Part shown: positions 1-53,777 of the stretch, piece after piece
How the letters are laid out: each line of letters starts with the position of its first letter
Numbering within the stretch: the first letter of the stretch is position 1
Virus record (IMG/VR): IMGVR_UViG_3300012944_000029
Location: 1 to 53,777 of that record
Direction: 5' to 3' (one strand)
Source of the DNA: a virus
Taxonomy: Duplodnaviria; Caudoviricetes
DNA: 53,777 nt
Made by a program: the position numbers and the translations under genes
Notes under the pieces: generated by a model
Told to the model about the DNA's origin: nothing
Seen by the model: the letters and a program-made list of their open reading frames with translations, nothing else
Databases searched by the model: none

Positions 1-123
1 ATGGCCTGATCCGCCGTCGTGTTCATATTGGCGCTGGCCAGCTTCCCAACATAACCGTAGCCGGGAACGGCCAGCGGCGTATTCTCCGCAATGGCCGTGA
101 TCCTCCCCTTGGTGTCCACAGTC
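1..123. repeat. 123-bp terminal direct repeat (circular-assembly overlap), left copy
   Basis: Bases 1-123 are identical to 53655-53777. Confidence 0.97.
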
Positions 124-761
124 ACGGTCAGCGTCTTTGAACTACTTCCGTACGCGGCGGCAGCCACCCCGGTCAATGCCAGTGTTGGTCCTGGATATGT
201 GCCAACCAGATCACCAGAGGCAGCCCCGTTCGGAGCGCGTGAATCGCTCAAACGCGAATCATTTCCTGCCGTCGCTTGCGTCGCTCCGGTGCCCAGCGTC
301 CGCATGCCAGCCACACCCGCCGCGCCGTCTTTGTTCGCCGCAGCCACCTTGGCGTCTGTAATCTTCAGGGCACCAACTGTAGGATTCGGGAAAGTACCAG
401 CCAAATCCCCACCAGCTGCGCCTGTTAGACTGCCAGCGTCCCCCTGAATGCCCGCCGCCACAATATGCGAACCTGCTCCGATAGCCGTCGCTCCGGCAGC
501 ATTGCCAGTGTATCCGAGATTCTTGAGCGTGACGGAGGTCGTGGACGGACGTGCGGTGGCCTGCATGTAACCCGCCGTCTCGATGAACACCACTTGCAGG
601 AGGCCAATCCATGTCGAATCCCCCACTGTAACCATCACGGTTCCATTAACCGCAGGCATGGAGAACCCAACGGCAACCGTGGTGAAGGCATTGACACCAT
701 TCGTGCCATTCGTGCCAGCAGCACCTGTTGCACCAATTGGTCCAGGAATTTCCAGACTCAC
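1..761 (-). CDS. Tail fibre-like protein, N-terminal part; the gene wraps the junction and continues 53654->53363 (350 aa total)
   Basis: GTG at 761 overlaps the TGA of 758..1033. The open frame MSLEIPGPIGATGAAGTNG...GGDLAGTFPNPTV...SGDLVGTYPGPTL...YGSSSKTLTVTVDTKGRI joins in frame to ORF 53363..53773. Missed by the ORF track. Confidence 0.8.
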   Translation of the reverse strand, partial: MSLEIPGPIGATGAAGTNGTNGVNAFTTVAVGFSMPAVNGTVMVTVGDSTWIGLLQVVFIETAGYMQATARPSTTSVTLKNLGYTGNAAGATAIGAGSHIVAAGIQGDAGSLTGAAGGDLAGTFPNPTVGALKITDAKVAAANKDGAAGVAGMRTLGTGATQATAGNDSRLSDSRAPNGAASGDLVGTYPGPTLALTGVAAAAYGSSSKTLTVTVDTKGRITAIAENTPLAVPGYGYVGKLASANMNTTADQA

Positions 762-1033
762 AATTTCAAGTACCGACCATTGCCCGTCACTTCTGTCAGC
801 TTAATAACCGTGGTGCCGTTGTCCGCCAAGGCGCTGCTGGCAGAATACTGGTAAAAGGCCCGACCAGCATCGAATTGCGCACTGGTGCCCAACAGCACCG
901 CGTAGGATGCGTCCGCTGGAGTTGCACCGGCCCGCATGTCGAGGAGCGTACTGAATACCGGGGCGGAGGCCGCAACGGTTACATCGCAATCGCAATCCGG
1001 ACATTCTTGGGGCACAGGGAGGGTTGAAGCCAT
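758..1033 (-). CDS. Small virion protein: stand-alone tailspike N-terminal/docking-like domain with Cys-rich leader
   Basis: Motif F-x-T-x3-MR...LLG...D...ADNGTTVIK...GRY; paralogous to 11984..13012 and 13015..13263. Confidence 0.6.
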   Translation of the reverse strand: MASTLPVPQECPDCDCDVTVAASAPVFSTLLDMRAGATPADASYAVLLGTSAQFDAGRAFYQYSASSALADNGTTVIKLTEVTGNGRYLKL

Positions 1034-1036
1034 AAA

Positions 1037-1891
1037 TCATCTTACCACGCCATCTGCGGCATTGGTAGGCTTTTGAATTATCTCGGTTTCCTGCACGGTT
1101 TTTTCTATCTTGGAAGTGATTTCCGCTTTCTTCTTTGCCGCCTGCAAATCCTCGTCGGCAATGACGGCTTTCCGTTCAAGCACGAGATTCTTGTGCGGCG
1201 TGTCCATCGTTTTGCTCAACTGATCCTCAACCACGACCTTGACGGCACCGTTTTGGTTTTTGGCTTTTTCAACGCCGCGCACCACGGCATCGTACGCATC
1301 GACACCGACGACCTTCAGCCAGCCGGCCATCTTCGGGAATGCCGCCACGATCCAGGCAAAGATTCTGCCAACCATGCTCAGGATGAATGGCAACGCTGCC
1401 GGCACAAAGACGCACAGAGCCACAATCCCGCCAATGCCGATCGTAGCAATGAGCCAGTGCCATGCGCGCTTTACGACCCCCTGATTGTGGGTGTCCTCGG
1501 CCTGCTGCCCGAGCGTTTGCAACTCGCGGAGCTGGTGCATCTGGATCGTGCGCAACTTCTGGTCGCTCTTGCGCTTGGCCGCCCATGCGTCTTCGGCATC
1601 CTTCCTGAGCTTCTCATTGTCGCTGAGTAGGAGGGCAACAAATGGCTTTTGATCTTCGAGCGGGTAACCAGTCAGCACCGCGGCATCATGGACGGCCTGA
1701 GATGCAATGTCGGTTTGTCTAGTCCGGTGCACAGGCGGCAGAGCATCGAGCGCCTCATCAGCAATCTGGACGTTCTCTTTGACACGCTCGGAAATCTTCT
1801 CCTCGACCTTGAGGAGCTTTCGCGCGTGCCAGGAGCACCCACAAACACTAATTGTCAAAACGATTAGTAGAACGTTAGCAGTTCGTTTCAT
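1037..1891 (-). CDS. Lipoprotein with coiled coil and internal TM segment(s); spanin-like
   Basis: N-terminal signal ending in a lipobox-like VCG-C, a coiled-coil middle, then hydrophobic AWHWLIATIGIGGIVALCVFVPAALPFILSMVGRIFAWIVAAF. Confidence 0.5.
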   Translation of the reverse strand: MKRTANVLLIVLTISVCGCSWHARKLLKVEEKISERVKENVQIADEALDALPPVHRTRQTDIASQAVHDAAVLTGYPLEDQKPFVALLLSDNEKLRKDAEDAWAAKRKSDQKLRTIQMHQLRELQTLGQQAEDTHNQGVVKRAWHWLIATIGIGGIVALCVFVPAALPFILSMVGRIFAWIVAAFPKMAGWLKVVGVDAYDAVVRGVEKAKNQNGAVKVVVEDQLSKTMDTPHKNLVLERKAVIADEDLQAAKKKAEITSKIEKTVQETEIIQKPTNAADGVVR

Positions 1892-2172
1892 TTCCCGATC
1901 TTCAACTTTTCCATGGACAACTCGATCTCCCGGATCTTCAGCTTGTTTTCCGCAATGTCCTTGTTTAATTGCCCAATCTGGATAAGCAACTCACCTTTGG
2001 GCATGAGATTGGGGACAACAAAATTATTGAGCACGATGTTGTTTCGCTCGCTTGCCCGCCACGAAGCGAAGCTTCCAATCGCTGCGGCTGCGATAATCGC
2101 GCCTCCGACTTGACCCCAATTCAGCAGCTTGAATCTGCCGTTAGAATTAGCAGGTTTGACAAACTCAGTCAC
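1888..2172 (-). CDS. Single-TM coiled-coil protein, holin-like
   Basis: GTG 2172 coupled to the upstream stop; one TM (WGQVGGAIIAAAAIGSFASW) plus C-terminal coiled coil; next to the lipoprotein gene. Confidence 0.4.
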   Translation of the reverse strand: MTEFVKPANSNGRFKLLNWGQVGGAIIAAAAIGSFASWRASERNNIVLNNFVVPNLMPKGELLIQIGQLNKDIAENKLKIREIELSMEKLKIGK

Positions 2173-2615
2173 TTGATGTCTCCCACAAAGATCGTGTCCC
2201 ACAATTCTCCAATGACCTCGATCATCATCGCGTGATCCTTGGATGTCAGATGCGTGTCCGCCTGAATTTGTTCAATGTCTACGTCGGCCTCGGTGCGGAG
2301 CAGGTCGGCCATTTCCACCTGGAACTTTTTGCCTTCCTCGCCCTTGAGCACGAGTTTCTCAGGGTTGCTCTCGCTGGGAGAGGCGTATTCCTTGAAACCC
2401 TTGTCTCTTGCGTCCTGGATTTCTTCCTGAGCAAGCTTGAGCCGTTTTAGGTTCCGGCCGAGCTTAATCTTCGTCACGAGATCGAAGTGGACTCTGCCCA
2501 TGCGCTTGGTCTCCATTTTGCCGTCCGCGTTGCTCTCGGACGTGAGCACGATCGGTTCGTCCAGGCGCTGAAGCGCGGCAATCATAGAATCAATCCTGGA
2601 GCGCCGGATTTTCAA
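2169..2615 (-). CDS. Hypothetical helical protein downstream of tail-fibre genes (possible chaperone)
   Basis: Coupled ORF in the operon; charged helical sequence. Confidence 0.6.
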   Translation of the reverse strand: MKIRRSRIDSMIAALQRLDEPIVLTSESNADGKMETKRMGRVHFDLVTKIKLGRNLKRLKLAQEEIQDARDKGFKEYASPSESNPEKLVLKGEEGKKFQVEMADLLRTEADVDIEQIQADTHLTSKDHAMMIEVIGELWDTIFVGDIK

Positions 2616-2890
2616 AGGCTTTGGGTGCGCTTGACCTTGAAAAGATTCGTATCGTGAAACCCTATAGCGATAAAGCTTTCGATTGCCGCGACAGAGCCTA
2701 CGGCGGCCACGAAATCTGCTTTTAGAATCTCGGCGTTGTCTCCGGTGAAATCGAGTGTCTGGTCAAGCGACGCGGATAGCCCACCGGCGTCGTATTCCCG
2801 CTTCAGAGAATCCAGCGTATCTCGTGCGGCCATGTAATTGTAAATCGCTAAACGGTATCTGCTGATGAAGTTCTGGTGGAGCAGGCTCAT
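2612..2890 (-). CDS. Hypothetical protein
   Basis: Coupled ORF in the operon. Confidence 0.65.
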   Translation of the reverse strand: MSLLHQNFISRYRLAIYNYMAARDTLDSLKREYDAGGLSASLDQTLDFTGDNAEILKADFVAAVGSVAAIESFIAIGFHDTNLFKVKRTQSL

Positions 2891-2893
2891 ATT

Positions 2894-3505
2894 TTAGATG
2901 TCGATTTCTTCCCAAACAAACCCTCCGAAACCCGTCACCGCAGTGAGTGCTCCAATGGCAATCCACGCGCCCGGAACCAATTCGATGATGCCAGCGAGAT
3001 CAATCCACCCAGGAGATGTTGATGGCAATGCCGCCGCAGTGAACCCGCTGCAAATCGGAAGGACGTAACCTGGGTTCACAATCGTCGCCTGGGTGTCCGC
3101 TTTCATGGTTGAGTTTAGCCCCCCGAGCAGAGCGCTTTGGATGCCAGGGGACGCGAGTGCTGCCGTATGAGTGACGATGCCTGCCGCCGAATAACCTCCG
3201 ATCAGGTGCAATGATGCGATCGCAGCCGGGGCCACAGAAAGCGCAAAGTAGCAACCCAGCATTGACGCATTCTTGGTATTGCCTGCCGGGTTGGAAATGC
3301 AAAGGCCGGTATAGGTTGTGGTTAGCGCGACAGAAACAGCCTGGGCCGCCTGATTACTCGCGTTAAATAGCCTCCCCAGCCTTGCCGATTCCCGGTAACG
3401 ACCATGTGCATCAGTGGCGACGATCGCTGCGGTTGGGTCTAACCTCTCCGTGGCCTGAGCGCCCTGACTGAGTTTGCGTTCACCGACCGATGCTTCACTT
3501 AACAT
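2894..3505 (-). CDS. Putative virion structural protein
   Basis: SD AAAGGA before the ATG; Ala/Gly/Thr-rich beta-type sequence. Confidence 0.6.
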   Translation of the reverse strand: MLSEASVGERKLSQGAQATERLDPTAAIVATDAHGRYRESARLGRLFNASNQAAQAVSVALTTTYTGLCISNPAGNTKNASMLGCYFALSVAPAAIASLHLIGGYSAAGIVTHTAALASPGIQSALLGGLNSTMKADTQATIVNPGYVLPICSGFTAAALPSTSPGWIDLAGIIELVPGAWIAIGALTAVTGFGGFVWEEIDI

Positions 3506-3519
3506 ATTGTCCTTTTGTT

Positions 3520-3765
3520 TTACCGAATCTCAAATCCATAGTGATCACCATTGCCGACCATCATGCTATCATAGTCTTTACGCATCCGGTCAAGCTCCAA
3601 CGCCTCCAGAAGCTCCTTGTTTCCGAGCGGTTTCCAAATGCCAATCGCGTCCCAAATATATCTGTTCCCGGTGTCCTCAGAGTACCATAGGTCTCCAGGC
3701 TGGGCTCCAGTTGATGGCTTTTCACCCTCCAACCCGACAAAGCTTTCTGCTGCTCTTATGCTCAT
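3520..3765 (-). CDS. Hypothetical small virion-associated protein
   Basis: MSIRAAESFVG...PGDLWYSEDTGNRYIWD...W motif, typical of small phage structural domains. Confidence 0.55.
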   Translation of the reverse strand: MSIRAAESFVGLEGEKPSTGAQPGDLWYSEDTGNRYIWDAIGIWKPLGNKELLEALELDRMRKDYDSMMVGNGDHYGFEIR

Positions 3766-3766
3766 T

Positions 3767-4084
3767 TTAATCGGGAACGGCAACCGCGTGAAGTTCTCCG
3801 GTAATTGTGATCAGCGCTGAGTTCAGGATTCTCACCGTAATGGCGCTGGCGGTTTGAGTTTCGATATGAATGATCGACAGCGCCAGGCTGGACCCAGTTG
3901 AGTCTTTGATCGTCAGTGCGCATGTGTAATTGGCATCGGCAAACGGCGTATCCCATGTTACCGTAATCAGCGTCGTGATGCCTGCCAGTAACGCTCCCGT
4001 CGAGACCCGCTTTGCTTGCACCGACAGAATCCCCACGGCCATCGACTTGTTCGCTGGAATATCGCCAAGCAGAGTCGCGGTCAT
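3767..4084 (-). CDS. Tail-fibre-associated small beta-sandwich protein
   Basis: ATG 4084; VTWDTPFADANYT motif, common in fibre tip domains. Confidence 0.55.
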   Translation of the reverse strand: MTATLLGDIPANKSMAVGILSVQAKRVSTGALLAGITTLITVTWDTPFADANYTCALTIKDSTGSSLALSIIHIETQTASAITVRILNSALITITGELHAVAVPD

Positions 4085-4085
4085 G

Positions 4086-5843
4086 TTATGTCCCGAAGAA
4101 TCCTGCACCCGTCATCAGATGGTCCATGATGGCCTTTATGGTTTGAAGCACATTAGTCAGCGTCCCGGTCGAGGTGTCGAATCCAGATTTGGACGCTGTG
4201 CCGGTTGGGAGTGTCCAGCCGGTACTCCTAAAGATCGTCACGAGCTTTGTGTTTTGATCCTGAAAGTTGATGGCTCTCTTGGTCCCGGTGCCAAGCGCAT
4301 CAGTGCTGATCACGATCCCGGTTGCTGAGGCATTGTGCTTAATGGTGAGCCGTTCGTAATTCGAGGCATCTGTCCGCGTCCCATAAAGGCTCCAGCTTTG
4401 GTTGTTTGTGCTGTTGTATTGCTCCAGCCAATTTGCGCTATTGCGGTAAAGGAACAAGTCCGGCGTGGTGGCTCCGCTGCTGCCCCAACAAAGCGGGAGC
4501 GCCGTAGCAATGATGATCTCCCCGGCGTTATCAATTCTCAGTCTTTCAAGCTGACTGACACTTCCGGCTGGGGTGGTGAAAAAACCTAATCTCCCTGGCA
4601 TATCGTTGGCGGCAGGGGTTCCGTCTATATTTACCCTTATCTCAGCAAGTCCTTTAAATGATACTCCATCATAAGCCTGGAAGATCAATCGGAGTTTATC
4701 TCCAGACGAAACAATGGTTGGGGAAGCCTCTGTTCCGTTGGCGCGCTGCCACAGCATTCTGGAATCTACCGAAGCGTCTGCCCCATAAGCTGTCATCCTG
4801 AACGAAGCGTTTTCACCTCCAGAACCCACGATGTGCAGCGTGTTGCCTGCACCCGGCAGCGCCGTGCCAATCCCAACATTGGACCCATTGTCAAAGATTC
4901 TGCTGGTTGCTGTGAGGTATGGCGCGGTTGCACTCCACTTCGGAATGTAATTGGTCGTGCCTGTGATTCCGGTGAGCGCGCCGGAGCCCGTGCCCTGAAC
5001 GATGCCGGTAAGCGTGGTGGTAATGTCTGCCGTGCTGATTGTTTGCCATGATGGGTCGGTGCCATCAGTCCTCCAGTATTTTCCAGCGGTTCCAATGGCG
5101 ACCCTGATATTGTTGCTTGCATCCCGGGTGAGCATGTCACCGCGTGTAGTGAGCGGGCTGAGGTTGTTGAACGCGCCCAGTGCAGTCCCGGAGTTTGTCC
5201 CGCCGCGCGCGATGGCGAGCGTTCCGGACGTGATGGCTGAGGCGTCCAATGCGATCGTGACGTTAGCGGCAAACGCCAGCCGCCCGTAAGCATCCACCGT
5301 GAATTGCCCAACCTGAGTTGCTGAACCGTACGTAGCGGCAGCAACCGCCGTGGTGATGAGATCAATGGTTGGGGTGAGTCCGCCAGAAGATGAGATTCGC
5401 GTTGCCGTGCCAGCGACCGACGTGACGAAAGTGCTATTAGAGATGTCGGCAGAAAGGATGGTTTGCCACGATGGATCGTTCCCGTCACTGCGGACGTACT
5501 TACCGGCAGCCCCGATGCCGAGCCTAATATTATTCCCCGCGCCGTCCCGTGTCAGAAGATCTCCCCTGGTCGTCAACGGCACTGACCCACCCACGATCAC
5601 CGTCGTGTTATTGATGATAGTGGCCGTTGCTTGGCTAAGCCCATCCTCGGTGACGAACCGGTTGGTGATGGACGGTTGCCCCTCGTTTCCCGTAAGTGCA
5701 TCCTGAATGTCCCGAGAAAGCTCGAAGGGCTCAGGGATGACTGGAAGATTCTCCTGAAGCCAATTATCCAACTGCCGCGCCCATGCCTCAATGCCAGGCG
5801 CTTCACGGATCACGTCCCAAGGGACTTCTGGAATGCTGGTCAT
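4086..5843 (-). CDS. Long tail fibre protein
   Basis: Likely start ATG 5843. Gly/Thr/Ala rich; duplicated PLTTRGD-LTRD...DG-DPSWQTI unit; TVDAYGR, GTLAIARGGT, GSNVGIGT and ERLRIDNAG fibre motifs. Confidence 0.85.
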   Translation of the reverse strand: MTSIPEVPWDVIREAPGIEAWARQLDNWLQENLPVIPEPFELSRDIQDALTGNEGQPSITNRFVTEDGLSQATATIINNTTVIVGGSVPLTTRGDLLTRDGAGNNIRLGIGAAGKYVRSDGNDPSWQTILSADISNSTFVTSVAGTATRISSSGGLTPTIDLITTAVAAATYGSATQVGQFTVDAYGRLAFAANVTIALDASAITSGTLAIARGGTNSGTALGAFNNLSPLTTRGDMLTRDASNNIRVAIGTAGKYWRTDGTDPSWQTISTADITTTLTGIVQGTGSGALTGITGTTNYIPKWSATAPYLTATSRIFDNGSNVGIGTALPGAGNTLHIVGSGGENASFRMTAYGADASVDSRMLWQRANGTEASPTIVSSGDKLRLIFQAYDGVSFKGLAEIRVNIDGTPAANDMPGRLGFFTTPAGSVSQLERLRIDNAGEIIIATALPLCWGSSGATTPDLFLYRNSANWLEQYNSTNNQSWSLYGTRTDASNYERLTIKHNASATGIVISTDALGTGTKRAINFQDQNTKLVTIFRSTGWTLPTGTASKSGFDTSTGTLTNVLQTIKAIMDHLMTGAGFFGT

Positions 5844-5846
5844 GCT

Positions 5847-5881
5847 GAAAAGGGCGAGCGTCCTTGCAGGAACGCCCGCCC
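5847..5881 (-). terminator. Intrinsic terminator after the capsid operon
   Basis: GGGCGGGCGT-TCCT-GCA-AGGA-CGCTCGCCC-TTTT; a second hairpin CGCTCCGAA-GAAA-TTCGGAGCG lies at ~5926-5947. Confidence 0.7.
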
Positions 5882-5957
5882 CCCTTATGAACAAACCAAC
5901 GCTGTGAGCTTAACGTTTCAATCCGCGCTCCGAATTTCTTCGGAGCGATTCCACACA

Positions 5958-6377
5958 TTACCCGCCCGAGCTTTGGGAGCCAAGCACCGTTTCTTGAATG
6001 GCGTAGTCAGCCTTCCAGACGATGTTCGTCACGGCAGCCCCCGTCACCCGAGAGCGCACGTAAGGGCCAGTTCCGTTCTGGGCGGCTGTTTTGCTGTCTG
6101 CGATGTCGAACGTCGCGGCCCACGCCGCATTGCTCTCCGCGGTGTAAACTGCCGTCACTGACCCCACAAGTGTTACGGTCCCCGCCGCGTTGACGACGTA
6201 GGTGGCGCGCACGACGTACCCCGCTGCTTGCGTCAGATCCTCGTTGAGCGCCGTTATGGCCGCCGTAATGAGATAAACCCGACTCGGCAGCAACTGATGG
6301 TAGCCGAGTGTGGTTTCCGTTGCGTCCGTTGTCCTGACAATCGGACCGAATGGACTGAAGGTATTTTGAGCTGGCAT
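5958..6377 (-). CDS. Putative capsid decoration/cement protein
   Basis: Immediately after the MCP, strong SD (GAAAGGA), beta-rich, followed by a terminator. Confidence 0.55.
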   Translation of the reverse strand: MPAQNTFSPFGPIVRTTDATETTLGYHQLLPSRVYLITAAITALNEDLTQAAGYVVRATYVVNAAGTVTLVGSVTAVYTAESNAAWAATFDIADSKTAAQNGTGPYVRSRVTGAAVTNIVWKADYAIQETVLGSQSSGG

Positions 6378-6391
6378 ATTATCCTTTCAGG

Positions 6392-7564
6392 TTAGCTGTC
6401 GCAACGATCGCGCAACGCCATCGGCGCGTCACAACGCAGGTGATTGAATGCCACTCCGCGCTCGGGGTGAACCGGCTGGCTGGCGCTTTCCAGAATCGCC
6501 CGGTGATACATGATCGTCTGGTCCGGGTTGCACACACGGTCAGGGATATTACGCAGCATGAATTTACCCGTGTAATTCACCGGGCTAAACTTGAAGTCCG
6601 GGTGCGGATTCGTGATCGTGTCCGGAATCAAGCTCGTAAACACAGTCGGGTCGAAGATGTATGACACTTCCGACGTGGCCGAATTCCAAGCCGACCGCAC
6701 GATCGCACGATTGCCCTTCGTGGCCGCCTCAATGTCGAACGGAGCAATTTCCGTGTACACGCCACCTGAGCAGGTGTAACGGATGGGGAACTCGTCGATG
6801 ATGTGGTAAAACCCGCGGTAAGTGCCTTCGACGCCATACTGGCCAAGAAGCTCCGAAGGCCGACCCCATCGGAAGTCTTGGCGAATTTCAGGGTCCTGGA
6901 ATATCAAAGCGTCGATCGTTTCCTGAGAAGCAATCAGTGTAAGCACCCCCGCCCCGTTCTGCTTGCCGAGCGCGGACATATTCGCCCCGTTCCGACGCAA
7001 CCTGACACCGTATCGGTTCAGCACGCCCTGGCTGAGCTGGGCTGTGGCGCACGACGCTGGCCACCCTTCTCCGGTCCCTTCGACATTGCCGCTCTGGCGG
7101 ATGACCACCTTAAGGGCCACCAGCCTAAGGTACTCATGCCGATACCTGATTTCCCATTCCAGCTTGGCGTATTCGGAGAGGACGCTGATGATTTTGTCGA
7201 GTTGATCGCGCAGGGCGAACACTGACCGGATTTCCTCCACGCAGAAGTCCGGCCCTTCTAGGGCTCGGCGCTGGAGTTGATATGTGCGATTGGTCGATCC
7301 GATCGCAATCTTCTGTACTGGCGGCAAACATGCGCCCCCTTCCGCGCCGCTTTCCACGGCAACATTCGTCCACGTCGGCACGGCATCGGTCGGGGCGGAG
7401 CGTTCATAAGTGAGATTCGTGAGAATTTCACCCATGCCAGCTTGCCACTGATCCCGGCGCACCAAACCGATCCAAGGCGAGGAGGGGAACACTCGATCAT
7501 AAATCATGGTCGAGAACCGCCCCGTCTCGCGTGCGAGAATGTCAATTATGGCTTGACAGCTTAT
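6392..7564 (-). CDS. Major capsid protein (start ATA 7564 proposed; first ATG at 7507)
   Basis: 371-390 aa with its own strong promoter upstream and a decoration-like gene plus terminator downstream. The frame is open upstream of the ATG to ATA-AGC-TGT, preceded by AAAAGG. Confidence 0.75.
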   Translation of the reverse strand: MSCQAIIDILARETGRFSTMIYDRVFPSSPWIGLVRRDQWQAGMGEILTNLTYERSAPTDAVPTWTNVAVESGAEGGACLPPVQKIAIGSTNRTYQLQRRALEGPDFCVEEIRSVFALRDQLDKIISVLSEYAKLEWEIRYRHEYLRLVALKVVIRQSGNVEGTGEGWPASCATAQLSQGVLNRYGVRLRRNGANMSALGKQNGAGVLTLIASQETIDALIFQDPEIRQDFRWGRPSELLGQYGVEGTYRGFYHIIDEFPIRYTCSGGVYTEIAPFDIEAATKGNRAIVRSAWNSATSEVSYIFDPTVFTSLIPDTITNPHPDFKFSPVNYTGKFMLRNIPDRVCNPDQTIMYHRAILESASQPVHPERGVAFNHLRCDAPMALRDRCDS

Positions 7565-7745
7565 AAGTAAACCTTTTGTTATTAACTATATACAATGAAC
7601 GCCATTAGCGTACAAGGTTGATTGTTGAGAACCGGTTTGAAGTCCGCTGCCAGGGCTTCTAACTACTTGAGCAGCGTGCTGTTTGATCGCGGTGGTAGGG
7701 CATCCACCCGTGGACCCAATTTGTTTTGCGACTCAGCTATTAGCT

Positions 7746-7774
7746 TAACTACTACTGAAGATTAGGTCTGTCAA
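7746..7774 (-). promoter_or_regulatory. Sigma70-like promoter for the capsid operon
   Basis: TTGACA-N17-TAGTTA on the minus strand. Confidence 0.6.
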
Positions 7775-7781
7775 ACAAAAC

Positions 7782-7810
7782 TTGCGCTTGGTCGGGAAAC
7801 AGGCCAATAT
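7782..7810 (+). promoter_or_regulatory. Promoter for the HNH gene, followed by a leader hairpin (7812-7849)
   Basis: TTGCGC-N17-CAATAT; GCATCAGA/TCTGATGC stem closed by GCGGC/GCCGC. Confidence 0.45.
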
Positions 7811-7877
7811 CGCGGCGAGCATCAGAGCTTAAATCTGATGCCCAGCCGCTCAACACAACAATGAAAGGATCATCGTC

Positions 7878-8312
7878 ATGCCTGCCGAACTATTGCCTGA
7901 GAATCAGCCAGAGGGAAGTCCAAAACCGCGTCACTTCAATTACGTCCACGGTCACAGCGTAAACCGCAAGATGTCCAAGACCTACAAGGCTTGGAGGAAC
8001 ATGCTCTCAAGGTGTTACAATCCGAACGATAAATGCTTTAAACATTACGGCGCGAGAGGGATCGGGGTTTGCGAGGAATGGCGTCATTGCTTCGATGCGT
8101 TCCTGACTTATGTCGGAGTGGCCCCAGCCCCGAACATGACCATGGAGAGGAAGGACAATGCCAGAAACTATGAGCCCGGGAATGTAAAATGGGCTGACCG
8201 ATGGGCGCAGGCTGGGAACAAACGGAACAATAGAATGGTCACGGTTCTCGGCGAGACTGGTCATTTCGCCAAGCCAATCCGTGGTTTAAGACGACCAGAG
8301 ATTAAACCGTAG
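7878..8312 (+). CDS. Free-standing HNH homing endonuclease (C-terminally short)
   Basis: YKAWRNMLSRCYNP...YGARGIGVCEEW...ERKDNARNYEPGNVKWA...NKRNN signature; opposite strand to its neighbours. Confidence 0.85.
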   Translation: MPAELLPENQPEGSPKPRHFNYVHGHSVNRKMSKTYKAWRNMLSRCYNPNDKCFKHYGARGIGVCEEWRHCFDAFLTYVGVAPAPNMTMERKDNARNYEPGNVKWADRWAQAGNKRNNRMVTVLGETGHFAKPIRGLRRPEIKP

Positions 8313-8317
8313 TCCCG

Positions 8318-9109
8318 TCAACCAGGAATCGACCAGACCAAAGATTTGATGCTCGATTCGATCAGAGCTTTTGTTCCCCCGAACTGCAAAAATTGCCGAA
8401 GGTCCTTGGCCGGTGGAACGTAAGTAACTGTTGGGACGCCAAGGCGCATGGAGATTTTCTCCGCCCCATTCAACCCCGGTGCATCGTTGTCCGCCACGAT
8501 TACGGCTTGCTGAATATGCAGGCGTTTGAACGCGAGGCGTATCTCATTCTCGCCACAATTGCAGCTTGGCCGGCCAACAGCCCAGAATCCGAGCGTCAAC
8601 GCCGCGGCACAATCAGTGGGTCCTTCGCAAACCAGCGCTGTGCAGTTGCTCTGGGTATGCGGCAGGAAGATGCCTTGACGCGAACCCGTCACAGCCCATT
8701 TTCGGCCATTGTCGGCCCGCAACCGGATGCCGCAGGGATTTCCCCATTCATCACGCATCGGGAAGGCCCAGGCGTGATGAGGCGCAGCCCATGCGGCGGT
8801 CATTGCTTCCAAGGATTCGATCGAGACGCCAAGACTCGACGCCAAGTCTTCGATCGCATCCCGAGGCGTGTCCATGGCGAATTGTTCCATGAGGAACGTT
8901 GCGTTGATTTTTGGAGGCTCAGGCTTGGGGGGTGTCAGGTTGACTGGAGCGTGATCGCCGTTGAGTGGATGCAGCCACCCGCCATTGTGGACTTCTTTCT
9001 CCGATTGAACGCGCATGCAATTTACGAACTTCTGGCCGATCGCGCACCAGTCTGGACGACCGCAAACGGGACACGGGTTATGCTTAGTAACTTTGATCCA
9101 TGGAGTCAT
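8318..9109 (-). CDS. DNA primase (Zn-binding + TOPRIM)
   Basis: CPVCGRPDWC...C zinc finger; VCEGPTD and IVADND TOPRIM motifs. Confidence 0.85.
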   Translation of the reverse strand: MTPWIKVTKHNPCPVCGRPDWCAIGQKFVNCMRVQSEKEVHNGGWLHPLNGDHAPVNLTPPKPEPPKINATFLMEQFAMDTPRDAIEDLASSLGVSIESLEAMTAAWAAPHHAWAFPMRDEWGNPCGIRLRADNGRKWAVTGSRQGIFLPHTQSNCTALVCEGPTDCAAALTLGFWAVGRPSCNCGENEIRLAFKRLHIQQAVIVADNDAPGLNGAEKISMRLGVPTVTYVPPAKDLRQFLQFGGTKALIESSIKSLVWSIPG

Positions 9110-9368
9110 CATCGTCATCAAGGAAACCATTGGCTTCCATTCGGTCTATCATCCGATCGCAGGCGTCGGAGTCCGCCTGAAGAATCCACTCATCCCAAGA
9201 AGATCCCCACGTTTGGGTGTACCCAAAAATTCGAGACAAACCAGATTCCTCCCAATGTTTAGCGAAAGCCTCGTAGTGTGCCTCCACTTGCTCCACGTTC
9301 GGGATAAAATATAGAAGTATTGTTGGTTCCAGCGGCTTCGGATTTGCTCGGTATTCTTCTTCAGTCAT
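9084..9368 (-). CDS. Hypothetical acidic protein
   Basis: Fills the gap between helicase and primase; ATG 9368. Confidence 0.5.
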   Translation of the reverse strand: MTEEEYRANPKPLEPTILLYFIPNVEQVEAHYEAFAKHWEESGLSRIFGYTQTWGSSWDEWILQADSDACDRMIDRMEANGFLDDDDDSMDQSY

Positions 9369-9378
9369 CTGTTGCCTT

Positions 9379-11016
9379 TCATTTCCATTTTCGGCTGAGT
9401 TTCCCGATAATCGCTCCAGCCTGACCTTTCGACATTTTGTCAGGATTGATTCCGTGCCTTCGGAGCAGGTCTTTCTGAGGTCCGGTGGCAGGGACTTTTC
9501 CAGAAGACGACGGCATAGGTTTCGCCGCGCTCTTTGAAAATCCATCGAAAGCATCGACTGAATGGATGGAATAATTCGTGCGAGGCACTAAATGAGACCG
9601 CTTTGCCGCTTCCTGGAGTCTCACTTGCTCTGCTTTCTTGAGTCTCTCTTGTTCCAGTGCGATTTCGGCTTTATCCAAAGTCCGCGAAACACGGACAGGT
9701 TTCCCTTCTTCCTGAGCTTTTTTGATAGCGAATGCCCTCGCCTCATCGCTGACTTTACCGCCCAGAATATCCATGCAAGTTACCAGCTTGTGTTTGCCGC
9801 TGTTTCCGACGAAGTCTATTATTCGGCAGAACGGTTTGGCGCTGGCCGCAATCGCCGACAGCCGTTTCTCTGGCGTGTCCAAGTCTGGTCCGTCCACGAC
9901 GCCGGGCAGCGGCCTTGTCGAGCGCCCGACCATCTGCTGATAAAGAGCGGCGCTTTTCGTCGGCTTGGCCATGATGATGACCTCTACGCCGGGGTCGTCG
10001 AATCCCTCGGTGAATACAGCACAGTTCATTACGACACGCGTTTCGCCATTGAAAAAGCGTTCCAATGTCTGTTTCCGTTTGTCTTTGTTCGTTTCCCCGC
10101 AGACCCACTCAGCCATCCCAGGAAAGACACGATTGAAGATATTACAGCAAAGCTCCGCATGCAGGACCGATGCTGTAAATACTATCGCTCTACGCGGAAG
10201 GCGGTTTAGCGCTCTCAAGTAATCTCTCCATTGAGGAACCGGAGTGGAATCGAGTGTATGCGGAGGCAACGCGAATAGCACTTCGAGAGACGGCTGGCAT
10301 ACGCCAACAATGTTGGACTCAGCTTCCATCACAGCGGCAAGATCTCCACTGTTGAGATCCCCTGATGTTGTCCTGATATGTGAATAATCTAATCCGGCCA
10401 CACTCGCAAATTGTTGAGTGATGTCGCAAAGCCAACCATCCTGAATCCCGGTCAGGATGGGGTAATCCGCAGCGACGCTGGTGAACACTTGTCCGAGTGA
10501 TTCCTTGTCGAACCGGGTGGGCGTCGCGGTACACCCCATGATTCGCAAGTCGGGGTTCTGCTGGAAATAATTGATCACATCTCGGTAACTTTTCGAGGTT
10601 GCGTGATGGGCTTCGTCGATAATCAGCACGCCGAAGTCTTCCGGCTTGAACTTGCTCATGCGTTTCCGACCACGATATCCGGCGTTCAAAGTCTGAACTG
10701 TAGCAATAACGACAGGGAAGTTATTGTCGAATCCGTTCAGGGCATGATCCATGGATACGCTTTCGCCTGCCATTTCGATGCCGCATTCGAGTCCGGTTGT
10801 GGCTGTAATCTTGATGAATGGCTGCCGAACCAATTCTTCTCGGTGAGCAATAACCAACGCACGTTTAGGCTGCATCTTTGCGATAACATCGGCAAAGATT
10901 ATGGTTTTGCCTCCACCTGTGTACAGCACCAGCAGTGTTGACTTCTCGGTGGCCCATTCCGCTCTAATCTTTTCAGAACATGTGACCTGATAATCCCGAA
11001 GCTGGAACGGATTCAT
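9379..11016 (-). CDS. SF2 DEAH-box helicase
   Basis: LRDYQ, TGGGKT, IIDEAHH, TAT, TEGFD and QMVGRSTR motifs. Confidence 0.95.
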   Translation of the reverse strand: MNPFQLRDYQVTCSEKIRAEWATEKSTLLVLYTGGGKTIIFADVIAKMQPKRALVIAHREELVRQPFIKITATTGLECGIEMAGESVSMDHALNGFDNNFPVVIATVQTLNAGYRGRKRMSKFKPEDFGVLIIDEAHHATSKSYRDVINYFQQNPDLRIMGCTATPTRFDKESLGQVFTSVAADYPILTGIQDGWLCDITQQFASVAGLDYSHIRTTSGDLNSGDLAAVMEAESNIVGVCQPSLEVLFALPPHTLDSTPVPQWRDYLRALNRLPRRAIVFTASVLHAELCCNIFNRVFPGMAEWVCGETNKDKRKQTLERFFNGETRVVMNCAVFTEGFDDPGVEVIIMAKPTKSAALYQQMVGRSTRPLPGVVDGPDLDTPEKRLSAIAASAKPFCRIIDFVGNSGKHKLVTCMDILGGKVSDEARAFAIKKAQEEGKPVRVSRTLDKAEIALEQERLKKAEQVRLQEAAKRSHLVPRTNYSIHSVDAFDGFSKSAAKPMPSSSGKVPATGPQKDLLRRHGINPDKMSKGQAGAIIGKLSRKWK

Positions 11017-11804
11017 TGCTTTGCCTCAATTGCGCGCTCACGAATGATGCGAAGCTCCTCGGGCGCATTCTTCTCGTAGGAGAATTTTGAGACAAGCCCA
11101 ACGCCTTTGCAGTTTAAGCACCCTTTGTTCATTCTGTAGTGCCCCTGACAGTAAAGACAGACCGCATACGGTTTGGCATCAGTCAGATATTGATATGCCC
11201 TTGAGAGGTGATCAATCGCGGCTGGAGACACGCACCGGAAGAGTGGATCATCAGCCTTTTTAGCGTTCTCAATGGCTGTCTTGGCCTTAGACACCGCAGT
11301 CATCAGGTCCTGGACATCTTGCGAGCGGTGCCAGAACTCCAAGGCCTCTTCTGGAATTGGGTATCCAGAAGCATCCAATTCTATGATCTTGGTCGGATTG
11401 TCTTCCCCTATGTTTTGATCTGTTTTGCCATTCCCCCTATGTTTCTCAGTTTTGAGAGGCATAGGGGACGCATTCGAGTTCCCCTTATTAGTGGCATCAG
11501 AGGCGTTCTTTTTCGGAACGTTTGGTTCAATCGGTTTGTCCTGGCATAGGGGAGGTTCAAGAAGCAACTTATGATCTGAAAGTAGTCTGTAGGTCTTAGT
11601 TTTGCTAATGCCGAGATACTTTTCCCGGTACTCGTCAAAGCTGGCGTAATGCAACTTCCACAGCTTACGTTCATGAACCTCCTGCAAGGCCGGACCAGAG
11701 ATTTCGCCTTGGGATATGAACTCTTTGAGAATTGCTCCAGTCCTCCCGAATGCCTGCTCGGGAGTACCGTGCCATTTACCGGAAACCGATTTGGAATTGT
11801 CCAT
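11013..11804 (-). CDS. Putative DNA-binding replication-module protein with C-terminal Zn finger
   Basis: LWKLHYASFDEY...LGISK..YRL helix-turn-helix-like N-terminus; CLYC...CLNC; first gene of the helicase-primase operon. Confidence 0.55.
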   Translation of the reverse strand: MDNSKSVSGKWHGTPEQAFGRTGAILKEFISQGEISGPALQEVHERKLWKLHYASFDEYREKYLGISKTKTYRLLSDHKLLLEPPLCQDKPIEPNVPKKNASDATNKGNSNASPMPLKTEKHRGNGKTDQNIGEDNPTKIIELDASGYPIPEEALEFWHRSQDVQDLMTAVSKAKTAIENAKKADDPLFRCVSPAAIDHLSRAYQYLTDAKPYAVCLYCQGHYRMNKGCLNCKGVGLVSKFSYEKNAPEELRIIRERAIEAKQ

Positions 11805-11946
11805 TCAAGCCTTAAAAGCAATAGCCCGCGCTGGACCGCAGGGAAAGATCGAAGCTGGCGCTAAGACGAAACCCCGACGACACGAGCTATTGTTTTTAAG
11901 ATTTGAGTGAATCACTTTCATCGGCGGTCCATCGTCGATGTCCAAA

Positions 11947-11975
11947 TACCTATCCGAACCGCGTCAGAAGTGCAA
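11947..11975 (-). promoter_or_regulatory. Promoter for the replication operon
   Basis: TTGCAC-N17-TAGGTA on the minus strand. Confidence 0.5.
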
Positions 11976-11983
11976 GCGGAAAT

Positions 11984-13012
11984 TTACGAGTAAGGCAGTC
12001 CCGTAGTTTGCGTCACGAGTCCGGCCAATCCGTCAGCCGAGTTGCTGTTCACCAGATCGTATGCCGGATCTTTCAGGGAGTTGTATCCCATGTTGCTCGC
12101 CGTTTCGAACTCGTACATGACGGTCGGCATCGGAAGACCGAAGTGGAACCAGCGATTATCTCGCACTCCGATTCCAGAATTGAAAAGCTTCACCATCATT
12201 GAGTCCGTCCACACGGTTCCGCGATGCACCCACACGGTTTCCAGTCTGCCATCGAAGACTGTGCCCGCGCCGCCTCGCGCGCCCAACAGCAGACCCGCGC
12301 CGACTCCCCTCATTCCTGCTGAATGGACGATATTTGTCTGTACACCGTTGAGCCAGATTCTCAGCTTCTGACCGAGCGCGTCAAAGGATGCAGCGACCAG
12401 GTACCACGTGTTGAGATTAACTGGGGCTGTTTTTACCACGCCAGAAGCGGAGCCACCGGCGTCAATGATGTTGAAATAAAACGTGTTGTCCGATCCGTCG
12501 TATCCTAGCAGAAATTGCTCGTTTCCACCACCCGTCCATCTCGCAATCAAGTCCGACGCGGCAAGATCTTGATTCATCCACACAAAGGCCCCGATCGTGA
12601 ATGACGTGTTTGCGGGCATGAATGGTCCTGGCAAGGCGCTATCGTTTGCCATTGACATGAAATTGGAAGATGTCGCGCCGATACGGAATCGAGCTGAGAA
12701 GGAAGCGCCATCAACGGGATCACCCGCCCATGGCGCACAAACGTCTGGGCATGGTGGGCAATAGATCACCTGACGCCAGCGCCCGGCTCCGGTCACTGCT
12801 GTCGGTTTTATGACGCTCGTGCCGTTATCCGCAAGCACGGAATTCTTGTCGTAGGAATAGACCCCATTCAGCACACCATCGTACGCCGCGACTGATCCGA
12901 GGAGCACGCCCATGGCGAGATGCACCGGATCAGGACCGAGACGCATCTTCGCGATCGTCTCAAAGATCCAGGGGTCTGGATCGAGCCTTTTATTAAAAAT
13001 CACCTCAGGCAC
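11984..13012 (-). CDS. Virion protein: docking-like N-domain + LamG/concanavalin-A-like lectin domain
   Basis: SFTIGAFVW, NTWYLVAASFD, LRIWLNG, LLLGA and FDGRL are LamG hallmarks; N-domain paralogous to 758..1033. Confidence 0.8.
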   Translation of the reverse strand: MPEVIFNKRLDPDPWIFETIAKMRLGPDPVHLAMGVLLGSVAAYDGVLNGVYSYDKNSVLADNGTSVIKPTAVTGAGRWRQVIYCPPCPDVCAPWAGDPVDGASFSARFRIGATSSNFMSMANDSALPGPFMPANTSFTIGAFVWMNQDLAASDLIARWTGGGNEQFLLGYDGSDNTFYFNIIDAGGSASGVVKTAPVNLNTWYLVAASFDALGQKLRIWLNGVQTNIVHSAGMRGVGAGLLLGARGGAGTVFDGRLETVWVHRGTVWTDSMMVKLFNSGIGVRDNRWFHFGLPMPTVMYEFETASNMGYNSLKDPAYDLVNSNSADGLAGLVTQTTGLPYS

Positions 13013-13014
13013 AA

Positions 13015-13263
13015 TTAGAGAAGTTTGATCCAGCGGCCAACAGGGTAAGGGCTGGCAATGATGGTTGTGCCGTTGTCCGGGGCATTGGACGTGGGATCGT
13101 AGCCGAACATTCCAAAGACCGTGTTATCGAAAGCCACCGTGCCGCCAAGGAGAAATCCGATGTCTCGATTGTTCGGGTTCGGGCTGAGTCTCATCTTGGC
13201 GACTGTCTCGAAGACCCAACAGTTCGCCTCGACACGGAGGTTGGCTTGGAGATTCAGCGCCAT
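13015..13263 (-). CDS. Small virion protein, paralogue of the docking-like domain
   Basis: FETVAKMRL...LLGG...DNGTTII...GRWIKL. Confidence 0.65.
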   Translation of the reverse strand: MALNLQANLRVEANCWVFETVAKMRLSPNPNNRDIGFLLGGTVAFDNTVFGMFGYDPTSNAPDNGTTIIASPYPVGRWIKLL

Positions 13264-13294
13264 TTAGGCAACGGTAACAGCATTATCGGGCCTA

Positions 13295-13927
13295 TCAAGC
13301 CGGGATTAGGATGCGTTGGGCGAGTCGGCGAACGGCGATTTCGCAATACTCCTCGTTGATCTCAATTCCGGTGGCTCTAAGGCCCTTAAGTTTAGCGGCC
13401 ACAAGGGTTGTTCCTGAGCCCATGAAAGGGTCCAGTACGGTTTGGGCTTCTGGGACCTGGCCGAGGCACCACGTCATCAGCGAAAGCGGTTTTTGGGTGG
13501 GGTGCACCTTCCCATCCTGCAGAAGTTGGCCACGAGAAAAGTCGAAAACTCGGACCGCCTTTTTCAGGTTGGTCCACGCCATCTCTGCGTCCGCAAAATC
13601 GAAGTTGCGTTGCATTTTGTTCCATACAAGCCAGCAGGAAGAAGGCGGAAGTAAAAAGTAATTGCCACCCCAAATGACTTGATATTGAGCAGCTTGCCGC
13701 ATGAGAACAATCACGGCTTCATCACATGGCGAGGCGTCCCAATCCGTTTTACCATAGTTTCGGAAACCCCATTGGCCATTATTTTTGGCCATTCCTTTAT
13801 CTGCAGAAATGCCATAAGGCGGGTCCGTCAACAGCAGATCAAACTTCCCAAGCGACGGCAAAATGGTGCGGCAATCGCCGCAATAAATCGTGATCCCGTC
13901 CTCACAATAGAATGGCTCAGGGCTCAT
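13295..13927 (-). CDS. DNA N6-adenine/N4-cytosine methyltransferase (beta class)
   Basis: TDPPYG, HPTQKP and LDPFMGSGTT in beta order; ATG 13927 coupled to the upstream stop. Confidence 0.95.
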   Translation of the reverse strand: MSPEPFYCEDGITIYCGDCRTILPSLGKFDLLLTDPPYGISADKGMAKNNGQWGFRNYGKTDWDASPCDEAVIVLMRQAAQYQVIWGGNYFLLPPSSCWLVWNKMQRNFDFADAEMAWTNLKKAVRVFDFSRGQLLQDGKVHPTQKPLSLMTWCLGQVPEAQTVLDPFMGSGTTLVAAKLKGLRATGIEINEEYCEIAVRRLAQRILIPA

Positions 13928-14184
13928 GGTTTGCGCGTGACAATGCGGAACACGCTGAGCATCACCTTGTCCTGCCACAGTTCGCTGCGGTCGGGATATT
14001 CCCGAATGTGGATCTTGAGTTCTTCAAGGAGATGCTTGGCCAATCCAGGATTCGTCGTGACTTGCTCGAAGACCTTGGCGGGCAGACGTTCCTTGATCTG
14101 GCCAGAGAGCCACGCCTCCTTGCTCTCCATGATCTGAACAGCCAAGTCGTTTATCCTGGCGGATTGTTCGCCGTTAGATTGCAT
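13924..14184 (-). CDS. Hypothetical protein
   Basis: Coupled ORF in the operon. Confidence 0.55.
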   Translation of the reverse strand: MQSNGEQSARINDLAVQIMESKEAWLSGQIKERLPAKVFEQVTTNPGLAKHLLEELKIHIREYPDRSELWQDKVMLSVFRIVTRKP

Positions 14185-14467
14185 GCCATCTCCCATTCGT
14201 GGACGTGTAACTCAATATTGGCCTCATAATATCTCCCATCCCATGAGGCCATGCCCTGGTCTGAATTTCAAGCCAAGGCGATTGCGGAAAACCGGGCATG
14301 AGAAGGTACGTCCTGAACTCCTCCACGACCGCGGACGTAAGCCCATCGCGTGGCACGATAATGTCTCCGGTTCTGATCCAGTTGCGTGCGTAGAGCAGCG
14401 CTCCGGGCAGAATCATTGGCGCGACTGCCGCCTTCAGGATTTTTAACAGGAATGATCGTCGGTTCAT
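14174..14467 (-). CDS. Twin-arginine-motif mini-protein carrying a capsid-like segment
   Basis: ATG 14467 overlaps the upstream TGA; MNRRSFLL plus a hydrophobic stretch; FPQSPWL...W..GMGDI matches the MCP N-terminus. Confidence 0.7.
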   Translation of the reverse strand: MNRRSFLLKILKAAVAPMILPGALLYARNWIRTGDIIVPRDGLTSAVVEEFRTYLLMPGFPQSPWLEIQTRAWPHGMGDIMRPILSYTSTNGRWHAI

Positions 14468-15120
14468 GCGGGGTGTGTGAAATTTACATCGTCGATTGCC
14501 GCGTCCAGCGCGTCGGGCCGCCGGAAAGCGCACCATCCATTTCGGTCGTCCAGATCATCAGCGATGACGCGCCATCCCTTTTCGATGAGCAGATTTCGGT
14601 TTCTGACGTTCTTGTGCGCACGCGCAGGATGCGTATCATCCAACGCGATTATGTCGCATCTCGGCAGCAGGATGTCCATCTCAGCACTGCTCGACCATTC
14701 CCCACCGTCGAGCAGGAGCAAGTCGATATGCATCGGTAAATCAGCCAAGACATTCGGCGCAGCCATGAACTGGCCACGGAGAAAGTCGTATCCGAGCGGA
14801 CCGCGCATCTCCTCACCACCCGGGTGTGCGTAAGGCTCAAAGCCATCGTCTGGTGCGATCCTGCCACAAAGGAGCGTGATCTGATCGTAACCTGCCCAGG
14901 CTCGTAACGCCTCATCAAAGAGGCCCATGTCAATCTCGACCGAGACCAAGCGCTGGTCGGGAAGCTCGATGCCCATGGCGAGGCACCGCGTGGACCCTTG
15001 GCCATGCCAGGTTCCAAGCTCGACGATCGTTTCGGCCTTCCGGGCCAGTCCCGTGAGGAGATCGCCGAATGGCGTGCCTTCGCAGATTTGGCCTAAGGAC
15101 GATACGGTTTCGTTTTGCAT
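14464..15120 (-). CDS. Class I SAM-dependent (sugar O-) methyltransferase
   Basis: IVELGTWHGQGST motif I, VSVEID, LLLLDGG, IIALDD. Confidence 0.8.
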   Translation of the reverse strand: MQNETVSSLGQICEGTPFGDLLTGLARKAETIVELGTWHGQGSTRCLAMGIELPDQRLVSVEIDMGLFDEALRAWAGYDQITLLCGRIAPDDGFEPYAHPGGEEMRGPLGYDFLRGQFMAAPNVLADLPMHIDLLLLDGGEWSSSAEMDILLPRCDIIALDDTHPARAHKNVRNRNLLIEKGWRVIADDLDDRNGWCAFRRPDALDAAIDDVNFTHPA

Positions 15121-15830
15121 GAGTTGACTTCTGTGTAAATCCGGGCGAATGCTTCGGTCGGTTTCACGACCATAGGCCATGTCAACATCTCGTTCCAGCC
15201 GTACTGATCATGGTCACGTCCAATATGGATTGGGTCCTTGAAGTCTGGCCAAGGATTCCACCAACGCCCGCCGCGGAAAATATATCCCATTTCCTGGTCC
15301 CATACAGGCGTTATCTCTTCTTCGGGATCGTGTAGGTTTGGATACTGGCGATAATGAAGCAATCGGCACACCGCTGAGTGTTTCATCAGAGTTAACGGAC
15401 CTTCGGGATTTCCACAGGTCTGCGAGCAACACAGAATCTCGGGGCGATCCCAAAATTCCCGGATGAGCGAATCTAAATTGATATCACCAATAAAAGCATC
15501 ATGATCATAATGAATCAGGATATCCCATTCAGTCCCGCGATTAGCCGCAAATGCAAACCCGGCAGTGAATGCCGCTTTGCCATAATGCCGCCGATGGCCA
15601 GAAAATTCGGAGTCCCATTCGACACCAGCATTTATTACTGGAACGTCTGGAATCGGATTAAATGCGGGGTCGGAATATGTGCCGCTTGAGGCGAATAATC
15701 CAATTGGAGAAAAAAGTCTCTCAGCGCGTTCCTTCCACGCCACTAAGCCGCACATTCCGTTATGGTGGAGGTTCGCCATTTCTTTGGTTCTCCAATAGGC
15801 TACTGAGAACACTAACAGTCTGTGAGTCAC
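15093..15830 (-). CDS. Putative GT-A glycosyltransferase
   Basis: WDILIHYDHDAFI DxD motif; cluster context. Confidence 0.55.
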   Translation of the reverse strand: MTHRLLVFSVAYWRTKEMANLHHNGMCGLVAWKERAERLFSPIGLFASSGTYSDPAFNPIPDVPVINAGVEWDSEFSGHRRHYGKAAFTAGFAFAANRGTEWDILIHYDHDAFIGDINLDSLIREFWDRPEILCCSQTCGNPEGPLTLMKHSAVCRLLHYRQYPNLHDPEEEITPVWDQEMGYIFRGGRWWNPWPDFKDPIHIGRDHDQYGWNEMLTWPMVVKPTEAFARIYTEVNSCKTKPYRP

Positions 15831-15934
15831 ATTATTGGATTGCAGTTCCCGAAGAGGTCCGTAAGATGGTTGCAGTGAGCGCCGGTTGTCGCCGGACGCC
15901 CACCACTTGACACAACAAAGTTGCGATCATCGTT

Positions 15935-16585
15935 ATGCCCAATGAAGTCTTGCCTGTCGGTTCTGTTTTTTCCAGATTAAAAGTCATCTCGGCTGCCCCG
16001 CCCATGGTATATCCGAGTGGCCAAGTCGGGGCCAGGAGCGTTTGCGTGTGCGATTGCGGAAAGGAACACATCGTGACAAATAACAACCTCAAACGGGGTG
16101 CTGTTCGTTCATGCGGGTGCCTAGGAGTTGAAATGAGGCAGAAGTCCAATTTTAAACATGGACATTCTAGGGGTGGCCATGTTTCCAAAGCTATGAGGGT
16201 TTGGCGCCATATGATTGAGCGTTGTTGCAATCCCCATTCCATCAATTTCGAGCGTTATGGAGCCAGGGGAATTACGGTCTGTGATCGTTGGAAGGTGTTC
16301 ACTAATTGGCTTGAAGATATGGGAGAGCCTCCCGATGGGCTTACCTTGGAGAGAATCAAGAATGACGGCAACTATGAACCCGCAAACGTGAAGTGGGATA
16401 CGATTAAAAATCAATGCCGGAATAAGCGTAACAATGTCATGGTCACCATTGGTGGAGTTACCACTACGCTGATTGAGATTTGCGAACGATTTGGAAAGCC
16501 TATTTCCCTCGCAAGGAAGAGACTGAGGAAAGGATGGCCCGCTGATCGAGCCATTTTCGAAAAGAGTCGGAGAGATCATCATTGA
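15935..16585 (+). CDS. Free-standing HNH homing endonuclease
   Basis: CVCDCG...SCGC, WRHMIERC, YGARGITVCDRW, LERIKNDGNYEPANVKW, RNKRNN and a C-terminal HTH-like segment. Confidence 0.9.
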   Translation: MPNEVLPVGSVFSRLKVISAAPPMVYPSGQVGARSVCVCDCGKEHIVTNNNLKRGAVRSCGCLGVEMRQKSNFKHGHSRGGHVSKAMRVWRHMIERCCNPHSINFERYGARGITVCDRWKVFTNWLEDMGEPPDGLTLERIKNDGNYEPANVKWDTIKNQCRNKRNNVMVTIGGVTTTLIEICERFGKPISLARKRLRKGWPADRAIFEKSRRDHH

Positions 16586-17379
16586 ACACGATCCACGAGA
16601 CACTCCTCATCCACGAAAGGGAAGTAATCCTTCAGCTTCACGGGGAACTTCGTGACGTTTTGAAGTGCACGCCATTTGTCCACGAGCCCGGTGTAAAGAT
16701 GGCCCTTGGGGTTATTGTGGCTGCCGTAATATTCCTGCTTGAATCTCACCTGAGCCTCTGTGGCGTAGGCGAAATGGTCGAATACGATGCCTTCCGATTC
16801 CGTCTCGGCATGCGTGAATGGATTCAGCGTCAATCCATCAATGACCGGTGGCTCATGTCTTTCAAAGCGCATACCCGGGACAAAGCGCCAGGCTCTCAAC
16901 CACTCGTACTCAGTGTGGTTACCAAAGCCGTTGCGCGTGGCAATAACGAGATCGCGTCCGACGAAATAGCGACAGTAAAAGTACGCGGAGTTCTTCGATC
17001 TGTCGCGCTGAAACATCGCCACCAACGCCTCAATCTGCTCAGCGGTCCAACACTCGTCACTATCGACTTGGAGGAGAATTGTGGGTTCATAAATTGTCTC
17101 CAGAATTCGGTTGAACATGGCCGCTTTCCCTGGCCATTCGGATCGCCTGAACACATGCACACGCGAGTCGAAAGCACGCACGGAATCCAGGTATTCTGTC
17201 GTGCCGTCCTGAGACAGGCGCGGGGCCATCTTCGAGACCCATGATGTGTCCAACACAGGCGCGGCGACACCTTCCGCCACGAGCCATTCCCAGTCGCTCT
17301 TGAGCTTGCGAAATTCTGGGTAATGGAGCGTCACGAAGGGCATGGCGTCGAGGGCGATCGTTACGATGGTGATTTTCAT
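16579..17379 (-). CDS. GT2-like glycosyltransferase
   Basis: MKITIVTIALDAMPF start; SQDGT; LLQVDSDECW DxD; HEP and HFAY motifs. Confidence 0.8.
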   Translation of the reverse strand: MKITIVTIALDAMPFVTLHYPEFRKLKSDWEWLVAEGVAAPVLDTSWVSKMAPRLSQDGTTEYLDSVRAFDSRVHVFRRSEWPGKAAMFNRILETIYEPTILLQVDSDECWTAEQIEALVAMFQRDRSKNSAYFYCRYFVGRDLVIATRNGFGNHTEYEWLRAWRFVPGMRFERHEPPVIDGLTLNPFTHAETESEGIVFDHFAYATEAQVRFKQEYYGSHNNPKGHLYTGLVDKWRALQNVTKFPVKLKDYFPFVDEECLVDRVQ

Positions 17380-18041
17380 TCAAGAATTTCCCAATGCCGT
17401 CTGAGCTTTGTAGGTTCCCTGCCACCCGGACGCGCGTACTTGTGGAACACGAGTCGTTTAGCATTCACCTTCGACATCAGGTCCACAAGTGAAAGAAAAG
17501 CGCTGTCGATGCAATGAATTTCCGTGGCGTTCTCAATGACCGCACACCAGTCGAAAATCGTCGCGGACTTATGGGCGAAGACCGCAGGAATATCCGGCAA
17601 CTTTTCAGGGTCGATAAAAAAACATCGTGTGCGATCATCGTGCACAAATACGTAGGGATAATCCAGCGTCTTAACTTCCCTATGCGGATCACGCACGACA
17701 TGAAACCCCTCCCACCGAAGCTCAGGCCGAAGGCCTGCCATGCGGTATAGATCGGTGTCCCAATGATCAATGTCGAAGCCCTCGCCGTGAAGGCCGAGCC
17801 TCAAGGTCTTGAGCTTATGCTTGTCCCGGCCTTCGGCAATATCGCGAGCCTGCTGATCGTCGTCCACGGGGATGATCTGGATTCTCGGATCGTCACGGAA
17901 TTGGAAATTCACGCTCGGCACATTTCTGTGTTTAACGGGAACGAAGACGTTGAAGTCCTTGGCGAAGTGCCGGACAAGTGAGTTGCAGATGAGCGCATCT
18001 CCGAGACCGCCGTGCCACAAAATGTAAAGGCTTTCACTCAT
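17376..18041 (-). CDS. GT-B-like (GT9-related) glycosyltransferase
   Basis: HGGLGDALIC N-terminal motif; IHCIDSAFLSL C-terminal motif. Confidence 0.65.
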   Translation of the reverse strand: MSESLYILWHGGLGDALICNSLVRHFAKDFNVFVPVKHRNVPSVNFQFRDDPRIQIIPVDDDQQARDIAEGRDKHKLKTLRLGLHGEGFDIDHWDTDLYRMAGLRPELRWEGFHVVRDPHREVKTLDYPYVFVHDDRTRCFFIDPEKLPDIPAVFAHKSATIFDWCAVIENATEIHCIDSAFLSLVDLMSKVNAKRLVFHKYARPGGREPTKLRRHWEILE

Positions 18042-18700
18042 GTCGTGAGAAAGTTTATGCGCTTCTGCCAATCGTAACCATTCGGCTCATCGTCCTGACT
18101 GAACCTCTCACCAATGAACCGAAAATCCCCCATCTTGGCCGGGAACGGACGCGCCCCCGTCCATTGGCCGCAGAAATCGTGCTGGAGGCAGTCGCCCTTG
18201 ATCATTGGCCACACCTTTTCCCAAAGGAACCGCTGATCATCCATGTACTCTCGGCTCTCCACATTAACGTCCTTCATCAGCGTCAGCATGCTCGGGATAG
18301 CACCCTTCACGGCACCCCACATGCCGCCCATCATGGGGTGTTTGTGCCCAGGATGGTCCCGAATCACGTGCGCGCTCTTGCCGGACTCGATCCATTCCTG
18401 CACGGCCTTGGCTTCGCGCTCGTTCAGGCGGGAATCAGCGTCACGGACGATATAGCGGTCCACGTCAGGAATATCATTCACGAGGAAGCGCGTGAACATC
18501 GTGACGCGTTCAAGTGGCATTTTGAGGTCGCAAGAGTCCCGAAGCGCGTTAAGGGTTTTGCGAGGCACGTCACGGTCAGCCCAGACGATCACGTCCCAGC
18601 CGGGATAAATGACCGGGGCAAGCTCGACGTTGGCCAGAGCGCCACTCAGGTAAACGGGGTCCTTTCCGTATATGCTCATTGACACGACTGACCGGTTCAT
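18038..18700 (-). CDS. Putative glycosyltransferase
   Basis: IVRDADSRL DxD, HVIRDHPGH, MGGMWG and DDQ-FL motifs; cluster context. Confidence 0.6.
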   Translation of the reverse strand: MNRSVVSMSIYGKDPVYLSGALANVELAPVIYPGWDVIVWADRDVPRKTLNALRDSCDLKMPLERVTMFTRFLVNDIPDVDRYIVRDADSRLNEREAKAVQEWIESGKSAHVIRDHPGHKHPMMGGMWGAVKGAIPSMLTLMKDVNVESREYMDDQRFLWEKVWPMIKGDCLQHDFCGQWTGARPFPAKMGDFRFIGERFSQDDEPNGYDWQKRINFLTT

Positions 18701-18706
18701 AGACGT

Positions 18707-18925
18707 TTAATCAATCCGCAAGCGGTTCGCGAAAACCGAGCACCGCGCAAACAAAAGCGAGGTTCTGTTTACAATTATCCGCGGTAAAGGGATCACATTC
18801 GGAATGTGGTTGAAGCAGGCCGCGTTAGAAAAGAGCTTCAGGGTTACCCTCTTTTCCTCCTGGCAACAGGGGAGAAAGGGGCGTTCTGATCTTGGGCTGT
18901 CTTTTCCCCTTCTTGTCGTTCTCAT
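18707..18925 (+). ncRNA. Structured non-coding element, copy A (paralogue of 51121-51471)
   Basis: Hairpin-dense intergenic gap sharing nine ordered motifs with the 51-kb gap. Confidence 0.55.
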
Positions 18926-20484
18926 GGCGGGGCGACCAGCGGGTAATCGTATCCTCTCGCCTTGCACCATTCCTTGGCGAGATTCATGTTCCATTGCTTG
19001 GCCGGATTGTCATTGGGCGTCTCGCGCCATTTCCGTGAGTGCGGCTCATGCAACACATATCCGAGTGGCAATTCCGCGCCGGGTATGGTAGTGAGAATAT
19101 TATGGTACGTCGTCCGAATCCCGATGGACTCCCGAATCATGAGCGTCATCACAATATCCCACTCCTGTTCGCCCAGAAGAAAATCAGGAATGCTCGCCCA
19201 GTTGGACCGGATCCATTCCGGCCTGAAAGCGAACAGGTCACGCCCGAGATCGCTTTTGTAACGCCGCGCCAGTTCCTCTGGACTTTCTGCTAGATCAGGC
19301 CTGACGCCCGCGACGAAGTTCAGCCTGAAAGATGATACCGCGCCCATCTGCCCATTCACGGCATGAAGCAGGTCCACGATTTTGGGGTGCAGCACCGTGT
19401 CGTCATTGGTCAAGACGATCCAGTCGTTGTCCTGAGCGATAGTCAGTCCCTCCACGAGCACGTCCTTCAGGTATGTCAATTTTCGGTCATCCCCGATCAG
19501 ACCAGAGTGCCTGTCAGGGTGCCACACATGCACCGGTCGCGCAGCACCGCTCTTGTAAAGCGGTATCCATGAATCGAATGCGTGCATCACGCGCCCGTAC
19601 GATTCGTCACTTACGTGCCGCTCTACGACATGAACCAGTTTGGCTTGGGACGTTTTCCAGATGGCCCTGGGCGGGTCGGCATATACCGTTTCGGTCCTGG
19701 TCCGAATGGGAAACAAATCAGAAATCACCTTGCCAGCCTTCTGAATCATGGTCTGGCCGGTGGCCACAGTTGCCTTGGCAATTTTGGTGGCCACACTGGC
19801 CCGCTTCTCCCGGAGTCGATCGATCAGCGTGCCATCCTTGCACCGATGGAACACAACCGCGTCAGGGCTGACGATGTACTCGACAGATTGCCACGTTGGG
19901 AATGTCGGCGGTTTACCGCTCACTTGCCACACATGCTGCATGAAATGATTGGCTGAATGAGTGAGTGTCGGGACGATCTCCGCACCGGCGACGCGGTCCC
20001 AAGGCGCTTGCCGGCAGAACAAAGCGTTTGAACTGTAATCGCAGACGTTCCACGGCAGGACGCACGCGCCATTGATATGCTCGCCGGGCGGCACGAGGTT
20101 GCCGGTGAACAATTTTGCACCGCGTTTATGCTCATCCTCAATCTCAGTGATCCATCCAGGCTTCAACGGCACGACATCAGACTCCCACCAATACCATGAG
20201 TCCCTGAGATTGGCGTGCACGTAGCGGGCCGCAGCTTGCCAAGCCCAATTCTGTGGTTCAGGCCATTTGGTGTTTCCCTCGAAGGCATCGTATTCAAGTG
20301 TCTTGACGGTCCTGAAATAGTCATTGGCCAAACTCCTGATCATGGCCTTGGGAGCTTCGGACATGCCTCTCTCGCACGAGAGCAACGCGGCGAACGGGAC
20401 ATCGCCATCAAGCTCAATGGCCCATTCTAGGTTACGTATTTGGCGGTCCACGTCACCGTCGAAGAATGGCACTACGACAAGCAT
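18922..20484 (-). CDS. Two-domain glycosyltransferase-like protein
   Basis: MLVVVPF start; WWESDVV and LTNDDTVL acidic motifs in two halves; cluster context. Confidence 0.55.
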   Translation of the reverse strand: MLVVVPFFDGDVDRQIRNLEWAIELDGDVPFAALLSCERGMSEAPKAMIRSLANDYFRTVKTLEYDAFEGNTKWPEPQNWAWQAAARYVHANLRDSWYWWESDVVPLKPGWITEIEDEHKRGAKLFTGNLVPPGEHINGACVLPWNVCDYSSNALFCRQAPWDRVAGAEIVPTLTHSANHFMQHVWQVSGKPPTFPTWQSVEYIVSPDAVVFHRCKDGTLIDRLREKRASVATKIAKATVATGQTMIQKAGKVISDLFPIRTRTETVYADPPRAIWKTSQAKLVHVVERHVSDESYGRVMHAFDSWIPLYKSGAARPVHVWHPDRHSGLIGDDRKLTYLKDVLVEGLTIAQDNDWIVLTNDDTVLHPKIVDLLHAVNGQMGAVSSFRLNFVAGVRPDLAESPEELARRYKSDLGRDLFAFRPEWIRSNWASIPDFLLGEQEWDIVMTLMIRESIGIRTTYHNILTTIPGAELPLGYVLHEPHSRKWRETPNDNPAKQWNMNLAKEWCKARGYDYPLVAPP

Positions 20485-21137
20485 GCGGATTGGGTGATTG
20501 CCTTCAGGATTTGGCGGCAGAGAAATTCGGAATAGGCCGGTGGGATGGCTTGAGAAAGCTCATTCCTGTTCATCCAATCGATCCCCATAGCGCGCCGACA
20601 GTCTTCGATCAAAAACCCCTTGCCTCCGTTTTTATCCCGCACCCAGGTTGGGGTTCCGTTTCCAACGACGCACACGGCAAGCTCTGGATGCTGACAGGGA
20701 TGGGTCATTATTAGTCGCCCGATATTCGTCTCGAAAATCCGATGACGGACCAGCTTCAACCCAAACATAGAACCGCAGAGCATAATATCGCAGCGCATGG
20801 GAGCGCCGGGCACGTTTTCAATAATGTATGGACCGCCAAACGCTTCTAGCTTTGACCTGGTCGCGGCCATCAAGTCGGGGTAGGAATGGCCAAGATTCCG
20901 CCTTGCCCGAGAAGCCTTTGAGTAGGCCTGGCACGGCGGACTGGCCCACACGAAATCAAAGCCTGAAAGGTCGGCTTCCAGCGCATCGCCAAGGTTGAAT
21001 TAGAACGGATAGTTTTTCTGAGGCCGGTTGTCCCATCCCTCGACTTCAAAGCCTGCGCGGTGCATGCCCATAGCTGCACCGCCAGCCCCTGAAAACAGGT
21101 CCGCCGCCCTTGGTCGGTCAGCCGCTCGCACGGTCAA
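20472..21137 (-). pseudogene. C5-cytosine DNA methyltransferase with in-frame TAA at codon 46 (21002-21000)
   Basis: DLFSGAGG motif I upstream and WASPPCQ, IENV, R-HR-F motifs downstream are in one frame, interrupted at KNYPF*FNLGDAL. Confidence 0.85.
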
Positions 21138-22321
21138 TATTCCTTCAGCCCAGCAGCACGTGCCTGGTCGATGATGGAATTGATGACGCCATCCGGTCCT
21201 TCATACTTCTTCGTGTCGGTTTTCGTCTCGATCTTCCCGGAACCCGGGGATGGCGTCGCGCCTTTGACGCTGGCCAGTTCGGCTTTCACTTTGGACAATT
21301 GCTCGAGTACGGCAGCCGCGCTCTCGGCCAAGGCAGGACCAGCCGCGGCCCAGAGGCTCGCCTTTGCCAAATCTTCGGGCGGCAGGTTTGACGAGTAAAT
21401 CGCATTCGCCAAAGCCCTGCGCTTCTCGACGCCTTGGTTCCATTCATGGTCATCAGCGCGGGTCTGGAACGGGGCCAATCCTTCTGCGGGATCAGACGCC
21501 TTGGCCATGGCCAGCTCAAATGCGGTTTTGTACTTAGCTCGCACCTGATCTTGTTGAGTCCTCTGCTGTTCCTGAAGCATATTGTAATTGTCACGCGCCC
21601 GACCAATCTCCGTCGTGCGCTCATCTTCCATGTCTGACCATTTGGCCACGCAGTTGGCGAGACGCGTTGCCCGTGACGGCCCCAGCGTATCCATGATGGC
21701 GTCGATGGCATTGGAGCGGTCGTCGCTGTCCGGTGCAGCAAGGAGGCGCTCAATCTTCGTCGCATTCTCCTCTCCTACCGCAGCCTTGGCAGATTTCAGA
21801 ATTCCGTTGGCCTTTTCCTGAAAGTACGCTTTGAACTTTGGGTGCTCGACGACATTCAGGATACGAACCTGATCAGAAAGTTCGTCTCGCTCCTTTTTGA
21901 GGCGCTCCATTTCCAGCGAAGGCGTGTGTGCTTTGAAATGGGTCAGCTCCTCATTGCGCGCCTTCAATTCGGCAGAGAGCTTGTCCGTCTCAGCCTTGTG
22001 CTTGTCGCGCAAGAGCTGCCAGTCAACTTTGCCCTTCTCGCTCAGGCCATCCGGCGTGTCATCAACGATAGGCGTAGGCGTAACGGGCTCGGCAGGTTCA
22101 GCGGGCTTTTCGTTCGTGATTCTGTCCAGCCGGTTCGGAGTCACATTAACCGCTTTGTCCGTAGCTTTCTTGTCAGCGCGTACGAGAGGCTTTTTGTTGG
22201 TCAACTCACGATGGAAATCTTCGATCTGATCCTCGTATTGTTTGAGGCTTTCGATCGAAAGAGCGTCTGGCGTGGGTTCGTCGTCTTTGGTGGTGTCAGG
22301 TGCTTGGATTGTCTTTGGCAT
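21134..22321 (-). CDS. Capsid scaffolding protein
   Basis: Downstream of the portal; acidic/Pro-rich N-terminus and long coiled coils. Confidence 0.65.
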   Translation of the reverse strand: MPKTIQAPDTTKDDEPTPDALSIESLKQYEDQIEDFHRELTNKKPLVRADKKATDKAVNVTPNRLDRITNEKPAEPAEPVTPTPIVDDTPDGLSEKGKVDWQLLRDKHKAETDKLSAELKARNEELTHFKAHTPSLEMERLKKERDELSDQVRILNVVEHPKFKAYFQEKANGILKSAKAAVGEENATKIERLLAAPDSDDRSNAIDAIMDTLGPSRATRLANCVAKWSDMEDERTTEIGRARDNYNMLQEQQRTQQDQVRAKYKTAFELAMAKASDPAEGLAPFQTRADDHEWNQGVEKRRALANAIYSSNLPPEDLAKASLWAAAGPALAESAAAVLEQLSKVKAELASVKGATPSPGSGKIETKTDTKKYEGPDGVINSIIDQARAAGLKEY

Positions 22322-22565
22322 ATTGTGATCCGGTTCTTGTGAATTTGATATGATAGTGACCAACGTCGGGATCAGCTAAGGACGCATGCCATTTAATTTC
22401 AATGAGAGTCCAGACTGGCCCGGAATCGTCGAAGCCTTTCAGCGCTTCCAATATCTGCACTAGACCCATCTTGGAGTTCCCTTTGTAAATTGGCTCTGTC
22501 CTGAGCGACGACATTTGAATGGAGAAGGCTCGCTCTGTTTCAGGTGATTCAACCCTTGTTGTCAT
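22296..22565 (-). CDS. Hypothetical protein
   Basis: Coupled ORF. Confidence 0.45.
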   Translation of the reverse strand: MTTRVESPETERAFSIQMSSLRTEPIYKGNSKMGLVQILEALKGFDDSGPVWTLIEIKWHASLADPDVGHYHIKFTRTGSQYAKDNPST

Positions 22566-22858
22566 AATTCACGTTGTGGCGGCGGACCCGCCCCGAAGTC
22601 CATGGGTATTTCTTCAGGCGCCGGGAGGATATGGCCCAGAGACCGGAGCAAGCTCAAGCAATCCGCGTAGCCTTCCTTGCGCCCAAGCTCAATCGCCACG
22701 CCAATGTCCGTCGCGGGCTGGCCCCGAAGCGGGTATCCGTGCGGCATCGCGTTATACATGACGCTGAAGATGTGCCCGAACAGCGGGCTGGCCATCGTGC
22801 GCCGGGCTTCGTCGATCAACTCAGGGGATTGCGCCCAACGATGCAAGGTCATGCCCAT
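22562..22858 (-). CDS. Small head-morphogenesis protein (between portal and scaffold)
   Basis: Position; LGRKEG motif of small post-portal podovirus proteins. Confidence 0.55.
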   Translation of the reverse strand: MGMTLHRWAQSPELIDEARRTMASPLFGHIFSVMYNAMPHGYPLRGQPATDIGVAIELGRKEGYADCLSLLRSLGHILPAPEEIPMDFGAGPPPQREL

Positions 22859-22991
22859 CGGGAATAATTCCCGAGGCGATTCTACAGGTGTCGGGCGGGG
22901 AAGTTCACGGGTGAACCAGCGCCGGATTGACCATTTCCGACCAGAGCGTTTAGAGTCGATGCCGTTTGAATACTACAGAGCAACACGCCTG

Positions 22992-25316
22992 TCAAGACGG
23001 TTTGTTATTCTCGGCTTGAATCTTCGCGGCAGCGGAAAGATCATTCAAAGCCATCTTCTGGTCGTGGCTTTCTTGCTTCAGCTTGAGGGACTGTGCGCCC
23101 TTGGCCTTCTTGATGCCGATGTCCACTTGCGCCTGCGCGACCTTCACTTGCGTCTGTGGGTCCGTGCCCTGCTGAACGGATTGTGCGATTTGCGCCGCCT
23201 TCTGTTGCTCGGCCTGTTGTTGCATCGCTTTGCGGCGTTCGGCGTCGATCTGTCCACGGAGTTGGTCTGTGAGTTGTCCGAGCTTTTTCCATTGCTGTTC
23301 CAAAAGCTGAAACTCGCGCTTGTGCAAAGGGTCGCCCTTGAGCTTGTCAAGATGCACGGCGCAATGCTGACCGATCGCGTCCATGAAAGTCACAACTTCA
23401 GCCGGATCAGGCATGTGCTGAGGTTGCTGGCCCTGCTGAGGCTGGAGCGACGCCACCGCTTGTGATCCTGCGAGAAGGTGCGCCTGAAGATGAATGACGC
23501 TGTTCTGAGTCGGTGTCCATGTGACCGCCCCAGCCCCGCCGATTTTGATCGCGACATTCTCCAGCATGGCTGTCTCTTGCTGATCACTCGGCAGTTGGCT
23601 GATCGCTTCCTCTGGCACGTACCGTTCGGCTGTGGTCTGATTCGAGTGGACGGCGACATAATCTTTGAGCCACTTCGTCTTGCCAGACTCGGGGAACATC
23701 TGGGAAACCTTGCCGAGCGCCTCGGTCGCTTCCTGGCGCATCACGAATGAGCCGTTGCCCAGCGCTCGGAAGGCTTTCACGCATTTGACTTTCTTCATGG
23801 CGGAGAGTGGAACGCCACGACGCTTACAGGCGTCCCGGAAGTCCTTCGCCATATTCGCGCTGTCGTCGTCGTATGGCGTCTCATTCACCACGCGCCGGTA
23901 AAGCTCCGCGTAATGCCGATCGAGTTGGACGTAGAACCTTCCCACCTGAGAGTTGGACAGGACGGCTTGGCTCTGGTAACGCAACTCCTCTCCGCGGGCC
24001 GTCGGAGGGTTCCCCTTCTGTCGGGGTTCAATCGCCTGCTTGTACACGCCAGTGTTTTGGGCCAGTTTTTGGCTGAGCACTTGGTCCGCGAGAATCAACC
24101 CCTGCATATCGCCAAAGATCGTGGACTGATGCACGGTATAATCCGCCGGCAGAATCGTAAGCCCGCCTGTCATCGTGATGCTGATCTTGTTCTGGGCCGC
24201 AGCAGAGTTGGGCTGAATGATGATGTCGCCACGCATGAAAGCGTTGTCAGCCATTTTATTGATAATCCGAGTCTTGACCTCGACAGCGGCATAACAATCC
24301 TGGCCAAGGCCAGTCATCCCGTTCCACGACCCATCCAGAACTTCCAAAAAGAACGTCGAAATGAGCGACGAAAACTTCTCGTACTGCCCGCGTTTGATGA
24401 ACAGATATTCCTCTTCGGCATCGTCGCCCTCCTTGAGATATTGGCGCAACTGATCTTCAGGCACGATCGCGTGCGTGACTGTGTTATCAAACTCCCTGAC
24501 GTACACATGTGCCACCTTCACATTGGGCGTCGTAGTGGAATAGGACACGTCATGGTCCTTCATCCGTTGCTGGTAATACTGGTAATCCCATGCCGTATCC
24601 GGCTGTGTCGTCGTCGCGCTCTCAATGGCCTTAACCACTTCATCCACGTCGTAGCCCATATCCACAGCTTGGGATTTGTTTCGAATCCAATTCCAGAGTT
24701 TGACTTCGGTCAGACGTTCCCGAATCACAATCACGTCCAGGTTCCCGCTGAACGCGTCGGTGTCGTCCGGGACCAGTACTCGACCGCACGGGATATGTTT
24801 AAACTGCCAATCCTTGTTATCCGGCCATAGCAGGAACCCTTTTCCGAAGAAAATGAAATCATGCAGCATCGCCTGCATGTTGAACTCGAAACCTTCATAT
24901 GAACGCAAAAGGTAATCGAACTCTTCCGTGATAATTTGGTTCCAACGCTCCCCGATGTCTCTCGTGGCTGGGTCAGCATAATCGAGCGTGACATGGGCAA
25001 AGAACGACGACGAATTGAATAGGTCGTAATACGGCGTCAGGGCGGCGGACAGCAGCGCTTTTCCTTCACGCGGGTTGAAACTCGATCGCCATGCCTGCCC
25101 GTGCTTTTTCAGCTCCGACAGTGGAAACGGAGCATTGCCGTCCCGCATCCCGCACAGCTTCGTGTCGCGGTAAGCACGTTCGCGGTTATCGTCCATAAGC
25201 CCAGCCGCGAGTATACGTGCGGTACGTGCGTCTTTGAGACGCGTCGTGGGCGGTTGCGAGTTGTCCCCCAGAGTCTCAAGCTGGAGGACGTTCGTGCTTA
25301 CGCGGTCAGGATTCAT
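22992..25316 (-). CDS. Portal protein
   Basis: 774 aa two genes after TerL; FFGKGF and TARGE-type motifs; Gln-rich C-terminal coiled coil. Confidence 0.8.
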   Translation of the reverse strand: MNPDRVSTNVLQLETLGDNSQPPTTRLKDARTARILAAGLMDDNRERAYRDTKLCGMRDGNAPFPLSELKKHGQAWRSSFNPREGKALLSAALTPYYDLFNSSSFFAHVTLDYADPATRDIGERWNQIITEEFDYLLRSYEGFEFNMQAMLHDFIFFGKGFLLWPDNKDWQFKHIPCGRVLVPDDTDAFSGNLDVIVIRERLTEVKLWNWIRNKSQAVDMGYDVDEVVKAIESATTTQPDTAWDYQYYQQRMKDHDVSYSTTTPNVKVAHVYVREFDNTVTHAIVPEDQLRQYLKEGDDAEEEYLFIKRGQYEKFSSLISTFFLEVLDGSWNGMTGLGQDCYAAVEVKTRIINKMADNAFMRGDIIIQPNSAAAQNKISITMTGGLTILPADYTVHQSTIFGDMQGLILADQVLSQKLAQNTGVYKQAIEPRQKGNPPTARGEELRYQSQAVLSNSQVGRFYVQLDRHYAELYRRVVNETPYDDDSANMAKDFRDACKRRGVPLSAMKKVKCVKAFRALGNGSFVMRQEATEALGKVSQMFPESGKTKWLKDYVAVHSNQTTAERYVPEEAISQLPSDQQETAMLENVAIKIGGAGAVTWTPTQNSVIHLQAHLLAGSQAVASLQPQQGQQPQHMPDPAEVVTFMDAIGQHCAVHLDKLKGDPLHKREFQLLEQQWKKLGQLTDQLRGQIDAERRKAMQQQAEQQKAAQIAQSVQQGTDPQTQVKVAQAQVDIGIKKAKGAQSLKLKQESHDQKMALNDLSAAAKIQAENNKPS

Positions 25317-25921
25317 TTACTCATCCAGCACCAAGCTGGAAACGCGGCCTGGACCTCTTTGGACATGTGGCCTTTGAGCAGGCCGAGTGGAAGCCATATC
25401 TTAGCTTTTAAGCCACACCCGCACACTGTGCAAGCGTGCAGATAATCGTCCTTGGTCGTTTTCTCGCCCCCAACGAACTGCGTGATGAGACCGCGTAGGT
25501 CCTCGGAGTTGCACGCCGCGCAGCCCGTAATTGGTTGGTTGCACGGACAATTTGCGCAGACCGAAGCACGACTCTCGGCTTCGTCCATGGTGACTTTCTC
25601 GCGCCCGCGAACCCACCAATCGAACAGAGTTCTCGTCCCGGCCAGGATGGCCCCGAACGATGTCGTGCCCGCGCCGTAAGCCTGAACTCCGCCCGATCCG
25701 ACATGCTCGCAAACTCCAGGTGGCATCGACTGGCAAAGCTGATCCTCGCTCTCCGTCGCGATGTCACCGAGCGGTATGCCGTTGGATTCACGGTGGGATT
25801 TGATGCGCTTATGCCAGTCGGGCATCGTCGGCGCTTCGATCCAGGTTTTGGTGGAAATTTCCAGGAATTTATACCCATTCGGAGGAACCTCGTTTCGACG
25901 GATGATGCGCAACATGGTCAA
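25313..25921 (-). CDS. Cys-rich hypothetical protein between TerL and portal
   Basis: CANCPCN, CAAC, CTVCGC and WCW clusters. Confidence 0.7.
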   Translation of the reverse strand: MTMLRIIRRNEVPPNGYKFLEISTKTWIEAPTMPDWHKRIKSHRESNGIPLGDIATESEDQLCQSMPPGVCEHVGSGGVQAYGAGTTSFGAILAGTRTLFDWWVRGREKVTMDEAESRASVCANCPCNQPITGCAACNSEDLRGLITQFVGGEKTTKDDYLHACTVCGCGLKAKIWLPLGLLKGHMSKEVQAAFPAWCWMSK

Positions 25922-27717
25922 TTCGTCACAAATTCAATCTCAGGCTCTGAAAACGACGCGCTTTCACCGTAAATGGCGTCCACTTCGCTCTCCAATCGTG
26001 ATCCTTCGCGTTCCAGCGTCATTTGGATCGGGGAATCAACCAGAAGCCCGAATCTTTCACGGCAAATATGGATGACCCCCGCCGCGGCATCTCCCTTGCC
26101 TGGAGAACGCCCGATTCTGAGCTTCATTCGCTTTTTTGACTCAGCCTCGATGCGCAAGCCTGATGGAGATTTTACGGTGGTGTACTTCCGAGCCTTCCAA
26201 TCACGCGCAAGCTCCTTGGAAACACCCCTAATCTGTCCCGCTCGCATAAGATCAGATCCGATGTACCACAATTCCGTGACTTTATTGACATAGAACTCTT
26301 TCGCCTTCTTGCCATCCTGTCCAACAGCCATTTCGGAGGCTGCGCCCGAGAAAGTGCACGGAACCACATCGGGACTCCACACTTCTCTCAAGATTTCACC
26401 AAACGGCAGGCCCGCGCCTGTGTTGTCCCAGCCGGCATTGGCCGGAATGATGCCTTCCCTCAGGCACATGTCGCGGTACTGGCGCGCGATCTGGAATGAG
26501 TGCGTGTCTTTCTTCAGGTTGACGTTTTCCTTGAGCACATCGAACCGAATAAATGCCACTGTCTCCTTGCCGTCGCTGGTCTGGCCGTACCAAGCGAAAT
26601 AAACCACCGATTCATCGCCGTCGTTCGTGAATCCCGGGTCGAGGAACGCGACTTTGGTCCTGGTCGTGTACCAAATCGGTTCGTCGTACGCTTTCCCGGC
26701 GATGAAATCAGCGTCTGAAAAGATTTTGTGCTCCTCTCCGGACGGGCACGGGAACGAGCGCACCATACGCCAGAATTGGGCGGTGTTTTCGCCCTTGGCT
26801 AAGTGCTCTTTGAGGTTTTTGGTGTTGTAAATGAACGGATAAACGTCCCGATCGAGGAGCACGTTAGGGCTTTGAGTGCCGTCGAACCGAATGCATTTGC
26901 CGTAATGCGTGTCCCACTCGGTATCCTCTGGCGTGACTGAGCCCCAGCCGTCTTTTGGCTCAGAGAATGTGCCCAGAGGATCGTCGATCGAATTGAAATT
27001 GCCAATCCCGATGAATTGGAAGTAAGGATTTGTCGCCAGATTATAAAAAGCAGCTGTCATCAGGGCTTCCGACAGCTCTGGAAGCTCATCTGCAATCATG
27101 ATCACGCGCTTATTCTTGCGCCCGATGATCTTTCCGACCGCTTCCTTCTCCTTTTTCTTTTCTCCGGGGATCAGCGTGATGCCAGACTTGTCGCTCTTGC
27201 CATATTCAGGTGGGAGTTTCAGGATTCCGAGAGAATCGACGAACTTCCCGGGCAATCCAGGATGCGCGAGATAATATTCCCTGATCGACCCCCAGATGCG
27301 TTGCCTGGAATCCTTGAGTGATGTGGATGTCACCAGGACCATCGTGTTGGTCGGGTCAGCGAGCCAGTTGATAATCCCCCAAATGGCAGCCCAATCCGTT
27401 TTTCCGCTCGAAGCGCACCCAATCAGAGCAAGGTAATTATTCGCGCACGCTTCCTCAGTGGCCTTCTCTGCCCATGGATGCCAGACGAACGGCTTGGTTT
27501 TCTTGTTCCAGAGGATCTTGGCCGCTTCCATGAAATGGCCGGCCTTACCGATGCCGCCATTCTCCGGCATGCGCCCTTCAAGGAAGCAGTTTAGCTCAAT
27601 ATCGAGATCCGAAAGAACTGGCACAGGCGCATGAGCATCCTGGACGAAGGCGTAGATCGGACCGTACTTCGTCTCAATCTTGTGGGCTAACTCGCGAGTG
27701 ATATTTTGTGTTGACAT
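25918..27717 (-). CDS. terL: Terminase large subunit
   Basis: Walker A GCASSGKT, Walker B IMIADE, coupling motif IGN, nuclease LDPG and C-terminal SPGKGDA. Confidence 0.9.
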   Translation of the reverse strand: MSTQNITRELAHKIETKYGPIYAFVQDAHAPVPVLSDLDIELNCFLEGRMPENGGIGKAGHFMEAAKILWNKKTKPFVWHPWAEKATEEACANNYLALIGCASSGKTDWAAIWGIINWLADPTNTMVLVTSTSLKDSRQRIWGSIREYYLAHPGLPGKFVDSLGILKLPPEYGKSDKSGITLIPGEKKKEKEAVGKIIGRKNKRVIMIADELPELSEALMTAAFYNLATNPYFQFIGIGNFNSIDDPLGTFSEPKDGWGSVTPEDTEWDTHYGKCIRFDGTQSPNVLLDRDVYPFIYNTKNLKEHLAKGENTAQFWRMVRSFPCPSGEEHKIFSDADFIAGKAYDEPIWYTTRTKVAFLDPGFTNDGDESVVYFAWYGQTSDGKETVAFIRFDVLKENVNLKKDTHSFQIARQYRDMCLREGIIPANAGWDNTGAGLPFGEILREVWSPDVVPCTFSGAASEMAVGQDGKKAKEFYVNKVTELWYIGSDLMRAGQIRGVSKELARDWKARKYTTVKSPSGLRIEAESKKRMKLRIGRSPGKGDAAAGVIHICRERFGLLVDSPIQMTLEREGSRLESEVDAIYGESASFSEPEIEFVTN

Positions 27718-27738
27718 GAATCATTGTGCCTGTATCGT
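27711..27738 (+). promoter_or_regulatory. Rightward promoter for the early block, overlapping the terL start
   Basis: TTGACA-N16-TATCGT. Confidence 0.5.
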
Positions 27739-27870
27739 GAGCACCGTGAGCAACGCCAAGATGCCAAGCCGACGCGATCAGCGCAGGATAGATGCGCCTG
27801 CCAAGATAGCAACGGCGAAACTTAAACTCCAAAGATTTCACAGCATGAAGCGCTATAGCCAAAAGGGAAG

Positions 27871-28185
27871 ATGAAGCTGACCGATCTATTCAAAGGACCA
27901 GAGCAATGGTGCAAGGGAAGGTTTGCCAGAAACATAAAAGGAGAATCCGTTCAGCCCGATTCCGTGGAGGCCTACCAATGGTGCGTGATGGGAAGGTGGC
28001 TGATTTTGGCGACCAAAGAACCATTTAATCCTCTTTTACAAGCATGCAATGAACTTTTCCCCACAAGGAAAAGTACCGACTTTGGAACTATGTCATCGTT
28101 TAATGACCATCCCGACACCACTTTTGACGACGTCCAGGCCGTCCTGGAACGTGCAGAACAGATAAGAACACAAGAATCGAAATGA
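27871..28185 (+). CDS. Conserved phage hypothetical (DUF6197-like)
   Basis: WCKG-FAR...WC-MG...FND-P-TT-DV pattern. Confidence 0.7.
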   Translation: MKLTDLFKGPEQWCKGRFARNIKGESVQPDSVEAYQWCVMGRWLILATKEPFNPLLQACNELFPTRKSTDFGTMSSFNDHPDTTFDDVQAVLERAEQIRTQESK

Positions 28186-28442
28186 CACCCGTAATTGACT
28201 ACGCCGCGCTCAAGATCGAGCATGGCCTCACCGTGGCCCCTCCTGAGAGCGGTAAGAACTCTCCCTCGCGAAAGTTTCTCCAGGGCCTGAAGTCGGGGGA
28301 TTCATTCACCGTGAAGAATATCCGGGAACGGAACAAGTTCATCTTCGTCGAGTGGCGCTGGAAGATTCCCATCACAACGCGGAAGCTGTCCCCGAGCGAG
28401 TTCATCAAGGGCGTGAGGGAATATCGGATTCACAAGGATTGA
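28182..28442 (+). CDS. Small putative DNA-binding protein
   Basis: KIE-G...LKSGDSF-V...TTRK...YRI pattern; coupled start. Confidence 0.65.
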   Translation: MTPVIDYAALKIEHGLTVAPPESGKNSPSRKFLQGLKSGDSFTVKNIRERNKFIFVEWRWKIPITTRKLSPSEFIKGVREYRIHKD

Positions 28443-28444
28443 CA

Positions 28445-28630
28445 ATGAAGAATATAGAATCTGAATTTGATATCCGGTCGCTTCGGGACAAGGTGTTCGA
28501 TGTCCCAACAACAGACAAGAATTGGGAAGCCTGCAAAGCTCATTGGATGCGTCTCGATTCCATTGCGTGGCTGAAGTCAAAAGAGTCCATTTCCCTGAGA
28601 GCGCAAGAGATTTTGGAGGGCAAGAAGTGA
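28445..28630 (+). CDS. Hypothetical protein
   Basis: AAGGA SD; coupled to the next ORF. Confidence 0.55.
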   Translation: MKNIESEFDIRSLRDKVFDVPTTDKNWEACKAHWMRLDSIAWLKSKESISLRAQEILEGKK

Positions 28631-28962
28631 CATGGCCCGAAGAGAAAGGATTTGTCCGTGACCCCAAGACCGGAGAATACTGGAAGCCCGATCGTAAGAT
28701 TGAAAATCCGGGGCATCGATCATATCCCGTCATTCAAGAACCGCAAGCGGGCCATATTCGACGTAAAGAAAGGCCACATGCGGACTTTGACGCCAGCAAG
28801 CGTCAAAAAAAGGATGGACTCCCTGGAAAACGCTATCGTGTCAGCGTTGTATTCCGCGTGTCAGATAAGCGAAGACGTGATGCATTCGGAATGCTTGAAA
28901 CGGTTGCGGACTGCCTTGTCAGGGCTTTGCGACGATTCAATCAAGGAAATTCCGTGCGGTGA
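28627..28962 (+). CDS. RusA-like protein, frame B (central catalytic motif)
   Basis: GTG overlaps the upstream TGA; RVSVVFRVSDKRRRDAFGMLETVADCLVRA. Confidence 0.55.
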   Translation: MTWPEEKGFVRDPKTGEYWKPDRKIENPGHRSYPVIQEPQAGHIRRKERPHADFDASKRQKKDGLPGKRYRVSVVFRVSDKRRRDAFGMLETVADCLVRALRRFNQGNSVR

Positions 28963-29029
28963 CTGGGACACTATTTACGTTCCAAATGGTGAAGAGGGCG
29001 CTGACATTCTGGTCGAGAGGCTGACGTGA
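28652..29029 (+). CDS. RusA-like protein, frame A (N- and C-terminal motifs)
   Basis: IPSFKNRKR N-motif; DDSIKEI...V..GEEGADILVE C-motif. Confidence 0.55.
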   Translation: MSVTPRPENTGSPIVRLKIRGIDHIPSFKNRKRAIFDVKKGHMRTLTPASVKKRMDSLENAIVSALYSACQISEDVMHSECLKRLRTALSGLCDDSIKEIPCGDWDTIYVPNGEEGADILVERLT

Positions 29030-29066
29030 ACATGGACCACAACCGATCGCGTCAGGAAAGGGAAAA

Positions 29067-29276
29067 GTGAGCGACAAGATTCGTCTATCAAACGACACCA
29101 AAATCAAGTTTTGCAATGCAGTGGATGCGCTCCGACGCCACGGGATTTGGTGCCGCGATTGCGCCACATATCTCAAGTGGGGCGATGGGGACCTCTGCGA
29201 GATCGGAAAAAACATTGTGGCCCGCGAGTTGGCCTATGCGGACACGAACGTCGAGTTTCCGGGAGAAGGTTTATGA
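29067..29276 (+). CDS. Hypothetical Cys-containing protein
   Basis: SD plus coupled ORF; CRDC...C. Confidence 0.6.
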   Translation: MSDKIRLSNDTKIKFCNAVDALRRHGIWCRDCATYLKWGDGDLCEIGKNIVARELAYADTNVEFPGEGL

Positions 29277-30256
29277 ACCTCATAACGGCCACCGACGCCC
29301 GCGTCATTTCTGGCGGGCGCATCTTTCGCATTCATGGAGGCCAGAATCTTTACGACATTTTGCGCCTGGCTGAAAAGGTTTTTGGAAGCATCGTGATCTT
29401 CGATCCTGGTTCTTTCGAAATGCCAGACCTTTTCGAATACGAAAATATCTCGGCTATCGTCGGCGCTCCCAAATGCCAGAGCTGCCTAGTCCGTTACGGC
29501 AACGGCATTTTTAAGAGTGTCCAGAAATACGCGCACACAGACATTCGTCGCGAGGTTGGAGATTTTTCGATCCTGGATAAAGCCGAGACATCTCTTGGTG
29601 CTCTGGAGTTTGGCGGCAGTCAAGGCGGACACGTTCACGATATTTTCACGGCAGGCGCGGCGGCTGACCTGTTGCAACTGACAAATGCCGAGCCTGTCGA
29701 GAATCCGCCACTCGGTCATGCTTTTGGAACTTGGACGGAGAACTGGACCGTCGAACGGATCATGATTTCGTCGTGCAATCAGGGTGCAATTCGCACGAAG
29801 GTTTTGGACGGCCAAAGGAGGTTTCAATCGTTCTGCAATTTGAACCTCCTAAATATTCAAATGGGCCTGATAATCCCTGGCTGCATCGGTGTGGATTTTG
29901 GGGACCACTCCAACGCCTATTGCGGACATTTCGGATTCAAGTTTAACATCGAGCAAAGTGCGATTGACCCCAGCGGTATAATCACGCCGGCAACCTGCAT
30001 TAACGTCCAAAACAATTGCACGATCCATGGTGCGTGGGATTCGTATGTGGAAGGCAACCCGATTCGGAACGAGGAAGGCAATGTCATCACGCCCGCAGGC
30101 CGACGCATCGCCGTTCACCCTACGGCCCGAGTGACGGGCCACGGAAAGTTTTACCGTCAGGATCCTGAGGCTATCACTGATTTGCTCACGCCCGGAGTGA
30201 CGTGGGATGGGAAAGCAGGCGGACTCGTAGAGGATGGGATTTTAGCTGATCAGTAA
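29273..30256 (+). CDS. Putative right-handed beta-helix (pectate-lyase-like) protein
   Basis: ATG 29273 overlaps the upstream stop; IFDPGSFEM cap and repeating I/N/G beta strands. Confidence 0.5.
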   Translation: MNLITATDARVISGGRIFRIHGGQNLYDILRLAEKVFGSIVIFDPGSFEMPDLFEYENISAIVGAPKCQSCLVRYGNGIFKSVQKYAHTDIRREVGDFSILDKAETSLGALEFGGSQGGHVHDIFTAGAAADLLQLTNAEPVENPPLGHAFGTWTENWTVERIMISSCNQGAIRTKVLDGQRRFQSFCNLNLLNIQMGLIIPGCIGVDFGDHSNAYCGHFGFKFNIEQSAIDPSGIITPATCINVQNNCTIHGAWDSYVEGNPIRNEEGNVITPAGRRIAVHPTARVTGHGKFYRQDPEAITDLLTPGVTWDGKAGGLVEDGILADQ

Positions 30257-30271
30257 TTATGAACTGAATTT

Positions 30272-30520
30272 ATGGCAATTCTATCCACCATTGAATGTGA
30301 GCGGTGCGGGAAGATTAAAGACGTAGGCCACATGCCAAGTCAGCCAACGCCGCGCATCTGCCGAGAGTGCGATGGCGAAATTGCGGCCGGATCAAAACGG
30401 GAACACCTTGAAAAACTACAGCGGCTGTCTGTCGGAGAACGCCTCTCGCGGATCGAGGAACGACTTTACAACGACGCCAAAAATCCCACACCAATCTATT
30501 GGAACGGGCCAATAGGATGA
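30272..30520 (+). CDS. Zn-finger hypothetical protein
   Basis: CERC...CREC plus C-terminal helix. Confidence 0.65.
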   Translation: MAILSTIECERCGKIKDVGHMPSQPTPRICRECDGEIAAGSKREHLEKLQRLSVGERLSRIEERLYNDAKNPTPIYWNGPIG

Positions 30521-30663
30521 AAATTACTTTGCGCCCGGTCAATGGAACTACCGGTGCTAAACAGAGCCAGTCACCCCGGCCATTGGATTAGCGCGCCTCT
30601 GCGGCTCGGGCGGGGTGCAAAAGAGCCGCACTGAATTTTGTAACACGATCTGTCTTGGTAGGT

Positions 30664-30855
30664 ATGAAATCAATTACCGTAAGAAGTGGAAGCGAAACTC
30701 AATGCTACTGCCGAGACTGCTTGTTGGAGTTTGAGATCACCCTGGAGCCAAACATGGCCGATATGGATTACGAAACGGCAAAGAAGAATGGGGCCGGAGT
30801 CAGGACAATCAACCATTGCCCGTTTTGCGGTAAAGTGAACCTGGACGAATTATGA
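30664..30855 (+). CDS. Zn-ribbon hypothetical protein
   Basis: CRDC...CPFCG. Confidence 0.65.
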   Translation: MKSITVRSGSETQCYCRDCLLEFEITLEPNMADMDYETAKKNGAGVRTINHCPFCGKVNLDEL

Positions 30856-31064
30856 CCAAGCCCAAACCCAAAACCTCTCTGAATCCGTGCCCATTCTGCG
30901 GCTCCAATTCAAGCCAGTTTTTAGAATCAGAATACGGAGTTGCTGAGGTAGGCTGTGCAAGTGAATCATGTGGGGCTAGCGTTGGCATACCCGTAACGCA
31001 TCAAACCTCAGAAGAGGAAGCACTGTCCGAAGCCCGTCGGCGATGGAACCGGAGAGTGAAATGA
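30852..31064 (+). CDS. Lar-family restriction alleviation protein
   Basis: LNPCPFCG...V-C..CGA...EA..RWNRR signature. Confidence 0.8.
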   Translation: MTKPKPKTSLNPCPFCGSNSSQFLESEYGVAEVGCASESCGASVGIPVTHQTSEEEALSEARRRWNRRVK

Positions 31065-31339
31065 AATCCAAACGCCGCTGGTATCAGCAAGGCAAGAAGC
31101 CAATCTCCGAGGCTCGACTTTTGCAGGTGCTGAACAATCTTGCGGAAGGCGAATACGACCAGGGAACACGCGCTGAGTTGATCGAGTGCTGTGGCTATTT
31201 GAGCGAAAAAAATAGTGATCTATCCGCCAAATACGCGCACTTTAAAGTTGCTGCAATGGCAGAGGTATTGGAAGCGATCAGTCGAGCTTCAAATGAAAGC
31301 GACGACCTGTTTAAACCGATTCGGAACCGGAGAGTGAAA
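31045..31339 (+). repeat. 17-bp direct repeat GGAACCGGAGAGTGAAA flanking gene 31061..31345
   Basis: Exact copies at 31045-31061 and 31323-31339. Confidence 0.85.
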
Positions 31340-31345
31340 CTGTGA
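31061..31345 (+). CDS. Hypothetical protein
   Basis: Coupled ATGA start. Confidence 0.65.
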   Translation: MKSKRRWYQQGKKPISEARLLQVLNNLAEGEYDQGTRAELIECCGYLSEKNSDLSAKYAHFKVAAMAEVLEAISRASNESDDLFKPIRNRRVKL

Positions 31346-31950
31346 GCGAGATCACCGAAATTTGGGATGAGGTTGAGCGAATGAACAAAGAACTCGGCCT
31401 GGATTACCCCACGGAGGAACTTTACAAAGCCCTTCGCCTGCTCGCCGCCAAGGTCGAGGCGCTGGAGAAACGGCAGCCCGTTTGGGAGCGCTACGTTGAC
31501 GACGCGCCCGGGATGCACGTTGAGCATCCCAAGCGCCCCACTCCCGACGACGGCACCACGATCCGCACGGGAGCGAACGTGCTGGAGCAGCGCGCCGGCC
31601 CCAAGCCCACGCCCGAGGCGCAGCAGGATCAGGAACGCACGACCGTGAAGGACTCCATATTCGAGCTTACCGAGCAGTTGCATGGGCTCACGCTTGAGGA
31701 AGCCTTCCGCGCAGGACAGGCTGCTTCCGATGCCGATCTGGCGCGCCTCCGGGACGCGCTGCGGTGGAGGAATGCGGGGAAGGAGAAGCCACCCGACACC
31801 ACCAAGGTTGTCTGTTTTTGGAAAGACGACCCAATGGTGATTTTATCGAGATGGTCCGAGCCTGAGAATCGGTGGATGAATCAAGCATTGTCGTTTTCAC
31901 CCGACTACTGGCTTCCGCTGCCTCCACTGCCTCAGGAGGCACAGGAGTGA
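31342..31950 (+). CDS. DUF551-like domain protein
   Basis: C-terminal WRNAGKEKPP...YWLPLPPLP. Confidence 0.7.
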   Translation: MSEITEIWDEVERMNKELGLDYPTEELYKALRLLAAKVEALEKRQPVWERYVDDAPGMHVEHPKRPTPDDGTTIRTGANVLEQRAGPKPTPEAQQDQERTTVKDSIFELTEQLHGLTLEEAFRAGQAASDADLARLRDALRWRNAGKEKPPDTTKVVCFWKDDPMVILSRWSEPENRWMNQALSFSPDYWLPLPPLPQEAQE

Positions 31951-32174
31951 GCTCGTGGAGCCACAGAATTGAGGAGTTAACATTCCGAGATGGTTATCAT
32001 CCTTGCGGATCATGTTCTAAGAAAGCAAGCCATCGAGCGTCTTATGAATTTCAAGAGTCAGGAACAGTACGAGTAAGGATTCTCTATTTTTGTGTCAAGT
32101 GTTCAGAAGAATGGCAGCGTAAACCGTGCTTTATAACTACCGGAAAAACGCTACTGCAGGAGGCCAAGCCGTGA
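31947..32174 (+). CDS. Zn-finger hypothetical protein
   Basis: CGSC...FCVKC; coupled. Confidence 0.6.
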   Translation: MSSWSHRIEELTFRDGYHPCGSCSKKASHRASYEFQESGTVRVRILYFCVKCSEEWQRKPCFITTGKTLLQEAKP

Positions 32175-32371
32175 GTGAACTTTTCGAAGCTCTTGTGGCG
32201 ATCGCACTGCTCTACGGCCACCAGGCAGCCGAGAGTGTGAGAGAAGTGGCTGAGACTGATCCTGCCTGGGCGATGGACGTTGCTATGGCAGCTTTGGACC
32301 CCACCGTTCTATGGGAAAAACATCATATCGACAAGGGACAGCGCAAGGCTGATTGGGAGGCAATGTCGTGA
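32171..32371 (+). CDS. Hypothetical protein
   Basis: GGAGG SD; coupled. Confidence 0.6.
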   Translation: MSELFEALVAIALLYGHQAAESVREVAETDPAWAMDVAMAALDPTVLWEKHHIDKGQRKADWEAMS

Positions 32372-32736
32372 TCCTCTGGCCGTGCATCCACGACGAGGGA
32401 TCAACCGAGGTCCACCAACCGGCAATCGCGTTCTATGAGTTCGAGGCGATGCTCCAGGATAGCCGTTATCTCGCTTTCCTCGCGTCTTTACCGGATGAGG
32501 AGTATCGTCGCCGACGGCTATGGTCGAATAATCCTGTAATACCCATCGTGGACCCCACCAATGACCGCCAAGGCCCACAGGGCGCAGAGCACCACGATGG
32601 CGACCAGAAGCCAGTTCTTGAGAGGGTCAGGCGTGCCGACCTTACCCACGGCCCAATAGAACAGGGCACCAATCGCGGCGATGAGGAGCACATTCAAAAG
32701 AATTGTGAGCATGCTGGTAAATTAGTCCTATGCTAA
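32368..32736 (+). CDS. Hypothetical protein overlapping an antisense gene
   Basis: GGAGG SD and GTGA coupling; reads through the minus-strand membrane gene. Confidence 0.45.
   Translation: MILWPCIHDEGSTEVHQPAIAFYEFEAMLQDSRYLAFLASLPDEEYRRRRLWSNNPVIPIVDPTNDRQGPQGAEHHDGDQKPVLERVRRADLTHGPIEQGTNRGDEEHIQKNCEHAGKLVLC
32518..32712 (-). CDS. Two-TM small membrane protein with its own leaderless promoter
   Basis: Two hydrophobic helices with a Pro turn; TTGACG-N17-TAATTT ends 6 nt before the ATG. Confidence 0.75.
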   Translation of the reverse strand: MLTILLNVLLIAAIGALFYWAVGKVGTPDPLKNWLLVAIVVLCALWALAVIGGVHDGYYRIIRP

Positions 32737-32746
32737 GGAGGCGTCA

Positions 32747-32977
32747 ATGATGGACAAAGAATCCCAGGAAGAAGTGGTGAAGCGCGCGGCGGCATCGCTC
32801 CATGAGCATTTCGATAACGTCAGAATCTTCGTATCGAGCGTGGTTCCGGGCGATGACATTAGCCGGTTTTATTCATTCGGGTTGGGGAACTGGTTCGCCC
32901 AATACGGCCAAGTCCAGGACTGGATTGTCAGTTCCAATGAGCAGACCAGGATCGGGCAACGATCTCAAGAAACATGA
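32747..32977 (+). CDS. Conserved phage hypothetical
   Basis: AAGGAGG SD; L-EHFD-V-IF...G-GNWFA-YG motif. Confidence 0.75.
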   Translation: MMDKESQEEVVKRAAASLHEHFDNVRIFVSSVVPGDDISRFYSFGLGNWFAQYGQVQDWIVSSNEQTRIGQRSQET

Positions 32978-33122
32978 TCCTGATGCTCCACCTCACGGAC
33001 ACGACACGAGCTCGGGTCAAAGGGCGGATCAAATATTACTGCCCATCGTGCGGACATCTCCTGAAATCGGAGGGTTACTGGCACCTGTGCCACACCTGCA
33101 ATATCGTGTGGAGGGTGGAGAC

Positions 33123-33308
33123 GTGAACCCATATTCAAAACGGTTCCTGAAATTTCTCGATGGCTTCGACGAAGAAATGCAATACCGCCTGAAGGAACGT
33201 CACGCCATTCACGTTGACTCACATTGCACGCCGGACCAGGCCGAGGAACTCACCATCTCCCAGGTGAAGGACCAAATGCCTGGAGAGCCTACGCTATTCA
33301 GATTATGA
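33123..33308 (+). CDS. Hypothetical protein (preceded by 50-aa Zn-ribbon ORF 32974..33126)
   Basis: GGAG SD; chain of overlapping stop/start codons. Confidence 0.55.
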   Translation: MNPYSKRFLKFLDGFDEEMQYRLKERHAIHVDSHCTPDQAEELTISQVKDQMPGEPTLFRL

Positions 33309-33514
33309 AACCTGAGCTTTCGAATGATTCCGGTCGCGTCGAGACATTCAAATTCGATCTCGGTTCCCGTGTCATCATCCGCGAGATCCAGCGTCCTGGG
33401 CGTGTGGAAGCGCTCATGGTTGACTTCTTGGGGCCACAATACCGTGTGGCGTTCTGGGACAATAGCAAGCGCGAGACTGCCTGGCTCGGCCCTGACGAAT
33501 TGGACGCACGATAA
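33305..33514 (+). CDS. Small SH3-like hypothetical protein
   Basis: KFDLGSRV...GRV...YRV...W...EL pattern. Confidence 0.65.
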   Translation: MKPELSNDSGRVETFKFDLGSRVIIREIQRPGRVEALMVDFLGPQYRVAFWDNSKRETAWLGPDELDAR

Positions 33515-33522
33515 ACCCTGAA

Positions 33523-33870
33523 ATGATTACCCCTAAATCCATCATAATCACGTCCAAGGACTGCGACCTTACCGGGGACAGGATCATCCGGGCCACATAT
33601 ATGATTCGCTCTGAAATGACCGTTAGTCGTCATATCCTGACGGGAATCTCAGTGCCCGCGAGAAACATCATTCAGGACGCGGTTGAAAGGTGCATCCAAA
33701 AGGTCTGGCGCATGATTTACGGCGACATTAAGGACGACTTGCTCCATCTCAGAATGTCCATTCTTCGGGAATCTGGATTCTCCACAGAGACCGCGGAGGA
33801 ATGCGGTCGGATCATCGCCAAGCTGGATGCACCGATAAAAGACCTCAATGCTGATCCACCCCTAACATGA
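33523..33870 (+). CDS. Hypothetical protein
   Basis: ORF in the operon. Confidence 0.6.
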   Translation: MITPKSIIITSKDCDLTGDRIIRATYMIRSEMTVSRHILTGISVPARNIIQDAVERCIQKVWRMIYGDIKDDLLHLRMSILRESGFSTETAEECGRIIAKLDAPIKDLNADPPLT

Positions 33871-33897
33871 AAAGGCCCCCAGGTTTCCCCAGGGGCC
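33870..33897 (-). terminator. Minus-strand intrinsic terminator
   Basis: GGCCCCTGGG-GAAA-CCTGGGGGCC-TTTT. Confidence 0.7.
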
Positions 33898-33906
33898 AGT
33901 TGAATT

Positions 33907-34167
33907 ATGAAGTCACACCAAGATTATTCGGTGGAGCGCACGACGCGGAACGTCATTGAGCGCAAGTTGCTCTCAGCCATGAATGACGAAACCAAAGTGG
34001 CGATTATCGCCACGAAGCAAGACTTGGAAGACATGATAGCCGCACTCTATGGCTACGAGATCGGTGAGTGGAATGGAAATACGCTATCCTGGGCGGACCA
34101 CATGAAGCGCCGCAAGGATTTGGCTGCCGGAATGACTCAACTTTTGCGCGAGGCTTTCGGAAAATGA
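33907..34167 (+). CDS. Hypothetical protein
   Basis: ORF in the operon. Confidence 0.65.
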   Translation: MKSHQDYSVERTTRNVIERKLLSAMNDETKVAIIATKQDLEDMIAALYGYEIGEWNGNTLSWADHMKRRKDLAAGMTQLLREAFGK

Positions 34168-34346
34168 CTAAGCCCAAACCAAAGCAGTAAGTTCGTAAAC
34201 TTTTACCTCACGCCTTCTGCGTGCGACTGAATGATGGAACGGGTTATATCGTGTGGCCCGGAAAAATCCAACCGCGTGGCCTTGAGCGAGGATCCTGCGG
34301 GTTCGGAAAGACCGCTCACCAAGCATGGACCTCCGTGATCTCCTGA
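34164..34346 (+). pseudogene. Small phage gene with in-frame TAA at codon 9
   Basis: MTKPKPKQ*VRKLLPHAFC...GYIVW...GFGKTAHQAW; coupled ATGA start. Confidence 0.55.
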
Positions 34347-34408
34347 AAAATAAAAAGGCCGCAGAGCTTTCGCCCCACGGCCAGTTGATTTGATTACCAC
34401 CGACGTTG
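34346..34408 (-). ncRNA. Candidate ~60-nt sRNA with intrinsic terminator
   Basis: TTGCAC-N17-CAACGT promoter (34442-34414); terminator GGCCGTGGGGC-GAAA-GCTCTGCGGCC-TTTTT; 5' part complementary to the leader of 34468. Confidence 0.5.
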
Positions 34409-34467
34409 TTTGGACGTTGACATAGCTTTTCTTCGGGTGCAAGCTTCATTTGATTTGAAGACCACCC

Positions 34468-34746
34468 ATGAGTAATTCTCTCCCACCTTCCGGTCCAGCT
34501 TACGGCCATGTCACTATGGACCTGGACGCCCATTACAAAGGCCAGCGCTGGCCAGAGAACCGAGTCCGCGGCCCACTCACTGACCGTAAGATCGAGCAAT
34601 ACCGCAAGCTCGGTTATTATTCCGAGTCGTTCCGGGAGGCCCGCCACGACCTCATGGAGATGAAGAAAGCCCGCCGAACTGCGCGCGAGGAGCGTGATGG
34701 AAACTTCCTCAAGGTTGACGGGCGCCTCGTTTACTCCCCATTATGA
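34468..34746 (+). CDS. Hypothetical basic protein
   Basis: Own promoter TTGACA-N17-CAAGCT (34417-34445). Confidence 0.65.
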   Translation: MSNSLPPSGPAYGHVTMDLDAHYKGQRWPENRVRGPLTDRKIEQYRKLGYYSESFREARHDLMEMKKARRTAREERDGNFLKVDGRLVYSPL

Positions 34747-35078
34747 GTGTTGAAAAATCACTCGTTATGACCGTCGTTTCCAAGTCCTTCCCCAAAGGCG
34801 TATCTGCCCTCTGGCGCAAGATCAATGGAGGATGGCGCTGCACACGAGCCCAACGCCCACTCTTGTGGATGGTCGGGAATACCAAAGAAAGATGCGCCGA
34901 CCGATTTATTTCAGAAGGCATCGCCCCACATTGGACCGAAGCCACCGATCAGGAGATTCAAAGATTTTTCCCGTCCTTAATCGGTCCCAAAAACAAACCA
35001 CCCAAAAAGAACAAAGCCGTCCGCGGTGCCGATTTTGACATCTATTCCCGTCACTCCGGAAAGGGTGCTTTTAAATGA
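34743..35078 (+). CDS. Hypothetical protein
   Basis: Coupled ORF. Confidence 0.6.
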   Translation: MSVEKSLVMTVVSKSFPKGVSALWRKINGGWRCTRAQRPLLWMVGNTKERCADRFISEGIAPHWTEATDQEIQRFFPSLIGPKNKPPKKNKAVRGADFDIYSRHSGKGAFK

Positions 35079-35609
35079 TTTCCAGGCAGTACATGCGAAT
35101 TCCCGCCCATCTACCAAGATGTGGCACGGCACCTAAAACGTCCGTGGAGAAAACATATACAGCCGCCGGCCAATGCGCGCCTCAACAACGCGGGGGCCAC
35201 CAAAATGAATACCCCAGCCTGGCGCCATACCCATTGGCCCCGTCAGGCAAGTAGTTCTGGTGCGACCAATTACGGTCCGTTTGTAGGACCACGGCGGGAT
35301 CAATCGCCTCTGACGCTGGAAAAGTAAAGCCTCCGTCACGGCGGCGTGTCGGGTTCTCTGGCCTCCTCTGTCCGATCATTGGCTCCGTCCCTCAGCATCC
35401 CACGCACTCCCTTGCTGACTTCGGACTCCCTTACCCTCCCATAAAACCGGTAATTTATTTTTTCACAACGCATCATTATCCAGAAACCTCTTAGACCATG
35501 TTCCGGAATTAAGATTTATTTTTTCATACGGTGTATAGCGATACCCCCACCCCCGAAAAGGGTCATAGCCCTGGTGGCCGTGGAAAAGTCCAGGTCAGGA
35601 AGGGAATGC

Positions 35610-36197
35610 TTATTCTTGGGACGCTGCGTCCTGTGGGGGTGAATTCTGTGCGTAATCTGTGCGCTGCGTGTCAAACCCTTGAAAACATTGAGGTTTTACA
35701 GGGTCAGTGGTAGGTATGATACCTACTTGGTCGATGACCTTGGCTCCTCCAGGGTTACCCCGGAGGGTGTGCAGGGCCATCGGGCCGCCGGCGCGACCGT
35801 GATCCTGAGCGTCCAGCCCGAGGGTAGTCCTCATCACGGAGACGACATTCTTCCAGGACGCAATCAACTGGGCTTGCGCTGCTGGATTACGGTTCTCTTT
35901 CATGGACCGTTGATGCTGAATGTCTTCCATCCATGCTTCAGATTCACGCATGCAGCGATCGAGGAACCTCAGGACATGGACTGAGCTGACCGTAGCTACA
36001 GCCTGGGCGTTCTGGGACGCCTTGGCGACGGAGTCAATTGATTGCTGATTGACAATGAGCGACCATTTCTCATTGTGGGCGCGACGGGCGACAGTAGCGT
36101 GCTTGACATTGAAGCGTTTGGCGAGGGAACGCATTGAGCCCTCGCGATTTAGGTAAGCGAGTTTGAGAGCGGAGAGATCAACTCTGATGCCTGGCAT
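35610..36197 (-). CDS. Terminase small subunit (putative)
   Basis: N-terminal HTH SMRSLAKRFNVKHATVARRAHNEKW, helical core, R-TLGLD; leaderless promoter TTGACC-N17-CATATT. Confidence 0.65.
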   Translation of the reverse strand: MPGIRVDLSALKLAYLNREGSMRSLAKRFNVKHATVARRAHNEKWSLIVNQQSIDSVAKASQNAQAVATVSSVHVLRFLDRCMRESEAWMEDIQHQRSMKENRNPAAQAQLIASWKNVVSVMRTTLGLDAQDHGRAGGPMALHTLRGNPGGAKVIDQVGIIPTTDPVKPQCFQGFDTQRTDYAQNSPPQDAASQE

Positions 36198-36379
36198 ACC
36201 AGAATATGGACACTGCCTAGAAATTGGTCAAGACAGGGGTAATGTCGGGAAGGTCAATGGGTTGTGGAGTGTCCTGGCAATTATGTGTGTCCCGAGGCGA
36301 GACAATAGCCAAGTCGTGACGCGAGGGAATACGCATATATAGACTCATGGCGTGATGCGTGCTATGGTGGAGATTGGGC

Positions 36380-36673
36380 ATGAATCAAAAAGACATCAGC
36401 AATCTTAAGAGACAGATAACGCGGCGGTCGCTGCGCGGTGTGGAAAAGGAAATGCACTACCTTCAGGCCTGCCGATGCCATTTCGATTGCGAGACGGTCG
36501 AAGGTATCGGACGGAACGGGACGCGGTATTATTTGTTAGCCTCGGGTTCTAGGGTCGGGGAATTTACCCATGAATTCTCTGGCCAGCAACCGTCGTTCGT
36601 GTTGCGACGCGCTTGGGTGATGGCGGGAGTTTCGAGACCATGGGAAGAAGATCAAGAAAACCTAACCTTATGA
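36380..36673 (+). CDS. Hypothetical protein
   Basis: GGAG SD; first gene of the second rightward block. Confidence 0.55.
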   Translation: MNQKDISNLKRQITRRSLRGVEKEMHYLQACRCHFDCETVEGIGRNGTRYYLLASGSRVGEFTHEFSGQQPSFVLRRAWVMAGVSRPWEEDQENLTL

Positions 36674-36876
36674 CAACACTATCACACGATCCATTCTCCC
36701 GGACTGAGCTTGTCCGGGAAACTGTAAAGGCAGATTGTGGGTGCACTTGGTGTGGGACACTTAAGCGACGATCCACGCTATTTCTTTACGGGACCAACCG
36801 GGACGATAACGGGCGCACGAATTGGCACAAGGGGCTGTTCTGCTCTAAGGGCTGCCACGACTCTTACCACGGATAA
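36670..36876 (+). CDS. Zn-finger hypothetical protein
   Basis: CTWCG...FCSKGC. Confidence 0.7.
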   Translation: MTTLSHDPFSRTELVRETVKADCGCTWCGTLKRRSTLFLYGTNRDDNGRTNWHKGLFCSKGCHDSYHG

Positions 36877-36880
36877 ACCT

Positions 36881-37192
36881 ATGCCAACCTGGAAAATCGA
36901 AGGCGTTGAAGCCATCCGCATCGCGGAGAGGGACGGGGTGACGCTGCACAAGTACGCAGATCCTACGGAGGGATATCGGGCTGGCGTACCTGTCTCTGAG
37001 GCTCGGGACATTGCCCGGCAGGACGCTGGCCTGATCTACTGCATTGTTAATCCGTCCGGATGGACGGGTGACGCTACCGGGTACAACGTGGCCGACTATT
37101 TCCCCGGCTCGCTCAATGGCGAGGCTCGGAGCGGGGCGAGATATCTCGGGCCGGATGAGGACGGGATTGAGCCAACATGGAGGGACGCGTAA
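36881..37192 (+). CDS. Hypothetical protein
   Basis: KYADPTE...YLGPDEDGIEP; ORF in the operon. Confidence 0.7.
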   Translation: MPTWKIEGVEAIRIAERDGVTLHKYADPTEGYRAGVPVSEARDIARQDAGLIYCIVNPSGWTGDATGYNVADYFPGSLNGEARSGARYLGPDEDGIEPTWRDA

Positions 37193-37509
37193 TGACAACG
37201 ACTGAAAAACTGACCTTATTTGCGGCGCTGGTGGAATCCCAGCAGAGCGAGCGATTGAAAGTTGACGGCCTAGGATGCCAATGTAACCAGGATAATGCAA
37301 AGACGACTGTGCGGCCTGCCGCGAAATACGCCAAGGTTGACATTGGATCGTCCGGAAGGTTCATGGTGGTAAACGAGACGGGCGAGATCTTCGGGATCAA
37401 AGGCTATGGGGTGATCCACCGCGGGCATCCTTACGGGACGCTGGACACCACGTCAGAATGGTATTGGGGGGATTATCAGCCCCGCAAACTGGAAGGAGCA
37501 TTAGCATGA
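37192..37509 (+). CDS. Conserved phage hypothetical
   Basis: KYAKVD...SGRFMV...TGEIFGIKGYG. Confidence 0.7.
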   Translation: MTTTEKLTLFAALVESQQSERLKVDGLGCQCNQDNAKTTVRPAAKYAKVDIGSSGRFMVVNETGEIFGIKGYGVIHRGHPYGTLDTTSEWYWGDYQPRKLEGALA

Positions 37510-37608
37510 ACCTCTACCCATATCCCGAGTTTGGAGGGCAAACCACATGGACATGCACGGAACAGGAACCGAAAAACGCCGAGCCAATCGGCCAAAGCTA
37601 TTAACGCC

Positions 37609-37839
37609 ATGAAAAACCCTAACTGTGACAATGACAAGTGCCGCGTGCCTCATAGCGAGGTGCGCGTGTTGCCCACGGGTGGGCGAGGGGATAATCAGAG
37701 CAACCTGATTCTCTGCCAAGCGTGCTTTGAGCATGAGATCAGGTTTCGCGTGCAGCGCAACCGAGAGCTGGCCAAGGATTGCAGGTTTGACTTGCCATCG
37801 TGGGAGAGCCTTGAGATTTACGGCGAGGTTAAGGCGTGA
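37609..37839 (+). CDS. Cys-containing hypothetical protein
   Basis: NPNCD...EVRVLP...NLILC..C. Confidence 0.65.
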   Translation: MKNPNCDNDKCRVPHSEVRVLPTGGRGDNQSNLILCQACFEHEIRFRVQRNRELAKDCRFDLPSWESLEIYGEVKA

Positions 37840-38225
37840 ATCCCCTCTCTAAATTTCGTTGGTACCGTCGCATGAGAGGCGGATATTGGGGGCAAGTAAC
37901 AGGTGGCTTTGCTTTTAATGTCTTGGGCAATCTTAATGGCAGGAAATGGGTCAGAGTGTCAAATTGGAGCACTGCTCCCCTACCTAATGGACAATGGGAG
38001 TTTTATCCTTGGGCCAAAAAAGAGCGAGGCAACGGTTTCTGTGACGAATGGTACGAAATGGAACCCTTTTATATGGTGCCATTATCTTCAGTTTACATGG
38101 AGATTTTCGGAACTTCTGATCCTGAAAATCTCAAGGAAGTTTCAAACGGGTGGTTCTCCGAAATAATGTCAGATCCTAAAACCCCAAAAGAGCGTCAAGA
38201 ATTTTGGGTTAACAGAAATAAATGA
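37836..38225 (+). CDS. Hypothetical protein
   Basis: Coupled ORF; AT-richer than its neighbours. Confidence 0.6.
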   Translation: MNPLSKFRWYRRMRGGYWGQVTGGFAFNVLGNLNGRKWVRVSNWSTAPLPNGQWEFYPWAKKERGNGFCDEWYEMEPFYMVPLSSVYMEIFGTSDPENLKEVSNGWFSEIMSDPKTPKERQEFWVNRNK

Positions 38226-38980
38226 AACTCCCCATAACCAACTGGGCACTGGACTACAGCAGTACCGTCAAGGTGCCAAATCTCCAGAGATTCGACCTTT
38301 TCATCACTGGCGGCCCCGCGGTACCGGTGCCTGCCGTTCCGCAGCCCTTTTTCTATTGTTCATGGGCCGAAATGCTCAAGGGCAACGCCCAGCGCGTCAG
38401 CGCGGATACTGGCGTTGCGATCCTAGGGGAAAATAAGAAATGGGGAACATGCTTCATGGATTGCGGCGAGCCACGCTGGGCTGATTACCTCTTGTCCAGT
38501 GTTATAATCCCTGGGAAAGCTGCGGGGTACAAGGGCGTTTTCCTGGACACTTTTGACGGAATGGAGGATTGCGCCAATGCGTTGGGATATGGAGACCCAT
38601 CCCCGGAGCGGACACGCCTTTACCTTGGTAGCCTGAACTTCGTCCAGCGCCTTTGCGACCTTGGCGACCTGAAGGTCATCACCAACCGTGGTTTTCCGCA
38701 GTGCGTTATGGGTATGGCGAGCTTTCCCTGCTACGCTGGCATGATGATAGAGTCAGCTTGGCAATCGACCGGAGGCCCGACGCCCCAAAGCGAGCGGCAA
38801 TGGATTTGGGAGCAGTTGGCCAGCTTTGACACGTCCGGGATGACAATCTTGACCTTGGACTATTGCCAGGATCAGGACAAGGCTGGCCAAATCTGCCAGC
38901 GCTCGGAAGCGCGAGGATTTACCCCACTGGTCGTCCGCGGCAGTCTCACCCCACCCAAAATCGTAGCTTACCCCAAATGA
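38222..38980 (+). CDS. Endo-alpha-1,4-polygalactosaminidase-like hydrolase (PelA hydrolase / GH114-GH166-like)
   Basis: Y-S-AE, N--W, W---L, GYKGVFLDT-D, NRGF, IES, LDY and GF-P motifs in TIM-barrel order. Confidence 0.75.
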   Translation: MKLPITNWALDYSSTVKVPNLQRFDLFITGGPAVPVPAVPQPFFYCSWAEMLKGNAQRVSADTGVAILGENKKWGTCFMDCGEPRWADYLLSSVIIPGKAAGYKGVFLDTFDGMEDCANALGYGDPSPERTRLYLGSLNFVQRLCDLGDLKVITNRGFPQCVMGMASFPCYAGMMIESAWQSTGGPTPQSERQWIWEQLASFDTSGMTILTLDYCQDQDKAGQICQRSEARGFTPLVVRGSLTPPKIVAYPK

Positions 38981-39174
38981 GAATTTCAAAACCATTTATG
39001 CACGACAAATTCCGTCCTAGAAATCAAGCCGATTGTGATCACGCCAACTTTCTCCGAGAATACGAGGCAGCGCACAAGGTGTGGATGAACACTAGCGTTT
39101 CAATTCCCCAGAAAAACGGGGCGAGAGGCAGACGTCAGCCGAGAATGACGTCAATCAAATTTGGCCAGTCGTAA
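38977..39174 (+). CDS. Hypothetical protein
   Basis: Coupled ATGA start. Confidence 0.4.
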   Translation: MRISKPFMHDKFRPRNQADCDHANFLREYEAAHKVWMNTSVSIPQKNGARGRRQPRMTSIKFGQS

Positions 39175-39281
39175 AATGTTTCGACTGTGGCGACATTCAT
39201 GAGCCAAGCGGCGCTAGAATTGACTGTATAAGGCACTGGAAATTACGAGCCACCCCTTGGCAACTCCGAACTGGCCATCAA

Positions 39282-39458
39282 ATGACAACTGAAATTTGGC
39301 CCGCCATGGCCATCAAATGCGCTTGGTGCGGGGCGCACATGGGAGGCAATCCAAATGCAGTGCGCATCAGCCATGGCATTTGCCCGGCGTGCATCGAGAA
39401 AATCAAAGCGGAGTCAAAACCAACCAAAACAGACAGAGGGTTCACCGAGGTCCATTAG
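39282..39458 (+). CDS. Small Zn-finger protein (CAWC...SHGICPxC)
   Basis: 58 aa, below the ORF-track cutoff; recognisable motif. Confidence 0.65.
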   Translation: MTTEIWPAMAIKCAWCGAHMGGNPNAVRISHGICPACIEKIKAESKPTKTDRGFTEVH

Positions 39459-39576
39459 CCAGAGTTGATGACTTCAAACCACCTTAACCGGAAAAGGCCT
39501 AATCATCCCCATGGGGTTAATGGACCGTGGTGAGCCCTCTAGACAGTTCAAAAACCAACCAAACCTAAAAGGAACC

Positions 39577-40443
39577 ATGAACGAACCCGCAGAAGAACAA
39601 AACAAGCTGGCCCACATCTCGGACCCTCCGGGCCTCCTGGAGCGCGCCATAGCCTCGGGCGCAAATATCGAAGTGATTGAGCGCCTGATGGGCCTTCAGG
39701 AGCGATGGCAAGCCAATCGGGCCAAGCAGGCTTTCGATGGCGCAATGGCGGCTCTGCGGACTGAATTGCCGCCGATCGTCAAAAATAATACCGTCGATTT
39801 CACGACTGCCCGGGGGCGCACCCATTACAAATACGAGGACTTGCAAGACGTGACCGAGGCTCTAACTCCGGTTATGGCGAAATACGGATTGTCGTTCCGA
39901 TGGCGCACGCAGCCGGGAGAGCTGGTTACGGTGACATGCATTGTCAGCCATCGCGAAGGCCACAGCGAGGAGTGTGCGTTGTCCGCCCCTCGTGACGAGA
40001 GCGGCAATAAGAACGCGATTCAAGCCCTGGGAAGCGCGATCACCTATTTACAGCGGTACACGCTGAAAGCTGCCCTGGGCGTGGCGGCTACGCGTGACGA
40101 CGATGGACAATCATCCGGCGCACGGCCAGAGCCAGCGCGGGAGGGAGCACCGTCCGCTCCTAGCAACTGGCGAGATTACCCGGTTCCATTCGGCAAGAAC
40201 AAAGGTGCCAAGCTCGGAGCGCTGGAGAGCAAGTCCTTGTCGTGGTACATCGAGAAATACGAGCCCAAGCCCTACAACGGCAAGATCAGCGACAGCGACC
40301 AAGCTTTCCGCGCGGCGCTGGATGCCGCTAAGGCTGACCTAGCCAAGCCACCCGAGCGCGGGCCGGAGATGAGCCAGGCTGAGAAGGATGCCATTATGGA
40401 TCGGGAGATCCGTGACGCAGAACCTGCAGACACCCAGGATTAA
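39577..40443 (+). CDS. erf: ERF-family single-strand annealing protein
   Basis: Y-YEDL, H-EGHSE, GSAITYLQRY-L and DDDG motifs. Confidence 0.92.
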   Translation: MNEPAEEQNKLAHISDPPGLLERAIASGANIEVIERLMGLQERWQANRAKQAFDGAMAALRTELPPIVKNNTVDFTTARGRTHYKYEDLQDVTEALTPVMAKYGLSFRWRTQPGELVTVTCIVSHREGHSEECALSAPRDESGNKNAIQALGSAITYLQRYTLKAALGVAATRDDDGQSSGARPEPAREGAPSAPSNWRDYPVPFGKNKGAKLGALESKSLSWYIEKYEPKPYNGKISDSDQAFRAALDAAKADLAKPPERGPEMSQAEKDAIMDREIRDAEPADTQD

Positions 40444-40448
40444 AGCCT

Positions 40449-40718
40449 ATGACACCCGAACAACTTGACGCCTTTCACATGGCCTTTCTCACGGCGCGAA
40501 GCTTCCTATGGTGCGACGATGGAAGCCTGAATTCAGGCCACCCCAATGCGAAGGCCCTCACCCAACTTTCGATGCTTCTTGTTTATGCCGAATCCACCGC
40601 CGAAGCACTCCTAACCCAAAAACCCAATGACCAACCAAAACCTGATAGCAATAACCCCACCATTCATGAAGGTCAAATTCGCCAAGACCAAGGCGCACCA
40701 GCGTTACCGTACGATTGA
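40449..40718 (+). CDS. Hypothetical protein
   Basis: ORF between erf and the exonuclease. Confidence 0.5.
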   Translation: MTPEQLDAFHMAFLTARSFLWCDDGSLNSGHPNAKALTQLSMLLVYAESTAEALLTQKPNDQPKPDSNNPTIHEGQIRQDQGAPALPYD

Positions 40719-41319
40719 CGGGAAAGTCGTCCCGGGAGTCACCACGATCCTGGGTGTCATCAACAAGCCCGCCCTGCTCAAGTGGGCATGGCAATGCGGC
40801 ATGGACGGAGTCGACCTGGATGCGGCGCGCAGCCAAGCCGCGGACATTGGCACGCTCGCCCATTTCATGATCGAATGCCACCACAACGGTCAAGAGGCTG
40901 ATCTGTCAGAGTTCAGCCCTGAACAGCAGGACAAAGCGACAAACAGTTTCCTAAAATTCCTCGAGTACTGGGATAAGTCTGGCTTTAAGCTGGTCCACTC
41001 AGAACCCCAGCTTGTCAGCGAGGAATACCGTTATGGCGGAACCATTGACACCATCTTCGAGGATCGCGACGGGCGTCTTGGCATCATGGACACCAAATCC
41101 AGCAAAGCCATTTACTCCGACATGTGGCACCAAGTGGCCGCGTATAAGCGTCTGGCCGAGGAAAATCTCTCTCGTGAGGTTAATCGAACCATCATTGTCA
41201 GGATCGGAAAAGAGGAGTCCGGAGACTTCGAGGTTGCCGAGCGTCAACTGACGGTAAGACACTGGAGCGTGTTCAAGAGCGCCCTGAACCTTTACAACGC
41301 CACTAAGGAGTCAGATTGA
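40627..41319 (+). CDS. PD-(D/E)XK exonuclease (recombination partner of ERF)
   Basis: PGVTTIL, GT-AH, E, GTID, D-KSS and Q-AAY motifs. Confidence 0.9.
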   Translation: MTNQNLIAITPPFMKVKFAKTKAHQRYRTIDGKVVPGVTTILGVINKPALLKWAWQCGMDGVDLDAARSQAADIGTLAHFMIECHHNGQEADLSEFSPEQQDKATNSFLKFLEYWDKSGFKLVHSEPQLVSEEYRYGGTIDTIFEDRDGRLGIMDTKSSKAIYSDMWHQVAAYKRLAEENLSREVNRTIIVRIGKEESGDFEVAERQLTVRHWSVFKSALNLYNATKESD

Positions 41320-41522
41320 ACGCAGGAACCGAGAACGAATTGAGGGATGTGTTTGCACTTCAGGCCATGCTGAGCTTCTCTTTGACCGATGAAGACGTTC
41401 ATCGCCTCGTGAGAGGGCAAAGTCCACAGCATGATATTGCGTCGAAGTTTTGCTATGACTGGGCCGAAGCCATGCTTGCCGAGCGCCGCAAGAGACTCGG
41501 GAAATCTCAGGAGGCAGATTGA
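41316..41522 (+). CDS. Conserved small phage protein
   Basis: LRD-FA-QAM...Y..AEAMLAER motif. Confidence 0.75.
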   Translation: MNAGTENELRDVFALQAMLSFSLTDEDVHRLVRGQSPQHDIASKFCYDWAEAMLAERRKRLGKSQEAD

Positions 41523-41695
41523 AAGTCTCCGAACTGATCGAGGCGTTGCAGCAGCAGGACCAGAACGTGGAAGTGTGGGTGGAGATAGAGGATAGCTATC
41601 CCGGAAACTCGATGATTATGGAAATAACATCGGTCATCGGTCAGGACCGGCGCAGCCATATTCCGATACTCCTCCTGCGCGCGGAGGTGGATTGA
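41519..41695 (+). CDS. Small phage protein (MKVSELIEAL type)
   Basis: TTG start coupled to the upstream TGA; 58 aa, below the track cutoff. Confidence 0.65.
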   Translation: MKVSELIEALQQQDQNVEVWVEIEDSYPGNSMIMEITSVIGQDRRSHIPILLLRAEVD

Positions 41696-42381
41696 AGCAA
41701 GGACTCAATGATTTGGTTAGGATGTTGGAAAAAGATCCAGCGTGGCACGGGGTAACCGTTGGATTGAGAATCTCTGCCCCAGAAACACGAATTAAAAGAT
41801 TAAGCATGAGCAACGAAGCAAAACTTGGAACAATCCCAACGGGCACCGAAGGTCGAGATGCTGTGCATGTGGCGATAGTTCCGGCCCGGTCAGCCAATGG
41901 TCTAGTTGGCGGATCACCTGTGAAATTTAACCCCCAAAACGAAGCCGAAGCTTGCCGAGTCGAGGATGCAATCGGGGTGGTTGATCCGTTCAGGCCCCAA
42001 GCCCAGCGAGCCGTTCCAAAAGGCTCATGGTTTTGGATGTGTCTGTATCCCAAAACCATAACAGGGTTGCGGCATGTTTGGGATCATCCGTCATTTCCGG
42101 CAGTCTCATCTTCAGAATCATCGGCCCCCAATGGCGATAAGTCTGCCTCTGAATCATGGCTGAAAGACTATGTGGGAAAGCATTGCCCCTATTATGAGGG
42201 AAAAGGATATGATGAGTTCCTCCGTTATGTTAAGGATGAACGCTGGATTTACTATTACGGCTCAGAGTGTCACAGCCTCTCAGATGTGGAGGATGCCGAT
42301 GAACTTTTCCGCCATCTGAGCGTCGTTTTGGATCGAAGGATTGACGCCTCGTATTTCGAGTCGTTCACTTGCTCCTGCTAA
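41692..42381 (+). CDS. Conserved phage hypothetical (alternative start ATG 41806)
   Basis: RDAVHVA...GVVDPF...FW..LYP-TIT-LRH-W-HP-F. Confidence 0.75.
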   Translation: MKQGLNDLVRMLEKDPAWHGVTVGLRISAPETRIKRLSMSNEAKLGTIPTGTEGRDAVHVAIVPARSANGLVGGSPVKFNPQNEAEACRVEDAIGVVDPFRPQAQRAVPKGSWFWMCLYPKTITGLRHVWDHPSFPAVSSSESSAPNGDKSASESWLKDYVGKHCPYYEGKGYDEFLRYVKDERWIYYYGSECHSLSDVEDADELFRHLSVVLDRRIDASYFESFTCSC

Positions 42382-42383
42382 CC

Positions 42384-42668
42384 ATGCGCGTCCTCCCCAT
42401 TGACCTTCGAAAGAGCGGCTTCGACCTGCACCAAGTGCTCCGTGATGGTGCGGTGGCTCTTTACCGCCAGACCAAGCCCGGAACGTCTATTGAAGCGTTA
42501 GAGGTCATCAAAATTCGTAAACAGGGCCAACGCACCTTTAATGGACGCACTATGGAAGCCCAGGAGCTTTATCCTTCAGCCCTGGACTGGGGCATGCGGG
42601 GGTGGACGTTCCAGACGAAGGCCGAGGCGATGGCCAAGTTCCGGGAGATTCACAAGGAAGATCTTTAA
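42384..42668 (+). CDS. Conserved phage hypothetical
   Basis: ALY-Q...EV...E-YPS...WG..GWT. Confidence 0.7.
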   Translation: MRVLPIDLRKSGFDLHQVLRDGAVALYRQTKPGTSIEALEVIKIRKQGQRTFNGRTMEAQELYPSALDWGMRGWTFQTKAEAMAKFREIHKEDL

Positions 42669-42669
42669 A

Positions 42670-42987
42670 ATGACAGTCACTATTCAGATTCGGGCGTCCG
42701 TGTCGGACTTAAGAAGTGAAGTGGTGGGGTGGCCAGTTGATGAATGGCCAATCATTGGGGAGATTCATGCATTCCGAGCCGTGCTCACCCATGATGAATC
42801 CAGGAAGGTCCTGGAAGGGCCAGTGAATCTTTCTCGCTTAGCCCTTGAGAAATTAACCGATGCGGCTCTCTCCGAAGTCAAAGCCAGAATCATGCGAGAA
42901 TACCCAGCAATGATTTCTGATGCCGAAAACCTTCCGCATCGCGAGCCTTTAAGATTTACGGACGGGTCATCACCTTCCGGCGTTTGA
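42670..42987 (+). CDS. Hypothetical protein
   Basis: Last gene of the rightward block. Confidence 0.55.
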   Translation: MTVTIQIRASVSDLRSEVVGWPVDEWPIIGEIHAFRAVLTHDESRKVLEGPVNLSRLALEKLTDAALSEVKARIMREYPAMISDAENLPHREPLRFTDGSSPSGV

Positions 42988-43013
42988 TCTCGCGCTGAAC
43001 GATCTGACGAGAT

Positions 43014-46000
43014 TCATTTTACCGTCCAATCGTCGCTAAGCCTCGCTCCTGTTGCTCCCATGATGGCAATCGTAGCCATTGCTTTTCTCATCTGTTTTAT
43101 CTGATCAGGACTCATCCCAAGCCCGTTTTTCCAAACTTCTCTAACGGCTTCCTCGGCAGGGATTGGTAACACTTGTTCAGACCAAAACTCTGGCCAGGTA
43201 TAACGCCCGATGCCTTCAGCTCCCAATCGCTTTGGCACGGCGCGATTTGAGTTTGGCAGAGGTCGATTCTGCCAGTCAGCTTTGAACCAGAGCGACGAAG
43301 CAAGGCTTGCAAAAGGGCTAAGCTGGCTGCGCGCGTACTCACCAAGGACTGTATAACTGCTTTCGTCGGGATGAACCAAGTTCTTCAATTTCCCGCCATC
43401 ACTGGTGCGAATTTGGTAAAGACGGACAGGTAACCGAGCCATCGTAAGCATCGCGTTTCCGTACGAAAGCTGCATGCCGGCAACCTTGAACTTCATGAAA
43501 TCGCCCTTCATGGGATCATCAAAATTGACGCTCTGTTTGCTGCCGATCGCTTGCAAAACGCCCTGATTCAGCGCCAACAAACCGAAAGCCGTTCCGGCGA
43601 CCCACGCCTTTTCCTTGATCTGATTCACCGCGAAATATTTCTCGGCTTGGGTGGCAGTTTTCCATTGCAAGAAAGTATTCGCTGCCCTCACGGGATCACC
43701 CGCCAGCCACATCACGCGAGAGGCTTCCAGGCGTGGGGCGAACAGTGCGACGTTCGTTCCTCGTGGCGCCGCGCCCTTCACAACTCCCGTCGCATGATTC
43801 ACTGCGTCAGCAATTCCTTTTGCCATTTCCGCTATCTGCGCCGTCTTCGGAAGTTGGTTCCATTGCTGGTCAAACATGTCCTGCCGTAAAATCTTCAGGA
43901 CTGAATAACCACGATTGCCCATCCCCGTCATATTGGCCAAGTACTTGACCGTGTCTGGGCTGTTGAAATCCTCGTACGTCATTGGGTCATTGACGAGGCC
44001 AGCGCGCCGTGCGGTGATATAATTCGGTCGTCGGATCAAATCCTGCACCTGCATTTCGTGATATGCTTTGCTGCCGACCATTCGATACATCTTCCCGAAG
44101 TCCGTGAAATAGGTTTTCCAAAAACGCGGCTGGAACGCGACCATCGGAGCGTGAGTTCCCAATGCTACCGTCCCGTGAAAGCCAACCTTCAGGCCGAACA
44201 TGATTCGAGGCACGGCTTGAATGGCCCGTAAATAGCCTGGAATGGCTGTTTGTTGAAGCCAGCGTTTTGCCTGATTGCGTAAATCCCGGACGGTCTGCTG
44301 CTTTCGGAACAAGTCGTCAGTCAGAAACTTGGCACGCTTGGTCTTGCCCAATGCGGCACGGACTTTATCGACTGATACGCCCAGATCGGTCGCCAGCTTG
44401 TTCACGATGTCATTAAAATCGTCCATCCCCGCGGCGATATACTCACGCGCCTTGGTCCATGCGTAGGAAGGCAAGTCCGCACGCGAGACACGAAGTTTTG
44501 TCGCAGCTTGGGCGGCTTTTATTGCCGCGTTCCGAACATCTCGATTTGCAATATCGGAAGCTTTCTTCGCCGCCCGAACTTCGGCCTGAGCGATCCTTTT
44601 TTCTTTTCCGGCTTGTGCCACACGCGCTTTATTCTCAGCCTCTGCTAACCTCGCAGCGGCGTCTCGGACGGTCTTGTTGGCTGCATCAAGAGCATCCCGG
44701 GCGGCTTTATCCTGAACATCTTCAGGCCGTGATTCAGCGGCCTTGATGCGCGCCTTGTTCTCGGCTTCTGCGAGGCGAATGGCGGCCTTCTGAACAGTCT
44801 CCTGCGCTGCCCGTTCTGCTTTGCGCGCGGCATCCTCCTGAATCTTTGCCGTGTCGCGCTCGCCCACGGTTTTGGCTACGCGAGTTTTAGCTTCGGCCTC
44901 TGCCAATCTAACGGCGGCCTCGCGGACAGTTTTATGAGCGGCGGCTAATGCGCGTTTCTCGGCAGCCGTGGAGATGCCGGATTCTTTATCCAAATGATCA
45001 AACAATTCCTGCTTGGCCGTCCCTGCCGCGCCCTCGGCCTGCTTCACCTTGCCAGCGGTCTTTGTCGCGGTGTCCGCCTGACTGGGCGTGAAATCCTTGC
45101 CCGTCTGATCTTTGAATGCCGAAGCAAGCCCGGTGAAGCTGCCTGTATCAATATCCTGTTCGCCTTGTTGTGCCATGCCGGTCTTGTGCCATTCGGTCTG
45201 CATCTCCTTGAGACGGTCCGCCCATGCTGAGCGAGCTTCAAATGCGGCCTTCCATTCCGGTGAATCGGTGCCGAACTGTTCTTCGGTGCGCCGAGCCTCA
45301 AGCGCCAATTGTCGGAGTTTGGCACGACCAGTCGCGATCCCCTCAGCGGAAACAGCCTTGGCCGGGTCTGCCTCAAAAGTCGCCATCGCTTTGTCGGCAG
45401 CGGCAGGATCGTTTTGTAAAATCGCCTCTCCCTCAATGACAGAGTCGGAAGCGGAAACCCCTTCACCAGTTGGAGACAGTCTTTCCTGGCCGGATGCTGC
45501 CGCTTGTTCGCGGACCCGCTGCGCTATACCAGTGGTGTCCGGGGTACCTTTAGTGGCCACCTCCCCGAGTTTTGCCGCGCCCATGCCGACCGGTTCGATG
45601 ATCGGTTGCGATGAGCCTTCTTCGATAATGGGTTTGGCTTCCGGGGCCGCAACAGCCGTAGCCTCAGGCGTCAATACGCCGCCTTCTTTTTGGATTTCTT
45701 CTTGGGTTTTTTCAGTTGGACTCACCTCCTTTACCGGATTTGGTGCCGCGCCTTGTGGGCTGCTAATGTCGAGCGGTGCATTGACGCTCCCGGATGGTGG
45801 CTCGCCTTGCGCTGCACGCTGTAGGCTATCGCCAGCGCTTGACTGCGCTTCTTGCCCGATGATAACTCCGCTTTGAGGTTCGACACGAAGGCCTGTTTCG
45901 ATGGGCTTTTGGATAGTGGCATTTTGATCAACTCCTTTCTCTTTAAGTGCTGCTGCTGTGCGTGGCGCGAGTGTCGCTTTGACGAGCCCGCCCGTGATAG

Positions 46001-46481
46001 CTGTCCCGGCAATGGCGCTCAGAATGTCACGTGTCGAAGTCTCCAGACTCGTTTCTGGAACGGACACTTCACCGGCCGCTTGCGCTACGCCTTTGACCGT
46101 CTGCGCCGCAAACCCTCCGGTGGCAATCTTGAACAGAGTCTGTGCCGCCATGCCGCCGACTTTGGCCGCAGCGCCCAATCCGAGCGTCGCGACGCCAATG
46201 GGATTCTCCACGCCTTCCAAGAGGCTGGCCGCAGCTTGGTTCGCCCCGGCCGCGACGGCAGCCGTGGTGGGAGACAGGCCGGCGGCTTCCATGTCCGAGC
46301 CCGTCACGGTGGGGACGCGCACAAAAGGCTTCGACAGCGCTTCGAGTGCCGCTTTGGCACCGGCTACGTTTGGGGAATCTACGGGAGGATCGTTGACACC
46401 AAAGCTCTCGACTGGAGGATCATTAAGGCCAAACGCGGCAACCTCGGGATCACTGACGCCAAATTCGGCTGTGGCTGGCAT
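43014..46481 (-). CDS. Large internal virion (ejection) protein
   Basis: 1155 aa, Ala-rich helical; last of three genes after the tail tubular genes. Confidence 0.7.
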   Translation of the reverse strand: MPATAEFGVSDPEVAAFGLNDPPVESFGVNDPPVDSPNVAGAKAALEALSKPFVRVPTVTGSDMEAAGLSPTTAAVAAGANQAAASLLEGVENPIGVATLGLGAAAKVGGMAAQTLFKIATGGFAAQTVKGVAQAAGEVSVPETSLETSTRDILSAIAGTAITGGLVKATLAPRTAAALKEKGVDQNATIQKPIETGLRVEPQSGVIIGQEAQSSAGDSLQRAAQGEPPSGSVNAPLDISSPQGAAPNPVKEVSPTEKTQEEIQKEGGVLTPEATAVAAPEAKPIIEEGSSQPIIEPVGMGAAKLGEVATKGTPDTTGIAQRVREQAAASGQERLSPTGEGVSASDSVIEGEAILQNDPAAADKAMATFEADPAKAVSAEGIATGRAKLRQLALEARRTEEQFGTDSPEWKAAFEARSAWADRLKEMQTEWHKTGMAQQGEQDIDTGSFTGLASAFKDQTGKDFTPSQADTATKTAGKVKQAEGAAGTAKQELFDHLDKESGISTAAEKRALAAAHKTVREAAVRLAEAEAKTRVAKTVGERDTAKIQEDAARKAERAAQETVQKAAIRLAEAENKARIKAAESRPEDVQDKAARDALDAANKTVRDAAARLAEAENKARVAQAGKEKRIAQAEVRAAKKASDIANRDVRNAAIKAAQAATKLRVSRADLPSYAWTKAREYIAAGMDDFNDIVNKLATDLGVSVDKVRAALGKTKRAKFLTDDLFRKQQTVRDLRNQAKRWLQQTAIPGYLRAIQAVPRIMFGLKVGFHGTVALGTHAPMVAFQPRFWKTYFTDFGKMYRMVGSKAYHEMQVQDLIRRPNYITARRAGLVNDPMTYEDFNSPDTVKYLANMTGMGNRGYSVLKILRQDMFDQQWNQLPKTAQIAEMAKGIADAVNHATGVVKGAAPRGTNVALFAPRLEASRVMWLAGDPVRAANTFLQWKTATQAEKYFAVNQIKEKAWVAGTAFGLLALNQGVLQAIGSKQSVNFDDPMKGDFMKFKVAGMQLSYGNAMLTMARLPVRLYQIRTSDGGKLKNLVHPDESSYTVLGEYARSQLSPFASLASSLWFKADWQNRPLPNSNRAVPKRLGAEGIGRYTWPEFWSEQVLPIPAEEAVREVWKNGLGMSPDQIKQMRKAMATIAIMGATGARLSDDWTVK
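45731..45922 (-). CDS. Nested out-of-frame gene: small basic phage protein (MPLxK...NI..E...GK..KQAVAIA type)
   Basis: AAAGGAG SD 9 nt before ATG 45922; MPLSKSPSKQAFVSNLKAELSSGKKRSQALAIAYSVQRKA. Confidence 0.75.
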   Translation of the reverse strand: MPLSKSPSKQAFVSNLKAELSSGKKRSQALAIAYSVQRKASHHPGASMHRSTLAAHKARHQIR

Positions 46482-46484
46482 GCG

Positions 46485-47591
46485 TCACGGCTTTCGCTTC
46501 AGCGTTCCGGTGGCCGGATTAATGTAAAGCGTGCCCGATGGCAGAGCATCATATTCGGCAGCCGTTGTTGGACGAGAGGTTCCAACCGGAGGCGCATGCA
46601 GGCCACTCTTGGGATTGGTCTGGTCTGGCACTGAGGCTGCCCCCGGAGTCGCAGTGGGCGAAGAGGCAGAAAGCGGTTTGGAAAGGTAAGAATATTTCCG
46701 CTGAACCCTGACCCTCTCTGCCGCGAACAGTCTGTTCTGTGTATCCATTTCTTCAGGACTTCGGGTCGTGGACAAATATGCCTTTTCCCGGATTTCAATT
46801 GATTGCAAATCCGCGCTCATTGCTTTCAGACCCATTCTTAACTCGCCTGACATGCCAGTCGGCCCGTTTACCAGGTATTTATTTATGTCGTTGGCATTTT
46901 TAAAGTCTGCAAGCTCCATCCGACCTTGTTGCTTTTGGGCTTCCAACCCAGAAGCGTTGTTAGCCCGCTCATCAATCGCGCCCAGCGTGTTTGCTCCCCG
47001 CTGCTGCCACACTTCCAAAAGCTGGGCTTGTTTGCGCTCTTCAAGCTGCAACCCCGCCGCGGCAATGTCAGATCCGTCAAAATATGTCTCTCCATTTGGG
47101 CGTTTTCTCTCGGGCACATCAACGCCTCCATGAGTCCGCAACCAATCCACCGCCACGAGGTTTTTCGTGTCCATTTCATCCTGGGCACGCGCAGCGCTAT
47201 TCTGCGCTGTCGTCTTTTTCATCAGCGCGACAAAATCCAGGCTCTTGGTAGAGCGCAACCCTTGCGGCGTCGTATCCAGGATGCTGCCCTCATCCCCTTG
47301 CGCCCACTTCGAAATGATCGGGGCGTCCCATGCGCGGTCATTCACATCCTGGGCGAGCACTTGGTTATGCAAACCTTCCGACTGAATTGTCGCAGCGTCC
47401 ATCCTGTTCTTAAGATCGAGCTGTTGCATCTGGAGCGGAAGCTTTTGCTGCTCCATGGCCAACTCCTGTTGACGCCCCATGCTCTGAGCCACCATAGAGC
47501 CAGCCGACAGGCCCTTGGTCCAGATGTCAGCAGGGCTCTCCTTGGGGTTGAGCCACGAGATGTTGGCAACGTTGGCGTCGTACCATGCCAT
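46485..47591 (-). CDS. Internal virion (ejection) protein
   Basis: Gln-rich helical; C-terminal EYDALPSGTLYINP motif. Confidence 0.7.
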   Translation of the reverse strand: MAWYDANVANISWLNPKESPADIWTKGLSAGSMVAQSMGRQQELAMEQQKLPLQMQQLDLKNRMDAATIQSEGLHNQVLAQDVNDRAWDAPIISKWAQGDEGSILDTTPQGLRSTKSLDFVALMKKTTAQNSAARAQDEMDTKNLVAVDWLRTHGGVDVPERKRPNGETYFDGSDIAAAGLQLEERKQAQLLEVWQQRGANTLGAIDERANNASGLEAQKQQGRMELADFKNANDINKYLVNGPTGMSGELRMGLKAMSADLQSIEIREKAYLSTTRSPEEMDTQNRLFAAERVRVQRKYSYLSKPLSASSPTATPGAASVPDQTNPKSGLHAPPVGTSRPTTAAEYDALPSGTLYINPATGTLKRKP

Positions 47592-47592
47592 A

Positions 47593-48543
47593 TCAGAATC
47601 CTGCTTCACCACCGCCGAAGCTTAAGCCGCTACTTGCTCCCGAAGATGCGCCCGCCCCGGCTCCCGCGCCTGCACTGGCCCCAGAGCTGCCCATGTTGAA
47701 TCCGTTAAAGTCTCCACTGCTACTTCCGCTGTTGTAAAAGCTATCAACTGAAGAACTGCCGCCCCCCCCTCCAGACTGTCCCGTGGGAGATGTGTAGCTC
47801 GGCTTGTTCCAACCCCCATACGATGTCCCTAAATAGGATGATAGGATGGACATTTCGGCATCGAACTGGCCCCGATCCGCCGGATTGGGAGCGTGCAAAA
47901 CCTGGGATGCCAGCCAATCACGGGCCATTTTGCTGTCGCGCTCGTTGGCCATCATGGAATATTGCTGTTGCGGCGTGAAGAACATGCTCGATACGTTGAA
48001 TAAGCCTGGCGTCGTGAGTGTGGCAACATTCGAGAGCCATTTCTCCGTCGAGCTTAAGGCGTTTTGAGTGGCATCAAAACTATATTTGATTAGCGCTGTG
48101 CTCTCAAGTCCAAGGTCTCTTCCAACGAGTGCATCCTTCATTCCCAAATCAGGGCCACCCCCGCTGTAAGCGAATCCGCGACCCACGGCTTGTTCGGCAC
48201 CGCTCTGTCCGATTGCCCTACCAACGTCGGCGGGAATCTCACCACGCCTGAATGCCGCAATATTCTGGTCAGTTAAAAGCGATAAAGCAGAATCTCCGCC
48301 CGCCTTGACGATAGCGTCATAATTGGGCACCCCAGCGCGCAGCATTTTGAGAAGCTGATCCTGATTGAACTTATTGACGCTGCCTGCAAGCTTTTTGGTC
48401 TTCCCGAAATTGGCGATGTTCTCCGAGATGGCCTGTTTCTGAGCTTCTTTGGTGCTGATCGGAGTGAAATCTGGCACGACAGGCTTCGTCCCGAAGATAT
48501 CCTCTCCACCCCCAAACAGGCCTTGAAATAATGCGGCTGGCAT
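47593..48543 (-). CDS. Internal virion (DNA transfer) protein
   Basis: Gly-rich termini with a G/S/A low-complexity tail; position. Confidence 0.65.
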   Translation of the reverse strand: MPAALFQGLFGGGEDIFGTKPVVPDFTPISTKEAQKQAISENIANFGKTKKLAGSVNKFNQDQLLKMLRAGVPNYDAIVKAGGDSALSLLTDQNIAAFRRGEIPADVGRAIGQSGAEQAVGRGFAYSGGGPDLGMKDALVGRDLGLESTALIKYSFDATQNALSSTEKWLSNVATLTTPGLFNVSSMFFTPQQQYSMMANERDSKMARDWLASQVLHAPNPADRGQFDAEMSILSSYLGTSYGGWNKPSYTSPTGQSGGGGGSSSVDSFYNSGSSSGDFNGFNMGSSGASAGAGAGAGASSGASSGLSFGGGEAGF

Positions 48544-48547
48544 ATCG

Positions 48548-49573
48548 TTACCAATGTCCCGCAGCTCCCATGAGGTTATCCACCCCCGATGCGCCAAAGA
48601 GCCCGCCGCCAATCACGCGTGGCACGATGACGGTCCCTTGGCCTTCGTAGCGGAGTTGCTCGGCGTTGATCAGCCGCACGGCGTCTTGGAGCTTCAGCCT
48701 CGCTCGATCGGTGAATCCATCCTCATCCAGTTTGACGCTGACGCAGGCATCCTTGAGCGCGGCGAGATTCCCCACGACCAGATAGTCTAGGTCCGACACG
48801 ATCGGGATATGCTGGAGGCTGACAAGGGCCGTGACTTTGGCCCGATTGTTAATGCTGGCATCGGCATCGACCATCCCGGACAATCCAGCCACAAGGTATC
48901 TACGATAATGCGGCAGGGTTTCGGACGGCTCATAGATTGCAAGCGCTTTGGTGCTTTGGCCGGTCTCGGTGTTGAACTCATAGAGCCTCACTATCCCGTT
49001 CGTGGATGGTTTCTGGAGGCCGGTCAGTGATGCGAATTTGTTGACCGTGAACTGTGGCGTTGTCGAGATGGAGACGTATTCCCCCTCCACGACCGTTGTG
49101 CCGTCCATGCTGTAAATATGGTTCCCGTTCGTGTCCCATCCCTGGAGGAGAATCCGCGCAGAAGCATCTTCCGCACGGTCGGCATACACCTTGATCTTTT
49201 TGTTCAACCCCTCAAGGTCATCGAAAGCCACATGCCCAGCGCCTCGGTCAATCGTCTGAAGATAACCGCAATTGGCTGTCTGTTGGCCCGGGCCATTCTC
49301 CAGAAACTCATACCAACCATTTCGGATCACGGTGAAACATGAGCAAACGCTCATGGCGTCAATCGCAACCACCTGCCTCGGCATCGTGATGCAAGCTGAG
49401 TTCACGCAGAAGGAATAGCGCTGCTGCCACCCGACGCCATTGCCCGCAGCGTCTAGGAGACGTTGCTGCCCTTCGTTGACGTAGTCCCGGAGTGCGGTGG
49501 TGTCCGTCGCGCATAGGCTCAGCACATGGGGAATCCTGGAAGCACGGACGGCGGCGAAGTTTAGGCGTGGCAT
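48548..49573 (-). CDS. Head-tail adaptor / tail tubular protein A-like
   Basis: YVNEGQQRL N-helix, ITMPRQVVAI, C-terminal helical pair; position. Confidence 0.6.
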   Translation of the reverse strand: MPRLNFAAVRASRIPHVLSLCATDTTALRDYVNEGQQRLLDAAGNGVGWQQRYSFCVNSACITMPRQVVAIDAMSVCSCFTVIRNGWYEFLENGPGQQTANCGYLQTIDRGAGHVAFDDLEGLNKKIKVYADRAEDASARILLQGWDTNGNHIYSMDGTTVVEGEYVSISTTPQFTVNKFASLTGLQKPSTNGIVRLYEFNTETGQSTKALAIYEPSETLPHYRRYLVAGLSGMVDADASINNRAKVTALVSLQHIPIVSDLDYLVVGNLAALKDACVSVKLDEDGFTDRARLKLQDAVRLINAEQLRYEGQGTVIVPRVIGGGLFGASGVDNLMGAAGHW

Positions 49574-49574
49574 A

Positions 49575-50273
49575 TCAGGCCCGTTTGAAAAGTCTGGCTG
49601 TGCGCCGGATGAACCAGATGCAAAAGACCGGATGGACCGTGTTGTGCGCGACATCGCTGCCGCCATCGGCCATGACATTCACGTTGTCACCGCCGCCAAA
49701 ATTGTGGCCAGAATAAAGTCGAACGGCGGTTTGGCCGGAACCAGAAGTGAAGTCCCTCGACGTGGTGTGCTGATGCTTGGCCAGTTCAGTTTGGAGCAAC
49801 ACATGCCTGTCCTCACCGAAGTTCATGCCGGCGGTCAGGACATCTCCCGCCGCAAGTGTGCCTGGACCCATCGGGGACTTTGCCGCGAGTTGCGTGACGA
49901 CTTCCCACATCTGACCATTCTTCCACGGAGCTACCGGTGCGCCAGCTTCCCCACCATCCAAAGTCTCGAAGAACGTCGAAGCAACCGGAGTCTCGCTGTA
50001 ATACATCATCGTTGAACCTGGAGCCATGGGGTGCGTCGAAATCCAATCGCCTGTAGAATAAACATACCATGCGTCGGGTGTGCCATCAGCGTTGTAACGG
50101 AACCACGGGTTCCCCTGATCCGCGACGGCTGGCACGGCGTTTCCCGTGTTGATCCCCAGCGATCCCGAGAGGACCACGCGAAGATAATTCTGGAGATCAG
50201 CAACGAGCTGAGCCCAGTTCGTGGGGCAGTAATCCGACGCTGGCGGCGTTGCGAGGAGTTGAGCAGTGGCCAT
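49575..50273 (-). CDS. Tail collar-like / short fibre protein
   Basis: GEDRHVLLQTELAKHQH...AHNTVHP...FI-R motifs. Confidence 0.7.
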   Translation of the reverse strand: MATAQLLATPPASDYCPTNWAQLVADLQNYLRVVLSGSLGINTGNAVPAVADQGNPWFRYNADGTPDAWYVYSTGDWISTHPMAPGSTMMYYSETPVASTFFETLDGGEAGAPVAPWKNGQMWEVVTQLAAKSPMGPGTLAAGDVLTAGMNFGEDRHVLLQTELAKHQHTTSRDFTSGSGQTAVRLYSGHNFGGGDNVNVMADGGSDVAHNTVHPVFCIWFIRRTARLFKRA

Positions 50274-50275
50274 GC

Positions 50276-51076
50276 CTATTTATCCAGCTTATACGTGTCA
50301 ATCACGTCCCCGTCAACGCTGAGCGCTCTGAAGCTCAGTCTGTTTTGGGAGGCGACGATCTTGATTGCTCCAAATTTCGCATTGTATCTGACGACACTTG
50401 ATCCAATCGGCGTTCCGAAGCCACGTAAACTCTCACCACTAAAACCGCCCACAAAATAAGGAAAGGTACCCACAACAAGTCGCTCATAAGCATGTCCATG
50501 CCCTGACATTACCACATCGGCGCTCCACAAAGCGAATGGCCATTGCATCCAGACGCTTGAGCCGTGTGTAACGTCGCTCGAGTACGGTGGGTGATGACAG
50601 ACGACAATCTTCCATGGCGCGGTGCTCTGGCTCAGGGCCGTTTGCAGCCATTGGCCTTGAGCGGAGCTTGAGGTTGTTCCATCGGGCTCCCGGGGATCGC
50701 TGTCGAGCATGAACAACTCCACTGGCCCGAGGCGTTGACGGTAGTATCTCGCACCGTTGACGATGGTGAAAAAGGTGAGATAATCCGCCAGGTTATTGGT
50801 GTCCCAATCGTGATTGCCGGGAGCTGGGTAAAATGCCGACCGCGCAATCCACTCAGAATAGTTCGCATTAACGTCCGTAGCATAATTTCCATTGTACGAA
50901 TTGTCCCCGAGCGTGATGATCAGGTTTGGATTGTCCGCGTCGAGGAGCGCCTTGACCGCCGCTTCGTCACTGCCCCCGTCGCCATAATCGCCAATGGCCC
51001 AAAGCGACAGCTCGGAATTGTCGTAAGCCAAAGAGTCAGGCGGACAGCAGGAGATGGTCGGGCAGGTTGCGCTCAT
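50276..51076 (-). CDS. Calcineurin-like metallophosphoesterase (purple-acid-phosphatase type)
   Basis: GDYG, LGDNSY, GNHD, HHPPY and GHGH-YER metal-ligand motifs. Confidence 0.92.
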   Translation of the reverse strand: MSATCPTISCCPPDSLAYDNSELSLWAIGDYGDGGSDEAAVKALLDADNPNLIITLGDNSYNGNYATDVNANYSEWIARSAFYPAPGNHDWDTNNLADYLTFFTIVNGARYYRQRLGPVELFMLDSDPREPDGTTSSSAQGQWLQTALSQSTAPWKIVVCHHPPYSSDVTHGSSVWMQWPFALWSADVVMSGHGHAYERLVVGTFPYFVGGFSGESLRGFGTPIGSSVVRYNAKFGAIKIVASQNRLSFRALSVDGDVIDTYKLDK

Positions 51077-51087
51077 TGAAAATCCGT

Positions 51088-51117
51088 TTGACGGCTAAGG
51101 GCCGGATTGATTATCTT
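51088..51117 (+). promoter_or_regulatory. Promoter pointing into the structured non-coding element
   Basis: TTGACG-N18-TATCTT. Confidence 0.5.
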
Positions 51118-51120
51118 CAT

Positions 51121-51471
51121 CTTCGTCAATTAGTGTTGATGCGAACGTGCCCGAGCCGGAACCTGGCAACCCCGGTTCACACCCTGCCAAGGGTGAACAC
51201 TAAGGGCACGCCAATTTTAGTTTTCATCTCATCAATTGCCAGTCAATCGACTGGTCTGTTCGATCCCGAGCACAGATCAAAAAGTTAGGGTTTGAATGTC
51301 GCCTGCGATTAAACGCAAGGTAAATGCCAGAGGCAGACACGCCGGGGGCGACTCATTAAGTTCCTCGCGGGGGGTACCCCATTGTTGCGCCGCCTTTCTC
51401 GGATTCGGGGAAAGGGGGATAAAGGGGGTTTGGGGTTCTGAGCCGTTGTCCCCTGCTTTTTTCTTTCTCAT
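51121..51471 (+). ncRNA. Structured non-coding element, copy B (~350 nt)
   Basis: Upstream promoter, continuous hairpins and multiloops, G-tracts and a terminal T-run; paralogous to 18707-18925. Confidence 0.6.
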
Positions 51472-53180
51472 GCGGTGATCTGCGTTGGTTTCTCCTGGAG
51501 GCTTGCGAACAGTTTCATAAACTTCACCCGGCAAAAGCCTGTCATGGCCAAACGCACCTGATATTCGTAAGCGTCCCTGCTAAGCTTGGTCTGGCCAGAC
51601 TCGCAGGCGATCGGTGGCTGGCCAATCTCAATCTCTGGCCGATATTGCTCCGTCCAATTCTGGAGCGTCATACAATCGGTTGTCGCTTCGCAGTTGTCGA
51701 TCGAGCCGCACTCGGTCCACTTCGCCCAATCTACCCAGCACGGGTATTGGTCCGGCTTCCATTTGAGGTCAAAGTCCACTTCCCCAGCCACCCGGTCAAT
51801 GAAGAGTGTCAATCCCTGGAGGCGCTTACGCAACGTCGTGGCGAACGAGTAGGACCCCGTCTCGAAACTCCATGTGACGCGGTTCCGTCCATTGTCGAAA
51901 CGTTCATTGCGGGTCTGCTCCCAAAGCTCGATCTGATTCTGAGGGTTCAGCACGAACATGAAACAGCGCTCCTGACCGCTGATGGTGCACTTGAGAATCT
52001 GGAGGATGTTGAGCCCAGTCCACATGCCTTCCCAAACGGGTGGAGATTTCCCCGCCATTGTCGAGAGAATATCAAAATCGAGCACACCAAGCGCCTTGTG
52101 AATGACACCATGCTCGGTCCAATACGGCTTGGCTGTCATCAGCAAGCGATTGTCGAATAGCACCGCGCTAGACCAGTTCAGGAGCGTCTGATCATCGTCA
52201 TCAAACACGCGGACAGCTTCGCCCGAGACCGGCGTGTTGCCCCAGGTCGTAAAATCACGTCTCGCCATGATCAAACTGCACACGCCAACGTTCGACCGGA
52301 AAAACATATCACCATTGACGAGAATCAGAGAGTTTTGCGACAGCGCGCCGTACTGCAGGAGCACGACCGTCTGAATCGGCGTCGTGAGATTCTTCCAAGT
52401 CGTCCGATCTGTCGGGGCCAGGTTGGTGAACATTGTGCCCGCAGTGGACACAACAATGTCGCCTTGGCCAAGAGACGTGTCGGGAATGGCAATCACGTTC
52501 ATTGCGTTGATGTCCCCGGAACTGTCCGGGACACCAAAGGCACCGCCTTCATTCAGGAACGTGTTCTCTGTCACTTTAAGCACAGCGTCACGCCGACCCA
52601 GTGACGGAGTGCCTGACGGCCCACCAAAGATGTCGCCAGCCATATAGTGCCGACCTTTGGAAAGCCACACGCGGCCTTTGGCGTAAACCATCTGGCGGCC
52701 AACTGGAAGTTCTCCAGTCAGCGCCGCCGTCCGCATAGCCGCGCCGTTGTAGATGCGGGGCTTGGACTCGTCATCCTGCATGATGAGCCAATCCTCAGCC
52801 TGCTCGAACCAGACCTGGCGGCGGGGCGATGTCAGGCCGACCGTGATTTCCTTGACGAGATTATTCGTTGAAACATTGATGCGCCATTGCCGCCCATTGA
52901 TGGACGCCACGAGCACCGGGAGTCCGTTCGGTGGATTGTACGCGCGCGCGCCTTGAAAGAATCCGTCTTGAAACGGGGCTAAAGCGTCGTCACCGGAAAA
53001 GGTGATCGGAACACGCTTCTGTCCCGGACGCCCATAAGCGAAGCCGTTGCGGACCGTGCCATTCGTGAGGAAAGCGAGTTGGTTCTTACTGATCAGCGAG
53101 ACACGGCCCGGCCGGCTGTCGATGCCACGCTCAAGGGTGGAGAACCCGTCTGTATGATAATCACGATCCCTGGCTGACAC
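51468..53180 (-). CDS. Tail nozzle / DNA stabilisation protein (P22 gp10 / T7 gp12-like)
   Basis: 570 aa beta-propeller-like sequence; N-terminal L-NG...RPG motif; position in the tail operon. Confidence 0.7.
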   Translation of the reverse strand: MSARDRDYHTDGFSTLERGIDSRPGRVSLISKNQLAFLTNGTVRNGFAYGRPGQKRVPITFSGDDALAPFQDGFFQGARAYNPPNGLPVLVASINGRQWRINVSTNNLVKEITVGLTSPRRQVWFEQAEDWLIMQDDESKPRIYNGAAMRTAALTGELPVGRQMVYAKGRVWLSKGRHYMAGDIFGGPSGTPSLGRRDAVLKVTENTFLNEGGAFGVPDSSGDINAMNVIAIPDTSLGQGDIVVSTAGTMFTNLAPTDRTTWKNLTTPIQTVVLLQYGALSQNSLILVNGDMFFRSNVGVCSLIMARRDFTTWGNTPVSGEAVRVFDDDDQTLLNWSSAVLFDNRLLMTAKPYWTEHGVIHKALGVLDFDILSTMAGKSPPVWEGMWTGLNILQILKCTISGQERCFMFVLNPQNQIELWEQTRNERFDNGRNRVTWSFETGSYSFATTLRKRLQGLTLFIDRVAGEVDFDLKWKPDQYPCWVDWAKWTECGSIDNCEATTDCMTLQNWTEQYRPEIEIGQPPIACESGQTKLSRDAYEYQVRLAMTGFCRVKFMKLFASLQEKPTQITA

Positions 53181-53186
53181 ACGATT

Positions 53187-53360
53187 TTATCCTCTCAAAT
53201 ATAACGCTTTACCTGACCCTTCAAATTGATAAATCGCAACGCCCCCATAATATGTGACTTTCATGGTGCTCTCGCCCGTTACCCAGTTCACCGATGTTCC
53301 GCACAATGGACCGCCGACCAACTCAACACGGAATAACTGACCGGCATTCGAAGTGATCAT
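53187..53360 (-). CDS. Small hypothetical protein (ELVGGPLCG motif)
   Basis: 57 aa, below the track cutoff; fills the operon gap. Confidence 0.6.
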   Translation of the reverse strand: MITSNAGQLFRVELVGGPLCGTSVNWVTGESTMKVTYYGGVAIYQFEGSGKALYLRG

Positions 53361-53362
53361 AA

Positions 53363-53654
53363 TTATGGCACCAAAACGCTGGCTTCGATGGTGAACCGCG
53401 CAGTCGAGGCCGTACCCTGCGGAGTCGTAAGCGAAAGATAAAGGATTGGGATCGTCAGCACGTCGTTGTTGGCAATGGTCAGATCGAGCACTTTGGTCGA
53501 AGTCGTCAGAGCGGAGTACACTTGCCCAGCAGCAACCACGGCAACCCCGGTCTTCGAGCCCCCCGTGTAAATCCCACCCGCGGCAGTGGTGAGGCTCGTG
53601 GATGCGCTCTCGACCGTGATGCGCCGGATAATATAGGTCGTCCAGGGAATCGGG
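53363..53654 (-). CDS. C-terminal part of the junction-spanning tail fibre-like protein
   Basis: In frame with 761->1 after circularisation (1053 nt in total). Confidence 0.8.
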
Positions 53655-53777
53655 ATGGCCTGATCCGCCGTCGTGTTCATATTGGCGCTGGCCAGCTTCC
53701 CAACATAACCGTAGCCGGGAACGGCCAGCGGCGTATTCTCCGCAATGGCCGTGATCCTCCCCTTGGTGTCCACAGTC
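53655..53777. repeat. 123-bp terminal direct repeat, right copy
   Basis: Identical to 1-123. Confidence 0.97.

Follow-up and report, generated by a model that had tools for sequence, protein, structure and literature searches.

Two diverged sequences at gene junctions of a tailed phage genome resemble the trace of a small insertion, mobile or recombining

The window, the whole stretch of DNA analysed here, is the IMG/VR record IMGVR_UViG_3300012944_000029 from position 1 to 53,777, from an uncultivated phage assigned to the Caudoviricetes; coordinates refer to its plus strand. Two gaps between minus-strand genes hold stretches of seemingly non-coding DNA that are related to each other, copies A and B (Table 1). 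Read in the orientation of the genes, copy A starts immediately 3' of an ATGA sequence and ends immediately 5' of another, and the same four nucleotides (TCAT on the plus strand) flank copy A, copy B and unit C, each on both sides. On the plus strand the left flanks are TTCAT for copy A and CTCAT for copy B and unit C, and all three elements end in CTCAT. Because ATGA is present at both borders of the copies, the upstream TGA and the downstream ATG are preserved. The N-terminus of the 220-aa protein downstream of copy A (MN...SMSIYG) aligns with the N-termini of its homologues in loci L162-L164, as read from DNA.

Table 1. Features of the two gene junctions that hold copies A and B (plus-strand coordinates).
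Feature	Position	Strand	Remark
220-aa gene	18038-18700	-	downstream of copy A
TCAT (ATGA on gene strand)	18697-18700	+	low-coordinate border of copy A; contains ATG of 220-aa gene
Copy A	18701-18921	-	221-nt insertion separating 520-aa gene from 220-aa gene
A72	18707-18925	-	72-codon open frame in copy A; source gene call P0193
H1 hairpin, copy A	18723-18745		4+3 pairs, 2-nt bulge, 7-nt loop
End module, copy A	18862-18916	+	G-rich tract 18869-18881, GTTCTGA 18883-18889, flanking pyrimidine tracts
TCAT (ATGA on gene strand)	18922-18925	+	high-coordinate border of copy A; contains TGA of 520-aa gene and ATG of A72
520-aa gene	18922-20484	-	upstream of copy A
Metallophosphatase gene	50276-51076	-	beyond unit C
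Unit C	51077-51228	-	152 nt, remainder of the gap up to the metallophosphatase ATG
TCAT (ATGA on gene strand)	51229-51232	+	opposite border of copy B; on the gene strand inside ATGAGATGA (51224-51232), a 2-codon mini-frame
Copy B	51233-51467	-	235-nt unit homologous to copy A; directly 3' of 570-aa gene in gene orientation
H1 hairpin, copy B	51256-51275		arms as in copy A, 4-nt loop
B64	51277-51471	-	64-codon open frame in copy B; source gene call P0197
TCAT (ATGA on gene strand)	51468-51471	+	border of copy B; contains TGA of 570-aa gene and ATG of B64
570-aa gene	51468-53180	-	upstream of copy B

Stretches 18701-18925 and 51233-51471 are homologous, with z-scores of 6.0-6.7 in local and semi-global alignments. 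An earlier note, made from the letters alone, had paired the two stretches on the basis of motifs in the same order and had suggested dinucleotide shuffles as a control. The motifs are indeed found in that order at the positions listed, and the alignment beats the controls, its score being reached by 0 of 500 dinucleotide shuffles and by 0 of 896 other chunks of the window on both strands. Copy A and the reverse complement of copy B showed no similarity (z 0.16). In a MAFFT alignment 111 of 242 columns are identical, with identities of 50% in columns 1-60, 32% in columns 61-120, 38% in columns 121-180 and 63% in columns 181-242. Conservation is confined to the two ends, about 60 nt each, and the middle 120 columns are at chance level. 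Exact runs of at least 7 nt number three, compared with 0.5 expected (P=0.008). The motif GTTCG-N-CGAGCAC at 18725 and 51258 has no match in the window besides those in copies A and B (2 vs 0.04 expected); GGGGA(G/T)AAAGGGG is found at 18869 and 51415, GTTCTGA at 18883 and 51435, and the terminal TTCTCAT at 18919 and 51465. As the earlier note had also pointed out, this terminal motif supplies the TGA of the upstream minus-strand gene: the TCA within it is that stop codon in both copies. The two copies retain similar length and order despite heavy divergence. No third copy was detected in the window. Unit C is unrelated to copies A and B (alignment z 0.52 and −0.61) and was rejected as another member of the family, whichever way it is read.

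The same junctions were then compared in related phages. Loci were found by profile, 80 in IMG/VR and 80 in metagenomes for the 570-aa protein and nine in IMG/VR for the 520-aa protein; at protein identities of 50% or less they are too distant for comparison of the element at the DNA level. Nearer proteins were P0002 (569 aa, 73% identical, on a 5.3-kb contig) and P0121 (517 aa, 75% identical, on a 3.2-kb contig). At the junction of copy A, the homologues of the 520-aa and 220-aa genes are spaced by 0, −4 (GTGA) and +1 nt in L162, L163 and L164, and in L165, the fourth locus of full length, the ORFs chosen are separated by another insert, of 514 nt. At the junction of copy B, the metallophosphatase gene overlaps the 570-aa homologue by ATGA in L086 and L114, the only two loci of 169 in which a metallophosphatase gene is present as well. 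In 17 of the 24 loci examined the next gene begins at most 3 nt after the 570-aa homologue, and unrelated small ORFs occupy the same junction in other relatives. The homologues of both upstream proteins terminate at the same length as the 520-aa and 570-aa proteins. The earlier note had proposed a search for empty sites; in these distant relatives the junctions overlap or leave 0-1 nt. Judged by these sequence comparisons, copies A and B are insertions at gene junctions that are empty in related phages.

Both insertions contain an open frame that begins in the ATGA overlap, and A72 stops 6 nt 5' of the ATG of the next gene. The two frames could be paralogous small protein genes of 72 and 64 aa, translationally coupled to the gene upstream and fast-evolving, with one copy frameshifted. 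ATGA overlaps of this kind are common in this genome, A72 fills the gap almost to the next start, both frames are gene calls in the source record, the same junction holds unrelated small ORFs in other relatives, and the first 19 residues can be aligned with 6 of 19 identical. The frames outlast most shuffles, a frame as long appearing in 287 of 5000 for A72 and in 646 of 5000 for B64. Several results, however, argue against selection on the peptides. Peptide similarity between A72 and B64 is not significant by BLASTP (E=0.53) and no higher than nucleotide identity yields. As for the codon-level conservation of the short ORFs that the earlier note had named as grounds for refutation, no frame exceeded the column-shuffle null (P 0.17-0.45). 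Identity was highest at third codon positions (15 of 19, vs 9 of 19 at first positions). The conserved 3' module lies in B in a different frame with two stops, past the B64 stop, and the H1 hairpin of copy B is also situated past that stop. Codon-usage scores were −0.10 for A72 and 0.019 for B64, compared with 0.236 +/- 0.108 for gene windows, which places A72 below 99.2% of real gene windows. Apart from the two ORFs themselves, homologues of A72 and B64 were found neither among 1.84 billion representatives nor among 5.8 billion proteins (E<=10), and neither frame matched a protein family. An AF2 model of A72 had a pLDDT of 46.9 and the Atlas model one of 0.43; neither is a confident fold, which is uninformative for a lone sequence. 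On balance, a pair of small protein genes is rather unlikely. Read-through of the upstream TGA in frame f1, giving a shared C-terminal extension, was also considered and dropped, because the peptides are no more alike than DNA identity predicts (P 0.17-0.45) and because the upstream homologues end at the same length.

The earlier note had favoured a new non-coding RNA read from the plus strand, citing a conserved G-U pair and a GCAA tetraloop. Such a molecule would be antisense to both operons, with a G-rich tract that switches its pyrimidine partner and a 3' end overlapping the upstream stop codon. Of the two strands, the plus strand gives the stronger consensus fold (−24.0 kcal/mol, z −1.98, reached by 11 of 300 column shuffles; minus strand −14.25 kcal/mol, z −0.03), and many G-U pairs make the long hairpin plus-strand-specific. 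A z-score of −1.98 from two sequences is nevertheless marginal, the pair counts are biased because the structure was built from those same two sequences, and single-sequence folds were not significant on the plus strand (z −1.54 and −0.99) or on the minus, sense strand (z −0.80 and −0.20). The tetraloop is present in copy A but absent from copy B, and the G-U pair depends on the register, RNAalifold preferring one with a 2-nt bulge, without G-U and equal on both strands. The H1 arms are identical in A and B, one pair being G-C in one copy and T-A in the other; H1 of copy B folds at −11.2 kcal/mol (z −2.73). The G-rich tract can pair upstream or downstream, as the earlier note had seen, giving two near-isoenergetic alternative hairpins in both copies (−20.3 and −20.2 kcal/mol in A, −16.4 and −21.0 kcal/mol in B), at z-scores of only −0.9 to −1.9. 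Conservation at the nucleotide rather than the codon level would also suit an RNA. Between 18400 and 19200, around copy A, we found 0 sigma-70-like promoters and 0 terminators that would serve a plus-strand RNA, and in the gap that holds copy B weak promoter-like sites occurred in unit C only. The lack of such sites at copy A, the unconserved middle 120 columns and the lack of an Rfam match or of further family members anywhere searched all count against an RNA gene, which would also leave the junction insertion of both copies unexplained. Support for the proposal is marginal, and we regard an antisense RNA as quite unlikely.

Searches for further members and for known families covered several collections. 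The covariance model R1 recovered no further copy in 164 loci or in four whole related records, and blastn of the elements against the profile-found loci returned nothing at E<=1. Motif scans yielded 0 and 28 stretches in IMG/VR and 36 in GTDB genomes, none of which was extended by R1; the best R1 scores on these stretches, 12.9 and 9.7 bits, covered the G-rich hairpin only, and we treated the stretches as chance matches, their number being near the chance expectation by a rough, uncomputed estimate. DNA-level close relatives were not found among GenBank phages, nor were close relatives found in IMG/VR by single-protein patterns. Rfam, the other check suggested at the outset, pointed to no known family: the window had 0 matches, and at E<=10 the best score was 18.9 bits against gathering thresholds of 39-71. 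No tRNA or tmRNA was found. A Pfam scan of 70 ORFs identified 14 families, with no transposase, integrase, HNH, reverse transcriptase, primase or polymerase family among them, and six-frame translation of the phage gave 0 matches to Y1_Tnp. A reading of the copies as paired priming or origin signals is unsupported, no primase or polymerase family having been found in the 70 ORFs. The phage does encode an ERF-type annealing protein and a PD-(D/E)XK nuclease.

Two further explanations dispense with both a protein and an antisense RNA. One is a cis-acting intercistronic module of the sense strand that serves mRNA processing or stability, or the downstream translation start. One conserved part would then follow the stop codon, and the other would consist of an imperfect inverted repeat, a variable spacer, GATTGA, 10 nt and an ATG. 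Copies A and B are oriented alike with respect to transcription and placed alike with respect to a stop and an ATG, both contain GATTGA-N10-ATG, and the H1 arms are identical around loops of 4 and 7 nt. This arrangement resembles the ESAS elements of Cluster K mycobacteriophages, which are described as 17-bp imperfect inverted repeats with a variable spacer of 4-13 bp linked to start codons (PMC3203893). Like SAS/ESAS, the module has its imperfect inverted repeat and variable spacer just 5' of a start codon and in one orientation (PMC3203893). SAS/ESAS occur many times in a genome and at the same genes across relatives, whereas the module occurs in two copies, within an insert of about 220 nt that relatives lack. 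Sense-strand folds, moreover, are no better than shuffles (z −0.80 and −0.20; consensus z −0.03), GATTGA-N(8-12)-ATG occurs 4 times where 4.04 are expected by chance, relatives manage without a spacer at these junctions, the ATG that follows the module in copy B opens a frame of only two codons, and just two copies are at hand. The nutL/nutR and putL/putR sites of lambdoid phages lie just 3' of early promoters and have defined hairpin loops. Like these sites, copies A and B are two diverged copies in one genome, in transcribed orientation inside an operon, but their loops differ (4 vs 7 nt), and both a fold signal on the sense strand and an Rfam match are absent. We consider a sense-strand module unlikely. 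The other explanation is a functionless relic: illegitimate recombination would have made a second copy of one stretch elsewhere in the genome, and both would now be decaying. The low overall identity (111 of 242 columns) and the lack of a significant fold, a protein signal or a further family member would fit, and the annealing protein and nuclease of the phage could promote such a duplication. Matches clustered at the ends (P=0.008), with length and order kept in both copies despite divergence, are hard to reconcile with simple decay, as is the general tendency of compact phage genomes to shed useless DNA. Nor does simple duplication account for ATGA on both borders at two separate junctions, and a relic appears improbable.

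Given the junctions, the borders and the conserved ends, copies A and B resemble the trace of a small insertion, mobile or recombining, more than a proven new RNA gene. As the best of the readings we tentatively propose that they may be diverged copies of a non-autonomous insertion cassette without inverted repeats that is tolerated by virtue of its open frame. Among the possibilities raised in the earlier note, a mobile element gains most from these observations, with mobility deduced from two old events, since two copies are known and none outside this genome. Each copy would have entered exactly at the stop/start junction of two co-transcribed genes, and the cassette would be, or would have been, moved in trans by an enzyme that the phage does not encode. 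It could have been inserted 3' of YTCAT, the element itself ending in CTCAT, as in IS200/IS605-type elements; it could have generated a 4-bp target duplication; or ATGA junctions could have exchanged by microhomology. The conserved ends and their hairpins would be the parts required by the machinery. In A as in B, 22 nt separate H1 from one end, and the hairpin of G-rich and pyrimidine tracts is predicted at the opposite end. The insertion would be tolerated in an operon because no stop interrupts the frame that leads from the ATGA overlap into the insert (72 codons in A), so that ribosomes would not halt there and the downstream gene would remain coupled; the A72 or B64 peptide itself would not be the selected product. 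Several observations weigh against a cassette. Selection alone could yield the ATGA borders, since an insertion into an overlap can survive only with both signals restored. The open frame is a weak argument in B (P about 0.13), and A and B are not independent cases. The empty sites come only from distant relatives with 33-47% protein identity, and a true overlap at the copy A junction is found in just one of three relatives. The phage has no detected transposase, and the left and right ends of the copies are unalike, whereas those of IS200/IS605 elements are reportedly alike: left and right ends gave P 0.30 and 0.31, with P>=0.05 in all comparisons. Terminal inverted repeats are likewise absent when the ends are compared with reverse-complemented ends (A and B, P 0.91-0.98; C, 0.34; whole B gap, 0.07), and a repeat search of the copies found no terminal pair. 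The case is built on two copies without relatives and is suggestive only.

The proposed cassette shares some features with known small elements of phages and bacteria. A moron of lambdoid phages is a gene that brings along a promoter and a terminator and so forms a separate transcription unit. Copies A and B resemble morons as extra DNA precisely between genes that are adjacent in relatives and differ from them in that copy A has neither a promoter- or terminator-like site nor a convincing gene. IS200/IS605 elements are described as inserting 3' of a short adjacent motif such as TTCAT, with a similar terminal motif, no target duplication, stem-loops at the ends and gene-less derivatives; for Geobacillus elements, TTCAT or TTTAT adjacent motifs and a TTCAC terminal motif are given (PMC10055086). 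The gene-less derivatives, palindrome-associated transposable elements (PATEs), are like copies A and B in being small, needing no gene, lacking terminal inverted repeats and having hairpins near the ends, and the YTCAT that precedes A, B and C on the plus strand and the CTCAT at the element end recall their motifs (n=3, post hoc). In contrast to PATEs, which have similar stem-loops at both ends, the end sequences here are unalike; the phage has no Y1 transposase, only two diverged copies are known, and the 4-nt repeat could equally be a target duplication, which the IS200/IS605 family does not make. The defining feature of MITEs, absent here, is a pair of terminal inverted repeats with a minimum length of 10-15 bp; 0.01% of viral sequences were positive in a published survey (PMC11602168). 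MITEs have several copies, the host genome included; of the element, two copies lie in the window and none in the 164 loci or the four related records. The likeness to MITEs lies in a short non-coding insert, a short direct repeat flanking it and functions supplied in trans; ATGA falls within the 2-10 bp of a MITE direct duplication but is indistinguishable from a pair of adjacent and terminal motifs. The mycobacteriophage mobile element MPME1 is described as 439 bp long with left and right inverted repeats and as adding 6 bp at one end; like the copies, MPME1 and MPME2 are ultra-small, occupy different sites in otherwise similar phages and were recognised through empty sites (PMC3029335). The copies, by comparison, are 221-235 nt long, lack inverted repeats and lie between ATGA sequences, and their empty sites are in distant rather than near-identical relatives.

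A more specific possibility is an undescribed selfish element without inverted repeats that homes to ATGA stop/start overlaps in tightly packed phage operons, entering beside TCAT with hairpin ends on one DNA strand. Insertion would regenerate stop and start, the open frame would let translation and coupling go on, and an antisense RNA might also be made from the G-rich strand; we think this scenario doubtful. Among the papers listed by literature searches, none dealt with elements aimed at ATGA overlaps, which does not prove their absence. If the scenario is true, such a homing element would be nearly invisible to selection and to MITE finders. Searches based on inverted repeats would overlook a cassette like A and B. 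Transposable elements are rare in phage genomes by the survey cited above (MITEs in 0.01% of viral sequences, PMC11602168). If small elements can settle in stop/start overlaps and leave both genes intact, some intergenic 'ORFan' calls could secretly stem from them, and new DNA would have a hidden entry route into conserved phage operons. Should the antisense RNA exist instead, it would be a new regulatory RNA in two copies, with a glycosyltransferase module and a tail module as its targets.

Other candidates were considered and set aside. The copies do not qualify as the repeat pair of a diversity-generating retroelement, which would need near-identical template and variable repeats and a reverse transcriptase nearby: no such enzyme was found among the 70 ORFs, and matches cover only 111 of 242 columns. 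Group I introns have a U before the 5' site and a G as their last base; by inspection, no cut within the ATGA repeat obeys both rules. A G-quadruplex was rejected as a shared feature, since copy B holds the sole canonical motif in the window and copy A has none.

The earlier note had picked out two intergenic segments, copies A and B, as diverged copies of one element, and each of the motifs that it named was found in its place in both. The GTTCG-N-CGAGCAC hairpin motif has two occurrences in the window, where 0.04 would be expected. When 18701-18925 was aligned with 51240-51471, the score lay 6.0-6.7 sd above dinucleotide-shuffled controls, none of 500 of which reached it, and exceeded those of all 896 other window chunks on both strands. 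The reverse-complement alignment was at chance level (z 0.16). The copies share three exact runs of at least 7 nt (0.5 expected, P=0.008), and identity in a MAFFT alignment is 50%, 32%, 38% and 63% by quarters; common to both are two end modules of about 60 nt, between which the middle can hardly be aligned. Copies A and B are homologous, and the observation is real. The window is 53,777 bp long, has identical 123-base ends (1-123 and 53655-53777) and is classed in IMG/VR as a record with direct terminal repeats and 100% completeness; it therefore represents the entire phage genome, in which most genes lie on the minus strand.

Positions of the two copies, their open frames and their neighbours
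Feature	Positions	Remark
220-aa gene	18038-18700	other flank of copy A
Copy A	18701-18921
A72	18925-18707	open frame, minus strand
520-aa gene	18922-20484	flanks copy A
Metallophosphatase gene	50276-51076	Pfam Metallophos, E 4.5e-16
Unit C	51077-51228
Copy B	51233-51467
B64	51471-51277	open frame, minus strand
570-aa gene	51468-53180	copy B below
Short hairpin	18723-18745 (A), 51256-51275 (B)	identical arms; one G-C to T-A double change; loops 7 / 4 nt

Both junctions were compared with those of relatives. For the 570-aa protein, which has hundreds of homologues, 80 loci from IMG/VR and 80 from metagenomes were obtained via an alignment of 29 homologues; for the 520-aa protein, which has fewer, nine came from IMG/VR, with the full gene in four. 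A homologue of the window's 49575-50273 gene stood beside the 570-aa homologue in 79 of the first 80 loci, and the next gene followed the latter within 3 nt in 17 of the 24 examined in detail. The metallophosphatase is an accessory gene: of 169 loci, only two (L086 and L114) have it following the 570-aa homologue, and in both its ATG overlaps the upstream TGA as ATGA. The same junction in the window is split by a 391-nt gap, which holds copy B and has ATGAG on either side. At the copy A junction, the 220-aa homologue came directly after the 520-aa homologue in three of the four loci (L162-L164, at 0, −4 with a GTGA overlap, and +1 nt); the fourth (L165) has an unrelated 514-nt insert between the chosen ORFs. 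In the window, 221 nt separate the two genes, with ATGA on both sides. These empty sites come from relatives with 33-47% protein identity; a nearer relative, with proteins 73% and 75% identical, is represented by contigs of 5.3 and 3.2 kb. Different, unrelated inserts were seen at the same two junctions in L003, L013, L014, L015, L024, L025 and L165 (60-aa and 81-aa ORFs, 142-nt gaps and the 514 nt of L165), and in this phage group extra DNA seems to be accommodated preferentially at both junctions. In L002 a 23-codon ORF, and in L003 the beginning of the next ORF, look similar to the first ~20 residues of the metallophosphatase (Cys-Cys-Pro-Pro-Asp...Ala-Tyr), which suggests that an N-terminal module is shared at this position.

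Each copy contains a minus-strand open frame, A72 (72 codons) or B64 (64 codons), that begins in the ATGA overlap with the upstream gene, and the source annotation calls both as genes (P0193 and P0197). The tests speak against the peptide as the selected unit. Codon-level conservation, which would have undercut the earlier note, was not seen: BLASTP of the two peptides gave E=0.53, and no frame of the three beat a column-shuffle null over the first 57-75 nt, which align without gaps (P 0.17-0.45). Third codon positions were most often identical (15/19) and first positions least often (9/19). In A the conserved 3' module falls in frame 0; in B it falls in frame 1, has two stops and lies past the stop of B64. 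In codon usage score, 99.2% of 66-codon windows from the phage's long genes (0.236 ± 0.108) exceed A72 (−0.10) and 94% exceed B64 (0.019). HMMER against 1.84 billion representatives returned A72 itself and three long proteins (E 3.6e-6 to 4.8e-4), read as spurious with several short stretches matched; a profile of both peptides found only A72 and B64 among 5.8 billion proteins at E≤10. Structure models of the small frames were of low confidence, which is little informative for a lone sequence. The frame stayed open equally long in 287 of 5000 shuffles for A and 646 of 5000 for B, and we read their length as selection for being translated through, not for a product.

An antisense (plus-strand) RNA, as the earlier note had favoured, is a weak contender. 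RNAalifold gives the plus strand the better consensus (−24.0 vs −14.25 kcal/mol; z −1.98, 11 of 300 column-shuffled alignments, vs z −0.03 for the minus strand). Covariation and selection tests on two sequences have low power. The consensus pair counts look striking but are biased because the structure came from these same two sequences. Single-sequence folds of both strands of both copies were unremarkable (z −1.54, −0.80, −0.99 and −0.20), and a plus-strand transcript of copy A would have neither a promoter-like nor a terminator-like site there. The structural evidence hints at the strand chosen in the earlier note without demonstrating it. The Rfam search matched no family at gathering thresholds and none convincingly at E≤10. 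In both copies, pyrimidine tracts flank the G-rich tract, which can pair with either of them at much the same energy. Counting both strands, the window has a single canonical G-quadruplex motif (at least 3 G in each of four runs, loops 1-7), at 51407-51435 (+) in copy B and on the operon's template strand; copy A has only two of these G runs.

Our preferred reading, which we hold tentatively, is that A and B go back to two old insertions, both at ATGA gene junctions, of the same cassette, which lacks inverted repeats. Several features point to entry of one cassette family at both junctions: the inserts are homologous and the junctions unrelated, every inspectable relative lacks them, an identical 4-nt word stands at either border, both copies face the same way with respect to transcription, and their ends are conserved around a free middle with no coding signal. 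It may also be that any insertion into an overlap ends up with ATGA borders through selection. The cassette could have entered by transposition duplicating 4 bp, by IS200/IS605-like insertion beside a fixed motif of an element ending in a similar motif, or by exchange between ATGA junctions through microhomology, a process in which the ERF and PD-(D/E)XK proteins of the phage could take part. A family scan of 70 ORFs and a Y1 search of the genome found no Y1 or other transposase; integrase, polymerase and primase families were likewise absent among the 70 ORFs at E≤0.001. The covariance model found no further copy in the window, 164 fetched loci or 4 whole related records, and no motif match in IMG/VR or 185,579 species genomes could be extended.

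By analogy, the cassette would work most like a small non-autonomous insertion element. It also resembles a moron, yet it fails a defining feature of this and of each other system likened to it, such as MITEs and MPMEs. The lack of terminal inverted repeats, which MITEs require, speaks against a classical MITE; MITEs are present in 0.01% of viral sequences (PMC11602168). MPMEs have 439 bp, inverted repeats and 6 added bases (PMC3029335). IS200/IS605 elements use adjacent motifs such as TTCAT and terminal motifs such as TTCAC without duplication, have end stem-loops and include gene-less derivatives (PMC10055086), but the two ends of the cassette are not alike, unlike the textbook form. The 3' module is similar in form to the ESAS of Cluster K mycobacteriophages but differs in both copy number and conservation (PMC3203893). 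PMC2993671 does not mention PeSL, stem-loop or moron.

Among its other genes, the phage encodes an ERF-type annealing protein, a PD-(D/E)XK nuclease, a SNF2/DEAD helicase, a GH114 hydrolase and two or three DNA methyltransferase-like proteins; a Shine-Dalgarno-like 4-mer was present at only 21 of 66 gene starts. At 16579-20484, a GT2 glycosyltransferase and the 520-aa, 220-aa and 231-aa genes make up a block that is probably a module for glycan modification. L163 and L164 keep its order, L165 has it with one insert, and L162 stops short of the GT2 gene; heptosyltransferase or GH130 domains are present in some homologues of the 520-aa protein.

The gap at copy B is composite, with the A-like unit joined through ATGAGATGA, a 2-codon frame, to unit C. 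The 152 nt of unit C are unrelated to A and B (z 0.52 and −0.61). On the plus strand, A, B and C are each preceded by YTCAT and end in CTCAT, and unit C is flanked by TCAT/ATGA like the other two. At 51242-51214 and 51139-51110 there are weak promoter-like sites on the minus strand. Copy A (18707-18717, +) and unit C (51103-51113, −) have one 11-nt word exactly in common, in opposite orientation; a rough, uncomputed estimate would expect ~0.02 such matches. Unit C also has a strong hairpin of ~10 pairs around 51173-51199.

What the first reader, a model, noticed from the sequence alone, without database searches (positions are those of the whole stretch)
28627..29029. RusA resolvase motifs split between two overlapping reading frames
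Seen: two frames are open over the same ~310 nt. Frame A holds RusA-like N- and C-terminal motifs (IPSFKN; DDSI...V..GEEGADILVE). Frame B, coupled to the upstream stop, holds the central motif V-VVF-V-DKRRRD...L-TV-DCLVRA, which abuts frame A's LCDDS. An A7 run lies at 28805-28811, near the needed A>B switch. Established: RusA has these motifs in one chain in the order PS-N, RRD, D-L, DD. Inference: a double frameshift, a two-chain split enzyme, or two genes born from one by compensating frameshifts.
Basis: partly seen in the sequence, partly recalled or inferred. Interest (0 to 1): 0.8.

Follow-up and report, generated by a model that had tools for sequence, protein, structure and literature searches.

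The report
RusA-like resolvase split across two frames
A phage gene for a RusA-like DNA-junction-cutting enzyme has its catalytic middle written in a different, overlapping reading frame from its two ends, and this odd layout is conserved across a whole family of phages, which suggests an enzyme built from two overlapping genes.

Summary
Two + strand ORFs overlap over 332 nt: A (28658-29029) and B (28627-28962, the -1 frame of A).

A belongs to a large family with no Pfam family (31 near homologues, 123 cluster representatives). B-type ORFs are also called as genes elsewhere (7 proteins).

In DNA of 24 loci, purifying selection changes frame twice. It acts on frame A in the N part and C part, and on frame B in the middle (A codons 60-93).

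The three selected pieces follow the order of RusA. Against a RusA profile, frame A alone gives P=0.085, frame B alone P=2.2e-6, and the A-B-A read-through P=4.8e-8 (94.8%). The only PDB sequence hit of the B middle is E. coli RusA, and it is weak (E=0.23). Pfam's RusA model stays silent.

Both ORFs stay open well beyond the parts under amino-acid selection. B starts on the upstream gene's stop codon and has its own conserved N-terminus. No slippery site is conserved, and the A7 run is not conserved.

One relative (L045) carries the middle and C part in one frame.

Best reading (about 0.5): two overlapping genes whose products complement into one RusA-like resolvase. The fold-based complex test gave weak support only. 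A programmed double frameshift is not excluded. No expression data were available.

The parts
28445..28630 (+). Upstream small gene (61 aa) in the same frame as ORF A. Its TGA (28628-28630) overlaps the start codon of ORF B.
   Evidence: an upstream ORF in frame A ends at that stop. No Pfam or PHROG hit.
28614..28618 (+). Shine-Dalgarno-like GGAGG, 8 nt before the GTG of ORF B.
   Evidence: Read directly.
28627..28962 (+). ORF B (111 aa), the -1 frame relative to A. It has its own N-terminus, then a linker that overlaps A's N part, then the RusA-like catalytic strand-helix, then a short tail.
   Evidence: Open in 24 of 24 loci analysed. Seven B-type ORFs of 101-140 aa are called as genes elsewhere. 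A B-frame start codon overlaps the stop that bounds frame A in 16 of 23 loci.
28627..28657 (+). First codons of ORF B, upstream of A's start and so coding in one frame only. They begin a conserved B N-terminal motif of the type KG[FWY]xRDxxGxW.
   Evidence: The same motif type appears in L028, L038, L045 and P0151. AlphaFold2 gives pLDDT 93-95 for this module in L045. Codon usage favours frame B at 28620-28665.
28658..29029 (+). ORF A (123 aa from GTG 28658; alternative starts are TTG 28652 and TTG 28700). It consists of N part, passenger middle and C part.
   Evidence: 31 homologues and 123 cluster representatives, most aligned end to end in one stretch. 133 of 145 family rows hold N, middle and C. 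AAAGGA lies 7 nt before GTG 28658. The ESM Atlas holds the 123-aa form letter for letter.
28691..28828 (+). N part, under selection in frame A (A residues 14-59, numbered from 28652): a strand, then IPSFKNRKR, then a helix ending RMxxLE.
   Evidence: DNA of 24 loci: mean pairwise difference at codon positions 1/2/3 = 0.46/0.37/0.59, and position 3 is the most variable in 27 of 40 codons. AlphaFold2 pLDDT is 80-92 here.
28828..28929 (+). Middle, under selection in frame B (B residues 68-101): YRVSVVFRVSDKRRRDAFGMLETVADCLVRA. It matches RusA strand 2 and helix 2, which carry the catalytic Asp region.
   Evidence: A-frame positions 1/2/3 vary 0.33/0.56/0.45, which is position 3 > 1 > 2 when read in frame B. 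In 146 A proteins, 29 of 34 columns show the inferred first nucleotide more conserved than the second. hhalign of B alone against RusA: 89%, P=2.2e-6. The only PDB hit is 1q8r_A, RusA.
28829..28930 (+). The same DNA read in frame A (A residues 60-93, 'M-prime'). It is a passenger segment kept free of stops but not selected at the amino-acid level.
   Evidence: Column make-up such as G51 E42 A33 V13 at residue 76 fits Arg CGN in frame B. AlphaFold2 pLDDT is 51-62 over residues 71-100. Stop-free in 24 of 24 loci; the product of the chance values is 1.8e-9.
28931..29026 (+). C part, under selection in frame A (residues 94-125): DDS...IP...GEEGADILVERL. It matches RusA's DD motif and last two strands.
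   Evidence: Positions 1/2/3 vary 0.46/0.37/0.66. Adding it to the B middle lengthens the RusA alignment from 41 to 66 columns and lowers P from 2.2e-6 to 4.8e-8. In L045 the homologous segment lies in the same frame as the middle.
28805..28811 (+). A7 run (Lys-Lys codons in frame A). It is not a conserved slip site.
   Evidence: Runs of 5 or more occur in 12 of 24 loci. The run lies upstream of the frame-A-conserved RMxxLE.

Best explanation
The locus holds two almost fully overlapping genes, both translated.

ORF B starts on the stop codon of the upstream gene. It encodes a small conserved N-terminal module, an unconstrained linker, and then the RusA-type catalytic strand-helix (SDKRRRD...ETVADCL).

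ORF A starts about 30 nt downstream in the +1 frame. It encodes the RusA-type N-terminal third (strand, PSFKN loop, helix), an unconstrained passenger middle, and the RusA-type C-terminal third (DDS plus the last strands).

Shown: frame-alternating purifying selection, maintenance of both ORFs, and co-linearity of the selected middle and C pieces with RusA.

Inferred: the two polypeptides assemble, with B's strand-helix filling the gap in A. This would give one RusA-like Holliday-junction resolvase whose acidic site is shared between chains (D85 and E91 of B; D94 and D95 of A, numbered from 28652). The layout most likely arose from a one-frame RusA-like gene by successive indels. L045 (N part in one frame, middle plus C part in the other) would be an intermediate.
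For: 1. Both ORFs are real and widespread.
- A has 31 homologues and 123 representatives.
- Seven B ORFs are called elsewhere.
- P0153 (B) and P0022 (A) fit one DNA at 94 of 95 codons.

2. The selected frame alternates.
- 24 loci, A-frame codon positions 1/2/3: N part 0.46/0.37/0.59; middle 0.33/0.56/0.45; C part 0.46/0.37/0.66.
- 146 proteins: 29 of 34 middle columns have the inferred second nucleotide more variable than the first, against 20 of 45 (N part) and 13 of 30 (C part).
- In the window's near relatives, changes in the second half of the middle are mostly synonymous in B but change the residue in A.

3. RusA likeness.
- hhalign against 15 RusA sequences: A 0.7% (P=0.085), B 89% (P=2.2e-6), A-B-A 94.8% (P=4.8e-8, 66 columns up to the C-terminus).
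- The only PDB sequence hit of the B-middle profile is 1q8r_A, RusA (E=0.23).
- The nearest named ESM Atlas clusters for B are RusA (scores 0.87 and 0.86, a lead only).
- The B segment is the top RusA-like segment of 1085 in the genome.
- 17 of 24 B middles carry RD-x-DG, as in RusA's RDLDN.

4. Both ORFs are open beyond what selection on residues needs.
- B over A's N part: no stop in 22 of 23 loci, Fisher p=4.6e-3.
- A over the middle: no stop in 24 of 24 loci, product of chance values 1.8e-9.
- 0 of 145 family rows are N-only fragments.

5. B has a genuine start. A B-frame ATG, GTG or TTG overlaps the stop that bounds frame A in 16 of 23 loci, and in 10 of these an upstream ORF of 50 or more codons ends there. 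B's N-terminal motifs are conserved and fold at pLDDT 93-95.

6. L045 has the middle and C part in one frame with RusA's exact D-to-DD spacing, while frame A stops inside the middle.

7. Complex prediction for A plus B residues 60-111 gave weak support: ipSAE 0.52, best of 3 controls 0.00.
- The mark was reached by 58 of 80 solved complexes and 2 of 110 mismatched pairs.
- At 0.60 or under it was reached by only 7 of those 80 solved complexes and by both mismatches that passed, so this is a weak pass.
- The runs agree in at least 78% of their contacts, and the partner's pLDDT is at least 64.
- Chain A's pLDDT was 64-65 with B against 39-40 with unrelated partners.
Against: - There are no expression data of any kind: no sequencing run was listed.
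- Pfam RusA does not score any frame, the B-to-A read-through, ten B ORFs of relatives, or L045's B ORF.
- The N part's likeness to RusA (PSFKN against PPSVN) is not statistically supported. The significant alignment begins at strand 2.
- The window's own subgroup lacks the second catalytic Asp (RDAFG, not RD-x-D), so this copy may cut differently or not at all.
- L003 has only CTG at the coupled position.
- The complex test is only a weak pass, of a kind the tool says is more often wrong than right unless the guess was likely beforehand.
- AlphaFold2 of A alone finds no PDB neighbour. B of L045 alone is poorly folded outside its N-terminus and one helix. This fits complementation but does not prove it.
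- The openness statistics treat loci as independent, which they are only roughly.
Confidence: 0.5

Rival explanations
1. A single chain is made by recoding. Ribosomes (or slipping RNA polymerase) shift -1 near 28829 and +1 near 28930, possibly after starting in B. The product is one canonical N-middle-C RusA-like protein, and the full A and B products are by-products.
For: The selected pieces join into a protein co-linear with RusA over its whole length (global hhalign P=6.5e-5 against 0.39 for A alone). In L045 a single -1 shift would be enough. Codon usage in the window follows a B-A-B-A pattern. The window has an A7 run 20 nt upstream of the first junction.
Against: - No slippery heptamer or homopolymer is conserved at either junction. 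Runs of 5 or more occur in 12 of 24 loci at junction 1 and 1 of 24 at junction 2.
- There is no 0-frame stop or other usual +1 signal at junction 2. B runs on for 7-30 codons after it.
- The model does not explain why B is open, properly started and N-terminally conserved, or why A's middle is never interrupted.
- Two or three low-efficiency events in series would give very little product.
- The genome carries no tRNA gene.
Confidence: 0.15
2. Two overlapping genes are both translated, but they act separately. B is a small RusA-derived or merely RusA-like DNA-binding or nuclease fragment. A is a different protein. No shared fold is rebuilt.
For: Everything that shows two maintained ORFs applies here too. 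Pfam does not see RusA. The window subgroup lacks the second catalytic Asp. The complex test is only a weak pass.
Against: - A's C part continues the RusA alignment straight on from B's middle (41 to 66 columns, P 2.2e-6 to 4.8e-8).
- That C part is physically fused to the middle in L045 with RusA's spacing.
- Neither A nor B folds convincingly alone, while each gains about 25 pLDDT points in the other's presence.
- A strand-helix of about 35 residues is unlikely to be a stable protein by itself.
Confidence: 0.25
3. Only frame A is a gene. Frame B is a decaying ghost of an ancestral frame after two compensating indels ('out-of-frame remodelling'), or a chance pattern, or an assembly error.
For: Compensated frameshifts that remodel genes are described for E. 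coli (PMC8788219, abstract read). Database gene callers mostly call A.
Against: - In the middle the codon-position pattern is that of frame B, not A, across 24 loci and 146 proteins.
- Frame B is open in 24 of 24 diverged loci.
- B's start and N-terminus are conserved.
- Independent metagenomes share the layout, so sequencing error is excluded.
Confidence: 0.03

Closest known systems
RusA Holliday-junction resolvase (Pfam PF05866; E. coli RusA, PDB 1q8r)
   Same: - The order and spacing of elements match: strand, P-S-x-N loop, helix; strand ending in SD/PD-x-R-x-RD; helix with D-x-L; DD; two last strands.
- Profile-profile match of the A-B-A read-through is 94.8%, P=4.8e-8.
- 1q8r is the only PDB hit of the B middle.
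- The size is about 120 aa, and the gene is a phage gene.
   Different: - The chain is not encoded in one frame. The middle is in the -1 frame of the ends.
- The Pfam model does not reach any threshold.
- The window's subgroup has RDAFG...E where RusA has RDLDN...K.
- B carries an extra N-terminal module.
Overlapping (overprinted) phage genes, such as lambda Rz/Rz1 or the phiX174 overlaps (recalled, not checked here; reviews listed, titles and abstract openings only)
   Same: Two same-strand ORFs share the same DNA. Each protein's constrained parts sit over the other's unconstrained parts.
   Different: In the known cases the two products are unrelated proteins, one usually new and disordered. 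Here the constrained parts of the two ORFs are consecutive pieces of one ancestral fold.
Programmed frameshifting (dnaX, phage tail chaperone G/GT, prfB; recalled. A review, PMC5009743, was only listed)
   Same: Information for one product lies in two frames of one mRNA.
   Different: The known cases use one shift at a conserved slippery site, often with a stop or a structure nearby. Here two shifts (or three) would be needed and no signal is conserved.
Out-of-frame remodelled gene families (Watson, Lopez, Bapteste 2021, PMC8788219; abstract read)
   Same: Part of a gene is moved into another frame by indels. L045 against the other loci documents such an event between the middle and the C part.
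   Different: As I understand that concept, the old frame of a remodelled stretch is simply lost; I read only the abstract, which does not address this. Here the old frame is still under purifying selection and is kept as an ORF of its own.

Membership tests
RusA (PF05866) | Scores above the Pfam gathering threshold (22.8 bits) | tested here: not met
   No hit for frame A, for frame B, in six frames, for the B-to-A read-through P0157, for 10 B ORFs of relatives, or for L045's B ORF. The control, E. coli rusA, scores 81.5 bits.
RusA (PF05866) | Profile-level homology to bona fide RusA sequences | tested here: met
   hhalign against 15 annotated RusA sequences: A-B-A 94.8%, P=4.8e-8; B 89%, P=2.2e-6; A 0.7%. 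PDB profile search: the only hit is 1q8r_A, E=0.23.
RusA (PF05866) | Catalytic acidic residues: RD-x-D at the start of helix 2, and DD before strand 3. (The essential roles of D70, D72 and D91 are recalled from the literature. The motifs themselves are seen in the 15-sequence alignment.) | tested here: inconclusive
   The first Asp and the DD are invariant, but they lie in different frames. The second Asp is present in 17 of 24 B middles and is replaced by F in the window, L001 and L003.
RusA (PF05866) | One polypeptide of about 120 aa carrying all elements | tested here: not met
   The elements are split between ORFs A and B in 24 loci. A search with the B-to-A read-through (M-C) found no single-frame relative.
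RusA (PF05866) | RusA fold (mixed sheet flanked by two helices, homodimer) | tested here: inconclusive
   The A model has no PDB neighbour at E<=0.001. The B(L045) model is confident only in its N-terminus and one helix. The joined chain could not be handed to the folding tool.
RusA (PF05866) | Cleaves Holliday junctions | not testable with these tools
   Needs a biochemical assay.
Same-strand overlapping gene pair | Both ORFs conserved and open in diverged relatives beyond chance | tested here: met
Same-strand overlapping gene pair | Purifying selection detectable in both frames | tested here: met
   Frame A in the N and C parts, frame B in the middle. B's N-terminus is conserved where it alone codes.
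Same-strand overlapping gene pair | Both products are made | not testable with these tools
   No sequencing run was listed.
Programmed ribosomal frameshift | Conserved slippery sequence at the frame junction | tested here: not met
   Aligned junction DNA of 24 loci shows none. Homopolymers of 5 or more occur in 12 of 24 and 1 of 24 loci.
Programmed ribosomal frameshift | Stimulatory RNA structure or internal SD near the site | not tested
   No folding of the junction regions was run.

The most novel reading that the evidence does not exclude
One enzyme fold (RusA) is encoded in interleaved form by two overlapping reading frames of the same DNA and is rebuilt after translation from two polypeptides. 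ORF A gives the first and last thirds. ORF B, in the -1 frame, gives the catalytic middle. Translational coupling to one upstream gene would feed both starts. The arrangement is old and stable (24 loci, 146 proteins). An intermediate form, L045, shows how successive indels can turn one gene into a pair of co-dependent overlapping genes.
Probability: 0.45. Interest if true: 0.92.

Novelty: categorically new. Interest (0 to 1): 0.86.

Why it matters
Overlapping genes are usually seen as one old gene plus a new, unrelated passenger. Frameshift indels are usually seen as gene-killing unless compensated. Here the selected information for one known fold alternates between two frames, both frames are kept as complete ORFs, and the layout persists across a diverse phage family.

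If the two products complement, this is a new way to encode an enzyme. It would also be a worked example of how a frameshift can be rescued by recruiting the old frame as a second gene, and a natural split-protein system with built-in co-expression. If the cell instead makes one chain, this would be a conserved double recoding event with no recognisable signal, which would be equally unexpected.

There is also a practical point. Gene callers annotate only A, so the catalytic half of these resolvases is invisible and the family carries no functional name. Codon-position tests like the one used here could reveal more such cases.

Tried and rejected
- Assembly or indel error: rejected. The layout recurs in 24 diverged loci from different samples.
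- A7 run as slip site: rejected.
- Pfam and PHROGs on A, B, the B-to-A read-through, relatives' B ORFs and L045: no RusA hit. Six-frame PF05866 search of the genome: none.
- PDB profile search with the A family: only three unrelated hits at E 0.65-0.99.
- Pfam on the 31 A members: no shared family.
- Foldseek of the A model against PDB: nothing at E<=0.001.
- ESM Atlas for A: no usable feature hit; its own model has pLDDT 0.38.
- Searches for close relatives with single proteins or alignment A1 found nothing in viral contigs, genome contigs or the phage collection. The metagenome scan gave 5 loci. A sub-alignment of distant members (A4) gave 23 viral loci.
- Search for one-frame middle-plus-C relatives with P0157 residues 64-133: only the window's own A and five B ORFs. 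This search needs shared 5-residue words, so distant one-frame forms may exist.
- L045's B ORF: only itself in viral contigs.
- Frameshift-suppressor tRNA idea: no tRNA gene in the genome.
- Sequencing runs: none was listed, and no RNA holder was listed.
- Earlier findings of this scan: nothing to show.
- Literature: three full-text searches found no report of a RusA or resolvase gene split between frames. One paper lists 'RusA/RuvC' among genes 'known to contain a frameshift' (PMC10885494, passages read), but the reference behind it concerns identification of the ruvC product. Supplements were not consulted.
- Fisher's method on A-middle openness gave p=0.78. It is unsuited to this discrete all-or-none outcome, so I report the product of the chance values instead and flag the independence assumption.
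- The first version of the locus script crashed on a missing landmark and was rerun. L044 and L045 had no landmark under my rule and were left out of the 24-locus statistics. L033 was dropped as identical to L032 in this gene. L004 and L005 are partial.
- My notebook miscounted the ATGA/GTGA starts as 14. The counts to use are 13 of 23 by the first rule and 16 of 23 by the stricter positional rule.
Full report
**What is at the site.** The window is a complete 53,777-bp phage genome with direct terminal repeats. On the + strand, downstream of a 61-aa gene (28445-28630), two frames are open together.
- Frame A is open 28631-29029. Likely start: GTG 28658, preceded by AAAGGA.
- Frame B is the -1 frame of A and is open 28471-28962. 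Its GTG 28627 overlaps the upstream TGA as GTGA and follows GGAGG.
- Neither frame hits Pfam or PHROGs. A six-frame search with PF05866 finds nothing.

**Frame A is a real, large family.**
- The A protein has 31 homologues at 44-69% identity in the 5.8-billion-protein set.
- It has 123 cluster representatives in the exhaustive HMMER search, most aligned end to end in one stretch.
- In my alignment of 146 sequences, 133 of 145 relatives hold the N part, middle and C part. 11 lack the N part, 1 is other, and none is an N-only fragment.
- No member has a meaningful Pfam hit.
- AlphaFold2 with 31 sequences gives mean pLDDT 76. It gives only 51-62 over residues 71-100, including the most conserved motif LSGLCDDS.
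- The model has no PDB neighbour. The ESM Atlas's own model has pLDDT 0.38.

**Frame B is also real.**
- A search with the B translation returned 7 proteins of 101-140 aa called as genes on other contigs. All have ATG starts and an almost invariant last ~45 residues.
- P0153 (a B ORF) and P0022 (an A ORF) can be encoded by one DNA at 94 of 95 codons. B starts 8 codons before A there.
- In the four metagenome relatives with DNA (L001 = L002, L003, L004, L005), frame B is open over the same span and ends at nearly the same place. The third frame is full of stops.
- A sub-alignment of distant A members retrieved 23 more viral loci. In the 21 that had my landmarks, frame B is open for 101-286 codons.

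**Which frame is selected where.**
- From the 146 A proteins I inferred the first two nucleotides of each codon. In the N part (residues 14-59) and the C part (94-124), the second nucleotide is the more variable in 20 of 45 and 13 of 30 columns, as expected for ordinary coding. In the middle (60-93) it is the more variable in 29 of 34 columns (mean entropy 1.42 against 0.90).
- Individual columns are telling. Residue 76 is G51/E42/A33/V13: chemically incoherent in frame A, but all of these codons begin with G, which in frame B gives xGN and is compatible with Arg (CGN) when the preceding wobble base is C, as it is in the loci with DNA. Residues 72, 77 and 87 are T/I/M, which is Asp GAY in frame B.
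- Real DNA from 24 loci agrees. Mean pairwise differences at A-frame positions 1/2/3 are 0.46/0.37/0.59 (N part), 0.33/0.56/0.45 (middle) and 0.46/0.37/0.66 (C part). Read in frame B, the middle shows the normal order 3 > 1 > 2.
- In the window's near relatives, changes in the second half of the middle fall mostly on B's third position, and A's wobble bases are largely fixed there.

**RusA likeness.**
- I built a comparison profile from E. coli rusA and 14 annotated phage RusA genes.
- HMM scores in the window: A 1.5 bits, B 10.5, best A-B-A join 14.1 (junctions right after RMxxLE and at DDS), A-C-A control 1.3.
- Medians over 24 loci: -0.2, 13.3 and 14.2 bits.
- Profile-profile comparison over 24 loci: A 0.7% (P=0.085); B 89% (P=2.2e-6, 41 columns); A-B-A 94.8% (P=4.8e-8, 66 columns running from RusA strand 2 to its C-terminus).
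- A global alignment of the composite profile is co-linear with RusA (P=6.5e-5 against 0.39 for A).
- The frame B segment is the best RusA-like segment of 1085 in the genome.
- A 24-sequence profile of the B middle finds exactly one PDB sequence at E<=10: 1q8r_A, RusA, aligned over the catalytic strand-helix (E=0.23).
- The ESM Atlas's nearest named clusters for B are RusA (0.87 and 0.86, a lead only).
- Seventeen of 24 B middles read RD-x-DG, like RusA's RDLDN. The window, L001 and L003 read RD[AG]FG, with a Glu six residues after the Asp.
- Against membership: Pfam's own RusA model never fires, and the N part's resemblance is not significant.

**How the middle is expressed.**
- There is no conserved slippery sequence at either junction. 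B continues 7-30 codons past junction 2. The phage has no tRNA genes.
- Both ORFs are maintained where a frameshift model has no need of them. Frame B is stop-free over A's N part in 22 of 23 loci (Fisher p=4.6e-3 with a conservative null). Over the whole overlap the chance values are 0.003-0.038 per locus.
- Frame A is stop-free over the middle in 24 of 24 loci. The product of the chance values is 1.8e-9, assuming independence.
- A B-frame ATG, GTG or TTG overlaps the stop that bounds frame A in 16 of 23 loci. In 10 of these an upstream ORF of 50 or more codons ends there. A's start follows 4-55 nt later in most loci.
- B's first residues, which lie outside A, carry conserved motifs of three types. 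In L045 they are modelled at pLDDT 93-95.
- Taken together, this points to two complete translation products.

**L045.** In this relative of the window's subgroup, the N part is in one frame, which then stops inside the middle. The middle and C part are contiguous in the other frame, with RusA's exact spacing from the helix Asp to the DD and the conserved Gly between them. A strong AGGAGG precedes a TTGA/GTG pair of starts. So the frame junction between middle and C part is an evolutionary indel, and the N part can be encoded on a separate ORF from the catalytic core.

**Do A and B bind?** The one complex job used A (alignment of 120 rows) plus B residues 60-111 (11 rows), and gave weak support.
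- ipSAE was 0.52 in three runs, and the best of 3 controls was 0.00.
- The mark was reached by 58 of 80 solved complexes and 2 of 110 mismatches. At 0.60 or under it was reached by only 7 of the 80 and by both passing mismatches.
- Contacts agree in at least 78% of cases, and the partner's pLDDT is at least 64.
- A's pLDDT was 64-65 with B and 39-40 with unrelated partners. B's was 65 with A and 41 with an unrelated chain.
- This is suggestive only.

**Context and literature.** An ERF recombinase and a PD-(D/E)XK nuclease lie about 10 kb downstream. The immediate neighbours have no family. Three full-text searches found no description of such a gene. The nearest concept is out-of-frame gene remodelling (PMC8788219, abstract read).

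**Verdict.** The mechanism is open. I put about 0.5 on two overlapping genes whose products complement into a RusA-like resolvase, 0.25 on two independent products, 0.15 on recoding into one chain, and a few per cent on artefact or ghost frame.

Noticed in passing
L045:1461-1887 (frame of TTG 1461) and L045:1465-1706: A variant architecture. The middle and C part of the RusA-like core sit in one ORF (142 aa), while the N part sits on a separate overlapping 79-aa ORF that stops inside the middle. AGGAGG precedes a TTGA/GTG start pair. It is the only such locus found.
   Followed up: partly
window 28627-28700; L028, L038, L045 and P0151 N-termini: ORF B begins with a small conserved module of the type KG[FWY]xRDxxGxW. 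Other subgroups have RWTxEELxxYExR or LxxLLPxASExFLRxN. In L045 it is predicted as a helix plus hairpin at pLDDT 93-95. Its role is unknown.
   Followed up: partly
window 28814-28816 (Met55 of ORF A): This Met is nearly invariant in the family (131 of 146). Eleven database proteins lack the N part, and several of them start exactly at this Met, so some gene callers treat it as a start. Whether it serves as an internal start is open.
   Followed up: no
window 28879-28899 and the alignment: There is a correlated change in the B middle. Subgroups lacking the second Asp (RDAFG, RDLSG, RDAWG) have ...ET... six to seven residues later, where the RD-x-DG subgroups have ...ST.... This may be a replacement metal ligand.
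   Followed up: no
window 39511-40443 and 40627-41319: An ERF-family single-strand annealing protein (81 bits) is followed by a PD-(D/E)XK nuclease (26 bits). This is a recombination module about 10 kb downstream of the resolvase-like locus.
   Followed up: no
window 38222-38980: Borderline match to glycoside hydrolase family GH114 (26.9 bits against a cut-off of 27).
   Followed up: no
window 25918-27717 (- strand): A 599-aa ORF diverges from the + strand block that holds the locus. It had no PHROG hit at E<=0.001, and most neighbours are likewise without a family. The phage is poorly covered by current libraries.
   Followed up: no
L003:2950-2976: In this relative the codon overlapping the upstream stop in frame B is CTG, with AAAGGA 5 nt upstream. 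The nearest canonical B start is GTG 2898. This may be a non-canonical start.
   Followed up: no

What the first reader, a model, noticed from the sequence alone, without database searches (positions are those of the whole stretch)
45731..45940. Complete gene overprinted in the +1 frame inside the ejection-protein gene
Seen: one of the strongest SDs in the genome (AAAGGAG) precedes ATG 45922, opening a 63-aa ORF wholly inside 43014..46481. The host frame there is a low-complexity linker. Established (recalled): MPLxK...SN(I/L)..E...GK...QA(V/L)AIA(Y/L)S is a widespread small basic phage protein, normally a free-standing gene near head genes. Inference: a captured gene absorbed into a disordered linker with both frames kept functional.
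Basis: partly seen in the sequence, partly recalled or inferred. Interest (0 to 1): 0.8.

Follow-up and report, generated by a model that had tools for sequence, protein, structure and literature searches.

The report
Small gene nested inside virion gene
A complete copy of a widespread small phage head-module gene sits in a shifted reading frame inside the floppy linker of a large phage protein gene, and the same arrangement recurs in many giant phage proteins, where evolution visibly protects the hidden gene.

Summary
Confirmed. On the minus strand, ATG 45922 lies 9 nt after AAAGGAG. It opens a 63-codon ORF in the +1 frame of the 1155-codon ORF 43014..46481. Its first 40 residues are a typical member of PHROG 2423 (E 6.9e-15) and keep every invariant family residue.

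Twelve homologues of the large protein are single ORFs without this segment. It lies in their hypervariable, coil-predicted linker. So it is a lineage-specific capture, not a join error.

The same gene is nested, always in +1, in giant polyvalent phage proteins:
- 13 DNA-verified loci in two host-protein families.
- 26 protein clusters in a scan of 1.8 billion proteins.

In those proteins, changes fall on the nested frame's wobble position (64% against 28% elsewhere in the same ORFs). The nested protein (82-93% identical) is better kept than its host (45-58%). Free-standing copies usually have stops in that frame (open in 2 of 88).

This window has no close relative, so expression here is inferred. 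The SD argument is weak, because this phage's genes mostly lack SDs. "Ejection protein" is unverified.

It is a new variant of embedded genes: a pre-existing gene riding out of frame inside linkers.

The parts
45731..45922 (-). Nested ORF, 63 codons plus TAA, in the +1 frame of the host ORF. Product P0001, a PHROG 2423 member.
45803..45922 (-). Conserved 40-codon core (two-helix hairpin). It keeps all 7 invariant and 12 near-invariant family residues. Both reading frames score as coding.
45731..45802 (-). C-terminal extension of the nested ORF (residues 41-63, His/Arg-rich). It replaces the usual Lys-rich tail. Its codon score in the nested frame is non-coding-like (-0.37), so it is probably read-through into linker-shaped sequence.
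45932..45938 (-). SD-like AAAGGAG, 9 nt before the ATG. It lies in an unusually unstructured stretch of RNA.
45726..45732 (-). Second AAAGGAG (extended to AAAGGAGGTGA), overlapping the nested stop codon. Together with the first copy it brackets the nested gene. No ORF of 40 codons or more follows it.
45582..45989 (-). Hypervariable linker of the host protein (about residues 165-300). It is unalignable among homologues, which carry other inserts there. Predicted coil.
43014..46481 (-). Host ORF, 1155 codons, last gene of a minus-strand block of large genes. Mostly helical, function unknown ('ejection protein' not verified).

Best explanation
The segment 45731..45938 is a complete, probably functional small gene. 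It encodes a PHROG 2423 protein, a basic two-helix hairpin usually encoded in phage head-morphogenesis modules.

In this phage lineage it was acquired inside the disordered, hypervariable linker of a 1155-aa protein. Ribosomes translating the large ORF read the segment in one frame as about 64 residues of linker. Independent internal initiation at AUG 45922, in an unstructured A/G-rich leader with an SD-like AAAGGAG, reads it one base later as the small protein.

It is one instance of a recurrent dual-coding cassette. The same gene lies out of frame, always +1, inside linkers of large, mostly polyvalent phage proteins. There the nested frame, not the host frame, governs sequence evolution.

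Shown: family membership, nesting, lineage-specific presence, and selection on the nested frame in other phages. Inferred: translation and function of this particular copy, and the biochemical role of the protein.
For: Family membership:
- phrog_2423, E 6.9e-15.
- All 7 invariant and 12 near-invariant residues of a 51-sequence alignment are kept.
- A profile built from 91 free-standing cores scores the window core at 82.5 bits. That is the 21st percentile of the members themselves (range 70.7-91.9).
- AlphaFold gives a helix hairpin with block-mean pLDDT of 86-94 for residues 1-40.

The host is one gene and the insert is lineage-specific:
- 0 of 12 homologues carry the segment.
- Genomes G001 and G002, both 100% complete, have no copy.
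- The window has a single copy.

Dual coding:
- In the 40-codon core the codon-usage score is +0.167 in the nested frame and +0.152 in the host frame. Off-frame windows of this genome's genes average -0.43 to -0.50 (sd about 0.2); in-frame windows average +0.29.
- The host frame is stop-free in the window. Free-standing copies average 2.27 stops in that frame within the core, and that frame is open over the whole ORF in only 2 of 88.

Recurrence:
- The gene is nested in the +1 frame of ORFs of 626 to 3498 codons in 7 of 160 surveyed loci. It is also nested in 6 more loci of a second giant-protein family.
- A profile of the host-frame reading finds 26 proteins at E<=0.001 among 1.84 billion representatives.
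- All 26 are compatible with a nested family member. The attainable family score is 95-135 bits, against -39+-19 (max 23.6) for 531 other windows of the same proteins.

Selection on the nested frame:
- L012 vs L094: 8 of 9 differences inside the nested ORF are at its third codon position. In the 217 nt downstream, 4 of 5 are at the host's third position (Fisher p=0.023).
- In 8 disjoint protein pairs, 56 of 88 host-frame replacements in the module need only a first-position change. In the rest of the same proteins the figure is 741 of 2597 (p=3.6e-11).
- In six loci of the second family, module differences fall 63.5/25.4/11.1% on host codon positions 1/2/3. In 1110 conserved control columns the split is 27.6/19.4/53.0%.
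- In that family the nested protein is 82-93% identical and the host-frame reading 51-71%. The giants are 45-58% identical to P0034, with one at 93%.

Start region: MFE is -5.3 kcal/mol against -9.9+-2.4 for shuffles, and 199 of 200 shuffles fold at least as well.
Against: - No close relative of the window carries the segment, so selection on this copy cannot be measured. The nearest copy is 70% identical in DNA.
- The gene is dispensable for the lineage: absent from 12 of 12 homologues and from two complete relative genomes.
- It is also variably present among giants that are about 96-97% identical in the flanking DNA. L175/L176 have it; L177/L178 do not, and complete genome G007 has none. 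A recent, still-neutral insertion is therefore possible.
- The SD-like motif is not specific in this genome (3 of 21 AAGGAG precede ORFs), and most genes lack an SD.
- The last 23 codons of the nested ORF look non-coding in that frame, and the usual Lys-rich tail is missing.
- Wobble bias of window-versus-family differences is slightly lower than among free-standing copies (0.49 against 0.56, about 1 sd).
- There is no promoter-like site nearby, no transcript, ribosome or peptide data, and no known function for the family.
Confidence: 0.72

Rival explanations
1. Recombination scar. A piece of foreign DNA carrying the small gene (SD - gene - SD) was inserted recently into the tolerant linker. 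Only the host frame matters now. The nested ORF is intact merely because too little time has passed.
For: - The segment is absent from 12 of 12 homologues and from two complete relatives.
- The linker is a known insertion slot: other homologues carry unrelated inserts there.
- AAAGGAG brackets the gene on both sides, as in a donor operon, while this genome's own genes mostly lack an SD.
- The C-terminal 23 codons are non-coding-like in the nested frame.
- Presence and absence vary among near-identical giants.
Against: - The window copy sits on a long terminal branch (0.58 changes per site; the nearest copy is 70% identical). Yet it keeps every invariant residue and scores within the family range.
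- Its differences from relatives are still wobble-biased in the nested frame.
- An insert with the usual 2 or more stops in the host frame would have been lethal, so the segment was already adapted to dual coding.
- Wherever relatives allow the test, nested copies are under purifying selection.
Confidence: 0.2
2. Frameshift product. Ribosomes translating the large ORF shift +1 near 45923. They make a truncated protein that ends in the small-protein domain, so there is no independent gene.
For: An SD-like element just upstream could in principle stimulate shifting, as in prfB (recalled, not tested).
Against: - The ATG sits exactly at the family's invariant Met1-Pro2 start, in the window and in all 11 other distinct nested copies.
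- By inspection of the sequence, there is no slippery heptamer and no host-frame stop or rare-codon pause site. No formal scan was run.
- The nested copies in giants have no SD-like element at all.
Confidence: 0.03
3. Artefact. The similarity is a chance match in an alternative frame, or the 1155-codon ORF is two genes joined by a sequencing error.
For: Alternative-frame ORFs of 40-140 codons are common inside this gene.
Against: - E 6.9e-15 to the family profile, and up to 78% identity to free-standing genes.
- Homologues of 792-1799 aa cover both sides of the linker in one ORF.
- The same nesting occurs in 13 other loci.
Confidence: 0.01

Closest known systems
Rz/Rz1 spanin genes of phage lambda and relatives (Rz1 wholly embedded in the +1 frame of Rz; recalled, not searched here)
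   Same: A complete small gene lies inside a larger gene on the same strand, in the +1 frame. It is translated by internal initiation, and both products are used.
   Different: Rz1 is not known as a free-standing, widely conserved family captured from elsewhere, and the two products work as a pair. Here the nested gene is the older, widely distributed one. The host-frame reading is just linker, and no functional link between the two products is shown.
Overprinted genes of small viruses (phiX174 B, K, E; reviewed in PMC8227390 and PMC3494269, seen as search listings and abstracts only)
   Same: Two proteins are made from one stretch of DNA in different frames. Selection is asymmetric, and codon-position patterns reveal the dominant frame.
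   Different: Overprinting creates a new protein de novo inside an old gene. Here the nested protein has hundreds of free-standing homologues. The novel reading is the host's disordered linker. The origin is capture or engulfment, not de novo birth.
PHROG 2423 members: Pseudomonas phage PB1 gp20, Escherichia phage K1-5 gp48, Burkholderia phage Bcep1 gp02 / BcepNY3 gp01
   Same: Same family by profile and tblastn. Same N-terminal MPL start, same core motif and same helix hairpin.
   Different: Those copies are free-standing genes of 47-68 codons in or near head or terminase modules. The K1-5 copy only overlaps the end of the tailspike gene by 23 nt. The window copy is wholly nested and lacks the Lys-rich tail.
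Polyvalent proteins of phages (Iyer et al. 2017, PMC5512222; abstract and three 'find' passages seen)
   Same: The giants that host the nested gene carry polyvalent-protein domains: LPD23, ART-PolyVal and LPD38. The window's host protein likewise has a variable cargo slot between conserved parts.
   Different: Cargo in polyvalent proteins is described as in-frame domains. The words 'overlapping', 'linker' and 'low-complexity' do not occur in that paper's text. The window's host protein has no polyvalent-protein Pfam domain.
In-frame fusions of the same module
   Same: The module also occurs as the N-terminal domain of larger phage proteins:
- 162-989 aa in L008, L013, L022, L148, L151, L152 and L156.
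- BFVD entries named prohead serine protease and Nudix-domain protein.
   Different: In those proteins it is read in its own frame as part of the larger protein. In the window it is out of frame and separately initiated.

Membership tests
PHROG 2423 (small basic phage protein, function unknown) | Significant match to the family profile over most of its length | tested here: met
   E 6.9e-15, 55.8 bits, residues 1-47 on profile 1-47 of 52
PHROG 2423 (small basic phage protein, function unknown) | Conserved core residues (M1 P2 L3 S8 N15 E19 G23 K24 Q28 A31 I32 A33 Y34 S35 V36 Q37 R38 K39 A40) | tested here: met
   All are present in the window copy. The 51 aligned sequences were fetched with patterns taken from the window's own peptide, so invariance is overstated.
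PHROG 2423 (small basic phage protein, function unknown) | Two-helix hairpin fold | tested here: met
   AlphaFold gives H9-21 and H26-41, block-mean pLDDT 86-94 for residues 1-40. The best BFVD matches are family members, TM 0.6-0.7.
PHROG 2423 (small basic phage protein, function unknown) | Usual context: a free-standing gene beside portal, MuF-like or protease genes, with a Lys-rich C-terminal tail | tested here: not met
   The window copy is nested in a large gene at the end of a block of large unannotated genes. Its tail is His/Arg-rich. Context is typical of the family, not defining.
Embedded out-of-frame gene pair (Rz/Rz1-type architecture) | Small ORF wholly inside a larger same-strand ORF, in another frame | tested here: met
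Embedded out-of-frame gene pair (Rz/Rz1-type architecture) | Both products made and needed | not testable with these tools
   No run was listed. Selection on the nested frame is shown only in other phages.
Overprinted (de novo) gene | The nested protein has no homologues outside the overlap and is younger than its host | tested here: not met
   Hundreds of free-standing homologues exist. The host's homologues lack the segment.
Polyvalent protein (host ORF) | Large multidomain protein with recognised polyvalent-protein domains | tested here: not met
   The window's 1155-aa protein and 5 homologues have no Pfam or PHROG family. The giants that host other nested copies do have such domains.
   No Pfam, PHROG or Foldseek-PDB match. 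The model is poor (mean pLDDT 56). Only size, helical content and gene position fit the label.

The most novel reading that the evidence does not exclude
The PHROG 2423 gene has a sub-lineage adapted to living out of frame. It is a dual-coding cassette of about 130-190 bp whose synonymous sites are tuned to keep the -1-shifted frame open. It moves by recombination between the low-complexity linkers of unrelated large capsid-internal or polyvalent proteins. It is then kept because its product works with those proteins, for example in loading them into the prohead. The module also occurs next to, or fused in frame to, MuF-like, protease and polyvalent proteins.

The window would be the first case outside the giants. 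A single origin of all nested copies is not rejected: the tree with them as one clade is 5.2 lnL units better than the free tree, p-AU 0.59. Shared codon constraints could mimic this.
Probability: 0.3. Interest if true: 0.85.

Novelty: new variant of a known kind. Interest (0 to 1): 0.8.

Why it matters
Embedded genes are normally explained by overprinting, in which a new protein is born inside an old gene. Here the order is reversed. An old, widespread gene is carried intact inside the disordered linker of a bigger gene, and the linker is the newcomer reading.

The arrangement recurs in at least three host-protein families and 26 protein clusters. The codon-position signature is clean: the hidden frame, not the annotated one, is under selection.

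Three consequences follow:
1. Gene callers that forbid nested genes will miss a conserved phage protein in these genomes.
2. Disordered linkers of giant phage proteins can serve as safe harbours for whole genes.
3. The repeated association with capsid-internal cargo proteins gives a first handle on the function of a family found in PB1-like, SP6-like and Bcep-like phages and still annotated as hypothetical.

Tried and rejected
- Pfam gave nothing for the small protein. The best was DUF3198, E 0.053, below cut-off. None of the 51 aligned members hit a family at E below 0.02.
- The protein atlas pointed to a cluster in which 10% of members carry DUF6496. This is a lead only, and 'DUF6496' occurs in no paper of the library.
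- PDB by profile gave only a chance-level eL39 hit, E 0.3.
- The large protein had no match in 50,697 phage records and no Pfam or PHROG family. Foldseek against PDB gave nothing below E 2.4.
- Neighbouring genes: 0 of 8 minus-strand neighbours had a PHROG family. Only Erf and exonuclease on the other strand matched. Pfam found only a metallophosphoesterase.
- Looking for a closer relative of the window that carries the segment:
  - IMG/VR gave 2 relatives.
  - The metagenome scan with the small protein found none above 78% identity.
  - The 5.8-billion-protein search gave 9 homologues, best 66% identity.
  - The genome scan gave 1 locus, in a MAG labelled Candidatus Acidiferrales.
  - None of these carries the segment.
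- Sequencing runs: none was listed, so no read-level variation or RNA evidence was possible, and read laying was not used.
- A search for relatives of the L015 giant around its module returned only itself. P0017 is not in IMG/VR.
- tblastn of the host-frame peptide of L018 against the phage records gave no match. BLAST's low-complexity filter may have masked it. No cultured phage with the nesting was identified.
- The idea that the giants' N-terminal domains are MuF-like, which would make 'MuF - small gene' synteny the origin of the nesting, got no support: 0 of 3 N-terminal segments hit a PHROG.
- No sigma-70-like promoter lies within 45500..46600.
- Start-region folding of four nested copies in giants was not different from shuffles.
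- The DNA tree of 97 cores is largely unresolved (43 of 94 forks open), so one versus several origins of nesting is undecided.
- Paper searches and a term search inside PMC5512222 found no description of this family or of genes nested in polyvalent proteins. Listings, abstracts and three passages were seen. Supplements are closed and could not be checked.
- Earlier-findings look-ups gave only first-reader notes on other parts of this genome and nothing by sequence.
Full report
**What is in the sequence.**

The window is a complete 53,777-bp IMG/VR virus with direct terminal repeats. On the minus strand, AAAGGAG (45938..45932) is followed after 9 nt by ATG 45922. This opens a 63-codon ORF ending in TAA 45733..45731.

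The ORF lies wholly inside ORF 43014..46481 (1155 codons), one base downstream of that frame, so it is in +1. An ORF of this size in an alternative frame is not unusual. One search lists several others of 40-140 codons inside the same gene.

**The nested ORF belongs to a real family.**

- It matches phrog_2423 at E 6.9e-15, residues 1-47 on profile 1-47 of 52.
- tblastn finds it in 315 of 50,697 phage records. These are mostly PB1-like Pseudomonas phages, plus Bcep1/BcepNY3 and SP6/K1-5-like phages.
- Pattern scans confirmed 231 relatives in IMG/VR and 92 in metagenomes.
- In cultured phages it is a free-standing gene in the head region:
  - PB1 gp20 lies between the MuF-like head-morphogenesis gene and the prohead protease.
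  - In DSL-LC05 it lies just before a GroES-like gene and portal.
  - In many IMG/VR contigs it directly precedes portal.
- In a 51-sequence alignment the window copy keeps all 7 invariant and 12 near-invariant residues. The sample was fetched with the window's own peptide patterns, so invariance is overstated.
- A profile of 91 free-standing cores scores the window core at 82.5 bits, the 21st percentile of the members.
- AlphaFold predicts a two-helix hairpin, with block-mean pLDDT of 86-94 for residues 1-40 and a poorly predicted tail.
- Pfam has no model for it. The function is unknown.

**The host ORF is one gene, and the segment is a lineage-specific insert.**

- Twelve homologues of the large protein were found: L003, L004, P0003-P0011 and L250. 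They are 792-1799 aa and 36-56% identical overall.
- Those that include the N-terminal part run as one ORF across the equivalent region.
- None holds the segment in either frame: tblastn E above 0.1, and a best profile score of 1.2 bits for the nine proteins.
- The complete genomes G001 and G002 have no copy anywhere.
- The segment lies between a conserved N-terminal part and a conserved central/C-terminal part. This stretch cannot be aligned and differs in length, and other homologues carry unrelated inserts there.
- The model of the whole protein gives coil for residues 161-315. All of 1-324 is below pLDDT 50, so this is only consistent with disorder.
- Nothing identifies the protein's function. 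'Ejection protein' rests on size, helical content and position only.

**The same nesting recurs elsewhere.**

I surveyed 160 fetched loci, which hold 104 distinct small-ORF sequences.

- In 7 loci (5 distinct sequences: L012, L094, L015, L018, L111) the small gene lies wholly inside a same-strand ORF of 626 to 1953 codons within the locus. It is always one base downstream of the host frame.
- The full host ORFs are 3016-3493 codons. They carry polyvalent-protein domains, LPD23 and ART-PolyVal.
- These giants are homologous to one another at 34-47% identity in conserved parts. Outside the module itself they are not homologous to the window's protein.

A profile of the host-frame reading of the module (six sequences, 42 columns) was scored against 1.84 billion representative proteins.

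- It found 26 proteins at E<=0.001. They are 126-3662 aa, and 20 are longer than 1000 aa.
- Nearly all begin N-A-(P/T), which is the host-frame image of ATG-CC.
- For all 26, the best family score attainable in the +1 frame over synonymous codon choices is 95-135 bits. Family members themselves have a median of 121 and a minimum of 83.
- Controls score far lower: -39+-19 (max 23.6) for 531 other windows of the same proteins, and -26+-14 (max 19.2) for 130 shuffles. This is an upper bound, not a reading of DNA.
- Only some of the 26 share the first giants' N- or C-terminal domains. One carries LPD38 and one a sigma-70 region 2 domain.

DNA for one further host family (P0034-like) was retrieved. 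In 6 of 7 loci that cover the position, an intact 45-codon nested gene lies in +1 of ORFs of 2527-3498 codons. L212 has none.

**Which frame is under selection.**

- Free-standing copies average 2.27 stops in the host-type frame within the 40-codon core. There are none in 8 of 99, and that frame is open over the whole small ORF in only 2 of 88. All nested copies and the window have none.
- Between the two nested relatives L012 and L094, 8 of 9 differences inside the small ORF are at its third codon position. In the next 217 nt, 4 of 5 are at the host's third position (Fisher p=0.023).
- In 8 disjoint nearest pairs among the module-bearing proteins, 56 of 88 host-frame replacements in the module need only a first-position change. 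That position is the nested frame's wobble. In the rest of the same protein pairs the figure is 741 of 2597 (odds ratio 4.4, p=3.6e-11).
- In the six P0034-like loci, module differences fall 63.5/25.4/11.1% on host codon positions 1/2/3. In 1110 conserved control columns of the same ORFs they fall 27.6/19.4/53.0%.
- In those six loci the nested protein is 82-93% identical and the host-frame reading 51-71%. The giants are 45-58% identical to P0034, with one at 93%.
- The nested gene is therefore conserved through deep divergence of its hosts, and it dominates evolution of the shared DNA.

**What can be said about this window's copy.**

- In the 40-codon core both frames score as coding with this genome's own codon table: nested +0.167, host +0.152. 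Off-frame windows average -0.43 to -0.50, and in-frame windows average +0.29+-0.13.
- The last 23 codons score -0.37 in the nested frame. The usual Lys-rich tail and early stop have been replaced by read-through into linker-shaped sequence.
- The window's differences from free-standing copies fall 0.30/0.20/0.49 on nested positions 1/2/3. Among free-standing copies the split is 0.26/0.18/0.56. This is still wobble-biased and about one standard deviation weaker.
- The RNA around the start is unusually unstructured: 199 of 200 shuffles fold at least as well.
- The SD-like motif is weak evidence. Of 21 AAGGAG in the genome, 3 precede an ORF of 40 codons or more, and the 31 long ORFs mostly have no SD.
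- A second AAAGGAG overlaps the nested stop codon, so the gene is bracketed by SD-like motifs as it would be in an SD-using donor operon.
- The nested copies in giants have no SD. They have G-poor, A/C-rich leaders instead.

**Points against function here.**

- The gene is dispensable for the lineage.
- In the first giant family it is present in L175/L176 but replaced by other sequence in L177/L178. These are about 96-97% identical in the flanking N-terminal-domain DNA. It is also absent from L180 and from complete genome G007.
- It therefore behaves as an accessory cassette in a mosaic region. A recent, still-neutral insertion cannot be excluded for the window, and no close relative, read set or expression data could be obtained.

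**Origin.**

- For the window, insertion into an existing linker is the parsimonious reading, because 12 of 12 homologues lack the segment.
- Since most donor copies would introduce stops into the host frame, the incoming segment was probably already adapted to dual coding. It may have come from another nested context.
- On a tree of 97 distinct 120-nt cores, the nested label needs 4 changes, against a mean of 5.9 for shuffled labels (2 of 500 shuffles as low). The window's nearest neighbour is a nested copy, L015.
- Forcing all six nested rows into one clade gives a tree 5.2 lnL units better than the free search, p-AU 0.59. A single origin is not rejected, but shared codon constraints could produce the same result and the tree is poorly resolved.

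**Comparison with what is known.**

- The architecture is that of embedded gene pairs such as Rz/Rz1 (recalled). The codon-position logic is that of overprinted viral genes (PMC8227390 and PMC3494269, abstracts seen).
- The difference is direction. The nested gene is the old, widespread one, and the host reading is a disordered linker.
- The hosts are polyvalent proteins as defined by Iyer et al. (PMC5512222). A term search of that text gave no occurrence of 'overlapping', 'linker' or 'low-complexity'.
- Five paper searches turned up no description of this family or of this nesting. Supplements could not be opened.

**Verdict.**

The nested gene is a true family member captured into a linker, and nested copies of this family are demonstrably kept by selection in other phages. 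Function of this particular copy is likely (about 0.7) but inferred.

Noticed in passing
window 45582-45989 and homologues L003, L250, P0003, P0004, P0008: The linker of this protein family is a cargo slot. L003, P0003/P0004, P0008 and L250 each carry a different folded-looking insert at the same place. This resembles polyvalent proteins on a smaller scale.
   Followed up: partly
window, starts of 31 long ORFs: Almost none of the long ORFs has a recognisable Shine-Dalgarno sequence. The only genome-collection relative of the large protein is in a MAG labelled Candidatus Acidiferrales, which is a weak hint about the host.
   Followed up: no
window 45726-45732 and 45932-45938: Identical AAAGGAG heptamers bracket the nested gene. 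The downstream one extends to AAAGGAGGTGA, but no ORF of 40 codons or more follows it. It may be a remnant of the donor's next ribosome-binding site.
   Followed up: partly
L173 (Escherichia phage K1-5) 2501-2650: The K1-5 family member (gp48, 49 aa) overlaps the last 23 nt of the tailspike gene gp47. This is a partial overlap in a cultured phage.
   Followed up: no
L022 3001-5967; L008, L013, L148, L151, L152, L156: The module also occurs as the in-frame N-terminal domain of 160-989-aa proteins. L022 has a weak ART-PolyVal hit (E 0.0035, below cut-off) and L151 has DUF6321. BFVD shows fusions named prohead serine protease and Nudix-domain protein.
   Followed up: partly
L175 7267-7835 versus L177 and L178: Among giants about 96-97% identical in the flanking DNA, a stretch of about 570 bp holding the nested gene is replaced by about 150 bp of unrelated sequence. 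The linker is a mosaic recombination hot spot.
   Followed up: partly
L131 41-175: In this short metagenome contig the host-type frame opens one codon before the small gene's ATG and stays open for 349 codons beyond it. This may be another overlap form. The contig is too short to judge.
   Followed up: no
L012, L015, L018, L184, L187-L191: 20 nt before the nested ATG: All nested copies in giants have G-poor, A/C-rich leaders (about 0-2 G in 20 nt) and no SD-like motif. This could be a shared translation-initiation feature, or just the codons of Thr/Pro/Gln/Asn-rich linkers.
   Followed up: no
P0031 residues 1163-1220: One module-bearing giant protein has a sigma-70 region 2 domain (E 8e-7).
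   Followed up: no

Follow-up and report, generated by a model that had tools for sequence, protein, structure and literature searches.

Lambda OOP is a phage cis-antisense small RNA that has its own promoter and terminator and lies among protein genes or at their ends. ColE1 RNA II is a folded replication primer, in which a G-rich segment can stabilise the RNA–DNA hybrid that RNase H processes at the origin. MPMEs also carry a small ORF, and PeSLs are much smaller than the element considered here and occur in many copies. PeSLs are described as composite promoter/terminator cassettes in T4-type phages (PMC4122927, PMC2839356). The mycobacteriophage elements MPME1/2 are given as 439 bp long, with inverted repeats (IR-L) and 6 bp added at insertion (PMC3029335), and the published definition of MITEs names terminal inverted repeats of at least 10–15 bp (PMC11602168).

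Tailed-phage genomes are packed very tightly, so that a 391-nt non-coding gap in a late-gene block calls for explanation. Here, we describe such a gap in an uncultivated phage, a well-delimited candidate with two sequences to compare, whose main value is as a clear follow-up target. As PeSLs are portrayed in the cited account, the locus resembles them in comprising short repeated non-coding cassettes at phage gene boundaries, in combining promoter-like sequence with a stem-loop and in its tie to gene gain or loss: copy B adjoins the accessory phosphoesterase gene, which is missing from most relatives (PMC4122927). Unlike PeSLs, it consists of two copies of 221–235 nt and a unique 151-nt module, and the two copies share no promoter consensus. 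It has in common with MPME1/2, as these are described, that ultra-small insertions occur in some group members, are absent in close relatives and have their sites set by comparison (PMC3029335), but there are no inverted repeats and no conserved ORF here, the junction repeats measure 4–5 bp and the copies are highly diverged. With MITEs, as characterised in the source, it shares being small, non-coding, intergenic, flanked by short direct junction repeats and rare in viruses (PMC11602168), whereas it differs from them in having no terminal inverted repeats, and one pattern found no copies in 185,579 species genomes. The hypothesised plus-strand RNA would resemble ColE1 RNA II in being folded and in its G-rich segment (51407–51435), but it shows no sequence or family match to it and belongs to a lineage-specific insertion in a late-gene block. 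Like lambda OOP, the locus includes a candidate small RNA gene that is antisense between protein genes and has a putative promoter and terminator of its own; unlike OOP, the candidate RNA (~51124–51225) overlaps no coding region, and no target complementarity stands out.

Organization of the gap

The window, that is the whole 53,777-nt stretch of DNA analysed, is a complete phage record, ~53.65 kb long and carrying a terminal repeat of 123 nt. The features of the gap, of its paralogue and of the genes concerned are listed in Table 1. Among 8000 candidates scored, the upstream gene product, p570, has 877 homologues (E ≤ 0.001), and it matches neither a Pfam nor a PHROG family. In each of 80 relatives the p570 homologue is followed downstream by a homologue of p232, at most ~300 nt away in 78 of them, and neither the phosphoesterase gene nor a gap of this kind occurs there. 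In L103, a distant relative that does have a phosphoesterase gene, p570 overlaps that gene with no gap; since L103 has the gene without the element, the element did not bring it in. The N-terminus of the phosphoesterase (MSATC...) is kept in homologues. Around copy A, p520 and p220 abut or overlap in three of four full-length relatives. Spacing at the junctions in relatives is 0–2 nt, as stop-N-ATG or ATGA, and both inserts occupy spots where the flanking genes abut or overlap in related phages. Judged from these neighbourhoods, the gap is a lineage-specific insertion. The closest relatives by protein, at 73–75% identity, are encoded on two contigs, of 5267 nt (P0002 and P0196) and 3218 nt (P0123).

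An internal ATGAG divides the gap into two modules, each of which is bordered by ATGAG on the gene strand. CTCAT occurs four times in the gap, compared to ~0.4 expected from the 53 occurrences in the whole window. The flanks are ATGA around copy A and ATGAG around both copy B modules, and the ATGA of copy A lies 21 nt after hairpin H1, versus 22 nt to the internal ATGAG in copy B. With ATGA(G) at its borders, each insert leaves intact the stop codon of the gene before it and the start codon of the gene after it. The junction repeats at ATGA(G) measure 4–5 bp; a target-site duplication, which spans 2–10 bp in MITEs, could leave such repeats, but so could selection for keeping the stop and start codons.

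Table 1. Positions in the window of the features discussed
Feature	Position	Strand	Description
Whole non-coding gap	51077–51467		391 nt; separates the minus-strand genes of p570 and the metallophosphoesterase (ORF map)
p570	51468–53180	−	Conserved phage protein; upstream of copy B
Calcineurin-like metallophosphoesterase	50276–51076	−	Accessory gene downstream of copy B; PF00149, E 4.5e-16
ATGAG, upstream junction	51467–51471	−	TGA within is the stop codon of p570
Internal ATGAG	51228–51232	−	Border of core and copy-B-only module; 22 nt after H1
ATGAG, downstream junction	51072–51076	−	ATG within is the start of the phosphoesterase gene
Copy B core	51233–51467	+	235 nt; diverged paralogue of 18701–18921
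Copy A	18701–18921	+	221-nt non-coding insertion between p520 and p220
Hairpin H1, copy B	51255–51276		Outer stem UCUGU/ACAGA, GC bulge, invariant inner stem UCG/CGA
Hairpin H1, copy A	18722–18746		Outer stem GCGGU/ACCGC; inner stem and bulge as in copy B
Pyrimidine/purine hairpin, copy B	51393–51415	+	CCUUUCUC/GGGAAAGG; plus −16.4 kcal/mol, z −2.16; minus z −0.89
Pyrimidine/purine hairpin, copy A	18848–18881	+	Plus −20.6 kcal/mol, z −2.71; minus −18 kcal/mol, z −3.04
G-quadruplex motif	51407–51435	+	GGGG-AAA-GGGGG-AUAAA-GGGGG-UUU-GGGG
T-run	51455–51466	+	3' end of core; on the minus strand encodes the orphan ORF start
Copy-B-only module	51077–51227	+	151 nt; promoter-like sites on both strands, 5' hairpin, three-way junction, U-rich tract
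Sigma-70-like promoter match	51088–51117	+	TTGACG-18-TATCTT; 9/12 positions, weak
Promoter-like sites	51139–51110 and 51242–51214	−	Same scan
5' hairpin	51124–51141	+	7 bp, CGUCAAU/GUUGAUG; at the predicted 5' end
Three-way junction	51146–51210	+	7-bp closing stem, two hairpins
Closing stem CGTGCCC/GGGCACG	51146–51152/51204–51210		Encloses GAGCCGG/CCGGTTC and CACCC(T)/(A)GGGTG
Junction arms			7-bp hairpin, 12-nt loop with UGGCA; 5–6-bp hairpin, loop with UGCCA
U-rich tract AUUUUAGUUUU	51214–51224	+	3 nt past the junction closing stem; terminator-like on the plus strand only
Orphan 64-codon frame	51280–51471	−	Starts at the ATGA overlap; called a gene by the source annotation
Orphan 72-codon frame	18710–18925	−	Equivalent place in copy A; called by the source gene caller
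Primase-like gene	8318–9130		
Helicase gene	9379–11016		

A diverged paralogue of the core

An initial annotation of this DNA, made from the sequence alone, had described the region as copy B of a structured element, with a 213-nt core shared between copies. The second copy is borne out, although the actual sizes are 221 and 235 nt, and the copies agree at 130 of 211 aligned positions (~62%). Copy A was first detected by a Smith–Waterman scan and then confirmed via global alignment. The alignment of 18701–18930 with 51230–51476 scored 122; dinucleotide shuffles gave 69.2 ± 7.8, none of 500 reaching 122, and the highest score among 1072 other genome windows was 93. Going by these scores, the paralogy of copies A and B is real and more than chance. 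Ordinary repeat search and blastn within the genome (E < 1 or E ≤ 10) missed copy A, the copies being too diverged. Exact occurrences of CCGAGCAC are found only at copies A and B, the pattern AAAGGGG..GTTCTGA has two matches compared to 0 expected, and an nhmmer profile of the element matches at these two copies only. Both have the same orientation relative to the operon, and conservation between them is blocky rather than uniform. Paralogy of the genes flanking the two copies was considered and rejected (comparisons at E 0.34 and 0.99).

Searches for relatives of the element were negative throughout. No relative was found by blastn against phage sequences and no match against 72,556 plasmid records. 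Of three patterns run on viral contigs, one gave 12 stretches and one 3, all chance by blastn or alignment score, and the junction pattern gave 0. One 22-base pattern had 16 chance matches in 185,579 species genomes, none similar by nhmmer, and the same pattern had 21 stretches in metagenome contigs (best nhmmer E 4.4). The nhmmer profile detected no element over 80 relative loci; element BLAST and covariance model R1, each run on 12 whole relative records, found 0 of 12, an empty result that weighs little. Rfam 15, which the initial annotation had pointed to, gave 0 matches across the whole window, and at E ≤ 10 over 50900–51600 it yielded four junk matches of 11.8–18.9 bits against thresholds of 39–65.5.

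End-to-end complementarity was at best 5 nt in copy A, which 992 of 1000 shuffles equalled or bettered, and 8/9 nt in copy B (117 of 1000), indicating no terminal inverted repeat, and neither copy has the 10–15 bp or more by which MITEs are recognised. PF01797 (Y1 transposase) has no match in the phage, and each copy carries one conserved hairpin (H1), not one at both ends as in IS200/IS605-derived palindrome elements. The record has no match to PF00078, the reverse transcriptase expected near a retron or diversity-generating retroelement RNA. A third copy of the element was not found by profile, BLAST or covariance-model search. With no terminal inverted repeats, no Y1-type transposase and no third copy, the case for mobility comes down to two insertions with 4–5-bp junction repeats.

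Within the core, H1 is the part whose pairing is kept. In a pairing test, 15 of 15 cells were paired across both copies, compared to 27–47% in slid controls, while the shuffle control was uninformative (238/500). One compensatory change was counted in the test; a second, U-A versus G-C at the outermost pair, is masked by an alignment gap and was read directly from the sequences. Covariation power is almost nil, because there are just two sequences. Covariance model R1, which represents H1, matches only copies A and B. The fold of the whole core is not significant on the plus strand (z −1.16, 24 of 200 shuffles as good) or on the minus strand (z −0.45), and neither is the RNAalifold consensus of copies A and B (plus z −1.46, 19/200); the plus-strand folding advantage of the core may merely mirror its G+T richness. 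The GTCGCC/GGCGAC pairing (51298–51303/51347–51352), annotated as closing a multiloop, does so in some folding windows, and other pairings replace it in another. The G-quadruplex motif of copy B is the sole G3+N1-7 x4 motif in the 53.8-kb record, both strands searched. Around copy A, a consensus scan found 0 promoter-like sites and no terminator-like site on either strand, and there is no promoter or terminator consensus common to the two copies.

Predicted structure of the copy-B-only module

The second module has no counterpart in copy A. Structure prediction indicates that, among the parts of the gap, it is the only one to fold significantly, and on the plus strand only. The module fold (51120–51228) reached −38.8 kcal/mol on the plus strand (z −2.96, 2/200), versus z −0.75 on the minus strand, and the three-way junction −33.4 kcal/mol (z −4.66, 0 of 200 shuffles as good, 64% of the ensemble), versus z −1.97, all of these z-scores being inflated since the fold windows were picked after the structure was seen. 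One G-U pair of the junction becomes C-A on the minus strand. These values make the copy-B-only domain of the initial annotation a convincingly stable fold and agree with its plus-strand structure antisense to the flanking genes, as predicted folding favours that strand. All motifs that it listed are in place, namely the promoter, the junction stems, the TGGCA/TGCCA loops, CCAGTC/GACTGG, GTCGCC/GGCGAC and the T-run.

The annotated promoter matches at 9 of 12 positions, and the number of promoter-like sites is near chance (4 in 2.5 kb versus 1.7 ± 1.3 expected) for a sigma-70 consensus of −35 and −10 hexamers spaced by 16–18 nt, which may not be the promoter type of the host; three of the four fall inside the gap. 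The T-run went unscored as a terminator in a scan for simple hairpins, and no intrinsic terminator was scored at 51214–51224, at 51455–51466 or in copy A. Both U-rich tracts of copy B were passed over because branched structures precede them and the scan accepts simple hairpins with 3–8-nt loops. The proposal of one ~350-nt RNA is not supported, as there are two modules, the left one has a U-rich tract of its own and the core has no significant or consensus fold.

Going by the predicted fold, the module looks like a small RNA gene of ~100 nt (candidate RNA ~51124–51225). Its expression would make it a previously undescribed regulatory RNA of phages, unrelated to Rfam families and encoded next to the accessory phosphoesterase gene. 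For its 12-nt loop, a search for trans targets gave 6 matches at up to two mismatches versus 4.7 expected. A tRNA-like junction, suggested by the CCA after the closing stem, was rejected, as ARAGORN found 0 genes in the window and 0 at relaxed thresholds. The permissive mitochondrial mode of ARAGORN gave scattered matches everywhere.

Interpretation and alternatives

Tentatively, and ahead of the readings discussed below, we favour the explanation that the gap consists of two non-coding inserts, placed one after another at one junction, and not of one RNA gene. The 221–235-nt core would be a duplicative intergenic element, selfish or spread by recombination, as are the promoter/terminator cassettes of T4-type phages, and would persist by landing in stop/start overlaps. 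The conserved blocks and H1 may be the core parts under selection, H1 perhaps as the binding site of a protein. The 151-nt module would be a separate unit in which a weak promoter is followed by the 5' hairpin, the very stable three-way junction and the U-rich tract; its plus-strand RNA of ~100 nt would run antisense to the operon and diverge from the phosphoesterase gene, the promoter-like site of which overlaps the module. The likeliest role would be local regulation, for example insulating the accessory gene, or control by antisense or divergent transcription. If the core is mobile, it would show non-coding DNA entering phage operons harmlessly at stop/start overlaps. A bolder version appears doubtful to us: an undescribed phage insertion element without transposase gene, inverted repeats or ORF, which would home to ATGA overlaps, rebuild both codons and leave the operon unharmed, and whose RNA structure would be strand-specific and act antisense to late genes, with the conserved bulged hairpin, the G-quadruplex and, for copy B, a small RNA built on the three-way junction.

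A different explanation, which we consider not very likely, has the element act in the minus-strand mRNA as an intercistronic regulator that uncouples the two genes: the C-rich stretch and the template G-quadruplex would slow or stop transcription, by Rho or as a roadblock, and an internal promoter would restart the downstream gene. Relatives couple these genes tightly (stop-N-ATG or ATGA), so any insertion alters coupling. Consistent with this mechanism, the gap has two minus-strand promoter-like sites (51139–51110 and 51242–51214), the operon's template strand bears the sole G-quadruplex motif, and one 78-nt window of copy B attains a messenger-sense C/G ratio of 2.16, at the genome's 99.3rd percentile. 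However, copy A has its C-rich peak (1.81, 97.6th percentile) at a non-homologous place, and a Rho-site reading of these peaks is weak. Copy A also lacks a canonical G-quadruplex and, on both strands, an intrinsic terminator or promoter consensus, and minus-strand folds do not surpass those of shuffles, local hairpins excepted.

It is unlikely that the elements have lost all function and persist as neutral or decaying remains, either of small genes or of an old selfish insertion. With only two copies, ~62% identical over aligned positions, the duplication would be old, which fits decay, as do the lack of a homologue in any searched collection and of a significant core fold. On the other hand, relatives show 0–2 nt at these junctions, and because phage genomes are tightly packed, 221–391 nt of useless DNA should be lost. 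Blocky conservation further suggests selection on parts, and the three-way junction appears too stable for accident.

The two-insert explanation also has to be set against real small minus-strand protein genes, of 64 and 72 aa, translationally coupled through ATGA, which we judge very unlikely. Both frames begin at the ATGA overlap and were called by the source gene caller, the first ~33 codons differ between the copies by indels that, when aligned by eye, keep to multiples of three, and some relatives have small ORFs after p570. Nevertheless, the 64-aa and 72-aa frames compare at BLASTP E 0.53, and the three minus-strand frames score alike between the copies (52, 42 and 42). Inner shared DNA blocks stand in different frames, the H1 block belongs to the frame in copy A only, and mismatches fall mainly at second codon positions, by eye. 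The 64-aa ORF found only itself among 1.84 billion representatives and matches no Pfam or PHROG family. Protein-coding readings, TGA read-through included, were thus rejected for want of a conserved frame and of homologues. In terms of sequence, no reading frame is conserved between copies A and B and the region is non-coding.

A replication-priming role of the element is unlikely, and in the form of a single ~350-nt plus-strand RNA that makes a persistent R-loop and primes like ColE1 RNA II it is scarcely credible: plus-strand G-clusters including the four-run G-quadruplex motif, plus-strand folding and, as had been noted, the lack of an encoded family A or B DNA polymerase, as well as of a reverse transcriptase, speak for it, but the analogy draws on G-runs alone with no similarity in plasmid records or Rfam, the insertion is recent, none of the relatives examined has it and they replicate all the same, copy A has no promoter, G-quadruplex or extra domain, and the U-rich tract past the junction would stop the RNA at ~100 nt. 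The related claim that the phage encodes no clear initiator was overstated, given its primase-like and helicase genes. These genes adjoin another non-coding region of 370 nt (7508–7877), which is a likelier origin than this element.

Genomic setting of the 391-nt gap

The record is complete at 53,777 bases, its first 123 bases being identical to its last 123. The gap studied here (51077-51467, 391 nt) has a minus-strand gene on each side. p570 (proteins of the window are named by length in amino acids) has 877 homologues at E ≤ 0.001, with 8000 candidates scored, and Pfam and PHROG searches placed it in no family. Gene content of the phage is poorly annotated; besides the genes tabulated, it encodes an HNH endonuclease, a DNA methyltransferase, and Erf and exonuclease genes. 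The initial annotation stated that no polymerase is encoded, and a family A or B DNA polymerase is indeed absent; neither a reverse transcriptase nor a Y1 transposase was detected in the phage. Its label of a tail operon does not fit both copies of the element, copy A lying among glycosyltransferase-like genes with no recognisable tail module. A GT2 gene is found at 16579-17379, and some homologues of p520 carry PF01075 or PF04041.

Features of the two element copies and of selected phage genes
Feature	Position	Strand	Description
p570	51468-53180	-	570 aa; upstream of the gap in gene sense
Calcineurin-like metallophosphoesterase	50276-51076	-	266 aa; PF00149, E 4.5e-16; downstream of the gap
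Weak promoter match	51088-51117	+	
7-bp hairpin	51124-51141	+	
Three-way junction	51146-51210	+	
AUUUUAGUUUU	51214-51224	+	3 nt past the junction
Copy B junctions, gene strand			upstream GCATGAGAAA; downstream TTCAATGAGCGC
Copy A	18701-18921		gap between minus-strand p520 (18922-20484) and p220 (18038-18700)
Copy A junctions, gene strand			upstream CCATGAGAAC; downstream GTCTATGAACCG
Conserved blocks, copies A and B			TCAATC; GTTCG..CCGAGCAC; ATTA..CGC..GGTAAA; AAAGGGG..GTTCTGA; TTCTCATG
Tail-fibre-like protein	4086-5894		
Primase-like protein	8318-9130		weak match
Helicase	9379-11016		

The element has a diverged second copy

Copy A, which was missed by a repeat search of the window and by blastn, was located by a Smith-Waterman scan. 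Global alignment of the two copies scored 122, compared to 69.2 ± 7.8 for 500 dinucleotide shuffles, none of which equalled it, and the best of 1072 other genome windows reached 93; the second copy claimed in the initial annotation therefore exists. The copies are identical at 130 of 211 aligned positions, with conservation that is blocky rather than even. Exact matches to CCGAGCAC occur in the two copies only, AAAGGGG..GTTCTGA has two matches against none expected, and a profile of the pair finds just these two places within the window. As judged from these alignments, paralogy of the two copies is well supported. The proteins flanking the two copies are not paralogous. The 9-mer CCTGGCAAC is present both apically in the pyrimidine/purine hairpin of copy A (18859-18867) and in the large loop of the copy B three-way junction (51162-51170), about 0.3 such shared 9-mers being expected by chance in regions this size. 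Complement-like sequences are found at 51236 (TTGCCAG) and 51324 (ATGCCAG).

Both copies interrupt gene junctions

We compared 80 IMG/VR loci carrying p570 relatives (39-47% identity). A homologue of p232 (49575-50273) lies downstream of p570 in all 80, within about 300 nt in 78, and in none is a phosphoesterase gene found at this junction. The next long ORF begins at most 2 nt from the p570-homologue stop in 62 loci; five of the remaining 18 end too early to judge and the other 13 have spacings of up to 194 nt, two of which, when read through (L025 and L026), contain a small conserved ORF. The junction takes the form stop-N-ATG in 65 of the 80. A more distant relative, L103, has a phosphoesterase gene between p570 and p232, with a TGATG stop/start overlap and no gap. 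Since the gene occurs there without the gap, we infer that the 391 nt came in next to the phosphoesterase gene, on its p570 side, as an event separate from the arrival of that gene. At the copy A site, four of four full-length relatives have p220 and p231 after p520, and the genes abut or overlap in three. That both copies are insertions is well supported by this comparison of gene order. The closest protein relatives show 73-75% identity; a single 5267-nt contig carries homologues of both p570 and the phosphoesterase.

In a subgroup of relatives (L024-L028, L033, L035 and L038), the p570-p232 spacing is filled by a conserved small ORF (MNWSYI...SYTIPTS, about 44 codons), roughly 140 nt beyond the p570 homologue and unrelated to the element. 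The phage metallophosphoesterases (that of the window and P0196, P0197, P0198, P0203 and P0207) have in common an N-terminal M..C....CC......Y, missing from bacterial homologues, which may be a virion-attachment module; a small ORF after p570 in L014 (4713-4790) has a similar motif (MNECENVLSCCSPDMFAY...).

Copy B reads as two modules

In both copies, a repeated ATGA(G) holds the stop codon of the upstream gene (TGA) and the start codon of the downstream one (ATG). Homology to copy A stops at an internal ATGAG (51228-51232), 22 nt past H1, a bulged hairpin common to both copies; the terminal ATGA of copy A is 21 nt past H1. Of the 53 ATGAG sites in the window (CTCAT as read on the plus strand), four fall in the gap. 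From the end of homology, the H1 spacing and these four occurrences, we take copy B to consist of a core (51233-51467) and a separate 151-nt module (51077-51227), apparently stacked at one ATGAG site. The fourth ATGAG (gene strand, 51352-51356) lies about mid-core, with no counterpart in copy A. Terminal inverted repeats were found in neither copy.

The core: protein or RNA?

The source annotation gives minus-strand ORFs of 64 codons (copy B) and 72 codons (copy A), starting at the ATGA overlaps. A protein-coding reading was rejected: no frame is conserved, the two products matching at a BLASTP E of 0.53 and the three minus-strand frames scoring similarly (52, 42 and 42). DNA blocks common to both copies either occupy different frames or, in one of the copies, fall outside the frame. 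The 64-aa frame is an orphan among 1.84 billion representative proteins, and Pfam and PHROG matched no family in any frame.

The case for the core as a structured RNA is weak. Fold z-scores were -1.16 (plus) and -0.45 (minus) for the copy B core and -1.13 and -0.74 for copy A, and RNAalifold on the pair gave -24.0 on the plus strand, compared to -18.3 ± 3.9 for column shuffles (z -1.46, 19/200); the minus strand gave z +0.06. Minimum-energy folds differ between the copies, the block ATTA..CGC..GGTAAA being in a hairpin in copy B and outside one in copy A. The single conserved hairpin is H1. Its inner stem, UCG/CGA, is invariant and is accompanied by a GC bulge, and its outer stem differs between copy B (UCUGU/ACAGA) and copy A (GCGGU/ACCGC). 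Pairing of H1 holds in 15 of 15 alignment cells, compared to 27-47% with slid partners; one double change was counted, and a second, masked by an alignment gap, was seen by reading the sequences. A pyrimidine/purine hairpin also occurs in both copies. With two sequences these hairpins are suggestive at most of RNA structure, and H1 would fold equally from the other strand or as DNA. The genome's only canonical G-quadruplex motif lies in the copy B core (51407-51435, plus strand); copy A has none.

The copy-B-only module may encode a small RNA

The motifs listed in the initial annotation are all present where it placed them, and the details of that observation are real. The three-way junction is the minimum-free-energy fold in all windows tried (plus strand, -33.4 kcal/mol, z -4.66, 0/200 shuffles, 64% of the ensemble; minus strand, z -1.97). 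UGGCA in one of its loops is indeed complementary to UGCCA in the other, a perfect 5-nt complement having a chance of about 2% at this loop size by our post hoc estimate. For the stretch 51120-51228, z was -2.96 (2/200) with the plus strand and -0.75 with the minus. Over the whole gap, the plus strand folds a little better than shuffles (z -1.86, 3/100) and the minus strand does not (+0.35). The module is the one part of the gap with a significant strand-specific fold, and a single RNA of about 350 nt, as first proposed, is unsupported for a copy B that reads as two modules. The T-run suggested as its end (51455-51466) received no score in a terminator scan. The proposed promoter is present on the plus strand as a match at 9 of 12 positions, a weak one; 2.5 kb holds four such sites against 1.7 ± 1.3 expected. 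Three of the four fall in the gap, on both strands; the phosphoesterase gene has an overlapping minus-strand promoter-like site (51139-51110).

The plus-strand order of promoter, hairpin, junction and AUUUUAGUUUU gives the module the layout of a candidate small RNA gene, about 100 nt long. Such an RNA would run antisense to the operon and diverge from the phosphoesterase gene, and need not extend into the core. No target of the junction's large loop stood out in a genome scan.

Distribution and possible nature of the element

No family was matched by Rfam, and no relative of the element was found in phage and plasmid records, or by pattern searches of IMG/VR, GTDB species genomes and JGI metagenomes. 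BLAST and the covariance model R1, each run over the complete records of 12 relatives, found nothing related. One metagenome contig (L121) has the search pattern on both strands (3658-3819, plus; 1284-1445, minus), which suggests an inverted duplication; nhmmer found no similarity between it and the element.

Our best account, held tentatively and at rather less than even confidence, has two non-coding insertions stacked at the ATGA(G) stop/start overlap. The first, the core, would be a duplicative intergenic element in which one hairpin is conserved; the second, a separate module beside an accessory gene, probably encodes a small plus-strand RNA or a regulatory cassette. In kind, the element resembles the small phage insertion elements and repeated regulatory cassettes described in PMC3029335, PMC4122927 and PMC11602168. 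The ColE1 RNA II-like primer initially proposed has G-runs as its sole support and runs counter to the lack of the element in every relative examined. The element also failed when tested as an IS200/IS605 derivative, a retron, a tRNA-like element or a member of any Rfam family, and as a MITE it failed for want of terminal inverted repeats.

A 370-nt non-coding region (7508-7877) separates a minus-strand gene (6392-7507) from the lone plus-strand HNH endonuclease gene (7878-8312). Because it adjoins the primase-like and helicase genes (8318-11016), it is a likelier candidate than the 391-nt gap for an origin or early control region. A further 282-nt gap (35328-35609), next to a weak terminase-small-subunit match (35610-36197), carries two GAAAAAATAAAT-like direct repeats and G-rich runs on the minus strand.
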